DNA of 53,657 nucleotides, filler included, from Sphacelaria rigidula (Eukaryota): the NCBI GenBank assembly GCA_964200075.2. It is 5 parts of 5 records of this genome, joined end to end, with 100 filler letters (N's around TTAATTAATTAA, not from the genome) between each part and the next. Parts side by side here need not be neighbours in the genome. Positions count along the whole stretch, not along the records: positions 43,007 to 53,657 come from CAXNAA020006144.1; 4 more parts are not named here. The stretch is one strand, 5' to 3'. Under the pieces are notes generated by a model. It made no database searches. It saw only the letters and a list, made by a program, of their open reading frames with translations, and was not told the origin of the DNA. Positions 1-53,657 of the stretch are shown piece by piece. The translations under genes and the position numbers were made by a program. The first letter of the stretch is position 1. Each line of letters opens with the position of its first letter.

Positions 1-49
1 GAGGGGGGGGGGGGAGGGGAGAGGGGGGAGAGAAAGGAGAGAAAGGGGG

Positions 50-89
<40 letters not shown>
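1..89 (+). repeat. Poly-G/GA tract at contig end
   Basis: Seen directly. Confidence 0.95.
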
Positions 90-90
<1 letters not shown>

Positions 91-342
91 CAAGAAAAAG
101 TTCGGATGGTACGGTTAGACACATGACGGGTCATAGTGGGGAACACGTGTGAATGTCTGTATCCGAAGTGAAGAGAAACAATCCCATTAACACGTGAGAA
201 AATGAAAAACGAATATATAAAATAGTCGGAAATGATACAGGTACAACGAGCGCGTACTGGTTCGTTACTTGCCTCCCAGTCAATCGACGACTGAGCACGG
301 GTACGTGTCAAAAAAGGGGCACTGTTCCCAATCTTATTAGAA

Positions 343-374
343 GGGGGCGTACTCATTTGTTGCTTGCCTCAGTC
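343..374 (-). mobile_element. Very short family-A LINE 3' tail
   Basis: GGGGG-CGTACTCATTTGTTGCTTGCCTCAGTC is the reverse complement of the family-A tail plus C-run. Confidence 0.7.
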
Positions 375-697
375 CCTCCGAGGCGGGGAACCGTTCCTAC
401 TCCCACCAAGAAAAAACCTCCACCAGTTCGGCGCCCATGACGTTTCTTCCATACATTATACATCACGCAAAAACCTTTACCCGTATCATGTCCCATTCCT
501 GACTCGCTGTCCGTCACCACCATTCATATACTACAGCGATCGTTTTTCCGCTACTGTCCCCATGTATCGAAGTCTTGTTCAAGCAACACGGTGTGGTGAA
601 GACTGACTGTGATTAATGGTGAAACAAGAGACGCGGACGACAGGGGAAAAGGGCACACGCGGGGGGGGGCAAAAAATGCTTTTGAGACTTGACTCAC

Positions 698-3600
698 CAG
701 GTCACCACCCTCCACCTTGATCACATCGCCGCGCACGATGTCGGCCGACTCTACGCTGAACAGCTTCCCGTCACGGATGACGTTCACCTGTGCGAGTAAT
801 AAGTCGGTCAGAGCCACCGAGTGGGACAGGGGATCACGCGCGTCCAAACACAAGGGGAAGCTGGAGACTTGAGACACCTCCCTATACAAACTATCGGAAT
901 GCGAGTCGAACGATGCATGAGTTGAAGGAGACATCAACGATTTCAACATTCCGGGTAAGGGCTTTGCACGACCATTCATCTCGGGGAAAAAAAAGAAAAA
1001 AAGAGCACACTTGTCCCACAACAGGTCATATTTTGGACTAATTCGAGACATGTGGGAGACCACGTGAAGAAAATATGAGGAAGCATGTACGCGTACGCAC
1101 ACAAGACACGTATGATTAACCACGGTCACGTGAAAGGGATCGTGGTGAGATACAACAAAAAACAGCGAAAAGCACCTGGGGGAAGCAGTTAAAAAACAGA
1201 ACATGTCGAAAGAAGAGGGAAAAAAATCAAACATTCAACGAAAACCTACTTTGACTGCTAGTGAAATTTTTGTTTACACTGACCTTACGGTACACTATTT
1301 TCCTTGCCGCCAGCAAATACTTCGTTCCACTTATTGATCTCCTCGAAAAACGAATAACCGTACGGCCAACGAAAGATTGAGGGTTCCCGCACGCGCTTAA
1401 TATCGCCGGTAGATTCAAGCCGACCTGCCCTCGGGACTTTTCCTTTTTTCAATGTTTTTGCACCGTTTGCCGTACTTTGATTCCCCGGATCTGAGCGTTG
1501 TCACATTGTAGACCTACCCGATAGTATTCATGTTTGAATACAGGCGGTTAATTCATGTATTCAAACATATATCGTACGGGAGTTTCATTCGCTATTCCGA
1601 GCACAACTCTATCGTGCTTTCCGGGCCACGAGGATATTTTCACTAGGCCGGTCTCCCCACCCGAGCGACCATGGCCTAAACATTACCCCGAATATTCCAG
1701 TATCTTACAGCTCGGGCGTACAAGGAGAAAATTTGTCGAGACATTCGTTCCCCCAGGGTAAACGGCATGCTACTTATATCCCGACGTTCTGTTACCTTCG
1801 GCGGGGACATGCTAGCGAACGAACGCATGAGATCATCGGATTTGGCGTTCTGGAAGTAGGAGAAGCATCCTGTCACAAACACCACGACGGCGAGCACGAT
1901 ACCCAAATACAAGTTCTCCAAGTCCTGCGGGAAACAAAGCAGCACAACATAGTACAGCACCGCACAGCACCGGGCGAATAGAAAAAAAAAGCGGGACGTG
2001 CGCGGATGTCGTCAGTTTGATCCTCGGGACAAGCACGAGGGGGGGGGAAAAAGGTGGACAGCAGGAAGCAACCTGTTTCCTAAAATAAAATGAACACACA
2101 CACACACACAAAGGTTGTTGGTGCATACTGGTGGTATACAGTATGCAGTATATTCGACAAATGATGCGACAACGTTTTTTTACCTTCCATCACTGCATTA
2201 CTGGCGATTCGTTCACATCCAACGTCATTTTGTTCTTGTACGAACGTACGTACGACCTTGAATGGCCTGCTCGTGTCTCGTCAAAACGGTTCCAATTTTC
2301 GATGCGAAACCTATCCAAACGGACGTCGAAAGGGAATACTTGTGCTGCACGGCCAGAGGTTGGGAAAGCCCACGATTCGCGATTATCATGAGAAAGGTTT
2401 ATGGATCGAGACAAACAAGGGTTGGGCTTACAGATGTTTTGGTATAATAACGAGTCCGTTTTTAAAGGTGGATAACCCGGGGCTGTCAGATATAGTTATA
2501 TAAGTGCCGGCGCCGGCACCACCGTTCAATTTTGAAGCTCTTCATGCAAGTCCTCCCACGCCCATCATTACTGCGGACTCGCGACCAAATCCGCGACTCC
2601 TACGCACGAAGCCCATTCCACTACGTTGCAGGTGAACCAACATTAAATCAATAATAATATCTTCGTGTTTCTGTCCCCAAATGGCACCAAATATATATAT
2701 ACGAAATCACACGATCGAGAACACACGCTACAAACGCTGCCATTGCTCGAGATTATGGAGGTACAGCCTCTAGGCCGTCGAAGATTTGTACCGCCATTTA
2801 GGCCGTCGAAGATTTGTACTGCCCGTTGAGCTCAAAAGTGTCCGCTGCACAGTGCATACCCTAGATATGCACCGGAACACCGAGAAAGGAAAGGTAATGC
2901 TGCAGCTACGGTGTTCACACACCATCACAGAGGAAGGTATCGGTTGATTTTGAGAGAGAGTTTGCCCGTCCACCGTTCTTTCAGGCATATGAAAAAGCTC
3001 CCGTTACGTCCTGAAATTCAGGCAAGGGGAGAACTCATTTAATCGTTCGCTTCCCTGTTTTCGGGAATGGGAAAAACATCAGTCCTGGCTCTCGTCACTC
3101 TTGCTTTCGCAAGAAGAACGGGAATTGCCGTCTCGTACAGTCCCGTCGTCTCGGGCAACGGGAAAACTTCCCGCCCGGTCCTGTTTTTTCAGAGACGGGA
3201 AAAGTCCGTCTCGTCCCGCCGTTTTGATGAAAACAGGGAGGAATTCCGGTCTTGTCCCGTCAGGCTTCATAGGGCAATGGAAAAACTTTCCGTCCGATCC
3301 CGTCTATTTCCGGAGACGGGAAAAAAATCCGTCCTGTCCCGCCGCTTCCACGACAATGGGCATTCCCGTCTTGTCCCGTCCCGTTCTCTCGTAAAATAGC
3401 TGTGAATATTTGCATATTGATTTAGATATATTCCCGCTCGGTCTCATCTTTTTCCGGGAACGGGAAGATTTCCGTCTCGTCCCGCCGCTTCCGCGAATAT
3501 ACCGCTACTCATCTCCCGAGCTTGGAATAGAGCGTCAACCCGTATAACCTAGCGAAAAGTCTTGAAGTCACACGATAAAGGCCCATTTCGTTCGTCATAT

Positions 3601-6600
3601 CCTAGTTTCGTATCATCCACGACGATTGTGCCTGGAAAAAAGGGTGAAAACCACTTTGAGGTTGTGGAGGTAGGGGGAATATGAGGGAAAGTTGGATGTT
3701 TGCGTCATGGGGGAGTCTCGAACCTGGCGGAGGGCGAAACCGACGAAGCACAAAACAGCGCCGGCCCACAGGAGCAGGGAGAACTTGTTCCCGAAAAGCT
3801 CTTCGAGGAACTTGATCCACCTGCGAAGGAACAGTTGTTCACGTGTCGAGTACAGAAAGCAGAGCAACGTGATGGAACAGTTACTGTGATTTGCGCAATC
3901 TTTCCGTGGGGTACGTTTCCGACGTCACATACTTCCGGCTCCCCAGACAACGTCCGCCACTGTCGTTTCTCACGACCAACAGCTTCGCTTTACTACACAC
4001 TCAAGACACACTGCATGCGAAGAGTGCAGACAGTACAGACTGTTGTCTGTACTGTACACATACGACCATATCCCGCTTCATGAATTCCAGACCCTATTCT
4101 TTCGATCGGAAGCCTCAAAATTCGCCGGGACCCAGCTCGAATTTTTTTGAGCGAATGCCGGTCAAATCAATCCCACCACCCTTTTTGCCGATCAATAAAT
4201 AAGGTGCCAAGAACGCCCCAAAGCCGTGCGAGTCTTGTAGAGACTTCGAAAAGAAGCGGGAATAGACACAAGCGTCAAGCGTCCGAAAGCAGCATTTTTT
4301 TTGGTCGTCCGGTGAGTACACTGTGGTTACGGCGAGCAATCAACATGCTGCATTCGGAGGAAGATTGGATTTGCAGCGGGACAAAAGTGTTCTTGGTAGC
4401 TGCAAATCGATTCACGCCATTCTACACGAAATTACCAGGAGAGTAGTCCAAAAAACCAGTGTTCGTGCGGTCTAACCTCACGGCAAATGACCCTCGCTCT
4501 CACATGTTCCAATACAAAAAATAGTGCAGTACAGTTCATCATCGCAGCTTAGGCCATCGAAATCGTCTTTGCAATGCATGAAAATACCACAGACGACAGT
4601 GCAAAGACAAGCTCCGGCAAATGAGAGAGTGTGAGCGTGTTTTTGCTGCAGGACGGTCAGTGGAACAGGACATGTAGAATGTGTCTGTCCTTCGCGTGAT
4701 ATCGAACGGGTCCTCGATTTTGGGCGGATGCCGGGGTCGAACGCTCGGCCATAATCGCACATCGAGTTACCCTCATCTGCGTGTGGGGGCTCTGGCGTGA
4801 TTTGCGGGCTGCGCCCACCAATTTGTTGAATACAATATGTCTTGGTACATCTTCAATTTGCACCCTCTGGTGACGATGAAACAAAGGCCGACGCTTTTTG
4901 TGGCACACATTTGCTCCCATCCGCGGCCGAGTAATTACTATGGAACATACTTGAAGCCAGCTAAGAACATGAATGTCTAGCTGAGGCCAGCTGAGAACAT
5001 GAATGTGACGGACGGATCATATCACAAACTGGAAATTTTCTTCCCCAGAAAAAAACGCCTTTTTTTTCTAGAGTTGACTTTTTCGGAAAACGGGATGTTG
5101 TCCTAGAATCTCCTCCACTAGAAGAACTAGTCGTTCCAAGGTGTCGAACTCCGCCTAGCTCTCTTCGGAGGAGTCAGACGACGTGAAAGCTCCAAAAAGG
5201 CACTGTTCAGGATTTAGATTGTTGTCTGTCACAAGGAGCAGCCCAACATAGTTGAAGCCAGCTAAAAAAACGGTGCCCAGACTCGGCCTTAAAAGACACC
5301 TCTTCAGCGTCGAGACATTATACATAAAAAACGGTTCCGCTGATGCGGAAACGATAGTGTCCCCCTGGCGATGGGTGGGGTAGTCGATTGTTCATTCGCA
5401 GTGGAACACATGGCAGAAGTATCAAGACCTTCCCCTGAAGTGCAGAGAGTTGATTACGATACGGTTGCTCCACGCTCATAACGAGGACCGGCAAAAATTC
5501 GTCTTACTAGCGCCTCGCACCGGCGGTGCTCGACGCCACCCGGACACAAATTCACGACGACTCGTGGCAGTATATATTATTATAAAACTCCTCGATTCCG
5601 TGGGTAGGTCATCTGGCACCGCGTTTGGGTCTTCTCGTTATTTTGAACGAAACTGATTCAGGACTCTTCGACCACGAACCGTTCGGGATCTTTCCTGCAG
5701 GAGTAGATGCAAATTGGTGCATCATGTACAGTACTACTGCGGCTTCATGTGTACTGACAGTACCCAATATTACCCGAACCCAGTGATACCCGTATCACCA
5801 CGTGTACTACATACTGTCTGTGCTGCAGTGTGAAAAAAATACAGGAATGAAAAGTTCGAGGAGAGTGTGGCGATTGACTCAGTGGGTAGACGGGGTTCGG
5901 GTAAGACGTGACTCCAGCGTTGAGTTTCGATCGAAGTCTCATATACAACACTCCAACCTGCAGAAACACTGATGATGGACCTACTGAGTATTGCAACCTA
6001 CAAAGAGCGCAGTGACGTCCACCTGTCCAACGGAAACACTAGAGGTTGCTGGGCACCTGTGCTTGCGAGGAGCAGCCCAGGAGCAATAGTGGCGTACATA
6101 CCAGGAGGATCTCGCTGTGGGAGTGGCCGGGTTCGGTAAAGACAAAAGTACAGCGCTCATGCTGCAGGCACCCTGGGTGGGGCAAGTGCAAGAAAATGAC
6201 TCGAGTCATACTCCCGTCACTCGAAAAAACACGAGAGGATGGGTCTGTTCGTCGCGCCACCAGTGAGAACAAAATACGAGGCATGGGGCTCTTGTCACGT
6301 CTCAGCCGGTCGTTACTCTTCATAAGAAATGGATGTCACATACATGAGGCGACCTAGACCGTGCGTGCTCCTACCGAACTGTTTGTGCTGTTGTTGCGGT
6401 CGGGATTGTGTTTTTCAAGACTTTCACCAACTTTGTCGGTAAAAACAATTCTTCCACAATAAATGTGACAGTAGACTAGTTACCCAGGTCAAGCAGTAGA
6501 TATATCTGACTACTCCGAATATTCAGCGTTGGATGTTTCCTTCAACATTTCTCTAACAGTCGGGACAAGAGTCCAATTTCCAGCAGTGCCGAAAAAAAGT

Positions 6601-9210
6601 CCCGTTGATGACCACCCATAGAATATGAGGGACATTGAAGATAGGGCGGCGGAGAAGTAGGGTCAGCAGTGTGGATGTAGGGCGTGTGGACTCAGAAGTT
6701 GTGCAATTTTACAATATATATATATAGATAATTCGAGTGGGAGTGCGACACAATTTTGCTAATCTGTGTGAAACATGCGGCGCGGGGGAGAAAAGAAAAA
6801 GCTCGGCCGAGGGAGTATCGAGACAAGAACAGTTTTAGCACAAGGGAGGATGTGCGAACCTGAAAAAACATAGGTAAGGCCATCTGATGACCCCACCTCT
6901 CACAACACCAACTTGCGGCTTCACAAGACAAAAGAGAGGAAGAGGAGGGATCATCATCACCATCATACAAGAAAGTGCATACATGTGCACACGAACGACC
7001 GCATACAAGCTTGGAATTATAAGAAGACGGACGAGAACGTGGTTGATGTACTGAAGAATCTCTTTCAACCATTCGTGAAACAAATACCATGGTCGTGTTC
7101 ATGCACAAAAATAACGTGCAAAGTACCCTGCGCCCGCCTGCCGTATCTGGAGCGTTTGATACGCCGCACCATGTGTATGACGTCGCAAAACACCACCAAT
7201 CTGTATTTCCCCGCGCCCGACATCCAACTATGCGAAATGCATTCACATCCGATGGGCACAGGAGCGTACAGCCCCTTGCAGAAAACACTTGCCCCAGGAA
7301 CGACGTGTGCTACGATGTTGCATTATTTATCGGAGAGTCAATTCGCGCAAATCACCGCACTAAAGTCATGTAGACTGATGTGCAGTTAGAAGGGGAGCAA
7401 GGTGGGCAGGGATGGCTACAGTAGCACATGCTATCTCTCTTCGTGGAAGTTTAGTTTGGGGTTGCTGTGTGTATGCTGCTACATACACACATACACACAA
7501 CAGTGCATGATCTCATTCGGTTGCTGACCACAAACATGATACCATGCATGTTTGTATCTAGATTATGTGTGACCAACCTTGCACCGACACTAATCATGTG
7601 TAGTGGTGAAATCGACCCTTCATCATAAGAGGCCCAAGGTGGTCCGAGTGTCCAAAGGAACATGTATGTGTTTTGTCTGTAAATCGTGTGGTTGCACTTG
7701 CAAATGTGGGGGAAACACCACGTTCGTTGCCCATTTTACAAACCGCCGTGGATGGAACAGTTGTCGAAACAGGACGAGAAAATCAACGCATTCGCTGCAA
7801 ATGGGTACCCACCAGGGGGTCTCCTTGGGTGGTGTAAGCTGGTTCTTGCCCTCGTCTTGTAGGCGCTTGGCAGCAGCAGCCTGAGTCATACCCTGTTTAT
7901 AGGGATTGGACAAAGAGGTTGCGTACACAGGCACACAAAACACAGGATGAGTGAACGAACACCTTAATCCAGTTGCTCACCAAGTCGTGTTACCGACCAA
8001 GTGACACCAAGAATGAGGTTGTTCTATCAACGGCCCAAGAGCTGCAATGTCGACTTGTTTTGCAGGACACAGATATAACGGCCGTTGGTGGACGTGACTA
8101 CAATAATTACACATTATAAGATGAGACAATATTGTGGGGGGGTGCGTTTGTCAAACGCACAATCGGTGTGCAATGAGAATGATGGAGACACGGCACTACA
8201 GAGCTCACCTACGTCAGTTACACATTGCGCGCGCAGTTGATATTTATAAGTACACGCATGCGATTGAGAAAAAGGATGTTAGCTCTTCGTCTGCAAAAAA
8301 ACAGGAACTAAATATCAGGCAGTTATGATTGATTTGTGACGCCATCAACAACGCCTTCGAAAATGCGCGGACTGGTGGGAGGATGAGAGAGTGCACATAC
8401 ATCAGCAGCAAGGCAGTACACTTGGGGAGGAACATTTGCCTTTGTCCGGACACTATATCTACCCTGCAACGAACTTTTTTCCTCCCCACTTTGCAGTCTT
8501 GTCTGTCTACAGTCTACAGCGCCGGTTTTCGGGGAAGGCAATTCACCGTCATTCTTCGTCTACTACAAGTGTTCAAATCCAGTCAGTTGTCCGTACTTCA
8601 TAAGTACAATACGAAGCTGAACAGTCGAGATCCAAAATCCAACACATGATGGAGCTCGGTAACTCGATCGGGATTCAACCGATTACCAACATCGCAGACA
8701 GCCACGCCAACTGCGCTGCACCCAAGAAGGCTACCGTCAATCGAAGGGTATGATATCCCCCCTGCCGTAAGCACCACCCCTCATCCTCATGTTCCTCAAG
8801 GTCACCAGCTTAGTTTTATGGGACTCGATATAGGCTTTTTTCGCGGAGGCCCGTAAAGACCCCAACACAGACACTTTGGGGTCACCCTTCATGCACATAC
8901 AAAGAGGTGAAACATTTTCTCCACGGAGATTATTTGAAAAGCTCTTGAACGAGTGAGTTAGGTACTGCCTGGATCATGCTACCAGCAGCAGCAGTAATAA
9001 CCGCACCAATGGCGGGAGAGTACACAGGACGGGGGAGGGGAGGGCTTCAAGTGTAACTACATAACGGCTGCTTACCTTGTTGGCATCGGTCCCGAAGCCG
9101 GACAGCAGCTCGCCCAGATCAGTCTTGTGATCATCAGTGGTGTAATTTTGTTTCAAGTCTTTTTTCTCGCTCACCGGCTCCTCCTTCTTGTTGAAGCACG
9201 GCAACCCCAT
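698..9210 (-). CDS. P-type ATPase type IIC (Na+/K+-ATPase alpha-like), 5' five exons, 3'-partial
   Basis: GT-AG exons 9210-9076, 7892-7813, 3820-3724, 1924-1796 and 787-698 join in phase to give [10 protein letters not shown]...[108 protein letters not shown]...[11 protein letters not shown]...[14 protein letters not shown]. These motifs match the N-terminus, TM1-TM2 and A-domain start of Na/K-ATPase alpha subunits. The gene continues beyond the contig end. Confidence 0.93.
3045..3525. repeat. Degenerate short-motif repeat (TCCCGTC/GACGGGAA in both orientations), intronic
   Basis: Many CGGGAAAA, TCCCGTC and GTCCCGCC motifs within ~480 bp. Confidence 0.7.
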
Positions 9211-10652
9211 CTTGCCACTCTGACCGTCTAGCGGAGCAATCCGCAGACGACAACAAAGCTTTATATCTGTGCCCCCCACTACCTGGGAAGCACGGTAGAG
9301 AAGTTTGTGTTTGCGCGCGTGTGCGGCAAACGGGTGTTGGGTGTGTCTGCAGTGGGGACGGCGCAACAGGATTTCGTCGGATTGGTCATTTCGTAGTGAA
9401 ACAGTAAATACCTAAATTATATGTGTAACCGTCGTTGGGCCGTTGTAATACTGGTATATAGCTAAATTATAAACTGTAGAAAATATGATTCCGAGGTATG
9501 TAACCGTCGTTGTAACTGGGAAGTTCGAAAGAACCGTATATCAAAGTACACTAAAGCCAGCTGATAGATATGTCACAATCTCCGAATCATGACGTACTTA
9601 CTCACAGTTTAGACCCTCTCCGCAGTGATGAACCCTTTCAGTCGCTTTACTGCACTGGTGGCCCGTTGTTCCCTGCTTCTGCGCCATGATGCGTGCCTAC
9701 TACTACGGTACTTTTGACTTCGTTGCGCCTCATCGTCTGATCATGTTTTATCATACGGTGCCGAAATATCGTGGGCACCCATATACAATATTACGTACCG
9801 ACCATGATAGATTTCTCAGTGTAGCATGCATCACGCCTACAACAAAAGCAATAACAGTGTGCGCCACAACATGCAGTTGAAACACTGGGTGGGGGAGTTA
9901 AATGCTTCGCCATGAATAATTTCGATGTTCGTGTTGCTCATTGTTATAACATCATTACTACAAAGCAGCTGTAATTATGGTGGGATCATGATAGTATCCC
10001 ACGAGCATGCGGTGTCGACGTGCACAAGTGAAAAGCATAACCATCACGTACAACAATAATTATTATGGACTGCTGACGAGGAGAGTGACTCGTCAAACCT
10101 GATGTTTTTTCATGTATACTGCCTACGACATAGTAGATAATAATAGTGCTATAAAATATGTACCGTACACCGTCAGTAAAGTAGATAGAAGGGTGTGTAA
10201 ATATAAATATATCGAGATTGACAACATAAAGTACACGTACAGTACACAGTACGGTACTCTGTGCTATACTGCACTGCTACTGGCTAGATATAAAATGTCG
10301 ACATTCTCTATAAAACGGAGGTAAATGTACAGATTTTTCGTCGTTCCATCCCCCTGTACAATAACAACCCCCCACCCCACCCCTTCCCCACGTCTCGTAC
10401 CGGAAGTATAAGATGTTGCTGTAATTTCCGAGTCATTCGTCATCGCTACGCGCAGCTGCATCTTTGCGTTCAAAAGTTCTGCACGCGTACACGCTGTTGT
10501 TGCTGTTCTTGGTGACTTGCAACGAAGTTGATGCACGCGTAAATTTTATTTATTACGCGCGTGCCTGTTACCATCATGATGTTACTGTAACTTCGACTGA
10601 CATTCATCCATCCATCAGCCGGTCGCCCCGGTGGCTCAGTTGGTAACCTCGT

Positions 10653-10752
10653 NNNNNNNNNNNNNNNNNNNNNNNNNNNNNNNNNNNNNNNNNNNNTTAA
10701 TTAATTAANNNNNNNNNNNNNNNNNNNNNNNNNNNNNNNNNNNNNNNNNNNN
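10653..10752. other. Artificial contig linker (N-TTAATTAATTAA-N)
   Basis: 100-bp spacer with stops in all six frames. Confidence 0.98.
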
Positions 10753-10833
10753 GCGTGCTCCGTCCCGGCCTTGTAGAGATGCTAGGTCAATGTTCACATT
10801 ACTATGGCATGCATGATCATCAGTACAACCCCT
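10753..10833 (+). mobile_element. Family-B 3' end at contig start
   Basis: GCGTGCTCCGTCCCGGCCTTGTAGAGATGCTAGGTCAATG...GGCATGCATGATCATCAGTACAACCCC. Confidence 0.75.
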
Positions 10834-11199
10834 TGTTCTTTAACCCTCCCCAGGGAGTGCTGATTTTTTTTCATGTGAATCGGCATCATCTTCATTCATT
10901 TTCAAGTCAAAATGATGCCGAGTCACAAAGATTCATAAAGCAAAAATCAGCGCTCTAGTTCCCAAAGGGTTAATCATCAGTTGTTTTATGTTGTGTTTTT
11001 ACTTCAGTCTGTCTGTCTGTCTGTCTGTAGGTTGATCTTTGTGTATCCATGTCTCCTTTTCTTTTGCTTGTCGTGTAAGATGGTTCGTTTCGGTGTGTAT
11101 CTAAATGAAATGGTCACACATTGGGTGGAATTTTCAGTCGCTGTGCTTCTCTATTTCCTTTGCTGTGGTTTCTGTGCGTATGTGTGTGTATTGGAGCAG

Positions 11200-12802
11200 A
11201 TTCGACGAAATGCGGCATGCGGAGCCGGCACGGCGGAAAGGCAAAGGCGTGCGTCGGGCCTTCAAAGCGGTTACATCGGATTCGGCAACTGAGAGTCAGG
11301 GTCACCTCAAGATACTCAACTCGGTGAGCTTTGCTGTTTGTTGTCCTGTGTCATGTTATGCTCTGTATGCCATGATGTGGTATGTATGTTGTGAACATTT
11401 CACGCCCTGGACAATATATGTTTAATAGTTGCAATAGACAAGAAACGTACTGCATACAGTATAGGTCTATTGCAACTATTGACCATATGTTGTCCAGGGT
11501 GTGGAACATTTATTTTCCCTGAACCGGTGGTTCGTGATTTGAGAGTCTAAGAGATCCTCTCCGTCTATTCGTTGCGCTGGTGTACAGTCATGTTCCGTGA
11601 CGTTTTGATGCGCTGGGCGTTTCCGTATACTGAACTTTTTTTTGGTCTGCTCTTTTGTCCGGCAAACCTTGGCTGTATGTTGTGCTGTGTTGTGTTGGAC
11701 GTTTTTTGCTCGTTGCTCTCTTTTTTGTTCCAATATTGAACCAATCATGTAGCCCCACAAGAGAGAATGTTTGATGCGCGATGTTGTTGTGGGGTAATTT
11801 TGAGCCTTTTGACCGCAGAGGTAGGTCATCCGCGCGTCTTACAGTCATGCTTCAATGTGGAAGTGGTACCGATTCATTTGACGGACGACTGACCCCGGTG
11901 ATGGAAGGGTTAAGAAGCTTGATCTCGGGATATGGTCGTGTCGGAACAGTATTCTAAGGTGTCGAGTCAAATACCTCAACGGTAACCTTAGCCTTTACAT
12001 TTTTCTCATCATACCCAACTGTAGGTGACGATATTGATCATATCTGTTTATTATTTATTTCGTTCTTGAGAGAGGAGGAGGGGGGGAGGGGCGTCTGTGA
12101 CACAACCTGACCCGAACCTGTCCAGCAGTACTGCTGAAGGGTGACAGCAACAAATGAAAACACGTCTGCCCCCGGGTAACGTTCTCCGAAAAAGTAAAAA
12201 TCGTATCGGAGCTCTCGTCTCGGATAATTTGAAAGAGAGAGCGGACAGAGTTCGTTCGTTTTACCAGCGGGCTTGAACAGTGTAACGGCCCATCTGTCTT
12301 TTTAGCACACCCCCTGTCTGAGAGATGATCGTTAAAGCAAGCAGCACTGTCTTATTACCCCACGCCGACTACACAATGAGTTCGCGCGCACTCAACGCCC
12401 TTGACGATAATCGGCGTGGTCCAGGAGCATTGTGCTTCTCCAGCACTACCCGTTACCGTACTCCTGACGAGTGGTGGGCAAAATAAATCACACCATCTTT
12501 CTGTGACACCATACCCGCTGTACTTCTGGCCAGCTCAAACTATGTCGTGCGTGCGTTCCGGCCTGTGTGTCCGGTTGGGTTGGGTTGGGTTGGTTCGGCG
12601 GTGGGGCGTGGCGGTTCTCTCTTTGAAGGTGATGATCGGTAAAGCAAAGAGCGCCGACAAGGATGGCGCCGCTCGAAGTGCCAAGCAATCTCTGGCTGCG
12701 TACGACGCCGTGGAGGGGCCTGTGCATGTGGATGCCAAGCGTAAGAAGGGGAGGGGCGCGAGCGGGAAGGCCAAGAAATTCACCAAGAACCGAGCGAAGT
12801 AG
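11200..12802 (+). CDS. Hypothetical basic/Lys-rich protein, last two exons (5'-partial)
   Basis: Exon 11200-11323 (cag| ... |gtgagc) encodes FDEMRHAEPARRKGKGVRRAFKAVTSDSATESQGHLKILNS. It joins in phase 0 to exon 12629-12802 (ctctttgaag|), VMIGKAKSADKDG...KRKKGRGASGKAKKFTKNRAK*. No family recognised. Confidence 0.6.
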
Positions 12803-13188
12803 AGAGAGAGAGAGCGTTGGTAGTTGTGTTATGATAAGTTTTGTTTAGTTTGTGTTCATGCGTCTGTTCGTCCGTGCGTACACATGCGTTTTTTTTCTTC
12901 TGTTTTATCCCGTTTGAGCGCTCATGTGTTCCCATTTTGTTGGAAAATGATTTGTCAGATTTAGGTGTCCCATCTGATGGGGAATGACTTGTTAGATTCA
13001 TGTGTCCATCTGCGGAAAATAAGTCGTCAGGTTCGGGTGTGACGTGTCCGGGCACTCGGCGGAGGCATACATCTCCCCGCGGGATATGTGCAATATATTC
13101 CGAGATCCCCCGATACTCCGTGGAAGAGCTCGTGATTGCTTCGCCTAAAGTAGCGATTGCTTTTCTTGTTTGTTTGGAGAGGGGCGGT

Positions 13189-13262
13189 GGGGGGCATACT
13201 CATTTGTTGCTTACCTTAGTCGTTCGACCATTGACTACGCATCCCTTTCGAGATGGAGCACC
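13189..13262 (-). mobile_element. Family-A LINE 3' tail fragment
   Basis: G6-CATACTCATTTGTTGCTTACCTTAGTCGTTCGACCATTGACTACGCATCCCTTTCGAGATGGAGCACC matches 46137-46210 in reverse complement. Confidence 0.8.
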
Positions 13263-16200
13263 AAAGGGCGGCGGCGGCGGGGGGGTTAATGGTAGCTTTT
13301 TGCGGGGGAGGAATGCTCTTCCTTGTTTCTGTAGTCACCTTTTCTTGAGTGAGTGTCTTCGATTTCAGTTATCTTCGGTACGCATGTGTCTTTTGTGACC
13401 ACGGCTGGACTTGCAGTGGATCAGCTAATGCGCGATACTCGATTCAATCGATTCCACTTGAGGGCGACTAACCAATAAGCCGCTTTTGACACTTCCAGTA
13501 CTTGTGTTGCGGTTTTGACTTGTACCCGGTGAGAACCAAATGTAAACAATGCTTTCGTGAAGTTGAGAGTAGAGGATACGATTGAGAGTGAAAAGCGGCA
13601 ATTAGTGGGAAAAAAAACGTTTCAGTTCCGAAATCCCCCGTCACGAGGCCCGATATTGTTTCTGTAGTAGCTTGCCACTGAGGCCCTTGCTATCCCTGAG
13701 TAGGATATCGACGTGTAGCTGTAAGCACACGGCAGTGAAGGAGGCAATGAAGAGCACACACGGAATAGAGAATTGGCTAAGTTGAAGCGAATGGTCAAGG
13801 CGACTCTCAATCTCACGAAAACACTGTATCATTTAGTCATGTTTGTTGTTTTATCTCGGATACGTCCATCATGTAGCCACAGCTGGATCTCTGGGGAATA
13901 AGTTGATATGCGACAATCAATCCACCCATGTTGCCATCCGTGTATTGGGGTCATCCCGTCTCCGTCGGAGAATTCCTGTTTGAGTTCACCTCAGCAAGGA
14001 AAAAAAAGGAAGGGAGGGGGAAGACTAATACTCCTACCGAAATGATGTTTGCGAAGCCATGACTTGGAACTTGACTCCAAAACATGCCCCCCTCATCAAG
14101 AACAAATACAAACGGTAGGCGCAAAAAGGTGGCTGAAATCACGATTGAAATCTTTCCTACCCGAGTTAACGCCTACCGTAGTGGGCAGTCTACTATTCAG
14201 GGGTGTTTTGGGGTTTTACTCGTGTAATACTCTTCGATGGAACTCGAAACTGTTAGGGTCGGTAGATGTTGGTACAACCAACAGTCCATCCTCGAAACAC
14301 AGCGCCCAAGCCAGTTTTGGTTGGTGTTATCGGGCGATACGAGTAAATAACCCGTTCATCAGGAGGGTGTTATTGACCGTGAAACACGGTTTTTCGCCCC
14401 TAGTGCAATGAATAGGCGGAATTTCGAAAAAATAAGACTGTTTCCTCACAGTATGATCGGGATAGGCTAGATCGACCGAAAATACCGAGGTGTGAGAATC
14501 TGGGCTGAAACATAGCAGGACCCCCCATGACCGGTCAGCCCGTAAGTCACTCAATATTGAGTACAGATCATTTTTTCCTCTTGGAATGTGGAGTGGACAC
14601 AAATATCTTCAGATCCCCAATGTGACGAGCGATGGCAAGTGAAAAGAGCCCAGGAAAATCGCCATTTACGAAAAAATCGCAAAATGCCACAAAATGATTG
14701 GTTAGACCGCCCACTACTTTAGTGCTTGTGATCCTCTGTTTGTCATGGCCGTGCAAGGTAGCCTCGGCCATCGAAAAGCCGGCGTATCGTTCTGTCGCGG
14801 CGTGTTCGGTGTTTGGCTTTTACTTGTCTCCACAGGGCAACGGCTCTTTTGTTGCGGTTGTACAGGTAGACATTGGCTTGGAACCACTTGTGGTGGTTGG
14901 CATGTAATAATGGTGTTGGTTTTGTTTTCTGGTGTCTGAGAATCAGACGTGCGTTTTTTCTCTCCCGTCACGTTTATACCTATATTGGCGTCCCTGAAAC
15001 CGTCTATCCGGGGCAAATGGTCCTCATGTTTGGTTTTGATCGATTTGACTGTCGCGCATTGACGGATACCCAAGGGACCCGGCGGTGGTCATTATCCACA
15101 AGCTGGATGCACCCAATCGCAGGGGACACAGATATTATGGAGAACTGTCCTGGTAATGAGAATCCTTCGGGTCAGGGTCAGGGCAGAGGTTAAGGTAAAC
15201 CTAGGCCGCGTGATTCGTGTCCGCGAGTCGGTTCTGCATCGTACAACTACATGACAGCGGCGCGGAGGACGGATTCCGTCAATTTATGTTGTGTCTTCGT
15301 GGCCCGAAAAGTTTTGACGAAAGTTTTGAGATAAATCACGGAGGTCCCACAGTAGCAGCTATCAGCACACACAGCCGAATAGAAGCATATACCCGAAAGA
15401 AAAGAAGATGGAAACGGTGAGTATATCTTTCCATCATTGAGAGTCCCAAGTGACCGGTTATTAGAAGGTCGGCTGTGCAGCTCGAGACACCGACAGTAAC
15501 AATGTTATAGGATAGCCAAAATATATTACGCTTGACGGCCGCACTGAGTCATCTATAGGCTGTGCATCTATTTTCCAAGTGGAAATTGTGCCGATTCTAT
15601 CCATGACCCTCCCACGCGGTCAAAGGACGGAGGAATACTGTAGTCTTCACTCCACAACTTTGCCTGAACCTAACTAGTTTCTGAGGATCGTACACATAAT
15701 ACCTGGGAAGACTAATGCCGAGTTAGCCCCCCACAAAAAGTGCACTGGCACCATTCAACGAACCGGCTGCGATCCCACTATTATTGGGCTCGTTTGCAGC
15801 TATTTCGCCCACATGAGAGGCGTGCAGCAGTCCGAAATCAGCTATAACGCCCAAATCAGTCGCGCCGTGCGGCACGAAACCAGCTTTAACGGCAGTTATG
15901 ATCATCGCCTCCGTGCACGTTTTTGGCCGGTTTTGGAGGGGGCTATCTCGACAGCAGTCGAAATGAGCTTGTTGCTCCCCCGAACCTTTCGGGTCTTTGT
16001 ATCATTGCACTCATCACCTGGAAAATTGATACCCTGGCTCTCTGTATGTCTGTAAACACCCTTCGTCTTGTTCTCCTGTGTTTGGCATAGAAGTAGGACG
16101 CTCATTAACTCATGTCGAATAAGTGGTAAGACTGGCTCGAAAACATCTACATGGCGAACACGTCGGAAGATAGTGATGGCGTTGAAAACAGGCTTCGCCA

Positions 16201-17536
16201 GTCGGGTGATAGTTTCGTATGTATGCCAGTTTCATTCCTAGCAAGTACCAAAGTGTGACCTGCTGGTTGTATTTTGACATGGCTGGAGTCATATGGTCGT
16301 CGATACCATTTGGATGCACTTCAACGCGTTGGTAAGGTGCGTCCACGGAAAGGAAGAGTTGCTGCGGGGAAAGGAAAGCTGAACAATTGTGAGAATCGGT
16401 CTGTCCGGGGCAATGGAAAATATTTGTTCAAAACGTTTTACAGTAACTTCGGCACCTGACCGGCATTCCTCACATACATGTCCTTTTGGGCATAGCTGCA
16501 CAAGTGCAGGCTGTGGAAGCCAGCACGGCCAGCGTGAACGACATTAGTAGAGTTACCCTATGTGTAACTAGTGCCCTTCCTCATTATGGCCTACGTTAGT
16601 GTGACGAGTTTCATGTCGCGTCGCTGCGTTCTCTTTGCGTGGTTCTAGTTGAGCTGCTAATTGAGGAGCTACCCGCACTGAACATACTACTCCTCCGAAA
16701 TTGTTCAGCTGTTCTCCGTACTTCGTTGCACCCTCCAAAAGAAAACGTCCAACCGGACGCACTATATCAGTTCGACCTCTTGAAGTACGCGAAGTAAACA
16801 CAAAACTGATCAAAATCGGCCACAAGTTTGATCATGACGGAGATGGTGTAAAGATACTGCGATCCAAAGAATGAAAAACTGTTCCGAAGTCGGCGGAATC
16901 ATGGACTCCGGTGGTTTGAGGATGGGTTAGTTGTCGCCAACAGATACACGTACGTATCTTGTTCTGGACGCACCCTACGCCACAATACCACACAACATAC
17001 AGTAAAGCCAACCCGGATTATCATACGGAGCACACTTCGTTGGCAATCAAAGCTAGCTATTCCGACTGCCGTCGGTGCAGAGAGCCCCTGTGCTCTCTGT
17101 ATGTCGTGCGTGCAACAATGATGGATATATTTGTTTTGTTCCCTCGGCCACAGCTACTACTGCTGCTGGAGGGCTACCGGGCGACACGTTCGCGTCCAGT
17201 GCGCCTCCAACAGCCATTCAGTTCAAGTGAGTGCTCCCTCAAATATACGTTTGTTGTATCTCTCTCCATGTCGGCGTGTGTGATCTTAGGGGTACGCAAA
17301 GTAAGAAGTTATCTTCACGACAGCCGACGTCGTGCACAGTGGCCTTTGCCACACCCGCCTTACCCGATCTTCTACTAGATATGGAACTGTTGTGGATACT
17401 TACATGTTGTGAATCGATCAGTTGATGACTTTGACATATTGACATCGTGGCACATACAGCGGTCTCACATGAACTCTTGTGCTTGTCAGTGCTCGAGTGT
17501 GCGCCTTACTTCGTGGCGATGCACGCACGGATCTTT

Positions 17537-17537
<1 letters not shown>

Positions 17538-17579
<42 letters not shown>
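17538..17579 (+). repeat. (TAC)n microsatellite
   Basis: About 14 TAC units. Confidence 0.95.
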
Positions 17580-20489
17580 CGTGTTTTGCTGTGTTGTTCT
17601 AGTCTACTGCACGATCCACCAGTGATCGCGGTGAGCGGTGCTTATAGATTGGGTGTTCTCTCCATCATCGGCGGCCGAAGGTACGTCGAAGTGACCTTGG
17701 AAGAAATCCGAAGAGACTTCAAAGTAATCTGGAGAAATCAGGGTGATCTCGCGTCAAGTCGCCATCGTGGCCCAAAACAGCTACGACGGTGTGGAGGCGC
17801 ACGAGAGTGACTACTGAAGGGCGCCTTTTCGATCGCGACTCCTCTCATACAGCAGTAGCTCGTGCACTGCAAGAGTGGAATAGTACCGCACGCATGAGGA
17901 GTGCGCTCCTCTCGTTTTTCCGAGTTGGTGTAAAGTACAGATGATCGGCATACCTTCTCTCCATGCCTGCATGCACTTTTCCCTGGGGACATACGACGAA
18001 CTGTGGCTCGCTTCCTTCTGTTACCGACTTCATATACAGAGATGATAGCCGCAGCCGGTCAAATCCTAGGGCTCACAATGCCCATTTTTGACAGAGAGAT
18101 CCTCATCCCAAAATCGCGTGAACAGCAGCAAGCACTAGGGGGGCTGGAATCATGCGCCATCGAGTTGATCTGAGTTCTGCACTGCGCACTCACACAAGTA
18201 TACAGTCGTGCTGCTGGATTATGAAACAAGTTGTGTTCTGGATTGAACGCTATCGTCGCCGGCACAGCCAAACGCACAGTCTTCGATAACGCCGGTATTT
18301 GAACATCACCAGCTACGTACCTGATATATGTCGCTCATTGCCTCGGCAGGGAAGAGTTGGATCAGCAAACCCGCTCAGTGATGACGCGGAAGTTGCCACC
18401 AAAGAAGGCTTTCAAAATGCCGAACACTATTTCTGATACGACGAGCATACTTCATGATGAATGCGAGGACGGGTTTTTGCGGAAAGGACCAGCCAGGTTT
18501 CTTGGGATGAGTCCCGCCCCCGATGGCTCGTGGACTTGCGAACCACTTGACCGAGAAGAGGGCCATGTGAGTATACTCGACTTGAGTTATATACACACAC
18601 ATATATATATCAAGATATCAGACAATCAAATGACTGCACCATCATCTTTTGGAAGACAGTAGCACAGATGGTGAACCGGGCAAACCGGTAAGACGTGGAA
18701 AGAGTGGTGCCGCGATAGCCCCCCTCAAACCAGCCCCATAACTGCCACCAAGCAAAAAAACACACATCGCGTGATAGCTGATTTCAGACTTCATGAAGTC
18801 CTTCATAGGGATGATATTGGCGAAAACGATCCCAAGCATGGGCGTTCCCAGCTGCGTGGTGTGCTCGGCTTGTGTGTTTTTGCTTTTCGTATGGATTTTG
18901 CCTCCTCAAATGAGCCATTTTTCCGGGCGGGCTATCGCGGCATGACTCGAAATATGCAAGGTTGTGTTCTGTAGGGTACGGGTATGTTCGGTAGGTGTGA
19001 AGCTGTGATCTGTACGGCATACCGGCTGAAATTCGGGTTTGCAGAGGTATAAATGAAGTATTTAATCGCCAAATGTCCGGAGCAAAGTTCGGCGATCGGG
19101 AGATACTGGGCATCCGCTCCATATTCCCGAAACAAACATCATCTCTGCACTCATTATTGAACGACGTACGGCCTGACCGGTCCCTCGGGGGTCCTGCGAC
19201 TACCCAGCCCCGGCTTCTGATCCTCGGGTACCTTTTCTCGATTGAAGCAATCCTGATCGTTCTTGTGAACAATTATAGGTATTCTTATTTCGAATTTCTA
19301 CCTACTCATTGCGCCAAAGCCGAAAAACTGTGCTATTGGATCAGTGACGGTCGATCACATCCCTCAGATGGACGAGGTCCCGACTCCATATCACCCCGAC
19401 AATACCTACTTGAGCATTGCGCCCTGAGCACCACCTGTTTCCCCCCCCCAATATGCATCGACACTTGAATTTTCGAGTGCTAAGGAAGAACGTCAAGCGA
19501 GAACTTCAGAAAATATCCAATTGCGAAATCGCCCAACCGAGCGATGTATAGCACAGGAAGGGTGAATCAATCCCGATCGCTCTCGTGAATGACTTTACAC
19601 ACCTTTCTTTTTTATCTCAACTACTCATTACGCTAGAGCAAAGAAGTTCCTTTTGAACCAAAAACGATCAACCTGTCGATTCAGCCCGTACATCATTCAA
19701 CATTTAGCTTGACTATGGTTCTTGCCTCCGAATGTGCGGTGTATCTCCCGATCCCCATATTCCGGGGTCAAATGTTCACTGGGATGAGCGGTGACACGCG
19801 AAAAAGCTATTGAACATTGCCGACTACGAGAAAATAACAAAGTCCCTCTGATTAAGCTGGAAAATTCTCTATGTCGAATCACTGCGTCGAATGTTTTTAC
19901 GCGGAAGTTTGAGGACCACTGTGATACCAGCTACAGTGTTGCTTTTTGTATTTTTCGATATGATTTCAAGGGTTCGTGTGCATAGTGCGCATCAGTCCTG
20001 CGTCAACAAGAGAGTCTGAGGCTATATAAGTGGCCACGTATTCAAAGTGGCAGGAAGTGCCGCTCATTTGTTGGCCGCCGTTGGGCGAACAGTGGACGAT
20101 AATAGAGTGACCCTTCACGCTTCATCACAGATGCTGGGTTTGAAATGTCTGCTTGAGGGCGATGGGCCGCTCAGTTGCCAGAACGAACAAATCGCACGAG
20201 AATCGTCTCGAGTCTTACCCATCAAAGAGACGTGTACCCAAACAGGTTTATGATCAGATAGGGTAGCGAAAACAACATGTTGACTTTCATGTCTAGAGCT
20301 TCATTTCTTACTGTTATCACCAAAACTGCCACGGTGTTGACAAACAAGAATGTGAATTAGATGTCGGCCGATCTAAACGTGAAAATCTTGGCATGCACCT
20401 TACTCCCATTACCGGGGTGTTCGTATCATATTCAGGAAGAGCCCCCTTCCCCCCCCCTCCCTGGAAGTGACGATACCAGGAAATAAAGC

Positions 20490-20742
20490 AAAAAGCAACT
20501 CATTGTAGGCTGTCATTTGAATGCAAGATAATCAGTAGGCCTCGGGCCGAACAATCTTAGCAGGGTACAGCCCACCCTTTATGCGACTCGCCGAACACAC
20601 CACGGCGCTTCGCGCTTGAGGGTTGAGTGCGAGCCTGGTCCGGCGAAAGCCCGCTATGCTCCGTCCCGGCTTTGAAGGGTGCGAGGTCGAGGTCAATGGT
20701 CTTATGATTATGGCATGCATGATCATAAGTACACCTCCTGCC
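20490..20742 (+). mobile_element. Family-B dispersed repeat (SINE-like, shares LINE 3' tail)
   Basis: GGGCCGAACAATCTTA...GCGACTCGCCGAACACA...GCTTCGCGCTTG...GAGCCTGGTCCGGCGAAA...GTCAATGGTCTTATGATTATGGCATGCATGATCATAAGTACACC. Other copies at 10753-10833, 21325-21404, 26230-26490, 32256-32358 and 53542-53595. Confidence 0.8.
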
Positions 20743-21324
20743 CGCTCACCCAACCCCTGCTTATATTCACTATTTTGAAGGAAAATCACGTTGAGGAGTT
20801 GAGTGATCACTCCATTTGGGTGGAGCCTTGATGATCATCTGATGTTTTTAATTATTGATATCTGCTCGAAGCAATCTTGATGGGTTGAAAGCTAATTGTG
20901 ATGTGCATGTACTTCGTCTGTGCCACAGGTGAAGTCCGTTATAAGGTGCTGATCGTACCCCTTCAGCGGAGGTGCTCACGATGCTTGAATTAGTTTTGTT
21001 GATATATAGTCATTGATGGCCACTGACGAAGAATAGTAAGGCTCGTCGTTACTGAGACTTGTTGGGCCGAAGCCGTCCTTATTGTGGGAATATTCTGAGA
21101 TTTATTTTCTGCGTTATTTGCTTTTTTTTTAAACTTCGACGTTTAGTCGCCCCTATCTACAACAATCATGATGGACTCTCCCGTGCATACACATCCTACG
21201 TCGTTAACGTGGTACCGAAGCATCATTGGGCCGCCGATTCGCGATAGCAGTGAAGGTAGCGCGGGTCATTCTACGAAGCAAATCAAGGGTGCCGAAGGGT
21301 GTTCTACGACCGCTCACGGAGCCC

Positions 21325-21404
21325 TGCTGTGATGCGACTCGCCGATAACACCACGGCGCTTCGCGCTTGGTGATTGAGTGAGAGCCTGGTCCGGCGAAAA
21401 CCCG
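21325..21404 (+). mobile_element. Family-B internal fragment at contig end
   Basis: ATGCGACTCGCCGATAACACCACGGCGCTTCGCGCTTGG...GAGCCTGGTCCGGCGAAAACCCG matches 20581-20653. Confidence 0.75.
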
Positions 21405-21504
21405 NNNNNNNNNNNNNNNNNNNNNNNNNNNNNNNNNNNNNNNNNNNNTTAATTAATTAANNNNNNNNNNNNNNNNNNNNNNNNNNNNNNNNNNNNNNNN
21501 NNNN
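21405..21504. other. Artificial contig linker
   Basis: Same 100-bp spacer. Confidence 0.98.
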
Positions 21505-21550
21505 AATGGTCGAACGACTAAGGCAAGCAACAAATGAGTACGCCCCCCCC
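21505..21550 (+). mobile_element. Family-A LINE 3' tail at contig start
   Basis: AATGGTCGAACGACTAAGGCAAGCAACAAATGAGTACG followed by C8. Confidence 0.8.
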
Positions 21551-21774
21551 TGCCTTTTCCCCTTCCACCCCTCCTTCTCTTTTTAGCCCTGTGATTTTCC
21601 GCCGCGATTCGTCATTTAAATATGAGGAATTTTACCCCTGAGCGTACGTACCCCCAAAGTCTCGCGTAATATTTGTTCAACAACTGCATATCTTGGGTAC
21701 GTGTCCCTCCATTGATATAACACGGTCATGTACACATCACATCACATGACCCTCCCTCCCCTCCGACCACAGTA

Positions 21775-22524
21775 CCGGGATTGACGTTCGCGGATGATTT
21801 CGTGGGGATATCCCAAACACTGAAGGATTGCAGAAATAGGGAATGTACTACGTAAAATACACGGGGAAATGGGCAGTATTTGCCTGTAACGGAGACGAAC
21901 GTTATCCGATGGAGTCCGAGTGGAAGTAAGAGAAGGACTTACGGATTGTTAACCCTTATACAGACCCCGCTCAGCGTAGAAATATTACGAAAAGAAAACT
22001 GTCCTGAGGATTCACACATGGATAAAGAAATAGAACAGGGTAGGGCACAGACGGATAGGCAGGATGGCCGCGATCTTCAGAGGCTCGCACCTCGATACTA
22101 GGGTTTCAGATACGTATTTTGATGAATGTGACTGCGCCGAAGCTAGAATATGCAAAAGTCCGGGAAGGGAGCGCGAAGTTGTTGGATAAGTTGAGAACAG
22201 TACAAATAGCAGTAGCTAAGAAGATACTTGAATGCTCTAGAATGGCGCGCAATACCGTATTGAGAGCAATCGTTGGTACATCGGAGGTAGTAGCGAGAAA
22301 ACTATCGCTATACTAGGGGATAGATGGCGGTCACATACGGCGAAACAGGAAAGGGATGAGACACGCAAAGGGTTCTGTGTCGTGTATGGATGAAACGTAA
22401 TGACCACTCAAATGGTGGTGTTTCTTGAAGGAGTTGGAAAGGTCATCCGTCTCGAAATGGATGCGTGGTCGATGTTCAAACGACTAGGGCAAGCAGCAAA
22501 TGCATACGTTCCCCCCCCCCCCCC
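21775..22524 (+). mobile_element. 5'-truncated, decayed copy of the same LINE lineage
   Basis: FADDFVGIS at ~21788, then HLDTR and MNVTAPKLEYAKV...KKILECS, homologous to 44860-45360. Ends in a family-A tail followed by a C-run at ~22511-22524. Confidence 0.85.
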
Positions 22525-22794
22525 TCGATCACCCCACGCCCGTCTAATGCACTAGGTTTGTTTTCTGAACTTGTTCGACACCTGATCATGAGCACATCGT
22601 AATGATGATGTAGTGATTGCTCATCTTGAGGCTACTTGTTGGCAGCTATGCCACACTCTACTAAGTGATTCGAAGTGTCTAGGCTTTCGAGAATTCCTCC
22701 ACTGTGTGCGCGTGTGTTTGTTTACGGAAACTTTGCGGAGTATCTTACACCTGCTCCCCTGCTCTCCCACGCCCATCCTTTGGCGAACTAACAG

Positions 22795-25700
22795 GCTCCC
22801 CAGGTCCAGGGAGCACCGGCCCCCGGCCGTCACGGTGTCATGGGTGTCGCTCCTACTCCCGCCGCCGCCAAGCTTGCAAACAACGACGGTGGCGGCGGCT
22901 TCTGGGAAACGCCGAGGAACGCCGCAGGGCGCGCCGCGTCACCTCCTGCCGCTGCAATACAGGCAGCAAGGGTAACTGGAGTTGGGGATGGTGGGGGCAG
23001 GGGCGGCGGTGGGAAGGGTGGCGGGACGTCGTTTGGAGGGTGAGCATGTGAACATGACGATGGCGAAATTCTTGAGTATCCCCTTATTTGGGGGTGGGCG
23101 GGCAGAGGGACTTGGCCAACCTCTCCCCCGCGAGACTGGTTTTGAAGGCTAATGCTGAAATGGGACAATCGGAGTGGGGTAGCACTCCCTGTTTGGTTGA
23201 TATTTTAGTTGAGAGGGGTGCAGGGGAGGGGTTAGACTGGCGGTGTTTGAAAGCTTTTCACTGCTGAACGTATACGAGCTGGGCCAGCCTAAAGGCGGAT
23301 TGGAGGTTTGCAGGTCCATGCTCCCGCAAATATTTATAGGTCGAGCGTAAAATTTGGTATAGACGAAACATAAGGCATGCAGAAAAAAATCACGTCGGTA
23401 CCAAAAGTTCTTCTTTCTTTCCATGAGTTGGGGGCATTTTACTGATACGTGAAAACTGATTATTGCTCTCTACTCACGGAAAAAAAACTTTTGGTACCGC
23501 CGCAATTTTTTTGTCATGCGCTATGCATTGTCTATATACCAAATTTTACGCTCCAGCTCCAAACATTGGCCCGAGCATGAGCCTTCAAAAAACCGGGTCG
23601 GGACAGATTCGGAACAGTATTCGCAGGCCACTCACCGCTCCACGTCTGGTTTTCGTGCATGAAATTTTGTGTTGGCGCTCTCTAAGGGATAATCAACAAC
23701 ACTCTGTGGAACAGGTTATTTCCTTTTTTTTCTTGTCACTGGTTTAGTGCGTTCTAGTATGCTAGAGACCCTTTCTTCAGGAGAACGCCCTCACCTCTAT
23801 GGAAAAAAAAACTGAAGGCCCATATGTTTTTGTTCGGTAGACCTTCGTGGTTCTCCATGCTAGGGCCGGATGTTATGGCTAACAGAGTTTTGGCCCACGA
23901 ATTGTTTACTTTTGGGACGTTTGACCCACCTTTTGACCCCCAAACAGGGAAAACCGCCAACACAGGTCTCGGACACTTTGCATCGCTCCACAGAGAGGAG
24001 CCTTGTCTGCCTCTCAGATTCGCTTCACTCCGAGGTTTCGAGATTGGCCGCTGAACAACCGTTGGGCAAAAAACTGTGCTTGCCAACCCCACAAACCAGC
24101 GATTGGCGGGGGTCGGCAAGCACAGTTTTCTGCGCACGGTTTTTTGTTCAGCGACCAATCTCGAAACCTCGAAGTGAAGCGAATCTGAAAGGCAGACAAG
24201 GCTCCTCTCTGTGGAGTGATGCAAAATGTCCGAGACGTGTTGGCGGTTTTCCCTGTTCGGGGGTCAAAAGGTGGGTCAAACGTCCCAAAAGTGAACAATC
24301 CGTGGGCCAAGAATCTGTTTGCCATAACATCTGGCCTAAGTTTCAAATCACAATGCTGAAATTGAGCTGAGGCCTGAGGACCATGTTCATTTCTCCTCAA
24401 AACTCCACTGAAAACACGAAGAAAAAAGACGAAAAAATGAAGAAAAAATGAAAAAAAGATAACGAGCTGTTTTGTTCTATTTTACTATTCACCAGCAGTT
24501 AACCGTACGATATTTCATGGGACTCTCGAAAACTGTGATGCGACATCCATATTCAGGGCATCAAATGCCTATGCTCGTAATATACTGGTTCTAGTATGGA
24601 ATATTATGTGCGCCATATCTCGAGATAGGTAACGAATTAGGTGAAGGTCAGGGTATCTGTCGTCTTCCCGTGCTCCAGGGAATGTCCACACCAAAATTCG
24701 TCATCCTCTGAATGCATTCATCGGGGGTTTCATGGAGATTCTAGTATAGACGCCATGTCCGTAATATATACGAATTACTAGACAGGGGGGTTAATCAACG
24801 AGAAAATATGGACCCAAACTTTTGAACAGATGGGCACTTTCCCCTTGGTTTGACGATCAATGCAATGTACGAGATCACGAGCCAACTCGTCTGTGTCGAT
24901 GAGATACTGCTTTCAGAGCTTGAATCCGTTCTCAGGGTGGCCCAGCTCGTATGGATGCTGTTGAAATGTAGCACGTGATTTCCCCCTTCCCGTTTTCACC
25001 TCGCCGCTCGTATATTTCCGTACACAGCCTTATGATCTCTTCCTTACCTCATTCGTTCTTCCGACTATCACGTTTATTTTATTTCCTTGTCCCATCCCGA
25101 ATTCATATCATACGTGTATGCTTGCGTCTGATGAAAATTCGCCACAAAGGTCGGGAATGCCGCCGGTGATGGCAGCCTGGGCCGGGCAGCAGCTGCGCAA
25201 AATCAACGGGAAGGACGACCTAACATTACTGGAGTTCTGCATGTCCCTCTCGGACGCGTCTGAGATTCGCCAATATCTCGCCGCATACCTGGGCTCCACA
25301 CCTGAGGTGTGTAGATATCCTGCTTTCATGCACGTTTTTCATAATCTTGATCTTGTGCACTCTTCATTCACTGCAAGATCTCCCTCATGCCTCGCCCCTC
25401 CCCCTCCCTGAAACAACATTTGATATGACGAGCGTTTGTTCATACAGGAAATACACTATTCGGCAGTCCCGTGCCCTCCTTCGACTCCAGTGTACCTTTG
25501 TTGCCATGCTCTATTTGACCTTTTTTAGGTTGCGAGGGTACAGGCGTGCGTAGCGTGTCTTGCTTCTAGAAATGCGGTTCACGAATAAGTTCCTTCACCA
25601 AACTTTTGCCATCTCCCCACTGGTGAAGGTACACATCCAATATACCCCATACACGAAGAGACAGGAGACGAAGACAGGGTGATAGAGATTTTCAAACGAC

Positions 25701-27820
25701 GTGGTTGTATCAACCGTCGAGAACTGACGTGGCTGCACTGTTGCGACGTGTTTGTGTTTCATCACGTTCACTGCACCTGATTTTCCTATGCTGTTCTTTG
25801 TCATCCTTCCTCTACTATTGTTCTTGTCGTACTACATACCCCCGCCCGCCGCCGTTGACGGGGCATGTTTCGCTGGCTCGTACCAGGTTTCCTCGTTCGC
25901 CACCGAGTTCCTCCAGCGTAAGCAAGCACTGAGGAGTGGTGGTGGAGGCGGAGGTGGAGGTGGCGGTGGAGGAGGGGGTGGTGGGGGTGGCGGCGGCGGC
26001 AGCGGTGGAGCCAAAGCACCCGCGATTGCCGCTCAGGTATGTGCATAATGCTGCTCGTGGTTAGACGATGGAATGTGAGAGTTCTGACGTCAGATTTGTA
26101 TCCTGTGTGGTGGATCTTGTTGCACGCTTTTTTGTTTTGTAGTTGAATTTGTTCTGCGTGTGCCCCCCCCCACCTTCCCCACCTTCCCCCCAAACACCCA
26201 TGATGTAGTGTGTATCCCGTGGCTGTCTCCGAAAGTTGCGATACGAGGCAATGAAGCAACTCTTTGTAGGTTGCAATCCATATACAAAATAATTTGTACG
26301 CTTCGGGCCGAACAATCTTAACAAGACGCAGCTCACCCTTCTTGCGACTCGCCGAACACATCGCGGTGCTTCGCGCTTGGTGGTTTATTGCGAGCCTGGT
26401 CCGGCGAAAACCCGGCGTGCTCGGCTTTGTAGGGATGCCGTCAATGATCATCTGACTACGGCATGCAAGATCATGCGTACCTATTCCCCCAGTACACACA
26501 TGAACACGCAAGAAGCCCCTTGAAGATAGCGACTTGACTCACTTGTTGTTTATCTCTTGACTCGGCATGCTGGAGTACTCGATTGAATCGGAATAATTTC
26601 ATTTTTGATGGGAAAAATGTTGCCGTTTGCCTGAAAACTGTGTATAATTTTTTCTCATTATGTATACAAGTGTATCTGTATTATTGATGAAGAGGTGTGC
26701 AAAATTTCTACTCGTTCCGATGAATCTCGTGATACTCACCGAGAAAAGTTGCTTCGATGCCTTGAACCTCCCATCTGTTCTGAACGCCAGTTTACACCTT
26801 TCGGTATATCTGGGCGTGTATCAGCCGGGGTCGCGCAAAAGGAAGGTCAACGCAGGAGATTTTATTTTATTTTATGTAAGCACTTCTCTTTCCTTCTGCG
26901 ATGCTTATTTTTTTTATCGCGAGAAGGGTTCAGCGGCCCCTTCCCCTTCTCGACCCCGAAGTCGAACTTTGTCTACCCACCACATAATCACTCCTTACTA
27001 CCGTGATGCTGCGAGAAGGAAATACAAATCGTGTGACTTCACCGACGTCTGTACCCACGTCCCAACCGTCAGAAGAGTTAGAGTTCACCAACTGAACACT
27101 GGTGCGACTGGCGAAAATTTTCAAACAATATACTTCCTCTGTCTCATCAGTAAAGGTACCTAGATTTGTACGGGCCCTTAACGACGTCCAATCGTTTTTT
27201 TTTTCATGAACTCTACGATGTTTTTTGGGTTGAGAAACTGTGTTCAAAATTTGCAGCTCGTGCTCGAACCATGCCGCCGAACTTCTGCAAAAAAAGTAGT
27301 CGGCGCAAAAATGGCCGCTTTTTGCCCCTTTCCGCGGGGAAAAAAAGTGTCATTTTTTTCTTCTGATTTTTTTTTGATCGAGTGGGAGTTCCTGGCCCCA
27401 GTGACGGCGGGGGCGATGTAAAAACAATCAAATTGTTTTTTCGACACTTTTTTCCCCCTCGGAAAGGGGGCAAAAAACGGCCATTTTTGGGCCGATTACT
27501 TTTTTTTGCAGCAGCTTGGCGGCATGGCACGAGCTGCAAATTTTGAACACAGTTTCTCAACCCAAAAAACACCGTAGAGTTCACGTAAAAAAAAGATCGG
27601 TCATCGTTAAGGGCCCGTGCAAATTTAGGTACCTTCACTTATGGGACAGAAGTATAGACTTCTTTCACCCTCGAATGTGATGCTGACTGACGTACCACAT
27701 TCACACCTCAGGCACTACATCATTCTCGTGCACATCGCTACAATTCTATTGCGCCGTGTGCAGGCCATGGAGGGCTGGAACGCCGCTCCTAAGAAGGGCA
27801 AGAAGGGGAAGAAGCACTGA
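22795..27820 (+). CDS. GIGYF/EXA1-like (GYF-family) protein, C-terminal four exons (5'-partial)
   Basis: Phase-consistent exons 22795-23039 (branch-like actaac ag|, ends GG|gtgagc), 25150-25306, 25887-26036 and 27764-27820 give ...GGGGFWETP...TSFGG/SGMPPVMAAWAGQQLRKINGKDDLTLLEFCMSLSDASEIRQYLAAYLGSTPE/VSSFATEFLQRK-(G)n-/AMEGWNAAPKKGKKGKKH*. The W..L..LEFC..L..E..LG..F..EFL..K pattern and KKGKK end resemble GIGYF/EXA1 C-termini. The GYF domain itself is not in the window. Confidence 0.75.
23136..23596. mobile_element. Fold-back element (MITE-like)
   Basis: GAGCGTAAAATTTGGTATA...CGGTACCAAAAGTT (23344-23409) is inverted against AACTTTTGGTACCG...TATACCAAATTTTACGCTC (23486-23553). Outer repeats are CTGGTTTTGAAGGCT and AGCCTTCAAAAAACCGG. 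Confidence 0.65.
23864..24336. mobile_element. Fold-back MITE (~470 bp near-perfect palindrome), GGCC termini
   Basis: Left arm GGCCGGATGTTATGGCTAACAGA...TTTTGGGACGTTTGACCCACCTTTTGACCCC pairs with right arm GGGGTCAAAAGGTGGGTCAAACGTCCCAAAA...GCCATAACATCTGGCC. Flanked by TAG/TAA. Confidence 0.85.
26230..26490 (+). mobile_element. Family-B dispersed repeat copy (intronic)
   Basis: Colinear with 20470-20742 (AAGCAACTC..TGTAGG, CGGGCCGAACAATCTTA, GCGAGCCTGGTCCGGCGAAA, GGCATGCA.GATCAT). Ends at a C-rich stretch. Confidence 0.8.
27133..27652. mobile_element. Fold-back MITE with Stowaway/Tc1-mariner-like TIRs and TA flanks
   Basis: TA|CTTCCTCTGTCTCATCAGTAAAGGTACCTAGATTTGTACGGGCCCTTAACGA... pairs with ...TCGTTAAGGGCCCGTGCAAATTTAGGTACCTTCACTTATGGGACAGAAG|TA. 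Arms are ~200 bp. Confidence 0.8.
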
Positions 27821-29859
27821 CCTCCGTATCAAGCAATCGTCACAAATCGAGTAAATAGATCTCAACGTGATGATCGCCACAGATCCTTTTGGTGTTTTCA
27901 GACCTAGTCGGTTGTTCTCCAGGAATATCACAAGTATATGTGGGAAGTTGAAGACTTTGTTTTCGTTTTTACGTGTTTGGACGAAATAGGCATACACGAG
28001 CGGGGAACCTTCTATTTTCCGCCTCTTCGTAGTCCGTCTGCAGCATCGTGTACTGTATCACTGCCCACTTTTCGGCGTTGTTGTCAGTCTGTATGTCTCC
28101 CTCTGATTTGTGACTAAGGGCGGCACTGACGCGTACGGATAGCAGAGTTCCGCGGAGAACTGAAGGGGTCCAGTTGTATTTTGACGAATACCACATACGA
28201 AAATAGTGCAGGATTTGTAGGAGGCGTCTGGAACGGAGGGTTGAAAGAGGAGAGGGCTCGCTTTGTGGTGGTGAGGGGCTGGGTGATCGAATGGTTATCC
28301 TTACTCCGGCCGTCCGATGTTTCTTGTCTCTCGCTATGATCCGAAAAAGACGAAAACGAATGCGCGCGGAAAGTGGTACCTCTGAAGCGTGCTGGTTTTG
28401 CACCGTAAAATAGTAAAATAGGAGTTGGAGATGTACACTTGGGAGGGTGCTGGTTTTGCGCTACACGTCGTGGACACGGATGTGTCGGGGTAATGACATG
28501 GCGAATTTACCCACAAGCGAGTGCGCGTAAGGGGCTGGGCGGGAGGGAGGGAGGGAGGGAGGAAGGAACTATGTGGGAGAGGGGGGGGGGGAGGGGGGGC
28601 GCAGTATAGGGGGCACCATGTACGTTGACATATGGTCTACTGCTGCCGTGCATGCGTACGTGAGCTTTGTGTGTTGTTTGGTTGTGTTATATGAAAATAC
28701 AACGTTACTGTCGTTGCGTACGTGACAGCGCGCGTGCGTGTTATTCTCATCGCTTCGGTTCCCATCGGCTGAGAAAAGACATTTCAGGAAAGCCTTGTTT
28801 CCTCCTGTCGTAGTTTGAGGCTCCACGAAAGTGTTGTCTGGGACAGAAGAGTGCATTTCAGGCGAAGCGGCGATGACTCGACCGAGGCCCTAGCGTCCCA
28901 ATGACGGAGACTGCCTTCGGCGGGTTGAAACCATCTCGGGGCTGTTCCTTATTTTGTTTTATTGCCGGGTTGACATCAACAGGAGAAATCGAGAAGTAAT
29001 TCTTCGCGGCTGAACAAATGTGGGAGGAGACACTCTCACCAGGTCCAGCCAACCGTCCATCGATTCAGGTGAACGAGCAGCTGAGCGCGCTAGACTATCC
29101 TGGAATATGCACTCGCTCGTCAATGATGCGTGCACGGGCGTGTCGGGTGGGATATACTCGATATTTCCGGTTGCTGAAGGGTCGCATATCACCTTCGCTA
29201 AAAGTCATGACATTGCAGCATGCTGCTGTGGGCATGGGTTGAATGTCCTTGTTTCAAAATCCGTAATATTCGGTATACCCTACCGGACGTGCCTGTGACT
29301 GTGTGTATCATTTACCGCGCATACGTGACAAAAACGGTTTTATTCGTGTTTGCGCCTATCCAGTCGATGAACGATCGATTCTCTCAGACGTGAGCCATCG
29401 TCCTACATGCGTCTGGAAGTTTTCACCCTCTCTTCCCAGTTTGTGGCAAGGACGCGTTTTTCCGGGAGAGACGACGCAAACGCCAGTAAGAGGTTGGATT
29501 CGATCTGTCAGCCGACGTAAGGAAATTCTGATTTTTACAATTTCATTCCACTCTCACACAGTTCCAATATCACGACGTGCATTTGGTTTTTTGGTATCTA
29601 CTGCGCGTGAAAATTCGACGGGCAATTTTTTTGCGACTTTGCTTCTGCGACCCGACTCTTGAACCGTTTTTTTGCCCGATTTTCCGACTCTAAAACCCCG
29701 ATCAATTTCGGGTTTTCGGAGAAAACTTTGTCGGACAAGAACCGAATGAATCTCATTCCAAAGGGTCGCCTGGCCACTCGGCAGTTGCTGCTCCCCACCT
29801 GGTATCATCCTGCAAATCAAGTTGTAGTTTCGTGGGATGAGAGAGGAACAAACCAGGGA

Positions 29860-31914
29860 AGCATCGCTCGCTTCTGCCCACGGATCGTTTCCTCTCTGCA
29901 CACAGCGATCACATACTCACGCACCGTGGATCGTGTACAGCATGCCCCCTACTGCCACGCTATTCTTTGTAGTAGCTCGCTGGAGCCGCTCCCTGTACTC
30001 AGCTAGTGCTCGGGTAAGCAACAAGCTGTTTCCGACGGCTACTGTCACCGAGTGCAATAGCAGCACACGCGCGATGTGTACTTTTCGTTTTGCCCAGAGA
30101 AACAAAATCGAAACGGAAAAGAAGAAGCTCTTGGTTCTCGCCCACGGACCGTTCTCGTTTCTGCACCCCGCGATTGCACACACGCATGCACCGTGGATCG
30201 TGTACAGCATGCCGCCGACTGCCACACTTTTATATGTTGTAGCTTGCTAGGGCCGCTTCCTGTGCTCAGCTAGCGCTTAACTAACCAACAAGGCGTTGCC
30301 GACGGCTGCTGTCACCGAGTGCACCAGCAGCACACGCGCGATGTGCACTTTTGGTTTCGCGCAGCGAAAGATAATCGAAACGGAAAAAGCAGCGCTTGCT
30401 TCATGCCCACGGATCGTTCTTGTTGTTGCACCCAGCGATTGCACACACTCACGCACCGTGGATCGTGTACATCATGCTGCCGACTGCCACATGTTTTATT
30501 GTTGTAGCTCGCTGGAGTCACACCCTGTGCTCAGCTTGCGCCCGTGCTACCAACGAAATGTTGCCGACGGCTGCTGTCACCAAGTGCACCAGCAGCACAC
30601 GCGCGATGTGCACTTATGGTTTCGCGCAGCGGAAGAAAATCAAAACGGAAACAGCAGCGCTTGCTTCATGCCCACGGATCGTTCTTGTTGTTGCACCCAG
30701 CGATTGCACACACTCACGCACCGTGGATCGTGTACAGCATGCTGCCGACTGCCACACTTTTCGTCGTTGCAGCTTGCTAGAGCCGCTTCCTGTGCTCAGC
30801 TATCACCTAACTAACCAACAAGGCGTTGCCGACGGCTGCTGTCACCGAGTGCACCAGCAGCACACGCGCGATGTGCACTTTCGGTTCCGCGCAGCGCAAA
30901 AAAATGTAACGGAAACAGCAGCGCTTGCTTCATGCCCACGGATCGTTCTTGTTGTTGCACCCAGCGATTGCACACACTCACGCACCGTGGGTCGTGTACA
31001 TCATGCCGCCGACTGCCACACTTTGTTTTCTAGTAGCTTGCTAGAGCCACTCCCTGTGCTTCGCCAGTGCTTCACTAACCAACGAAATATTGCCGACGGC
31101 TGCTGTCACCGAGTGCAACAGCAGCACACGCGCGATGTGCACTTTCGGTTTCGCGCAGCGGAAGAAAATCGAAACGGAAACAGCAGCACTCGCTTCGCGC
31201 CCACAGATCGTTTTCGTTTTTGCACCCAGCGATTGCACACACTCACGCACCGTAGATCGTGTACATCATGCTGCCGACTGCCACACTTTGTTTTGTAGTA
31301 GCTTGTTAGAGCCACTTCCTGTGCTCCGCCAGCGCTTCACTAACCAACGAGGTGTTGCCGACGGCTGCTGTCACCGAGTGCAACAGCAGCACACGCGCGA
31401 TGTGCACTTTTGGTTTTGCTCAGCGAAAGAAGATCGAAATGTTGAAGGCAGCACTCGTTTCTCGCCCACAGATCGTTTTCGTTTCTGCACCCAGCGATTG
31501 CACACACTCACGCACCGTGGATCGTGTAGAGCATGCTGCCGACTGTTACAGGTTTTCATATTGTAGCTCGCCAGAGCCACTTCCTGTGCTCAGCTAGCGC
31601 CCGTGTTCCCAACAAGCTGTTGCCAACGGCTACTGTCACCGAGTGCACCAGCAGCACACGCGCGATGTGCACTTTTGGTTTCGCGCAGCGGAAGAAAATC
31701 GAAACGGAAACAGCAGCACTCGCTTCATACCCACGGATCGTTCTTGTTGTTGCACCCAGCGATTGCACACACTCACGCGCCGTGGGTCGTGTTCAGCATG
31801 CCGCCGACTGCCACACTTTTCGTCGTTGCAGCTTGCTAGGGCCGCTTCCTGTGCTCAGCTAGCGCTTAACTAAACAACAAGGCGTTGCCGACGGCTGCTG
31901 TCACCGAGTGCACC
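29860..31914. repeat. Tandem satellite, ~265-bp unit, about 8 copies
   Basis: The anchor GTCACC(G/A)AGTGCA recurs at 30044, 30311, 30576, 30841, 31105, 31370, 31635 and 31900 (spacings 267, 265, 265, 264, 265, 265, 265). Confidence 0.95.
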
Positions 31915-32155
31915 TGTTCCGGATTTATCGGTTATTGTCCACTCGAGTAGATTCCATGTGTCATACTCTTGCGTTGTCTAGCCCGACAGGTCATGGGCCA
32001 TTCTGAGTCTGTTTGATTTCGACAGTGCCCCCCTACTCGGGCACAGTCTTTTGGGAACTCATCTCAACGCACACGTAGCAGCTATCAACCGGTTGCCAAT
32101 AATACAAGAAGCATCAACACTATCTCGGACTGCTATCTCAGAGGAGCCTTTGGCC

Positions 32156-32255
32156 NNNNNNNNNNNNNNNNNNNNNNNNNNNNNNNNNNNNNNNNNNNNT
32201 TAATTAATTAANNNNNNNNNNNNNNNNNNNNNNNNNNNNNNNNNNNNNNNNNNNN
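32156..32255. other. Artificial contig linker
   Basis: Same 100-bp spacer. Confidence 0.98.
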
Positions 32256-32358
32256 GGTCCGGCGGAAACCCGGCGTGCTCCGTCCCGGCTTTGTAGGGAT
32301 GCGAGATCAATGGTCTTATTTATGACTATGGCATGCATGATCATGAGTACACCCCCCC
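32256..32358 (+). mobile_element. Family-B 3' end at contig start
   Basis: ...GGGATGCGAGATCAATGGTCTTATTTATGACTATGGCATGCATGATCATGAGTACA followed by C7. Confidence 0.8.
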
Positions 32359-33498
32359 ACACACACACACACACACGCCTCTGACGTTGAACGCCTCAGA
32401 GGTCAAACCACCACCACCAGCAACGGATATCCTCTACCCTAGGAATCGTAATCCAGCCATCAAGTGTCTACAAGAGATACGTACTCGAGGTAAAAAAGAT
32501 AAATGGAAACACTCGCCGAAGTAAGCTCGATGAGGGTAGAACGCACATACAGATGGACGTCCATATTACAGGTGGATGTCCATCTCTCTGATGGGCTGCC
32601 ACATGGACATTAATTGATGCCCCAGATGAACGTCCCAGATGGACATTATACCCTCAATACGTTTCCCAGATGAATATGATACCCCAGATGAAGACTGCAC
32701 GCCCTGGCAGTACAGTTTTGACAATGATATCTGTTGTCCAGGGTGAGAAAGGCTGCACGACTTTTTATTTTCCTTGACAGAAGGAGGAAACCTGACCCAA
32801 CACTTACCCCGCAAGCGGGTTCGTGTGATGATTACCCAGAGGCTCGGTGAGACGGCCTCGCGGTAGTCATGTGGGCTAGGCACCTCGAGCGTTCGCAAGC
32901 TTTGCTGAAGGCAGTGTGGGGGTCGGATCCGCTTAGACCTCGTATCAACTTGACGCAGTACACGCGCCGCCATGCTCTCAAGAGCTCCGGCCCTAGGAAA
33001 GCTGCATCATGGTGCAAGGATCCCTGAGGCTTTCCCTATCGTCTTCCCTTGTTGCTTCCTTCATTTCGCACCCGTCGTTCCATCACTCCGGGCTCACATT
33101 CGCTTCTTGTAGACGCCCTTAGTATAGCATGAAGGTGATCATGGGGATCCTGAACCGCAGTTTTCCCTCTTGTGCTATGCAGGAGTTGGCGTGTGATCTT
33201 CGAGTGACCCCTCTCATAAGGGACTCGGAAAAAAGTGGAAAGCCTTGAAAAACAGCGAGTCAGCTACCAAACATGTTTCAAATGACTGTAGCGAGTACAT
33301 AGTGTTTCACTCGTGTGGCGTGGTTCGCACTTGTACCCGGCACAGGCGAGCTACCTTGACGAGTCCAATTTGAACAGAAGAGAAGCGATGGTGTGGTCAT
33401 GGTAAGACCGCCGTTCTGCAATTGTTGGATGAAGGGGATGTGTGAGAATTGAGCTTTGATCTGAGAGTGTTGTTGCTGCGGTTTGCTTTGGCTCTCAG

Positions 33499-36400
33499 AT
33501 TTTGGAGGATCGACTGAACGACAAAAAGGAGGCCCTCCTGGAGAAGGAGCTCGTACTGGAAGAAGTTATTTCTCTTACGCAGAAGCTGCGCAAGCAGGCG
33601 TCGGACGGAAGAGAGCAATCGCTGCTCGTTTCCAAGAAGGTAATCACTTCGTATCGTTGCACACGCCCACGTATCACACTCACCAGGAATTTTGTTCTCG
33701 TCCCGAGTATTGTGCCTGGTGGGGGTTCAGGTTGCTGGGTCCTTCACTGGACAGGGTACCCTTAAGGCTGCTGATCTAAATCCGCCTTTCCAGAGACAGT
33801 GCACTCCAATGTGCAAGGTAAGGCGGTGATGGGTTTTGGCGGATTCGAAAACATCGCGGTAGGGGGGCTGGCTGAGAAAGATGGGACGAGGAAGCGAGAG
33901 CGGCACGGGGAAGGATATCCATCTATGATAGGGCATATATTGGTGTTGACTGCTACGTGGTCGAACGCTTTGCACATTCCTCATGTACAACATGCGCCTC
34001 CTGTCAAACGCACTGAGGTTTCGACACTGTCTTGCGGTTTGCATTCATCTTTTGGTTGCGCATTCTCAACAACCATCCTTGGTGAAAAACACGACATTCA
34101 GGATGTCGTGAAGTTGTGGTCAGATCACGAATCGTCCAATCACTTCTAACCGTTTTCGCTCGTTTGGGCCATACCCTTGTCCCCCTTGATTACCACCTGT
34201 TGTGTACGTTCTCAGGTGAACGACTTCCAAGGACGCATCCGAGACACGACGCGACGAATGATGGCTACCGTGTCAGAGCTGTCAATGCACCAGGCCACGG
34301 CTCTCAAGCTGCAGCAGGAGAAAATGTCAAGGGAGAGAGAGTTGCAAGACGCCACGTGAGTTCTGACACATCTCTCCTGTACCGATACATGATCGATGTA
34401 ATGTTGACGTCTGGTGAAGTAGAATTGCCAACCACCAACGTCCAAGAATCATGCTCGCTATGAGCATGACCATGTCGTTCTGTTCGACCCCTCTTTCTTT
34501 TTTTCTGTTCCTCCTTCTTTCTCAGATCGTGTTTCAGTTTCGTTTCCTCGGGTACGTCTACCATGAGACAACGGCTGGACCCCTGGGGGGTCAGTTAAAG
34601 TGCGACAATCAATCAATCAAAATCAAAACGTCAGTCGGTATCGCGTGCCTTTGTGCCTGCAGCAGCGTGGAGTTCTCAAGCAGGAACATGGCAAGCAGCG
34701 GTAACCGCAGTTGTGAATGGTTTTGGCAAGTGGTTGTAGAAACATGACAAAGCAATGACATCGACAGAGAAACAATGCTTGCAAAAACTGATGATTTCAA
34801 CATGAGCAGATAATGATGGCCATCGGTTGCTGATCCCACCGAGATACTTGAGATTTCTTCCTCGCCGCTTGATTCGGGATGCATAAAGAATTTATGTAAC
34901 ATGGCAAATGCCTGCTTAACGCTAGTAACAATGTGAACACAACACCATGGCCTAAATCGAACGACGGTCTCTTCTTGAAAAATACATCCTCTGTACCACA
35001 AGTTAGGTCAATTATATTTCTACAGGCCCTTAAGTCCGAGTTTGTTTGTTTTTTCATTATCGTTCGTTTCAGCGTTTTTTCGGTTAAACTCCACTGCGTT
35101 TGCACATGTCCATCGCCATTATGCAGCCGAACGAGGATAAAAATTGGTCGACCCGAAAATGGCCGTATTGAGCCCCTGTCAGGGGGGCTAAGAAAACGGA
35201 ATAAAGCAAACAAAACAAATAGTAAGCCGTCTTCGTCGTCACTGGGGCTTGATACTAGATAGTCTCAAGCCGTTCTGAAGGCGTCCTTATCGTTTTATTT
35301 ACCACCTTTTCCGACGTTCCCGCCCTCTGCCGCGCCCTTACCCCGGTATGCCCTTAAACGCTTCCTCTGTCTCACAGTTAGGCCCCAAAACTGGAAGAAG
35401 AAAAAAAACGCCAAAATAGAGCATATTTTGGCCTACTTTGTTTTATAAAAATATAGCTTTGTTGTCGTTTTTTAGTTCGTTAGCATCGTCTGCGTCGTGT
35501 CTTTCTGATAAACCCAACCATAGCGTCGTCAACACCTCTCTCTCTCTCTGTTGGGGCGGTATGATCTGCATCCCATAGTGCACCTAACTTATGGGACAGA
35601 GGGAGTATAGTAGTAGTACATGTATTTGCTAATATCTGTTGCGAACAAATCGTCCACTCGCGACAGCCATCGTCTGCGTTATATTAACAGTACATTGGGT
35701 CTACCACACTTGAAACGTCTATTGTGATAACTCATTCCAGCAAAGGCTCCTGAATATACGGGGAGGGTTCGGAACCGGTTCAAGTATCTAATTTTCCGTG
35801 ATCCCTAACTGTTCGCGAATCCTTGGATATTCACCGTTAGGTACAGGAAATTAGCGGCAGAAATGAGTCCGATGTGCAGATTTCCACTCTTCTTGTTGCT
35901 CTATCCCTACCCAGATGTCGATTTAGTAGCTAAGGCTCCACGCATATCTTGGTATCCCTGGCCGAAAACAGCCGATCATCGAAATTGAGGGTGGAGCTTT
36001 TCATTGAGGATGAGAATCCGGAGAGTTAAAATCTTCGTATTCACACAAAATCTTCGAAATATGGTTATATTCCTTCATCTACTGGTAGCTATTGACAACT
36101 ACTACACGCCATACAAATTTGAATTCTGATAACCGGTATGTTGGGGTCCTAGGTGAAGAATCAATTTTGGGGAGTGTAGCTGATCCGATCGGACCGCCTG
36201 AATTCCCCGAAATTGTTTCTTCACCTAGGACCCCAACATTTCGGTTATCAAAATCCGAATTCGTATGGCGCATACTACTGATCGATAGCTACCAGTCAAT
36301 AAAGGAATGTAATCATATTTCGAAGATTTGGTGTGGATATGAAGATTTTATTCCCCTGGGTTTTTTTTTTGCTGTTCCTTTCTTTTTGTTTTCCTTCTTC

Positions 36401-37923
36401 TTCTTTTCCTTAGGAGCGTGTTTCAGTTTCGTTCTTCTTGGGTACGGCTATCATGAGACCACAGCTGGACCCCTGGGGGGTCAGTTAAAGTGCGACACTC
36501 AATCAATCAATCAATCAATCTTATCCTCAATTAAAAGTTCCATCCTCAATTTCGATGATCGGCTGTTATAAAAACCGTGTGTTTCTATTTCTATGTTTCG
36601 ATCTCGTCCACTGAGATGGAGCTTTTGAACACTCGGTAGGATTGGAAACGACCAAGACTACAAATCGCCAAACTCCCGATTGTGTCAACCGCAAACACAA
36701 GAAACATGGACCTGAAGCGTGGTCGTCCATAGCAGTCTGATGGTTTCAGCTCACTAACATGACTTGTAGAAGAGGTTTTGTGCCCAGGGTCAGCTTGTAA
36801 GATTACTTCCTTCCATCGGAATATTTTCACGTCCGTTCCTTTTACAGGTTGACGAAATGTTTCTTAATTTGCACTGCTACGCGCATTCTCTCTCACAACG
36901 AACGCGATATATCTTTTTTTACCTTCAGGTGGAGGGTTGAGCACGGGGAGCCACCAACAGACGAAGCTGTATGGGAACTTCACCGCTTGGAGCAGAAGGC
37001 CATCAACGACCAGACGATGCGACTGGAGAAGGCGGAAACAGAGGCTGCTGGCGAGGCACCGATACCTCCCTCCATGGTGATCCTCGTTGCAGTGACTGCG
37101 TGTCAACGTGTGTTGCACTTTCTCTTGGCCTAAAGAGATCATCCGAACGTGTGCTTTCTCAAGCCAAAAGACTTGAAAAATCACACTTGCCTCATTTTCG
37201 TATAAAAAAAAAAAAAAAAGTGCTTGTCTGTCGGGGTGGTCCCGATACACATCGAGCGAATCACCTAGTTTAGAGCCTCAACCATGGTGCAGTGTGTGAA
37301 ATCACCAACATCATCACGCCTCTAAGTCGCACCATATCATAGAGAACCACATGCCAAATTTCAAGTTCCCGTGACCTCACGCATGCTCTTACACAGCCTT
37401 CGGTGGTTTCATGTGGCTGCACTCGTAGTATACCCAGAAAAACTGGTTCTACTTGATGAAAATTTACCCGTAGTGCATAGTTCGTCGATGCGGCAAACAT
37501 GACCCGTAGCCACGAAAAAAAAATTCCCCTTGTACCCTCGAGTTCGGCCGCCGCTTGGGGTGCGGCAGCCTCACGTCTTTTGTGAAGAACAATCCACATT
37601 CGCACCGCAGGGAAGCCACGACCGTGAAGCCTGAAAATCGCTCTTGCGAGGAGATGAAAGCTCCGCACTATCGAATAATCCCGCTTCATGTCCTTCCCTC
37701 ATGAAGTGTTTTGACCGCCGTCGCACGGTGTACTTACTACATTCGTGCGTGTTTCCTAACCGTTCAGATTCGCACGACCGCGGAGCCGAGGCCAAATGCC
37801 TACATCCCAGACGAACTGGGTATTCCGAAGCCATACGGGGGGTCGGGGCCTTTCAAACCTACCGAGGCCGGCACCACCATGCGGCACATTCGGCTGCCGA
37901 AACCCAGAGAAATCGAGATTTGA
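33499..37923 (+). CDS. CCDC146: Coiled-coil domain-containing protein 146 (MBO2 homolog), last four exons (5'-partial)
   Basis: Exons 33499-33639, 34216-34355, 36929-37076 and 37768-37923 are GT-AG and in phase. They encode [17 protein letters not shown]..., [25 protein letters not shown] and the characteristic C-terminus [49 protein letters not shown]. Confidence 0.92.
34490..34627 (+). mobile_element. Family-C repeat: T-rich segment + CTGGACCCCTGGGGGGTCAGTTAAAGTGCGACA + (ATCA)n tail (probable retroelement 3' end)
   Basis: Similar copies at 36355-36520 and 49355-49585, and a diverged copy at ~13330-13455. The copies end in (TCAA)n or a decayed form of it. Confidence 0.7.
34985..35605. mobile_element. 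Stowaway-like MITE (TIR CTCCCTCTGTCCCATAAGTTAGG), TA-flanked, with extra internal left end at 35361
   Basis: TA|CATCCTCTGTACCACAAGTTAGG at 34985, CTTCCTCTGTCTCACAGTTAGG at 35361, and CCTAACTTATGGGACAGAGGGAG|TA ending at 35605. Confidence 0.65.
35967..36567. mobile_element. Fold-back element whose right arm is interrupted by a family-C repeat
   Basis: AACAGCCGATCATCGAAATTGAGG pairs with CCTCAATTTCGATGATCGGCTGTT. Inner arms are TGTTGGGGTCCTAGGTGAAGAA and TTCTTCACCTAGGACCCCAACA. The insert spans ~36355-36520. Confidence 0.8.
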
Positions 37924-38040
37924 TTATGACAAAGGGGGAGCATGCTGTATATTGTTCTGTGCTGTGGTTGTCACCGCCAGTATGTGTGTTCGGTTTCGCC
38001 ATGGATTCCGTTTTGGAAGCTTGGGTGGATCGCCAGTTTT

Positions 38041-38041
<1 letters not shown>

Positions 38042-38091
<50 letters not shown>

Positions 38092-38202
38092 GTGTGTGTG
38101 TATCTGTATGTGTGTGCGTGTGCGTGTGCGTGTATGCGTGTGCGTGTGTGTATGTGCGTGTGCGTGTGCGTGTGTGTGTGCGCGCGCGCCCGTGTGTGTG
38201 TA
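38042..38202 (+). repeat. (TG)n/(TGCGTG)n microsatellite downstream of CCDC146 stop
   Basis: Seen directly. Confidence 0.95.
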
Positions 38203-39874
38203 TGGACATGTGTTCTGATGACATTTTAGATAAAATATGCATAGCCCATTTACAATTGCTCAGATCTGCATCGCGGGAAGACGACGGAATTCCAAGAAAC
38301 TATGCGATGCAGCCATGAGATGTGCGTTTGACACATCCTCCACGCAGCTACTACAAACGTAAGCTGGACGAGGTTCCCTAGGGAAATCTCAGTATGCAAA
38401 AATGAAGCACCCTACGCGCCCAAACAAAGCAGAACATCGAATCAAGAAAGGTCAACGCATACACAGCAAGCACTACTCACATTAAAACGACCGGATCAGA
38501 CGCTGCGACGTCAACACTCGAACCCCGGCTGACCTCACCTGGGTCTGTGCGATGCCTTATTTTTTCTTGCCGGCAGTTTCGCAGACTCCGGCTTTGACAG
38601 CATAGTACACGGGTATATAGTAAAAATGCCGTACACCAGCGTATTCGTGGTAAAAATGGTAATGGTCAGCTGCTCAACATGGATGCTCCGTACGACCAGG
38701 AGTAAAACAACATCCAATCGTTGCATAGACGGAAAAGACGGTGTAGTCACCTGCATGAGCAGTCGAAACAGGAAGCAACATATAGTACCATCTCTTCATC
38801 ACGTTTCTTTTTGTTTGCAGCAAGCAGCAAATCTCCGCAACCGACGAAATACTGTAGGCAACAGCAGAGCCGTCCCATGTTGACGTTGTTCGACAGACTC
38901 GTGTACCACCACATCAACCAGATCACAGAGATCTTCCCAGGTGAACACCGCGGACCCATTTCGTAAATTCAAAACCTTTCATACATGGATGCACGTGGGC
39001 AACATGATTTGACGGTAGGGGGTGGCAGAGGGAACGAAGGTGGACGGTAGGGGCGGAGATATCGGAGAGAGGAAACATCAGCGTGGTTGTGCAAAAATTG
39101 AATATCTGTCTAATAATGATGGCTGGATGTAGTTCTTGTGAACACACGTCAACCGTACAAAGCGCGTGACGGGTGCTAGACCGAGTGGTGCTTCGAAGCA
39201 TATTGCCATAAATTACAGCAAGTATTTGAGGCGATGTTGTATCAAAAACATAACTAAAACATTCTTCGAACTGGATGGATGAAACGTCTCATCAATCAAC
39301 ATAGAATGTCCATCTCCTTCCCGCAAATACGTTGCGTCGCGGCAAGCGGTGAATGGCAGATGAAGTCTTGATGTGCAGGGAAAAAACGCAGACTTTATTT
39401 ATACGCTGCCCCGCCGAGCCAGGCGCAGAACGCAAGGTGAAAACCCGCGGATATATACCTGTAGTAAAACAGGGGGTACCGCGGAGAAAACTGTCGGACA
39501 CGTAGCCCCCCCCCCCCCCCCCCCGCAGGGCATTTTTTTGAAAATTGTCATGATTTTTTCGTTTTTTTTTTTCCAAGTTTGTCGCAAAGAATTGATCAAT
39601 AACACTGTTGTTTTGATATTTTCTGTTGATTTTTTTTGCCAAGTTTGTCGCAAGAAATTGATCAACAAACGCTGACAAAAACCGAAAAGTCTAGTGGGCT
39701 TTGTGGGGCTCGTATATCTGCTGTGCTCCTTGCCCGTTCTGTCCCGATGACCTCAGATGCCGGCGGGCATTTTTTCGACAATTAAACTTTGTTGCAAGAA
39801 ATTGATCAATGCAACATTGACAAAATCCGAAAAGTTCGGTAGGTTTTGCGGTATGTATGTTTGCTTATGTTCCT

Positions 39875-40260
39875 TTACATATTTATATATAAATATTATA
39901 TAATATAATATAAGTACTCTATCTTATATAGCATATATATATTAATACACAATTATATAGTATAGTATATACTGCCCCTTGACGAAAATTTGAATATATA
40001 ATTATATAATATGTAAAAATATTGTGTAATATATAATATAGTATATACTAAGGAGAAGAGGCATAAATATATAATATAGACCTATAATATATACCCATAT
40101 TATATTCAATATAATATATTCAATATAATATATTCAATATAGTATATAAAATAATATATGAAATATAATATATGGTATAATATATGAAATGTAATATATG
40201 AAATATAATATATGATATGAAATATATGAAATATAATATATGATATGAAATATCATACAT
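39875..40260. repeat. AT-rich low-complexity tract
   Basis: ATATAATATAT and ATATGAAAT repeats. Confidence 0.85.
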
Positions 40261-41981
40261 AAGGATCTCCACTGTCTACGGTAGATGACCGCATCCGCCA
40301 ACGCTTCGGCTAAAAACCAGGGGACACACGGCTGGGTGCCCCCCCCCTCAAAAACTCGAATTTTCGATCTTGGGGCCTACGTGTCCTGGAAAAAAAAAAT
40401 TCGCTGCCCCCTGAGTAACATGGAAAAGACTCACGCAAGATAATGCGAAGTTTTCGCAACAGGCACGATACAAAGGACATTCTGAAAATGAAACCCATTG
40501 CAGCTACATAGTAGCAAGTGGTTACCGTACGCTCATGCAGACAGTGTCACTGACATGATCAGGGAGGAAGGGGATCTGATGAGGTACACGTCAAACGTTT
40601 CGTCAGAGTCCGCCTGCCCACACGTTTCTCGCCACCCTCATTTCACGGCGAATCCTGCTTTGATTATTGGTCAGTTTACTGCGGGCAGTCGTCAGCCCAC
40701 ATCGCTTCGTCACCTTCAGGCTCCCCCCCCCTACAAGATGACTCAAGCATGTGCCGATCGCAAGGACAGCAGGCAAACTTGACGACCATTTCAAAAATTC
40801 GAGGTTCTTCCCTTCCGCAACTTCAGCACACGCGCATACTTCGTCGAAAAGAGCCATTAAGCGTGTACGACTTCGGTATAACTTCGAGGGAACACACTCG
40901 TCATCGTGCTTGCTCCACCTCGGTATAGATATATCCATCATCTGAGACGCCCACCTAGTATCTCGCATTCATGTGGGATGACTTTGAAAATCTTGGATGG
41001 CCATCCATCCGAGAGATGGATGTCCACCTGAAATTTTCAGTCGGAATCATCTGGCGTCGTCCCTCTGAAATGTCCATCTGGAATGTGGTCGTCATTTGGG
41101 AGGTGAACCTCGATCTGATATATGGATATCCACCTACGGAAGGACATGCATGAGTGTAGCGCAGGGCGGGATGCCGTGGTGCAAAGAGAATGCTGGAGTG
41201 CACGGCAGATGCCCATATGGGGTGCCCATTGACGTGACTGCCACCTGGCATTTCCATTTGGACCTCGGGTGTCTTACTGACGTCCACCTGGGACGTGAAC
41301 GTAGATATAGAAGGTCTCCGCTGCTGATCAATTCAATTGGCTTGTCGGTGTTTTTTCCCGGCTGTTGATCCCCATTACCCACTTAATTCCAGGTGAAGCA
41401 TGCTTCGAGGTACCGCCCTCTGTATCTGAAGCACTTTTGTTTGGTCCAGAGACGGCTGTTGGCCCTGCACCACTGCAACAACTTCACTAGACTCCCTTCT
41501 CATCTTCTCCAGTAAATACCTGCGCCTCTGGTTCAACGAAAATGTCAGCCCTACACTGTGCCATATCAATACCTTAATACAGGTAGGTGCTGCTGTGAGG
41601 CTCGAAAGCGGTACTGATGTTTCCACATGGGCCTGACATACAAAGACCTATAGATAGTGGCGTGGATCTACGTTTGCCATAGACAGCCGCGTGGCACTCG
41701 GTTCCACCTATACAATGGGGATTCCTTGATCCCTTCGCCTGATGACATGGTGCATCCGCTCACAGACCCATCTAGACAAGCTCCGAGTAACCCCCTCCAG
41801 TTCACTTCAACGTTTCCTCCTTCAACAGTTCCACGTCTGTCAGACTATCATTAGCTTAGCACGCTCGAATGAGCGCATCGAACGAGAGAATCATAAAAAA
41901 CCATCAACAATGCGAGCCTATCTTGTCCGAGTGACAAGGCATGGGTCAATCTGTTCCGTGATATTTTCAGTAGCAAGGTTG

Positions 41982-42121
41982 CAGAAAAGCTGGGCCAGAT
42001 ACCCGTCGGTATCCAGATTCGTACATTCGCGTTGGACTCAAGATCTCAAACCAGAAAAGCTGGGCCAGACACCCGTCGGTATCCAGATTCGTACATTCGC
42101 GTTGGACTCAAGATCTCAAAC
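41982..42121 (+). repeat. 70-bp direct tandem duplication
   Basis: CAGAAAAGCTGGGCCAGA(T/C)ACCCGTCGG...AGATCTCAAAC twice, one mismatch. Confidence 0.9.
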
Positions 42122-42906
42122 CCTATTGGAGCTTGTTCATCTATGAGGTGTGACAGAGGTGCCGGGCTATATTATGATAACGACTACTTTTGGAAGACCT
42201 CGAGGTTGTGCAATAAAGTGGTCGCAGTAATGGCTGTCCTCGGCATAAAGGCACATGTGCTAAGCTACGGCAGGGAACCCCTTCGATTTGTGTTGAGACG
42301 GTGCCGGGTTAGCGCTGTCGTGGATATCATGAAAACAATGATTGCAAGTGACGTGAGAATTCCTACGCTCCTGCTTCAGGCGGGAACAAAACCATACTTC
42401 GAATATCTTCTATTTCTTGATGCATGTACGTGCTGAAGCTGTAGGAGGGAGGCGTCTCGACATGTTGAAATGGTGTAGGGTTATCAGCAACCCCCGAAAC
42501 ACCTGGCGCCACAGGATGGGGATAGTGCCGAGAAACTGGAACCCAGATGTCTCGCCCAACTTTTTCGCGACCTTACACAATGGAAAACACCGCGCAATAG
42601 TACGATTCGCGACTTGTCGCTCAGACAATAAGATAGACTTGCGTTGTCGATAACGTGTTATTATGATCCTTTCATTCGATCTCCTTACTTGGATGTGCTG
42701 AACTGATGATGGCCCAACAGATGTGTAGTGGTTAAGGGTGGACGAGTGAAATGAACTAGAGGGGGTTACTCGGAGATTGTCTAGATGCGTCTGTGAGCGG
42801 ACGCTTTTCGATATAGCTCACCTACGACCATAAGCCAGCATGATGTATGTTGTGTGTGTTGTGTCGTCCCATTTATTCTGGGCGCCAGTCTACCCCTTTC
42901 GGGATA

Positions 42907-43006
42907 NNNNNNNNNNNNNNNNNNNNNNNNNNNNNNNNNNNNNNNNNNNNTTAATTAATTAANNNNNNNNNNNNNNNNNNNNNNNNNNNNNNNNNNNNNN
43001 NNNNNN
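42907..43006. other. Artificial contig linker
   Basis: Same 100-bp spacer. Confidence 0.98.
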
Positions 43007-43349
43007 GATATAAGCTTGTACAAAGTGTGGGGAAATCGTCGGCCAAGCTTTCGGCAGCGGAGGTCTACACGGGAGTATCAGTGGAGTAGTGACCCATGGT
43101 GAACCGTACACGGAGTGGGAAAGGTGATGTACGGGACATCCCGATGTGAGTAAGACCTTGTGTTGTGCAAGCCGCCCTTGAACCTTACACGATGAAAATG
43201 ACCTCCCTGGAGGAAAGTAACCAGTACCGCAGAAGATAGAAGATACGATCGTGGGACGCCTGGATGGTTTACCATGAAGACCGTCTGGCACAAATGTGAG
43301 GTACTTGTGACAAAGGCGTTGCACTTGGCTCAAGGCTAAGAGCCCGTGT

Positions 43350-46210
43350 TGAAGGCATTATTCAGTGTCGTTGAGCCAGCAAAAGAACTGGAAACACCAG
43401 ACCCCCAACAAGTACTAGGATTGGGATGTCCCAGTGCGTTGGGTACATTCCACCAATACACTTGAAACAATTGAGCTGGAAATTCTCTCGAAGGAGATCG
43501 AGAGAGAGAGAGACGGTAAGGGAGGGCGGATGGAAAAGTAAAGGGTGGACGGGTACAGTACTAGTAGTGCTGGTACTCGGAGTCCGTAGCGATATGACGA
43601 GAATAGAGTTCAAAAGGAAATGCAATGGAGTTGGATAATACTGTTAGTCAACAGGAAAGGTAGAAAGGGAGGGAGAACACTTGCGATTCACACTAAAACA
43701 GGGAGCGAGCAAGGAGTGGGAAAGGATAGAAACAAGTACGGTATCGGCATGGGTTAGAAGGGTAGGGTGGAGAGTATGCGTTGCTAACGGAATAACAAGC
43801 CTAGGACGTGGTCCACGGGGAGGGGGAGAGAGGTAGGAACAGGTAAGTGCCCGGAAGGGGAAGGATAGGGGACATAGCGGCCCAAAGCAAATAGACAAAA
43901 ACTGACACATAAACGGGAAGAACAACCAAGCAAGGGAAAGTAAAAGTAAAGGCGACGGAGAGAGAACAGTAGACAACACGAGAGCAGATAATGATTCGGA
44001 GAGGAAGTTGAAAATAGGATCGTGAAACGTGTGTGGATTCGTCGCAGACGAGCACGAAAGAATAGAGATAGCGCAACACGTAAGTGAAGGCGACCTGGAT
44101 TTAGTAGGAATCCAAGAGTCATAAGAGAAAGAGGGGGCGGAAATAGGATGCAAAATTAAAGAGTACGCATGGATAAGGAAAAAGCGGGAGGGGCAGAAGT
44201 CCAAGAGCAGGGAGCGGGGGGAGTAGGATTCTTGGTCAAGGAATACCTGTGTGACAGTATAGAGGTGATCGACGACACAAAATTTGACGAGGGCATATTG
44301 ATAAGGGTACGAGGAGGGCGGGGAACGGAAGACTTCTTCGTAGGTGACATCTACATGCCCCCAGAATCGAAGAGTAGGGTGAACGATATTCAGCGGAGTT
44401 GGAGAGATAGCAGCAGATGTACACAAGTATAAAAGGTAAGGAGATTTATTGTTAGTCGAAGATTTTAATGCAAGGGTAAGAAGAGCAGGTCAACCGGATG
44501 ATATCATTGGCCAATACAGGCAAGATAAGAAAAATACGGATGGGGGAGGAATGCTCAAGTTCCTTGAGCATAACGAGATGAAGACGCTGAACGATAGAGC
44601 AAAAAAGCCAGAAGCGCAACGGACATGGACGAGAAATGCAAAGGAAAAGAGAGAGAACGCTCCGTGCTTGACTATATAGTGGTAGAGCGTGGAAGTAGTA
44701 AGGAAATGGAATCTTTTTTTATTTTTTACAAGGAGTTACACAAGGCTGTACGGTACCACCCACTCTATTCAAGGTATTTACTGATGACCTGATGATGGCA
44801 ATAGAAGAAGCAAATCAAGGAGTCAAGGTGGATGAAGATATGGTATCAGGATTGATGTTCGCGGATGATTTTGTAGGTATTTCAGAAACACCAGAAGGAT
44901 TACAGAAACAGATAGACAAGGCGCTAGAAGACACTATGAAATGGAAAGTGACAGCAAACGCTAATAAATGCGCGGTACTCGTCCGTAACGAAGATAAGAA
45001 AAATCCGGTGGAGTTCAAATGGAAGTGGGGAGAAGAGGAGTTGCCCACCGTAGACCAGTATACATACCCTGGCGTAGAGATCTCACAATACTGTTCTTGG
45101 GATGCACACATACACAGAGTAATAGAAAAGGATAAGGCACAGATAGGCAGGATGGACGTGAAACTCGGAGACTCGCATCTAGACACTAGACTTAAGAGAT
45201 GTATCGTGATGAACGTGATCGTACCAAAGCTGGAATATGCAGGAGAAGTATGGGAGGGGAACGTGAAGTTTGTGAAGAAGTTGGAAACAGCACAGATGGC
45301 AGCAGCTGAGAAAATATTTGGATGCTCGAAAACGACGAGTAATGCAGCATTGAGAGCAGAGTTGGGATTGCACTCACTTAAAACAAACAGAAACATGAGG
45401 AAATTGCGACAGCAATATAGCGTAAAGAACATGCAGAGAAAGAGGCTGCCAGCTATAGTTGATGAGGCTGAATGGAAGAAAATTACGGAAGGGCGGACTG
45501 GAATCAGGTACGATAGAGAAGTCGAGAGAGTATGGAAGGAGATAGGAAAAGACCTAGACGATATTGTCCGTAGATGAGGGCGCGGTGTACAAGACAAAAG
45601 TAAGAGACATCATAGGAATAAGGGGAAAAGAAACGCCCGGACGCAAAGTAGACGAGGAAGAACACCTGGAGATATACGGGGGGTTGAGAGAGAGGACAGA
45701 GATGAAAGTATATTTGCATGGCCCAATAGACGCGGCGAAAAAAGTGAAACTGGGATTTCGTGTGGGGGACCTAGATCTGCCAGAAAGAAGAAAGGGGTAT
45801 ACCAGTCGTCGAGAGGAGGAGGAAGAAGTAGATGCACAGAATTCCCCCTGTGGCAAAGCAATAGAGAGAAGAAGTCATAAAGTGCCAGAATGTGAACTAT
45901 ACAAGGAGGAACGGGACGTGCTAGCGGGGGGAATGCGGCACGTGAACGAAGGTGGCATGAAATCGTTTAATGCATTAGACAGTAGGGAGGAAACGATGGC
46001 TATACTAGGAGATGGATGATGGCCACAGACGGCGAAACAGGGCGGGGATAAGATATGAAAGAGATTTTTGTGCAAGGTATAGAAGAAACGTAATGAACAT
46101 CTGAATGTTGGAGGTGTCTCTATTAAGAGTGAGAACGGTGCTCCATCTCGGAAGGGATGCATGGTCGATGATCAAACGGCTAAGGCAAGTAACAAATGAG
46201 TACGCCCCCC
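43350..46210 (+). mobile_element. Degenerate non-LTR retrotransposon (LINE; APE endonuclease + RT), internally deleted, C-run 3' end (family A)
   Basis: APE motifs across stops and frameshifts at 44010-44690 (IGS*NVCG, VGIQES, GGVGFLVK, IYMPP, DFNARV, LDYIV). RT C-half at 44728-45577 (QGC, MFADDFVG, KLEYAGEVW). The same frame as ORF 45564-46019 reads through stops to V*KKRN...KASNK* followed by GTACG-C7. The 5' boundary is approximate. Confidence 0.9.
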
Positions 46211-48629
46211 ACCACCCGCATCGTAGGATGACTCTTTCGTAGTCGGCGACTTTTCAATAGGTCTTTTCGCGTGCCGGCGCTCAACCCAGCGAACGCGTGC
46301 TCCCGAAGTGTAGAGATAGAGAGATACTGGGCATCCGCTCCACAACCCGAAACAAAAGTCATCCCTCCCTCCGCTCAATTATTGTGCTCCACTTGCATTC
46401 CATGAAAGAAACTGCAAAAAAAAACTACAAAAAATAACACCCAAATCCCAACCCAAGACCATTTCACTCCTAGGCTGCATTCATGATCACCATAAGACCT
46501 GAACTCTGAAGTCAGCCTTCATCTCGATGGGCTGTACGGCCGTTTCTTCGTTTCACCGAAAAAACGCTAAAAAAATGGGGATGGGCTACCGCCACATCAT
46601 TACGGTCTTTATTGAACGGCTCACGGGCAGAATTGACAGGGGGTCTCATTGGCCGTTTTTAACCCGAACACACATTTCGCTTCGGCTCTAGCGCGAAAAT
46701 AGCTAAAAATGAAATAAACGAGTTTGTAAAATCACCCACGAGAGCGATCGCGATGTTTTACCCCCCACCCCCCACCCCCGTGCTATGCAGAGCTCGGTTG
46801 GGCATTTCCGTTTTTGGGTACATTTCCTAATTTCCCCGCATAGTATCCTTCAGCACGAGAAAAAGGTACTGTAGCGTCGATAGATTCTAGGCGACATAAT
46901 GACAACTCTCACATCGGTACACTCCTGACGAAGTCTGGCGCGGCGCTTAGAGTTATGAAAATGCTTCCCGAAGCAAATTTCGTCGGGGGAAAGTAAGCGA
47001 CAATGGATCACAAAATAGGCTCGAGTTGGGCCAGCCAAGAATCAATGCTATTTTTGGCGGTCGGACAGTCTTACCCTGCTTAATTTTAGGATTTAGGGGG
47101 CTGGAATTTGACATGAAAAAATGTATCAAAATGCGGGAAGTAGCGTAAGCTCCCAGAAGAAAAAGAAGGGAAAAAAATCGATTTGAAATTTTACCCTTGT
47201 TGTCGAAATGGTACACAGAGAGAGTTCCGCAAGGGCGGGGTACGACGTTTTCGAATCCCGACACGGTAATGCTACGGTAGAGCTTGCATTTTTTGTTTCT
47301 GGGTCTCGTTTTTGTACGAGCCCAAATATATGGGGGCTTACTGTGCAACCCAAATCTCCGGGGACCGGACATGAAGATGCATGCAGGGGCCTTTTCGCGA
47401 ATCCGCATCATTTTCAGTCTTTTTCAATCGAAAAAATGATATCGATTCTCACAATGACCCGTACAACACCCCGAGAAACGTTTTCGCTAAAAACCTGCAA
47501 CTCCTACCGTAGCATCACTCGACACATACTATAATTTCTTCGTTTTGCCGAATTTGTTTCCTCCGTTGACATCATGCGCCACGCGGTACATTTTCCCCTT
47601 CATTTGTTTCAGCGGCAGAGCGCGCATCCGGAGGTTGGTCTGCAGCTCACAGCGATATACAAACATCAGGCTAATTGGAGAGGCTCTAGAGATTATTGTG
47701 TGCCGAGCGAATGCACGCGGTTTTCTTGACTGGCCCAGCTCGTAGGCAGATCCAACTAAAGCATGATGTCCCGTTTCCTCCTGCTGCCCTACCTCGAAGT
47801 AATAACAACGTGAAGTGGGCTCGTCCATTTTGTTCGTTTCGTTCGTTGCTGGTGTTCCCCTTGGGAAACCCGTACCCCTCACGAAGTTCACGTCAAGGAT
47901 TCTCGAGGCTCGGGGGGATCGTGGAGGATTTCACCACGGCCGCTACACACAAATCGTACATGATTAGTGGGATGATGGATCAGTTTCACGGTTGCAGTTC
48001 GGTACAGTTTAGCAGCGTGCCTCGGTTCATCACGATTCGACGGTTGATAGATCAACGGTTCGTCACGGATCGACTACTGTAAGCCGCGACGAATTCAGCC
48101 GAGTTCACGAGACAGACGCACCCAATGAGAATAAACTAGTAATGGGAACACTTGCTGAGACAGTCCCGTGCAGAACGGAAGGTGAAAGGAGAGGGCGAGA
48201 GGGAAGAGAGAACAAAACGAAAAGAGAGGGAAAGCGACGAAAAAAATACCCCAAGACATGAAAAGACACAAGAGCGGAAACAGAGTAGTGCCACGGTGAG
48301 GATACATTTTTTTTTTCTGAGGCTCATCACTTTCGAAACCTCTCGATGAAAAACGTCTAGGCCCCAAGTGTGCTACCTTAGACAGTCCTTCCCCGAAAAT
48401 GTTCACCACTACCATGGCGCTATTCAACACAACAGGCTAAGATCCGAAACCAATCCAGAGATAATCCCAACAGGTCCCTGCCAGGGCCTCAGGCAAAAGG
48501 GCTGAGCAAGAAGCAAGGCCTTGGCGAAAGCAGGTTGCAACTCAGCTATCGGAAAACTACACCAATGGCAGGGCAGCACTCTCAGTCGCTGAGACCGTTT
48601 CTTACGGTTTGTATTCTGGGGGGGGGGGG

Positions 48630-49045
48630 GATATTCTTCACTTTGAGACATTTGACACCGATAGTGACCCCCAAAAAGGGGGAATATCGCTGTCGTACGT
48701 CTAGGGCACTTTGCATCACCCCACCGAGAGGAGTCTTGCCCACTCTTCCGGTTTACTTGACTCCTAGGTTCCGAGAGCGATCTCTGGATAAAGAAATACC
48801 ACCCCTGGACAAAAAGAAACAGTCTGTGCGGGGGGGTTGTAGTTGAACTACCTCCAGACCCCACGTTTATCTATCCAGCTGTACTGGTGCTCAACGATCG
48901 TTCTCGAAACCTCGCAGACAAGCGAATCGGAAACGTGGGCCAGACTCCTCACGGTGGGGTGGTGCAAAGCGTCCAAGACATGTGATGGACACAGTCCCTG
49001 CTTGGCCCCAAAAAACCGGGTCGCATGTCTCAAAACTGGAAAATA
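48630..49045. mobile_element. Diverged relative of the 23864-24336 fold-back MITE
   Basis: Shares CACTTTGCATC..CAC.GAGAGGAG.CTTG and TCTCGAAACCTCG...AAGCGAATC..AA with the 23.9-24.3 kb element. Retains degenerate inverted arms. Confidence 0.6.
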
Positions 49046-49470
49046 TTCTCCAGAAAATAGCACCAGTAAAAAACGGTCTCGAGGGTTTTGTTAATGGGTC
49101 TAATTTTGTTTTGCGAAATCTTCTACTTTCTCCAAGAAGAAATGTGAGAGCAGATCTCTGAACCACGTCACTCAACCAGGTCAGGCGATAGATTGATTCA
49201 AGACTGGCTAGAGTGGTGCAACGACATCCCCCCCCCACCCACGCCCATCCGAGAAAAATGGCTGGTTTAAGGGGCCAATATATAGATGTAAACCAAAATA
49301 ACAAGCCGAGCACACCGACTAGCTGGGAACTCCCGTCCTTAGGATTATTTTCGCCGATGATTTTTTTTTCTGTTCCTTTTTTCTGTTCCTTTTTTTTTTT
49401 GAGCGGGTTTCAGATTCGTTTTTGTTGGGTACGTACGTCTACCATGAAACCACGGCTGGACCCCTGGGGG

Positions 49471-49540
49471 GGGGCGTACTCATTTGTTGCTTGCCTTAGT
49501 CGTTTGACCATTAACCACGCATCCTCTTCGAGACGGAGAA
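49471..49540 (-). mobile_element. Family-A LINE tail inserted inside a family-C repeat, with apparent 7-bp TSD
   Basis: Insert is flanked by CTGGGGG at 49464-49470 and 49541-49547. Uninterrupted host sequence occurs at 34575-34600 and 36465-36490. Confidence 0.8.
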
Positions 49541-50619
49541 CTGGGGGTCAGTTAAAGTTCGACAATTAATCAATCAAAAAAATCAATGTCGCCCAAATGA
49601 GGGAATATACGCTGGGCACACTGAGCGCGATGGCTCACTGACGAGGCGACCACTGTGTGTCCACGTATGCTTAGCACTGTTAGACCAACAGATTTACTGT
49701 TGGTCTCTTATTTCGATAGTCGTTCATATCGGGTGAATAGCAGTACAACCTCCGCATCCTCAGAGGATTGCAACAGTTCTAAGATTGTTGGCGGAGCTTC
49801 CGGGTCTGCCGGGTTGATGTAAAATTCTAGGATTATCATTCCTTCATTATATATTTAGTTCGGTGGGATTAATGTACAGTCCCAGGATTCTCGTGTGTAA
49901 GAATATTCTCATGAGTAAGAACATTCTCTTCAGCATGAACTTAGCGTAGCGCATTGATCCGAGGGTACTCGTGGGTTGCTCCCACACCCTCTCACTCTAT
50001 ATTTCTTCCTCACTGTCTTCACTGAGATTTTCTCGGCCACATAAGCGCCAATTTCCAACATCAGTCTTCTCGACGAGCAAGTGTGCTTTACCGCCACTTC
50101 GTGCTGGTCCTGTGCATTCCCTTGACATATCACGCCACATCAAGAACTGCCATGTTGTTTCAAGCACGCGGTCTAATCGCCAATATCCTACGGGTATCGC
50201 CACAAAACAAACATCGCAAACAATCGTGGATTGGACTGAGTGGCATCTCCCCCAAGGCAGGATGCGGTGTTATCATCCCCCCGTAAGGTTCGGCATTATA
50301 TGCATGAAGCAGGCGCTCTCCAGAATTCATGTTCTACGCTTTGCACAACTTACCCCAACGGTCTTCTCGATGTATTTCCGTGTCATAAACGTGTTTTCAA
50401 TCGCCAGATCCATCCTGACCGCCCGCGGGCTTTCCCCCCATTCTCCTACGCGGGCTGCGTACCCTGAATTCACAACCATGCTGATGCGCGACTGAAATTG
50501 TAAACACAACACAGTTCCTCTCCCCCGTCACAAGCAAGCCTCCGTTCGTACGTTTTACAATCATGCGCAAATTACGTCGGCGACTATGCTAAGGATGCAC
50601 GTAATTTATCTTTCGGTGA

Positions 50620-53347
50620 CTACACTGGAGTTGCTGGGGCCATGGAGAAGTTGTCCCCCGAAATTCCGGACTGATTCTCGGTCGTAGATCGTTGCCCGCG
50701 CCCCGAACCCCCTGCGTTCTCTGCGGACCGTTCTCGGTGTGCGGACCGTTCCATGTTTCTGAGGCGTTGCCAGAGTCTGATCACGAGCCGCGGAAGTGGC
50801 GCGGATGCCACAGGCATTGGTATATACTCACGCAGCCTGCTAGCACCGCTGGAGGCAAGGGTCGAAGCCTCGTGAAAGATTCGAGCGGCTCCTCTCAACT
50901 CAATGCCGTTTGCATCGACTGCATTACCGTTTCTTGCGTAACTACGTTCTCGTTCCGTGGGGGGCATTATGTTGAGGTTGGCCTTGCAGTAAGGGCATGA
51001 AGGGTTCCCGCCAATCCACACATCCAAGCACTAGTTGGCCGACACATGTGAGGTGGTGTTTATCGAAGCGTCACAATACGGCCGATCGTGGGGTAATGTG
51101 GAGTGGTATACGACTATACAAGTGAGGGCGAGGGATAACTCTGGATCGGGTTCAGCGGATGTATATAACGAGTGCAGCCTCCATCTAGGATGTGGAAATC
51201 CCCCTGGGGCGTCCATCTGGGGTACGGATGTCCATCGGGGATGTCGACACCCATCAGGGATGTCGACACCCATCAGGGATATCTGGGTTATCCACATCTC
51301 AGATGGGTCTCTAAAGTGGACATCCCAGATGGATTTCCAAAATGGACATCCCCGCTGGGCATCTCAGATGAAAACCCACATCCCGGATGGATATCCAGTC
51401 ATGTGGGGTATTTATGTCCCAGATGAATGTTTATACCCCAGATGGGTGTTCAAGGTGGACCTGATACTCCAGGTGGGAATCCCAGATGGACGTGCATACC
51501 CAAATTGATATCTACCTGGAATGTGGTATCTCAGATATGCGTTCATCTGAGATACGCACATCGCAGAGGAAGGTTGCACGATAGTATAGGGCCCCCTCGA
51601 ATGGCGCAACATGGGAGGTTGATACCAAAATGCGTACAGCTAATATTTTACGTGCAGAGGTTTGACCGTTTCGATTCATGTACACGAAGTTGTAAGGCGG
51701 GGAGTGGACAAAAAACCCAGGTCTGCAACCCTCCTCTACCGCATAGATGTTGCTCACAAACACGAGAAGCTCTCTGGCAATACCAGGCACGGATGGTTTG
51801 CTAGACCAAAGTTAACGACCATGGTTAAGTATCCTTGCGGTGCCGCAACACGAGCGGGAAACATGTAAGCCTACCTCTGCGTGGAAAATATGCAGGCACG
51901 GAAGCACGTGCACGGGCTCGCCGACTTCGTACTGTCCCAAGCAAATGGCGCATATATCGGACAACTCGCTCACGCTTACTGTCATCGGCGCCTGCACCAC
52001 TGAAACACCGCCACCACCGCCACCACCTAGACTAGTCCCTTCTTCAAACCCCGGCGTCGCAGCATCAACCTCACTCCAGTTCTTGCACTCGCAGTCCCAG
52101 TCACTGATTTCCTTCCCTTGCGCTCTTGTACATTTGTGAGTCATCTCCGCGACTTTCATTTCCGGGCATGCATCCCGATGTCTGATGGACTTAGGGCTGC
52201 CGCCGGCGGCAAGATCAGCGGCTGCGGCTGCGTCGGCCGCGCTGGTGATACCCTCGGCAGCCTTCATCTCGAGGGCAGCGTCACAGTGGTCATCAGCGTG
52301 AGAGAGAGACATCGCTAGCGGTTGACATTGTGGGTGCTGTCGCGGTCGATCTTGTTCGGTGATCTTTGCCCGGCGTTGCTGCTGCTGCTGCTGTTTCTTG
52401 TCACCCTCACTTGCTTCAGTAGGTTCTACTTCCGCGCAATCGAAGGTCGTATTGTCACCCTCGGCAAAAGGACTTGATCGACCGTCGTGAACATTGTCTG
52501 AGGGCACCGTTTGTTCACCGGGAGAAGATGTTTGCAGCACAAGGCTGACTGTTTCAGTGTCTCTAGGGCTCCTACTTTGCAGAGACAACGAAGATTTCTT
52601 CGAGTAATTTCCGTGGGCCATTTCGAAGCCGGCGGTAGCGATCCCCCGTAATATTGACAACGATTCGAATGCCTGTGAGGAGTCAGGATCTGCCTCGATA
52701 CCAACGCTTTTCAACTTAGCCTTGGCCGAAGCAACTACGCCAATCTGCGTTGCTGACGCCAATGAAGCCCGACTGTCGCGGGCTTCCAAACCAGCACCCC
52801 GAATACCGTGGGTGGCGCCCGAGTCAAGCACAAGCTCTTCTCTCCGATCATGTTCTCTATTCCATGTATCTGCGATACCCCCATTAGACGCTGAATATTT
52901 TGGAGCAGAGGAGACCCGGGGCGACGCAGCCCACTCAGAGCCAGCAAATATATTTTTTTCGCTCTTCTGCTCCGTCATCCCATCGCTACATTTCTCCCCG
53001 GCATGCATGAATCTACCTTCTTGTGGTTTTCCGTCCTGAAAAGTGTCCCTCCTACGCCGTCTATCCCGGTGTTCCCAATCCCCCTCTTGCGGTATTTCTC
53101 TGGCCTCTTCATCCTCTGGTACCCTTGCTGCCTTCTCGTCGTCCCTAAAAGAAACGGGACAGCTACTCAGGTCGGTACATGTACTACTTTCGAAGGATTG
53201 TTGGCGTCCTGGCACTGCACGATCAGTTGCTGGGCCCGGCGTATAAAAAGGAGGCGGAGAAAGCTCCCACCCAACCGGAGGCCGGATACTCGTGCCGACC
53301 CGACGCATTAGGCATGCCGTGCTGTCGAAGCGAAACGTTGCAAAGGT
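50620..53347 (-). CDS. RING-H2 finger protein (putative E3 ubiquitin ligase), last two exons (5'-partial)
   Basis: The large exon ~53347-51875 (probable acceptor ctccccag|, donor |gtaggc) ends CAICLGQYEVGEPVHVLPCLHIFHAE. It splices in phase 0 to 51030-50620, CLDVWIGGNPSCPYCK..., completing a C3H2C3 RING. The 5' boundary of the large exon is inferred. Confidence 0.88.
51175..51560. repeat. Dispersed CCCAGATGGA/TCCATCTGG-motif repeat family (intronic copy)
   Basis: Motif clusters in both orientations. Similar clusters at 32545-32745 and 40915-41300 lie on another contig. Confidence 0.65.
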
Positions 53348-53541
53348 CTGGGGAGGCAGGAGAGGGCGGGGCGGTGATTTGCAGGGAGCAAACAGGGGTT
53401 GCTCATGTCGGGGGGGAAAGCTGAATGGGAGCGGAGAAGCAACGAATCGCTGAAATTTCGTCACAATATTTTGTGATCGATAGCGCTCGGGAACCAGAGG
53501 ATAATCCTCTCCCCGAAAGCTACAAGAGAGGGGAGGGGAGA

Positions 53542-53657
53542 GGGGGGGTGTACTCATGACCATGCATGCCATAGTCATAAGACCATTGACCTCGCGGGGG
53601 AGCGGGGGAGGGGGGCGTACTCATTTGTTGCTTGCCTTAGTCATTTGACCATTGACC
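53542..53657 (-). mobile_element. Stacked family-B tail (53542-53595) and family-A tail (53610-53657)
   Basis: G7-TGTACTCATGACCATGCATGCCATAGTCATAAGACCATTGACCTCGC, then a G-rich spacer, then a G-run and CGTACTCATTTGTTGCTTGCC. Truncated by the window end. Confidence 0.8.

Follow-up and report, generated by a model that had tools for sequence, protein, structure and literature searches.

The closest described elements are the RTE-X families of Ectocarpus. In the supplement of the 2025 Ectocarpus TE catalogue (PMC12477816), RTEX-1_Ec32 is entered as 'single EN-RT ORF; (C)n 3'' with a 'C-rich' TSD, RTEX-2_Ec32 as '(C)n termini/TSD', and RTEX-N1_Ec32 as an element that 'can be present in tandem' and whose 60-bp 3' end is 83% identical to RTEX-1/2; the (C)n feature stands only in this supplementary table, without discussion in the text. 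The first-pass annotation of the DNA studied here had left open whether a C-ended LINE was already catalogued. The feature is indeed entered for these Ectocarpus families (PMC12477816); since it is on record there, what the window contributes is a relative and a dissection of the target site rather than a new kind of element. The window is the whole stretch of DNA analysed, 53,657 nt of Sphacelaria rigidula, composed of five slices of about 10.65 kb with filler (N44-TTAATTAATTAA-N44) between them. Its LINE resembles RTEX-1/2 and RTEX-N1/N2_Ec32 in the single EN-RT ORF, the (C)n 3' end and the C-rich duplications, in having non-coding partners with a common 3' end of about 60 bp, and in tandem occurrence, very high copy number and a brown-alga host. 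It differs in belonging to another sequence family, the best Ectocarpus protein being 69% identical over the RT (the families were compared by their catalogue descriptions), and in its non-coding partner of about 230-270 nt, against 607 and 188 bp for the catalogued Ectocarpus partners. The RTEX_Ec32 consensus sequences measure 5.5-5.9 kb; for the window family, the 5' end lies beyond the sequence seen.

Mammalian L1 carries a poly(A) tail, nicks its target at TTTT/AA and generates duplications opened by A-runs; its partners are mobilised in trans, and the sequence of the 3' end is not known to be the basis of recognition. Waldo, Mino, Kibi, Koshi and Dong belong to the R1, Tx1 and R4-like clades. 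By analogy with L1, the present family would have a 3' homopolymer complementary to the homopolymer exposed by the nick, a duplication that starts with the homopolymer, and partners mobilised in trans; unlike L1, it has C/G in place of A/T and a conserved 3' end common to its partners, as in recognition of the stringent type. A C-run cannot arise by polyadenylation and must be DNA-templated. The available part of a 2013 review (PMC3812793) gives the L1 target consensus as 5'-TTAAAA and describes as microsatellite-targeting APE LINEs Waldo (ACAY), Mino (AC), Kibi (TC), Koshi (TTC) and Dong (TAA). The window family is like these in being APE-type and in lying inside a pre-existing simple repeat that forms the 3' boundary, whereas they are animal elements and none of them, in that part of the review (PMC3812793), sits on a mononucleotide C/G run. 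A search of the literature for a C-tailed non-LTR element yielded no relevant paper, and the 'poly-C' of PMC5381506 denotes tracts within the 3'UTR of L1s whose ends are still poly(A).

For the RTE clade (C. elegans RTE-1, Bov-B and lepidopteran RTEs), the available part of PMC2887409 describes features that recur here: one APE + RT ORF, no poly(A), a very short simple-repeat 3' UTR and many 3'-partial copies with flanking duplications. RTE tails are, in the same part of that source, di- or trinucleotide and insertion is not sequence-specific, while here C is the only nucleotide of the repeat and the same run is present in the target. The first-pass annotation had singled out a LINE with almost no 3' UTR; the 5-nt end stands, but it is not unusual, an extremely short 3' UTR of simple-repeat units being the norm for RTE-type LINEs in the part of PMC2887409 available.

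Family-A copies and their 3' junction

At 46131-46215 the frame reads ...AAG GCA AGT AAC AAA TGA (K A S N K stop, TGA at 46197-46199) and is followed directly by GTACG (46200-46204) and C6 (46205-46210), as the first-pass annotation had read it. Its mention of an ORF2 calls for one correction: intact relatives have one long ORF and no ORF1/ORF2 pair. A 27-nt tail pattern with at most 3 mismatches gave five matches in the window and none in 100 shuffles, and BLASTN together with a profile scan raised family A, as this LINE family is called here, to the seven copies claimed, on four of the five slices.

The longest window copy (43007..46204, plus strand; tblastn with the intact protein P0003, and sequence) is decayed. 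It comprises a 5'UTR-like part cut by the slice start (43007-43515), a match to aa 1-383 and 867-1360 of the intact ORF (43516-46196; tblastn with P0003) with a Pfam RVT_1 match at 44702-45577, and the tail match (46139-46204; BLASTN/profile scan), all on the plus strand. The ORF match skips aa 384-866, and the copy therefore has an internal deletion. The C-rich stretch adjoining its end (46205..46217, plus) consists of C6 and then ACCACCC. Also on the plus strand are a tail cut by the slice start (21505-21542) with C8 (21505..21550) and a decayed, internally deleted copy extending from the C-terminal part of the RT to the tail (21730..22524; tail match 22445-22510, C14 at 22511-22524), in which ...GCATACGTT precedes the C14 and the 5' flank CCCTCCCTCCCCTCCGACCAC is similar to the 3' flank C14-TCGATCAC. 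On the minus strand, an old and diverged copy (343..600; tail match 348-374) ends in ...AAATGAGTACG at 348 with C5 at 343-347, a short copy (13195-13262; BLASTN/profile scan) with C6 at 13189-13194 (together 13189..13262) has a 5' flank of C7 GCCGCC... similar to its 3' flank CCCCCCACCGCC, and a tail cut by the slice end (53616-53657) adjoins C6 at 53610-53615 (53610..53657). The seven tails end in ...KASNK-TGA-GTACG, save that one old family-A copy has ...ATACGTT ahead of its C-run. The remaining copy is the 66-nt one described below.

A C-run adjoins the tail in all seven window copies, with lengths, in window order, of 5, 6, 8, 14, 6, 9 and 6, against a background of 0.5% of random window positions with C>=5 within 0-2 nt downstream. 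No A-run follows the element at any of the 16 ends tabulated (families A and B in the window, and external copies), in keeping with the earlier statement that the seven lack an A-tail. Beyond the first 20 nt, the flanks of family A have a mean local score of 7.4, compared with 7.2 for random window pairs. Variable run lengths, and flanks with no more similarity than random pairs have, show that the C-run does not form a fixed part inside a longer element, a possibility that the first-pass annotation had wished to see checked. The copy ending at 46204 and the external copy L002 both carry CATCGTAGGATG 13-14 nt past the run, with about 48% identity further out, and both may therefore be one event. 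A 3' transduction or a longer target motif was rejected for this pair, the flank being absent from other copies.

The C-run target

The sole copy with empty paralogous sites is a 5'-truncated family-A tail of 66 nt (49475..49540, minus). It lies between the 5' copy of a target-site duplication, CCCCCAG (49541..49547, minus), and the 3' copy, C9 + AG with 3-4 extra C (49464..49474, minus). Compared flank by flank, the filled site reads AACTGA-CCCCC-AG-[66 nt]-C9-AGGGGTCC and the two empty paralogues AACTGA-CCCCCC-AGGGGTCC. The first empty site (34585..34590, minus; ...AACTGA-CCCCCC-AGGGGTCCAGCC..., without insert) is identical to the filled site at 32/38 positions on the left and 39/51 on the right, and the second (36475..36480, minus), of the same structure, at 32/39 and 41/54. 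The target carried C6 beforehand, the duplication is C5-6+AG, and the C-run opens the duplication; that insertion took place inside a repeat already present, with the same unit as the 3' boundary, is verified for this single copy (n=1). The two empty sites with C6 and the duplication opened by a C-run bear out the mirror image of the L1 A/T system that had been proposed, and a tabulation of 3' flanks and TSDs across the window gave a C-run at 7/7 tails and one clean TSD. In four more copies, direct repeats that open with a C-run were read by eye and are imperfect. Of the six copies with a visible 5' end, five have imperfect repeats opening with a C-run or with C-rich sequence; C>=5 lies within 25 nt upstream of 4/6, against a background of 2.6%, and is absent there from the other two (A-22510, B-26480).

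The feature is likely the 3' terminus of a single-ORF RTE-X-type LINE that lacks poly(A), inserts at pre-existing C-runs and duplicates the C-run. Every copy would have a C-run behind it, and many one in front, because the C-run is targeted and opens the target-site duplication. A true C-tail on the RNA, encoded by a master copy or added enzymatically, with largely target-independent insertion and a C-run that is element sequence, is unlikely. It would account for the 3' run exceeding the 5' duplicate and the empty sites by 3-4 C at the verified insertion, and for long runs such as C13 in L006, C14 at 22511 and the roughly 18 more G of the loose ends in sequencing run X1, but homopolymer slippage can explain such extra length, C6 is present exactly at the junction in both empty paralogues, and the 5' ends are C-run-flanked too, at the frequency given above. 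Because the empty sites have C6 and other copies have C-led repeats, the C-run appears to be mostly target and target-site duplication. The first-pass annotation had proposed a C-tail and/or an endonuclease preferring G/C tracts; the C-run junction is upheld (7/7 in the window, 4/4 in external copies, four sequencing runs), the separately made tail is not.

Element anatomy, family B and copies beyond the window

Intact relatives contain a single ORF of 1,333-1,360 aa (1,333 in L006, 1,360 in P0003), with its stop 5 nt before the C-run. These ORFs possess an N-terminal domain, PF03372 and PF14529 (APE endonuclease), then PF00078 (RT), plus a Cys-His motif, and end in ...VVNGQMTKASNK. The Ectocarpus protein mentioned above is the closest named one among the matches listed, with a homologous C-terminus, and the source names of the 120 matches listed give no clade. 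In a PDB search, where only L1/R2 relatives are present, the RT matches L1 ORF2p (E 2e-21) and a single R2 protein equally well, both at about 1e-21; it is only distantly related to L1 ORF2p and just as far from the R2 protein. The element is classed as an RTE-X-type LINE of brown algae by matching descriptors. It has hallmarks of the RTE superfamily, namely the 5-nt GTACG + (C)n as 3' end and many 66-nt 3'-partial copies; the L1-type poly(A) tail and A-led duplication do not occur among the 16 ends tabulated and the loose ends listed.

Non-coding family B has five copies in the window, of which two are seen whole (26254-26480 and about 20464-20733). Its last ~60 nt can be aligned with those of family A, and a predicted hairpin in this common 3' end has two pairs kept through changes on both sides. 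The element at about 20464-20733 (20449..20733, plus) has C9-TCCCTG (20449-20463) in front and CCTCCTG behind, and that at 26254..26480 (plus) is followed by CTATTCCCCC, with its nearest 5' C-run ~44 nt upstream and no clear duplication. Two tails are cut by the slice start, one followed by C7 and then (AC)n (32256..32358, plus) and the other, a decayed end, only by ACCCC (10753..10827, plus). The fifth copy is a 42-nt tail (53549-53590) with C7 (53542-53548; 53542..53590, minus), located within the C-rich stretch after a family-A copy and with C-rich direct repeats on either side. Three of the five copies have degenerate C-rich ends only (ACCCC, CCTCC, CTATTCCCCC). No tRNA-type head was found for family B by Rfam at gathering threshold (0 matches) or ARAGORN (0 tRNAs). 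The end of slice 1, tRNA-like by eye, was rejected on the same two counts.

In external assemblies, each of the four copies fetched has a C-run directly after ...GTACG or a variant of it (C8 in L001, C10 in L002, CCTC7 in L003, C13 in L006), and the tail is attached to the ORF in each. Logan contigs of four sequencing runs were aligned to the intact copy L006; the counts refer to k=31 contigs, not genomic copies, and such contigs cannot display RNA ends. Many contig ends fall at the tail/C-run junction in all four runs. In X1, 1,499 contigs have a loose end at the run's outer edge, with a consensus of a G-run and then heterogeneous sequence (agreement 0.39); these ends lengthen the 13-nt run of L006 by ~18 more G, and the 3'-most bin has 12-180 times the depth of most body bins. 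X13, only guessed to be RNA, has G-run loose ends at places 95-99, as in X1, and X19 has loose ends at places 97-103 with a heterogeneous consensus (agreement 0.42-0.55) and without a clear G-run. T-runs, equivalent to poly(A), are absent from the loose ends listed, beside which there are 3,673 further ones. Joints from L006 170-175 to 95-101, among those listed (1,031 further), represent short copies in tandem, and the loose ends behind L006 171-173 are G-runs, indicating short copies that are C-run-flanked on both sides.

These arrays bear on a quite improbable reading, that the feature is mainly a tandem or minisatellite unit (66-nt tail + C-run) spread by recombination, the sequence of which the LINE merely shares or has captured. 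Head-to-tail units occur in X1, X12 and X13 (joints going back 73-81, up to 43 contigs per joint) and the 5' ends of short copies cluster (L006 171-175; window copies 13195 and 49475), but flanks are unrelated among dispersed single copies, a target-site duplication and empty sites are seen for one 66-nt copy, intact ORFs encode their C-terminus in these 66 nt, and each copy in other assemblies is attached to an ORF. It is scarcely credible that the G/C homopolymers arose as artefacts, whether from sequencing chemistry or in assembly (poly-G read ends, breaks at repeats). Although slice ends fall in these repeats and window 1-89 is G-rich with a G37 run at the slice start, the runs next to the tails lie internally between stretches of unique sequence, recur with variable lengths in independent assemblies and four sequencing runs, and agree with a curated long-read-based catalogue.

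X19, an RNA library, contains contigs of the intact element with 0-1 mismatch at a depth of 456-838 (L006 2646-4542), which indicates presence in the library only. L006 is repetitive up to its last base, with dips in depth at 3697-3872 and 4753-4928. Only tail words were found in runs X5-X11 (organisms B, C and D; share 0.13), and no inference was drawn from them. The family tail has 0 matches in a viral contig collection, and the MAG behind L004 holds one copy only.

Proposed mechanism and significance

Given this anatomy, the constant junction, the variable C-run, one duplicated C-run target and the common 3' end, insertion of the LINE at C-runs may be pictured as follows. The endonuclease would nick the bottom strand where the G-run has its 3' end, and the freed G-run would pair with the C-run after GUACG in an element RNA produced by read-through. 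With the RT attached to the conserved final ~60 nt, copying would begin at GUACG, and homopolymer slippage could alter the length of the run. Target specificity may come from the endonuclease, from pairing between RNA and target, or from the two together. Given the same ~60-nt 3' end, family B and the 66-nt mini-copy are probably mobilised in trans.

A more tentative and rather doubtful extension is that the family mirrors the L1 A:T system in G:C and feeds itself, the C-run being both landing and primer-pairing site and the 66-nt C-run-bounded unit a minimal retroelement. As each insertion duplicates the C-run, every jump would create a new target. Runs of at least 9 in 53 kb number 15 for C/G (about 0.25 expected) and 14 for A/T (about 0.37 expected), and the self-feeding reading, if true, could explain why the former are about as common as the latter. 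Any transcript with 'C-run, 66 nt, C-run' would then be copyable, and the terminal G-run of the cDNA would re-pair with the target C-run, fixing the 5' end and building tandem arrays.

In genome annotation, the finding accounts for a repeat end that is very abundant in brown-alga genomes, for the breaking of short-read contigs at this end, and for a eukaryotic LINE in a bin labelled bacterial. A LINE with a single-C terminal repeat and a C-run target is a natural counterpart to the poly(A)/T-run pairing of L1. Such a system could test primer-template pairing against endonuclease specificity in the target choice of LINEs, and could delimit a cis element of very small size (about 60-66 nt) that suffices for mobilisation.

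Tails of family A and its non-coding partner

Family A is the LINE whose decayed tails recur in the window, and at 46131-46215 its tail reads ...AAG GCA AGT AAC AAA TGA, followed by GTACG and CCCCCC. A 27-nt tail pattern, with at most 3 mismatches allowed, has 5 matches in the window and none in 100 shuffles. BLASTN and a profile scan together identified 12 significant tails, seven of family A and five of family B, a related non-coding repeat. The first-pass annotation had counted seven tail copies on four contigs, all abutting a C-run and none with an A-tail, and the seven family-A copies were indeed recovered at its places, in four slices. Each of the seven runs directly into a C-run (lengths 5, 6, 8, 14, 6, 9 and 6), and an A-run follows in no case. 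In the decayed copy at 22510, ...GCATACGTT stands ahead of C14. A run of at least five C within 0-2 nt downstream is found at only 0.5% of random window positions, and the passage from tail to C-run is thus real and far above chance. Past the first 20 nt, the similarity between flanks of the A copies is at the level of random pairs (mean local score 7.4 vs 7.2). The C-run varies in length and its flanks are unlike, so that it does not lie within a longer repeat. As neither A-tails or random 3' sequence nor an internal segment of a longer element was found, the earlier reading of a poly-C-ended LINE is supported.

Family B comprises five copies (20464-20733, 26254-26480, 10753-10827, 32256-32351 and 53549-53590), of which the two seen whole are ~230-270 nt long. 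It gives no tblastn match to the LINE protein, and its alignment with family A is confined to the final ~60 nt, where the common 3' end is GGGATGCG.GGTCAATGGTC..ATGACTA.GGCA.GCA...ATGAGTAC. Two of the five copies end in C7 and three in degenerate C-rich sequence. At window 32352-32376 a family-B end passes from C7 directly into (AC)9, placing two simple repeats back to back. The consensus fold of the common 3' end is a weak hairpin (-4.2 kcal/mol, 2 of 12 pairs changed on both sides), which may be taken as a hint, and no more, of an RT-binding stem-loop. ARAGORN and Rfam searches of the window were negative for tRNA and other RNA genes.

The window consists of five equal slices of ~10.65 kb separated by spacers of the form N44-TTAATTAATTAA-N44, and its closest named proteins are from Ectocarpus and Undaria, which points to a brown alga or a close relative as the host. 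Several slices begin or end within the repeats considered here, as expected where short-read assembly is interrupted by abundant repeats. Runs of at least 9 nt are similarly common for C and G (8+7) and for A and T (6+8), against composition-based expectations of ~0.25 and ~0.37, respectively. No recognisable tail adjoins most of the long C/G runs, among them C19 at 39506, G13 at 48618 and G37 at 53-89. The last of these belongs to a low-complexity G-rich stretch that opens slice 1 (window 1-89, with G12, G6, G7 and G37), which may be a genuine run or a read-end artefact.

Target sites and mini-copies

The copy at 49475-49540 (minus strand) is exactly 66 nt long and interrupts a host repeat, of which the window contains two further, uninterrupted paralogues. 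The host repeat is found at 34530-34690, 36420-36580 and 49400-49640, the last carrying the LINE insertion, and has a (GATT)n stretch that leads into ...GTCGCACTTTAACTGA-C6-AGGGGTCCAGCC. Comparison of the paralogues gives the empty site as ...AACTGA-CCCCCC-AGGGGTCCAGCC... and the filled site as ...AACTGA-CCCCC-AG-[66 nt]-CCCCCCCCC-AGGGGTCCAGCC..., the flanks of one paralogue matching those of the filled site at 32/38 and 39/51 positions and the flanks of the second at 32/39 and 41/54. The C6 was therefore already present in the target, the duplication consists of C5-6 plus AG, and the 3' run is longer by 3-4 C. Four further copies show imperfect direct repeats or insertions led by a C-run or C-rich stretch: CCCTCCCTCCCCTCCGACCAC vs C14-TCGATCAC at the A copy at 22510, C7GCCGCC vs C6ACCGCC at the A copy at 13195, C9TCCCTG vs CCTCCTG at the B copy at 20733, and, at the B copy at 53549, an insertion within the C-rich stretch 3' of an A copy. 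At least five C are present within 25 nt upstream in 4 of the 6 copies with a visible 5' end and absent in the other two, against a background of 2.6%. The C6 of the empty sites, the C-led repeats and the C-rich 5' flanks together indicate that the C-run is mostly target plus duplication. Of the C-tail and the preference for G/C tracts suggested in the first-pass annotation, the C-run at the insertion point stands, but most of it is not a separate tail. The C-led duplications correspond, with another homopolymer, to the A-led ones of L1.

Copies of ~66 nt form a mini-copy class with C-runs on both sides, often arranged head to tail, as seen among sequencing-run contigs aligned at positions 95-175 of L006, an intact family-A copy from another assembly whose 3' end lies at low numbers. 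The window holds two mini-copies (49475-49540 and 13195-13262). Their 5' ends are clustered within 5 nt, at 64-68 nt from the element end and most often at 66, both in the two window copies and at many joints in three sequencing runs. In these runs, the 5' ends of short copies (L006 171-175) adjoin G-run loose ends, and joints that go back 73-81 place the units head to tail. One idea is that, where a C-run lies upstream, the terminal G-run of the cDNA would pair with the C-run of the target, and that this would set the position of the 5' end and give rise to tandem units.

Element anatomy and copies in other sequences

Intact relatives are single ORFs, namely the proteins P0003 (1,360 aa) and P0004 (1,328 aa) and the L006 ORF (1,333 aa), so that the "ORF2" of the first-pass annotation is in fact the sole ORF of the element. 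The order is an N-terminal domain, an APE endonuclease (PF03372, PF14529), an RT (PF00078) and a C-x-C-x8-H-x4-C motif, and the C-terminus is ...GAPSRKGCVVNGQMTKASNK. Aligned to the intact ORF, the window copy at 43007-46204 covers aa 1-383 and 867-1360 and is therefore decayed and internally deleted. An Ectocarpus relative retains the C-terminal peptide (...NAPSSRGRVVNGLTAK), and another relative, 48% identical, retains part of it. This conservation fits a 3' end that is under constraint as coding sequence and as a cis signal alike.

An exact-pattern scan identified three copies in metagenome contigs, one in a contig of a MAG labelled uncultured bacterium, and no tail copies in viral contigs. 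All four external copies run on into a C-run (C8, C10, CCTC7 and C13). The 5,259-nt MAG contig (L006) carries the intact ORF with its stop 5 nt ahead of C13; the 4.6-Mb bin contains one tail copy only, and the contig is probably a mis-binned algal contig. Upstream of the ORF, at L006:4740-4800, lies an inverted, diverged tail-like piece (...GAGACGGAGCACC). The true 5' end of the element was not found on L006, which is repetitive to its end. Another external copy, L002, and the window copy ending at 46204 have in common CATCGTAGGATG at 13-14 nt beyond the run. The two elements are 87% identical over 300 nt, and beyond CATCGTAGGATG the 3' flanks (window 46205-46320 and L002:1-113) show weak similarity, with ~48% of aligned columns identical. 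They may represent one old insertion in two genomes or a copied composite, and as perhaps one event they should not be counted twice.

Logan contigs from four sequencing runs were aligned on L006 at a likeness of at least 85%: X1, the best match to a window stretch; X12, another organism; X13, guessed to be RNA; and X19, an RNA library. X1 gave 123,775 contigs and X12 gave 19,014, these being k=31 contigs, not genomic copies, in which RNA ends are not visible. In X1 the depth of the 3'-most bin is 9.8 million, vs 0.05-0.87 million in most body bins. At place 95 on L006, the outer edge of the run, 1,499 X1 contigs have loose ends, whose consensus, with an agreement of 0.39, is a G-run that gives way to heterogeneous sequence. 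The loose ends of X13 at places 95-99 are of this kind, and those of X19 at places 97-103 have a heterogeneous consensus without a clear G-run. No T-run occurs among the loose ends listed, and there is thus no sign of poly(A). In X19, from an alga-associated sample, contigs over L006:2646-4542 have 0-1 mismatches to the intact element at a depth of 456-838, and diverged copies have depths in single digits. The depth of the near-identical contigs hints at expression, DNA carry-over being the alternative.

Proposed mechanism and relation to brown-algal RTE-X elements

The sequences show directly that the junction is constant and the run variable, that one target was a C-run and was duplicated, that the last ~60 nt are common to both families, and that 3' ends are in great excess; from these features a mechanism may be proposed. 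The APE would nick the bottom strand where the G-run has its 3' end, and the freed G-run would pair with the C-run after GUACG in RNA reading through from the parent copy; polyadenylation is unable to make a C-run, and the run must therefore come from a template. Bound to the last ~60 nt, the RT would start copying at GUACG, slippage of register would alter run length, and a second nick would fall 7 to ~20 nt downstream. Either the nuclease or the pairing, or the two together, may set target specificity. The scheme as a whole is a proposal drawn from sequence comparison.

LINEs of the RTE clade are described in PMC2887409 as having one APE+RT ORF, an extremely short simple-repeat 3' UTR and many 3'-partial copies, so that the near absence of a 3' UTR and of an A-tail is normal for the clade. 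In PMC12477816, Ectocarpus RTEX-1_Ec32 is listed with a "single EN-RT ORF; (C)n 3'" and a "C-rich" TSD, and RTEX-2_Ec32 with "(C)n termini/TSD". RTEX-N1 (607 bp) "can be present in tandem" and has a 60-bp 3' end 83% identical to RTEX-1/2, and RTEX-N2 is 188 bp long; family B resembles partners of this type. For the same genome, (CAA)n is given as the terminus of the RTE families and (CA)n as that of the CRE family. The main text of that paper does not contain "C-rich" or discuss the trait, which is listed in the supplement. The microsatellite-targeting APE LINEs listed in passages of a 2013 review (PMC3812793) use ACAY, AC, TC, TTC and TAA, and none a C-run; a literature search for a poly-C-tailed non-LTR element gave nothing relevant. 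Every catalogue descriptor of RTEX-1/2 and RTEX-N1/N2 agrees with the window element, and from these matching descriptors we infer that it belongs to RTE-X. The window family and the Ectocarpus families are related but not the same, the best Ectocarpus protein being 69% identical over the RT. The trait is thus of an already catalogued kind, that of brown-algal RTE-X elements with (C)n ends and C-rich duplications, to which the window adds a related family, a target-site example at base level and the mini-copy class.

Follow-up and report, generated by a model that had tools for sequence, protein, structure and literature searches.

The closest described systems are two RTE-X elements of Ectocarpus sp. 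7, RTEX-1_Ec32 and RTEX-2_Ec32, which are annotated with a single EN-RT open reading frame (ORF), a (C)n 3' end and a C-rich target site duplication (TSD) (PMC12477816, MOESM3) and for which thousands of copies are reported (Dinatale et al. 2025, PMC12477816). The same catalogue holds RTEX-N1_Ec32 (about 605 bp), which has a 60-bp 3' end in common with RTEX-1/2, and RTEX-N2_Ec32, of 188 bp (PMC12477816). Of its 44 rows for Ec32 RTEX-1, the 25 covered here have a shortest entry of 132 bp; they list differentially expressed copies and are silent on any 66-nt class (PMC12477816). For RTEX-1/2_Ec32, the parts of this account covered here give neither statistics on targets nor a geometry of nicking, and describe neither an RNA fold nor a class of 66 nt. 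In the L1, CR1, L2 and RTE clades, according to the sections of the source consulted, the 3' end of the LINE RNA pairs with the strand that has been cut (PMC6007223). A search of the literature lying outside Repbase and most subscription papers returned no account of G-run priming and no fixed short class for RTE-X, and the accessible portions of a preprint (10.64898/2025.12.07.692804) and of PMC12593883 contained nothing further on these elements.

A window of 53,657 nucleotides from Sphacelaria rigidula (assembly GCA_964200075.2; five parts joined by filler) was analyzed, with positions counted along the whole stretch. The locus is a short insertion within a dispersed repeat, here called family C. 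The host copy is retroelement-like, truncated at its 5' end and tailed by (ATCA)n; its part 5' of the insertion lies at 49361..49463 (+), aligning to 36363-36480 and 34495-34590, and self-comparison places the rest of it, including the (ATCA)n tail, at 49548..49587 (+). Between these segments the sequence reads as a tail-side TSD copy, CTGGGGG (49464..49470, unstranded), an extra C tract of the inserted element that appears as GGGG on the + strand (49471..49474, element on -), 66 nt of the 3' end of a family-A LINE (49475..49540, -), and a second CTGGGGG at the element 5' junction (49541..49547). The 66 nt comprise the last ~19 ORF codons, a stop at 49482-49480 and 5 further bases, and tblastn with residues 1342-1360 of the related protein P0003 matches 49539-49483. 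Empty family-C sites at 34575..34600 and 36465..36490 (both +) each carry six G, and the pairing of these with the filled site stands as given in a preliminary description of this DNA.

The exact bookkeeping at the junctions is less certain. Genome-wide, the empty site was matched exactly 351 times with G6 and 15 times with G5, and the copy at 49541-49547 has G5, unlike the usual G6. The host would therefore have been either a rare G5 variant or a G6 site from which one base was later lost. Depending on the G count of the host, the site has a duplication of 7 bp with 4 extra Gs or one of 8 bp with 3; the preliminary description was right that a duplication and an extra tract exist, while its exact figures of 7 bp and four Gs do not hold as fixed values. 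Base 49541 can be assigned to the duplication or to element position -67 (1-nt microhomology), giving an insert of 66-67 nt. The possibility that CTGGGGG belongs to the family-A consensus, named in that description as the finding that would undo it, was ruled out because longer family-A copies have a different sequence at this position; the duplication is thus not part of the element.

A longer copy of the inserted element is present in the same window. This decayed, near-full-length family-A LINE copy lies at 43516..46210 (+), delimited by alignment to P0003, and its 3' end in reverse complement corresponds to the insert. This copy retains the N-terminus and APE domain (aa 1-383 of P0003) and the C-terminal half of the RT with the C-terminus (aa 867-1360), aa 384-866 being absent in an internal gap; its stop lies at 46197-46199 and its C tract at 46205-46210. 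An RVT_1 domain is recognizable at 44702-45574 (E 2.4e-10; E 1e-30 in P0003), and the APE endonuclease motifs are broken, Exo_endo_phos being found in the relatives P0003 and P0004. Relatives with 67-69% identity each consist of one ORF, 1328-1360 aa long, in which endonuclease and RT are combined. Proteins assigned to Ectocarpus sp. CCAP 1310/34 match the RT piece at 69% and 55% identity, and RT similarity to L1 ORF2p structures was found at E = 7e-21. The ORF stops 5 nt before the C tract, so that the 66 nt represent coding sequence plus stop. Self-comparison revealed no terminal repeat pair around 43.4-46.3 kb, i.e. no LTRs; a simple-sequence 3' end, variable duplications and 5'-truncated copies from 27 to more than 900 nt, as in LINEs, were all found. 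Judged by its sequence, the insert is the extreme 3' end of a single-ORF, APE-RT LINE that appears RTE-X-like.

Family A is abundant, with 3181 exact occurrences of its 3' 23-mer in the 244-Mb assembly. A genome search with a 280-aa RT piece showed no intact copy, and all but a few of the 142 scored RT matches were partial or contained stops. Self-comparison of the window located a second decayed, 5'-truncated copy ending in a C14 tract (21730..22524, +), a short copy with a C tract and a C-rich upstream flank (13176..13262, -), and a short 3' end adjoining an assembly gap (21505..21550, +). At 53542..53657 (-) the C tract of a family-A 3' end (53597-53657) holds a truncated copy of a second family, B (53542-53595). 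Arrays of this kind, tandem or with A and B mixed, also occur at loci L004, L020, L028, L041, L042 and L141, and are consistent with new copies entering the C tract or the duplication that earlier copies left behind. Relatives elsewhere were limited to two metagenome matches, both long copies with the same 3' module and C tract, and none was found in viral contigs.

Family B is a non-autonomous partner that shares the 3' module and C tract (20493..20738, +; also 26254-26500, 32256-32358 and 10753-10832), with 1979 exact pattern matches in the genome and longest copies of 555-564 nt as aligned. By description rather than by sequence, family A resembles RTEX-1/2_Ec32 in its single EN-RT ORF, (C)n end and C-rich duplication, and family B resembles RTEX-N1 in being at least ~570 nt long, C-tailed, directed to C-rich targets and alike with the LINE in the 3' module only (PMC12477816). 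Both families match the Ectocarpus RTE-X set in each feature tested here. Set beside RTEX-N1/N2, family B has a 5' head that is repeated internally and 5'-end clusters at ~97, 300 and 560 nt. With mammalian L1, family A has in common the APE and RT domains, tail-target pairing, variable duplications and 5' truncation, and differs from it in C:G rather than A:T pairing, a single ORF, a stop 5 nt before the tail and a sharp unit-length class. Stringent-type LINEs (RTE, CR1, L2) are similar in that a structured 3' end is common to a non-autonomous partner and the tail base equals the first base of the duplication (PMC6007223, as far as consulted). Unlike their 3' stem-loop and microsatellite tail, the elements here carry a homopolymer C tract and a predicted three-way junction overlapping coding sequence.

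To establish the target preference, family-A copies were sampled as the first 100 of the 3181 listed 3' 23-mer places, from the lowest-numbered contigs. Ninety copies were read, 10 within ~160 nt of a contig start being left out, and 13 of those read, which border a gap or the end of a contig on their 5' side, were set aside, leaving 77 usable; ten of the rows were aligned ungapped, since gapped alignment ran into neighbouring copies. C continues after the last element base in 86 of the 90 copies. In the 25 nt preceding the 5' junction, a C-run of at least 5 was found in 52/77 copies compared with 186/5000 random windows drawn from the same loci, the G-run bias among other insertions that the preliminary description had asked to see. 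The bias is strand-specific, a G-run of at least 4 preceding only 3/77 of the 5' junctions. These 25 nt are pre-existing target DNA, and some of the C-runs in them are tails of earlier copies. In family B, sampled by reading 70 of the first 100 listed places (near-contig-end places skipped; 63 usable), 42/63 copies have an upstream C-run of at least 5.

Duplications were called by a strict procedure in 30/77 family-A copies against 175/1540 shuffled flank pairs (11% false rate), with 5-16 matched bases past the run, and by a looser procedure in 25/77 against 19/462 shuffled pairs. In the 30 clean cases, the tail-side C tract was shorter than the pre-existing run in 7, equal in 1 and longer in 22, suggesting that cuts inside the run occur and that bases are usually added. 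The base preceding the run was T in 13, A in 12 and G in 5, and upstream runs are often long, reaching 17 C among the clean cases. At the other extreme, 9/30 clean duplications begin with just 1-3 C, and at locus L035 only two C follow the element, whose last bases match the target.

Five independent insertions were found in the same family-C run, namely the 49475-49540 insert and those at L040, L091, L093 and L232. They have the 3' junction in common, while their 5' junctions differ and their duplications end 2 to 14 nt past the run, so that duplication ends vary between insertions at one identical site. At L093 the run is expanded on the 5' side, for which a single simple event does not account, and at L091 a long apparent duplication surrounds the family-C copy. 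The excess of called duplications over shuffled pairs, together with the four other insertions of the same geometry, indicates that the duplications at 49464-49547 are not due to chance. Family C as a special hotspot was considered and is unsupported, there being 3 strict-pattern insertions and 2 met elsewhere in the sampling, compared with no fewer than 366 empty sites. Neither a fixed motif nor a fixed cut, as in a site-specific LINE, was seen, flanks past the C-run being variable and adjoining bases mixed. The preliminary description had regarded this site as the best single evidence for G-tract targeting; one site is weak, and it is the statistics over many copies that carry the case.

Taken together, the insertion is very probably an ordinary target-primed event by a C-tailed brown-algal LINE of known sort. 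The G-rich strand would have been nicked within or just after the G-run, and the freed, G-ended 3'-OH would have paired with the element RNA at the C tract downstream of its stop codon, as the junction geometry implies. The paired 3'-OH would then have primed cDNA synthesis over 66-67 nt, and the other strand would have been cut 2 nt past the run, consistent with the 7(-8)-bp duplication observed. The earlier placement of the nick specifically after the G-run does not follow, as the product would read alike wherever within the run the strand was nicked, and 7/30 cases point to cuts inside. Target-primed reverse transcription with the RNA C tract paired to a genomic G-run, the wider proposal of that description, is supported by the geometry and by the family-wide bias; it had missed that C-tailed LINEs with C-rich targets were already annotated in Ectocarpus (PMC12477816). 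With a C-run next to every site of insertion, DNA can be the origin of the C "tail": it may be inherited from the target and lengthened by slippage, and a poly(C) polymerase would be unnecessary.

What directs the element to G-runs can be explained in two ways. Mammalian L1 endonuclease prefers T-runs, and the APE endonuclease of family A could likewise prefer G-runs, an explanation that we hold at slightly less than an even chance. The strong, strand-specific enrichment of runs and the frequency of long upstream runs, with up to 17 C in clean cases, would fit such a preference. Alternatively, nicking may be loose and ends selected by pairing with the RNA. Against an endonuclease preference stand the nine of 30 clean targets with only 1-3 C, the variable base before the run, and L035, where just two C follow the element and its last bases match the target; pairing of the RNA 3' end with the cut strand also has the precedents in L1, CR1, L2 and RTE noted above (PMC6007223, in part). 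Endonuclease preference and selection by primer pairing do not exclude each other, the latter predicting the same data.

The length of the insert is not that of a random truncation and corresponds to a sharp mode of the family. Among the 77 usable copies, 46 end 60-72 nt from the 3' end, 28 of them at 65-67 nt, while 13 are shorter and 18 longer; the stop rate per nt is 0.081 in the 60-72 nt peak, 0.005 before it and 0.011 after it. The 66-nt insert at 49475-49540 is a modal-length copy. Genome-wide exact counts in four windows along the element (3181, 2766, 852 and 341) are ambiguous, fitting a drop at the boundary and also falling further upstream, with no clean step by themselves. The assembly under-represents long young family-A copies, and what looks like a cluster at 111-126 nt owes part of its appearance to the alignment. 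That the insertion structure or the length peak reflects an assembly artefact or chance flank matches is very improbable. The assembly is indeed fragmented (27,214 contigs, with 13/90 sampled copies at a contig end or gap) and the strict duplication caller has its 11% false rate, but short copies are flanked by copy-specific duplications, a limit of read or k-mer length predicts a cliff whereas the observed peak has a steep rise as well (from 2 copies at 43-59 nt to 28 at 65-67), and 46/100 copies remain in the mode even if those at edges and those unfetched are all scored as outside it.

Further comparisons of short and long copies bear on how the mode arises. Most modal junctions have 0-1 nt of overlap; microhomology of at least 2 nt was found at 4/21 modal junctions compared with 10/21 other truncations, a difference that is not significant (p = 0.10), lies in the direction expected for copying to the RNA end and keeps two modal and two family-B values inflated by neighbouring copies. 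Chance-level microhomology is described as typical of full-length rather than truncated L1 (PMC2912911, in the parts available). Short copies are mutually closer than long ones (mean 0.9 vs 2.5 differences over 37 nt, p = 0.02), a -28 C/T variant is common to both (19/46 short vs 4/19 long, p = 0.16), and no diagnostic base separating short from long copies was found. A self-propagating mini-element of ~119 nt with a diagnostic 5' start (59 genomic matches) was rejected: most of the 30 read extend into the internal duplication of a longer subfamily and have variable 5' ends. A homogeneous LINE subfamily (loci L276-L305) carries an internal duplication that falls within the ORF, ~120-135 nt from the element's 3' end; many of its copies lie at contig ends and it may be young.

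The peak coincides with a predicted RNA structure. A natural 67-nt family-A copy is predicted to fold into a three-way junction with closing stem GUGCUC/GAGUAC, its 5' arm starting from -67, and the 67-nt unit has a fold z of -2.6 (6/500 shuffles as stable). The mutated copy at 49475-49540 folds no better than shuffles (z = +0.67), and in longer contexts other pairings are preferred. Between one A and one B copy, differences fall at 1/42 paired positions, where pairing is kept, and at 11/25 unpaired positions, in a comparison whose positions are not independent and whose structure was derived from A. The module is coding in family A, where protein constraint contributes to its conservation; insertions in family B break that reading frame. 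The 65-67-nt peak thus appears to sit at the 5' edge of a predicted three-way junction that is kept in family B. An Rfam scan of 3 loci to E 5 gave 2 weak matches far below gathering scores and no ribozyme, so that a self-cleaving ribozyme or known structured RNA at the module was set aside, and inspection of the 66-nt unit by eye against box motifs gave nothing convincing as a pol III internal promoter.

Family B does not have the peak. Only 3/36 at-risk copies end at 60-80 nt, compared with 46/64 in family A; its 5' ends include 13/63 at 91-104 nt (20-30 nt further upstream) and 7 at 292-304. The 91-104 nt cluster coincides with an internal copy of the family's own 5' head and may have another cause. 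This ~47-nt head is repeated just upstream of and into the 3' module (20493-20738, 26254-26500, 32256-32358; L184, L191, L247, L270), and the clusters near 97, 300 and 560 nt perhaps represent short subfamilies or shared processing or start sites.

Within an explanation by LINE-driven target priming, the cause of the length class that we tentatively favour is that the template RNA would be trimmed from its 5' side down to a protein-bound module and then copied to its end. The preference stems from family B: an enzyme coming from the 3' end meets the closing stem in both A and B, whereas in B a trimming process that starts at the 5' side could come to an earlier halt. Reverse transcription of a full-length RNA that stalls or releases at 65-67 nt, at a template hairpin or through cDNA snap-back, followed by end joining, is a possible but somewhat less probable cause. 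An alternative 6-bp upstream hairpin pairs with -66 to -61 in A only and could explain why B is without a peak, and the occurrence of the -28 variant in short and long copies means that short copies can derive from long masters. A stalled enzyme accords poorly, however, with a peak at the far end of the hairpin arm rather than at its base, with a family B that would form the same cDNA closing stem and yet has three of 36 copies stopping there, and with modal junctions of mostly 0-1 nt overlap, like those of full-length L1 (PMC2912911, in part).

An independent non-autonomous micro-SINE of 66 nt, copied from its own master loci, is unlikely. The sharp unit length and the closer mutual similarity of short copies (0.9 vs 2.5 differences) would be expected of such an element, and non-autonomous RTEX-N families exist in Ectocarpus. 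Yet the short copies consist entirely of LINE 3' sequence and lack a diagnostic base, a common 5' flank and a distinct head, their lower divergence may reflect young long copies missing from the assembly, and the similar idea of a ~119-nt element failed, its copies being truncations of a long subfamily. Returning to the trimmed template, we put forward as a conjecture, on the doubtful side of even, that the 67-nt three-way junction over the last codons binds RT and resists 5'-to-3' decay, and that a trimmed, C-tailed RNA of 65-67 nt is the main template. If so, any transcribed copy could give rise to a promoterless, unit-length micro-retroposon, C:G-primed at G-runs and seeding new targets.

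As a single event the insertion is routine, C-tailed LINEs with C-rich targets being already catalogued in Ectocarpus (PMC12477816). The present analysis adds counted evidence for C:G tail-target pairing, which would direct thousands of insertions, five events at one identical site, and a sharp 65-67-nt length class matching a conserved predicted RNA module. Should this class come from processed RNA, it would constitute a promoter-free route from a LINE to unit-length non-autonomous copies and about 70 nt would be delimited as the minimal cis signal that a reverse transcriptase directed to G-runs requires. Long C/G runs are abundant in the genome, and family-A insertion may help explain them.

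Several other features of the window were observed. Family C is a separate abundant repeat (34493-34626, 36363-36519, 13854-13922; L061-L093) with variable 5' ends and shared lengths of ~100-520 nt; its body is T-rich and its tail (ATCA)n. A 49-bp inverted repeat pair of 92% identity (35967-36015 / 36519-36567), possibly the termini of a DNA transposon or MITE, has the family-C copy 36363-36519 immediately within its right arm. A tandem repeat with a unit of ~265 bp occupies 29858-31914 in roughly 7-8 copies of 80-86% identity, and further dispersed and inverted repeat pairs with 71-77% identity are found at 41752-42804, 23901-24240 and 48633-48988. Exon-like frames at ~550-9400 (-) resemble, by eye, a P-type cation ATPase. 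Open frames at 50620-53620 (-) include a split RING finger, with a Pfam zf-RING match at the end of a 602-aa frame; the insert at 49475-49540 lies ~1.1 kb beyond these frames in the same orientation and might fall in their 3' UTR.
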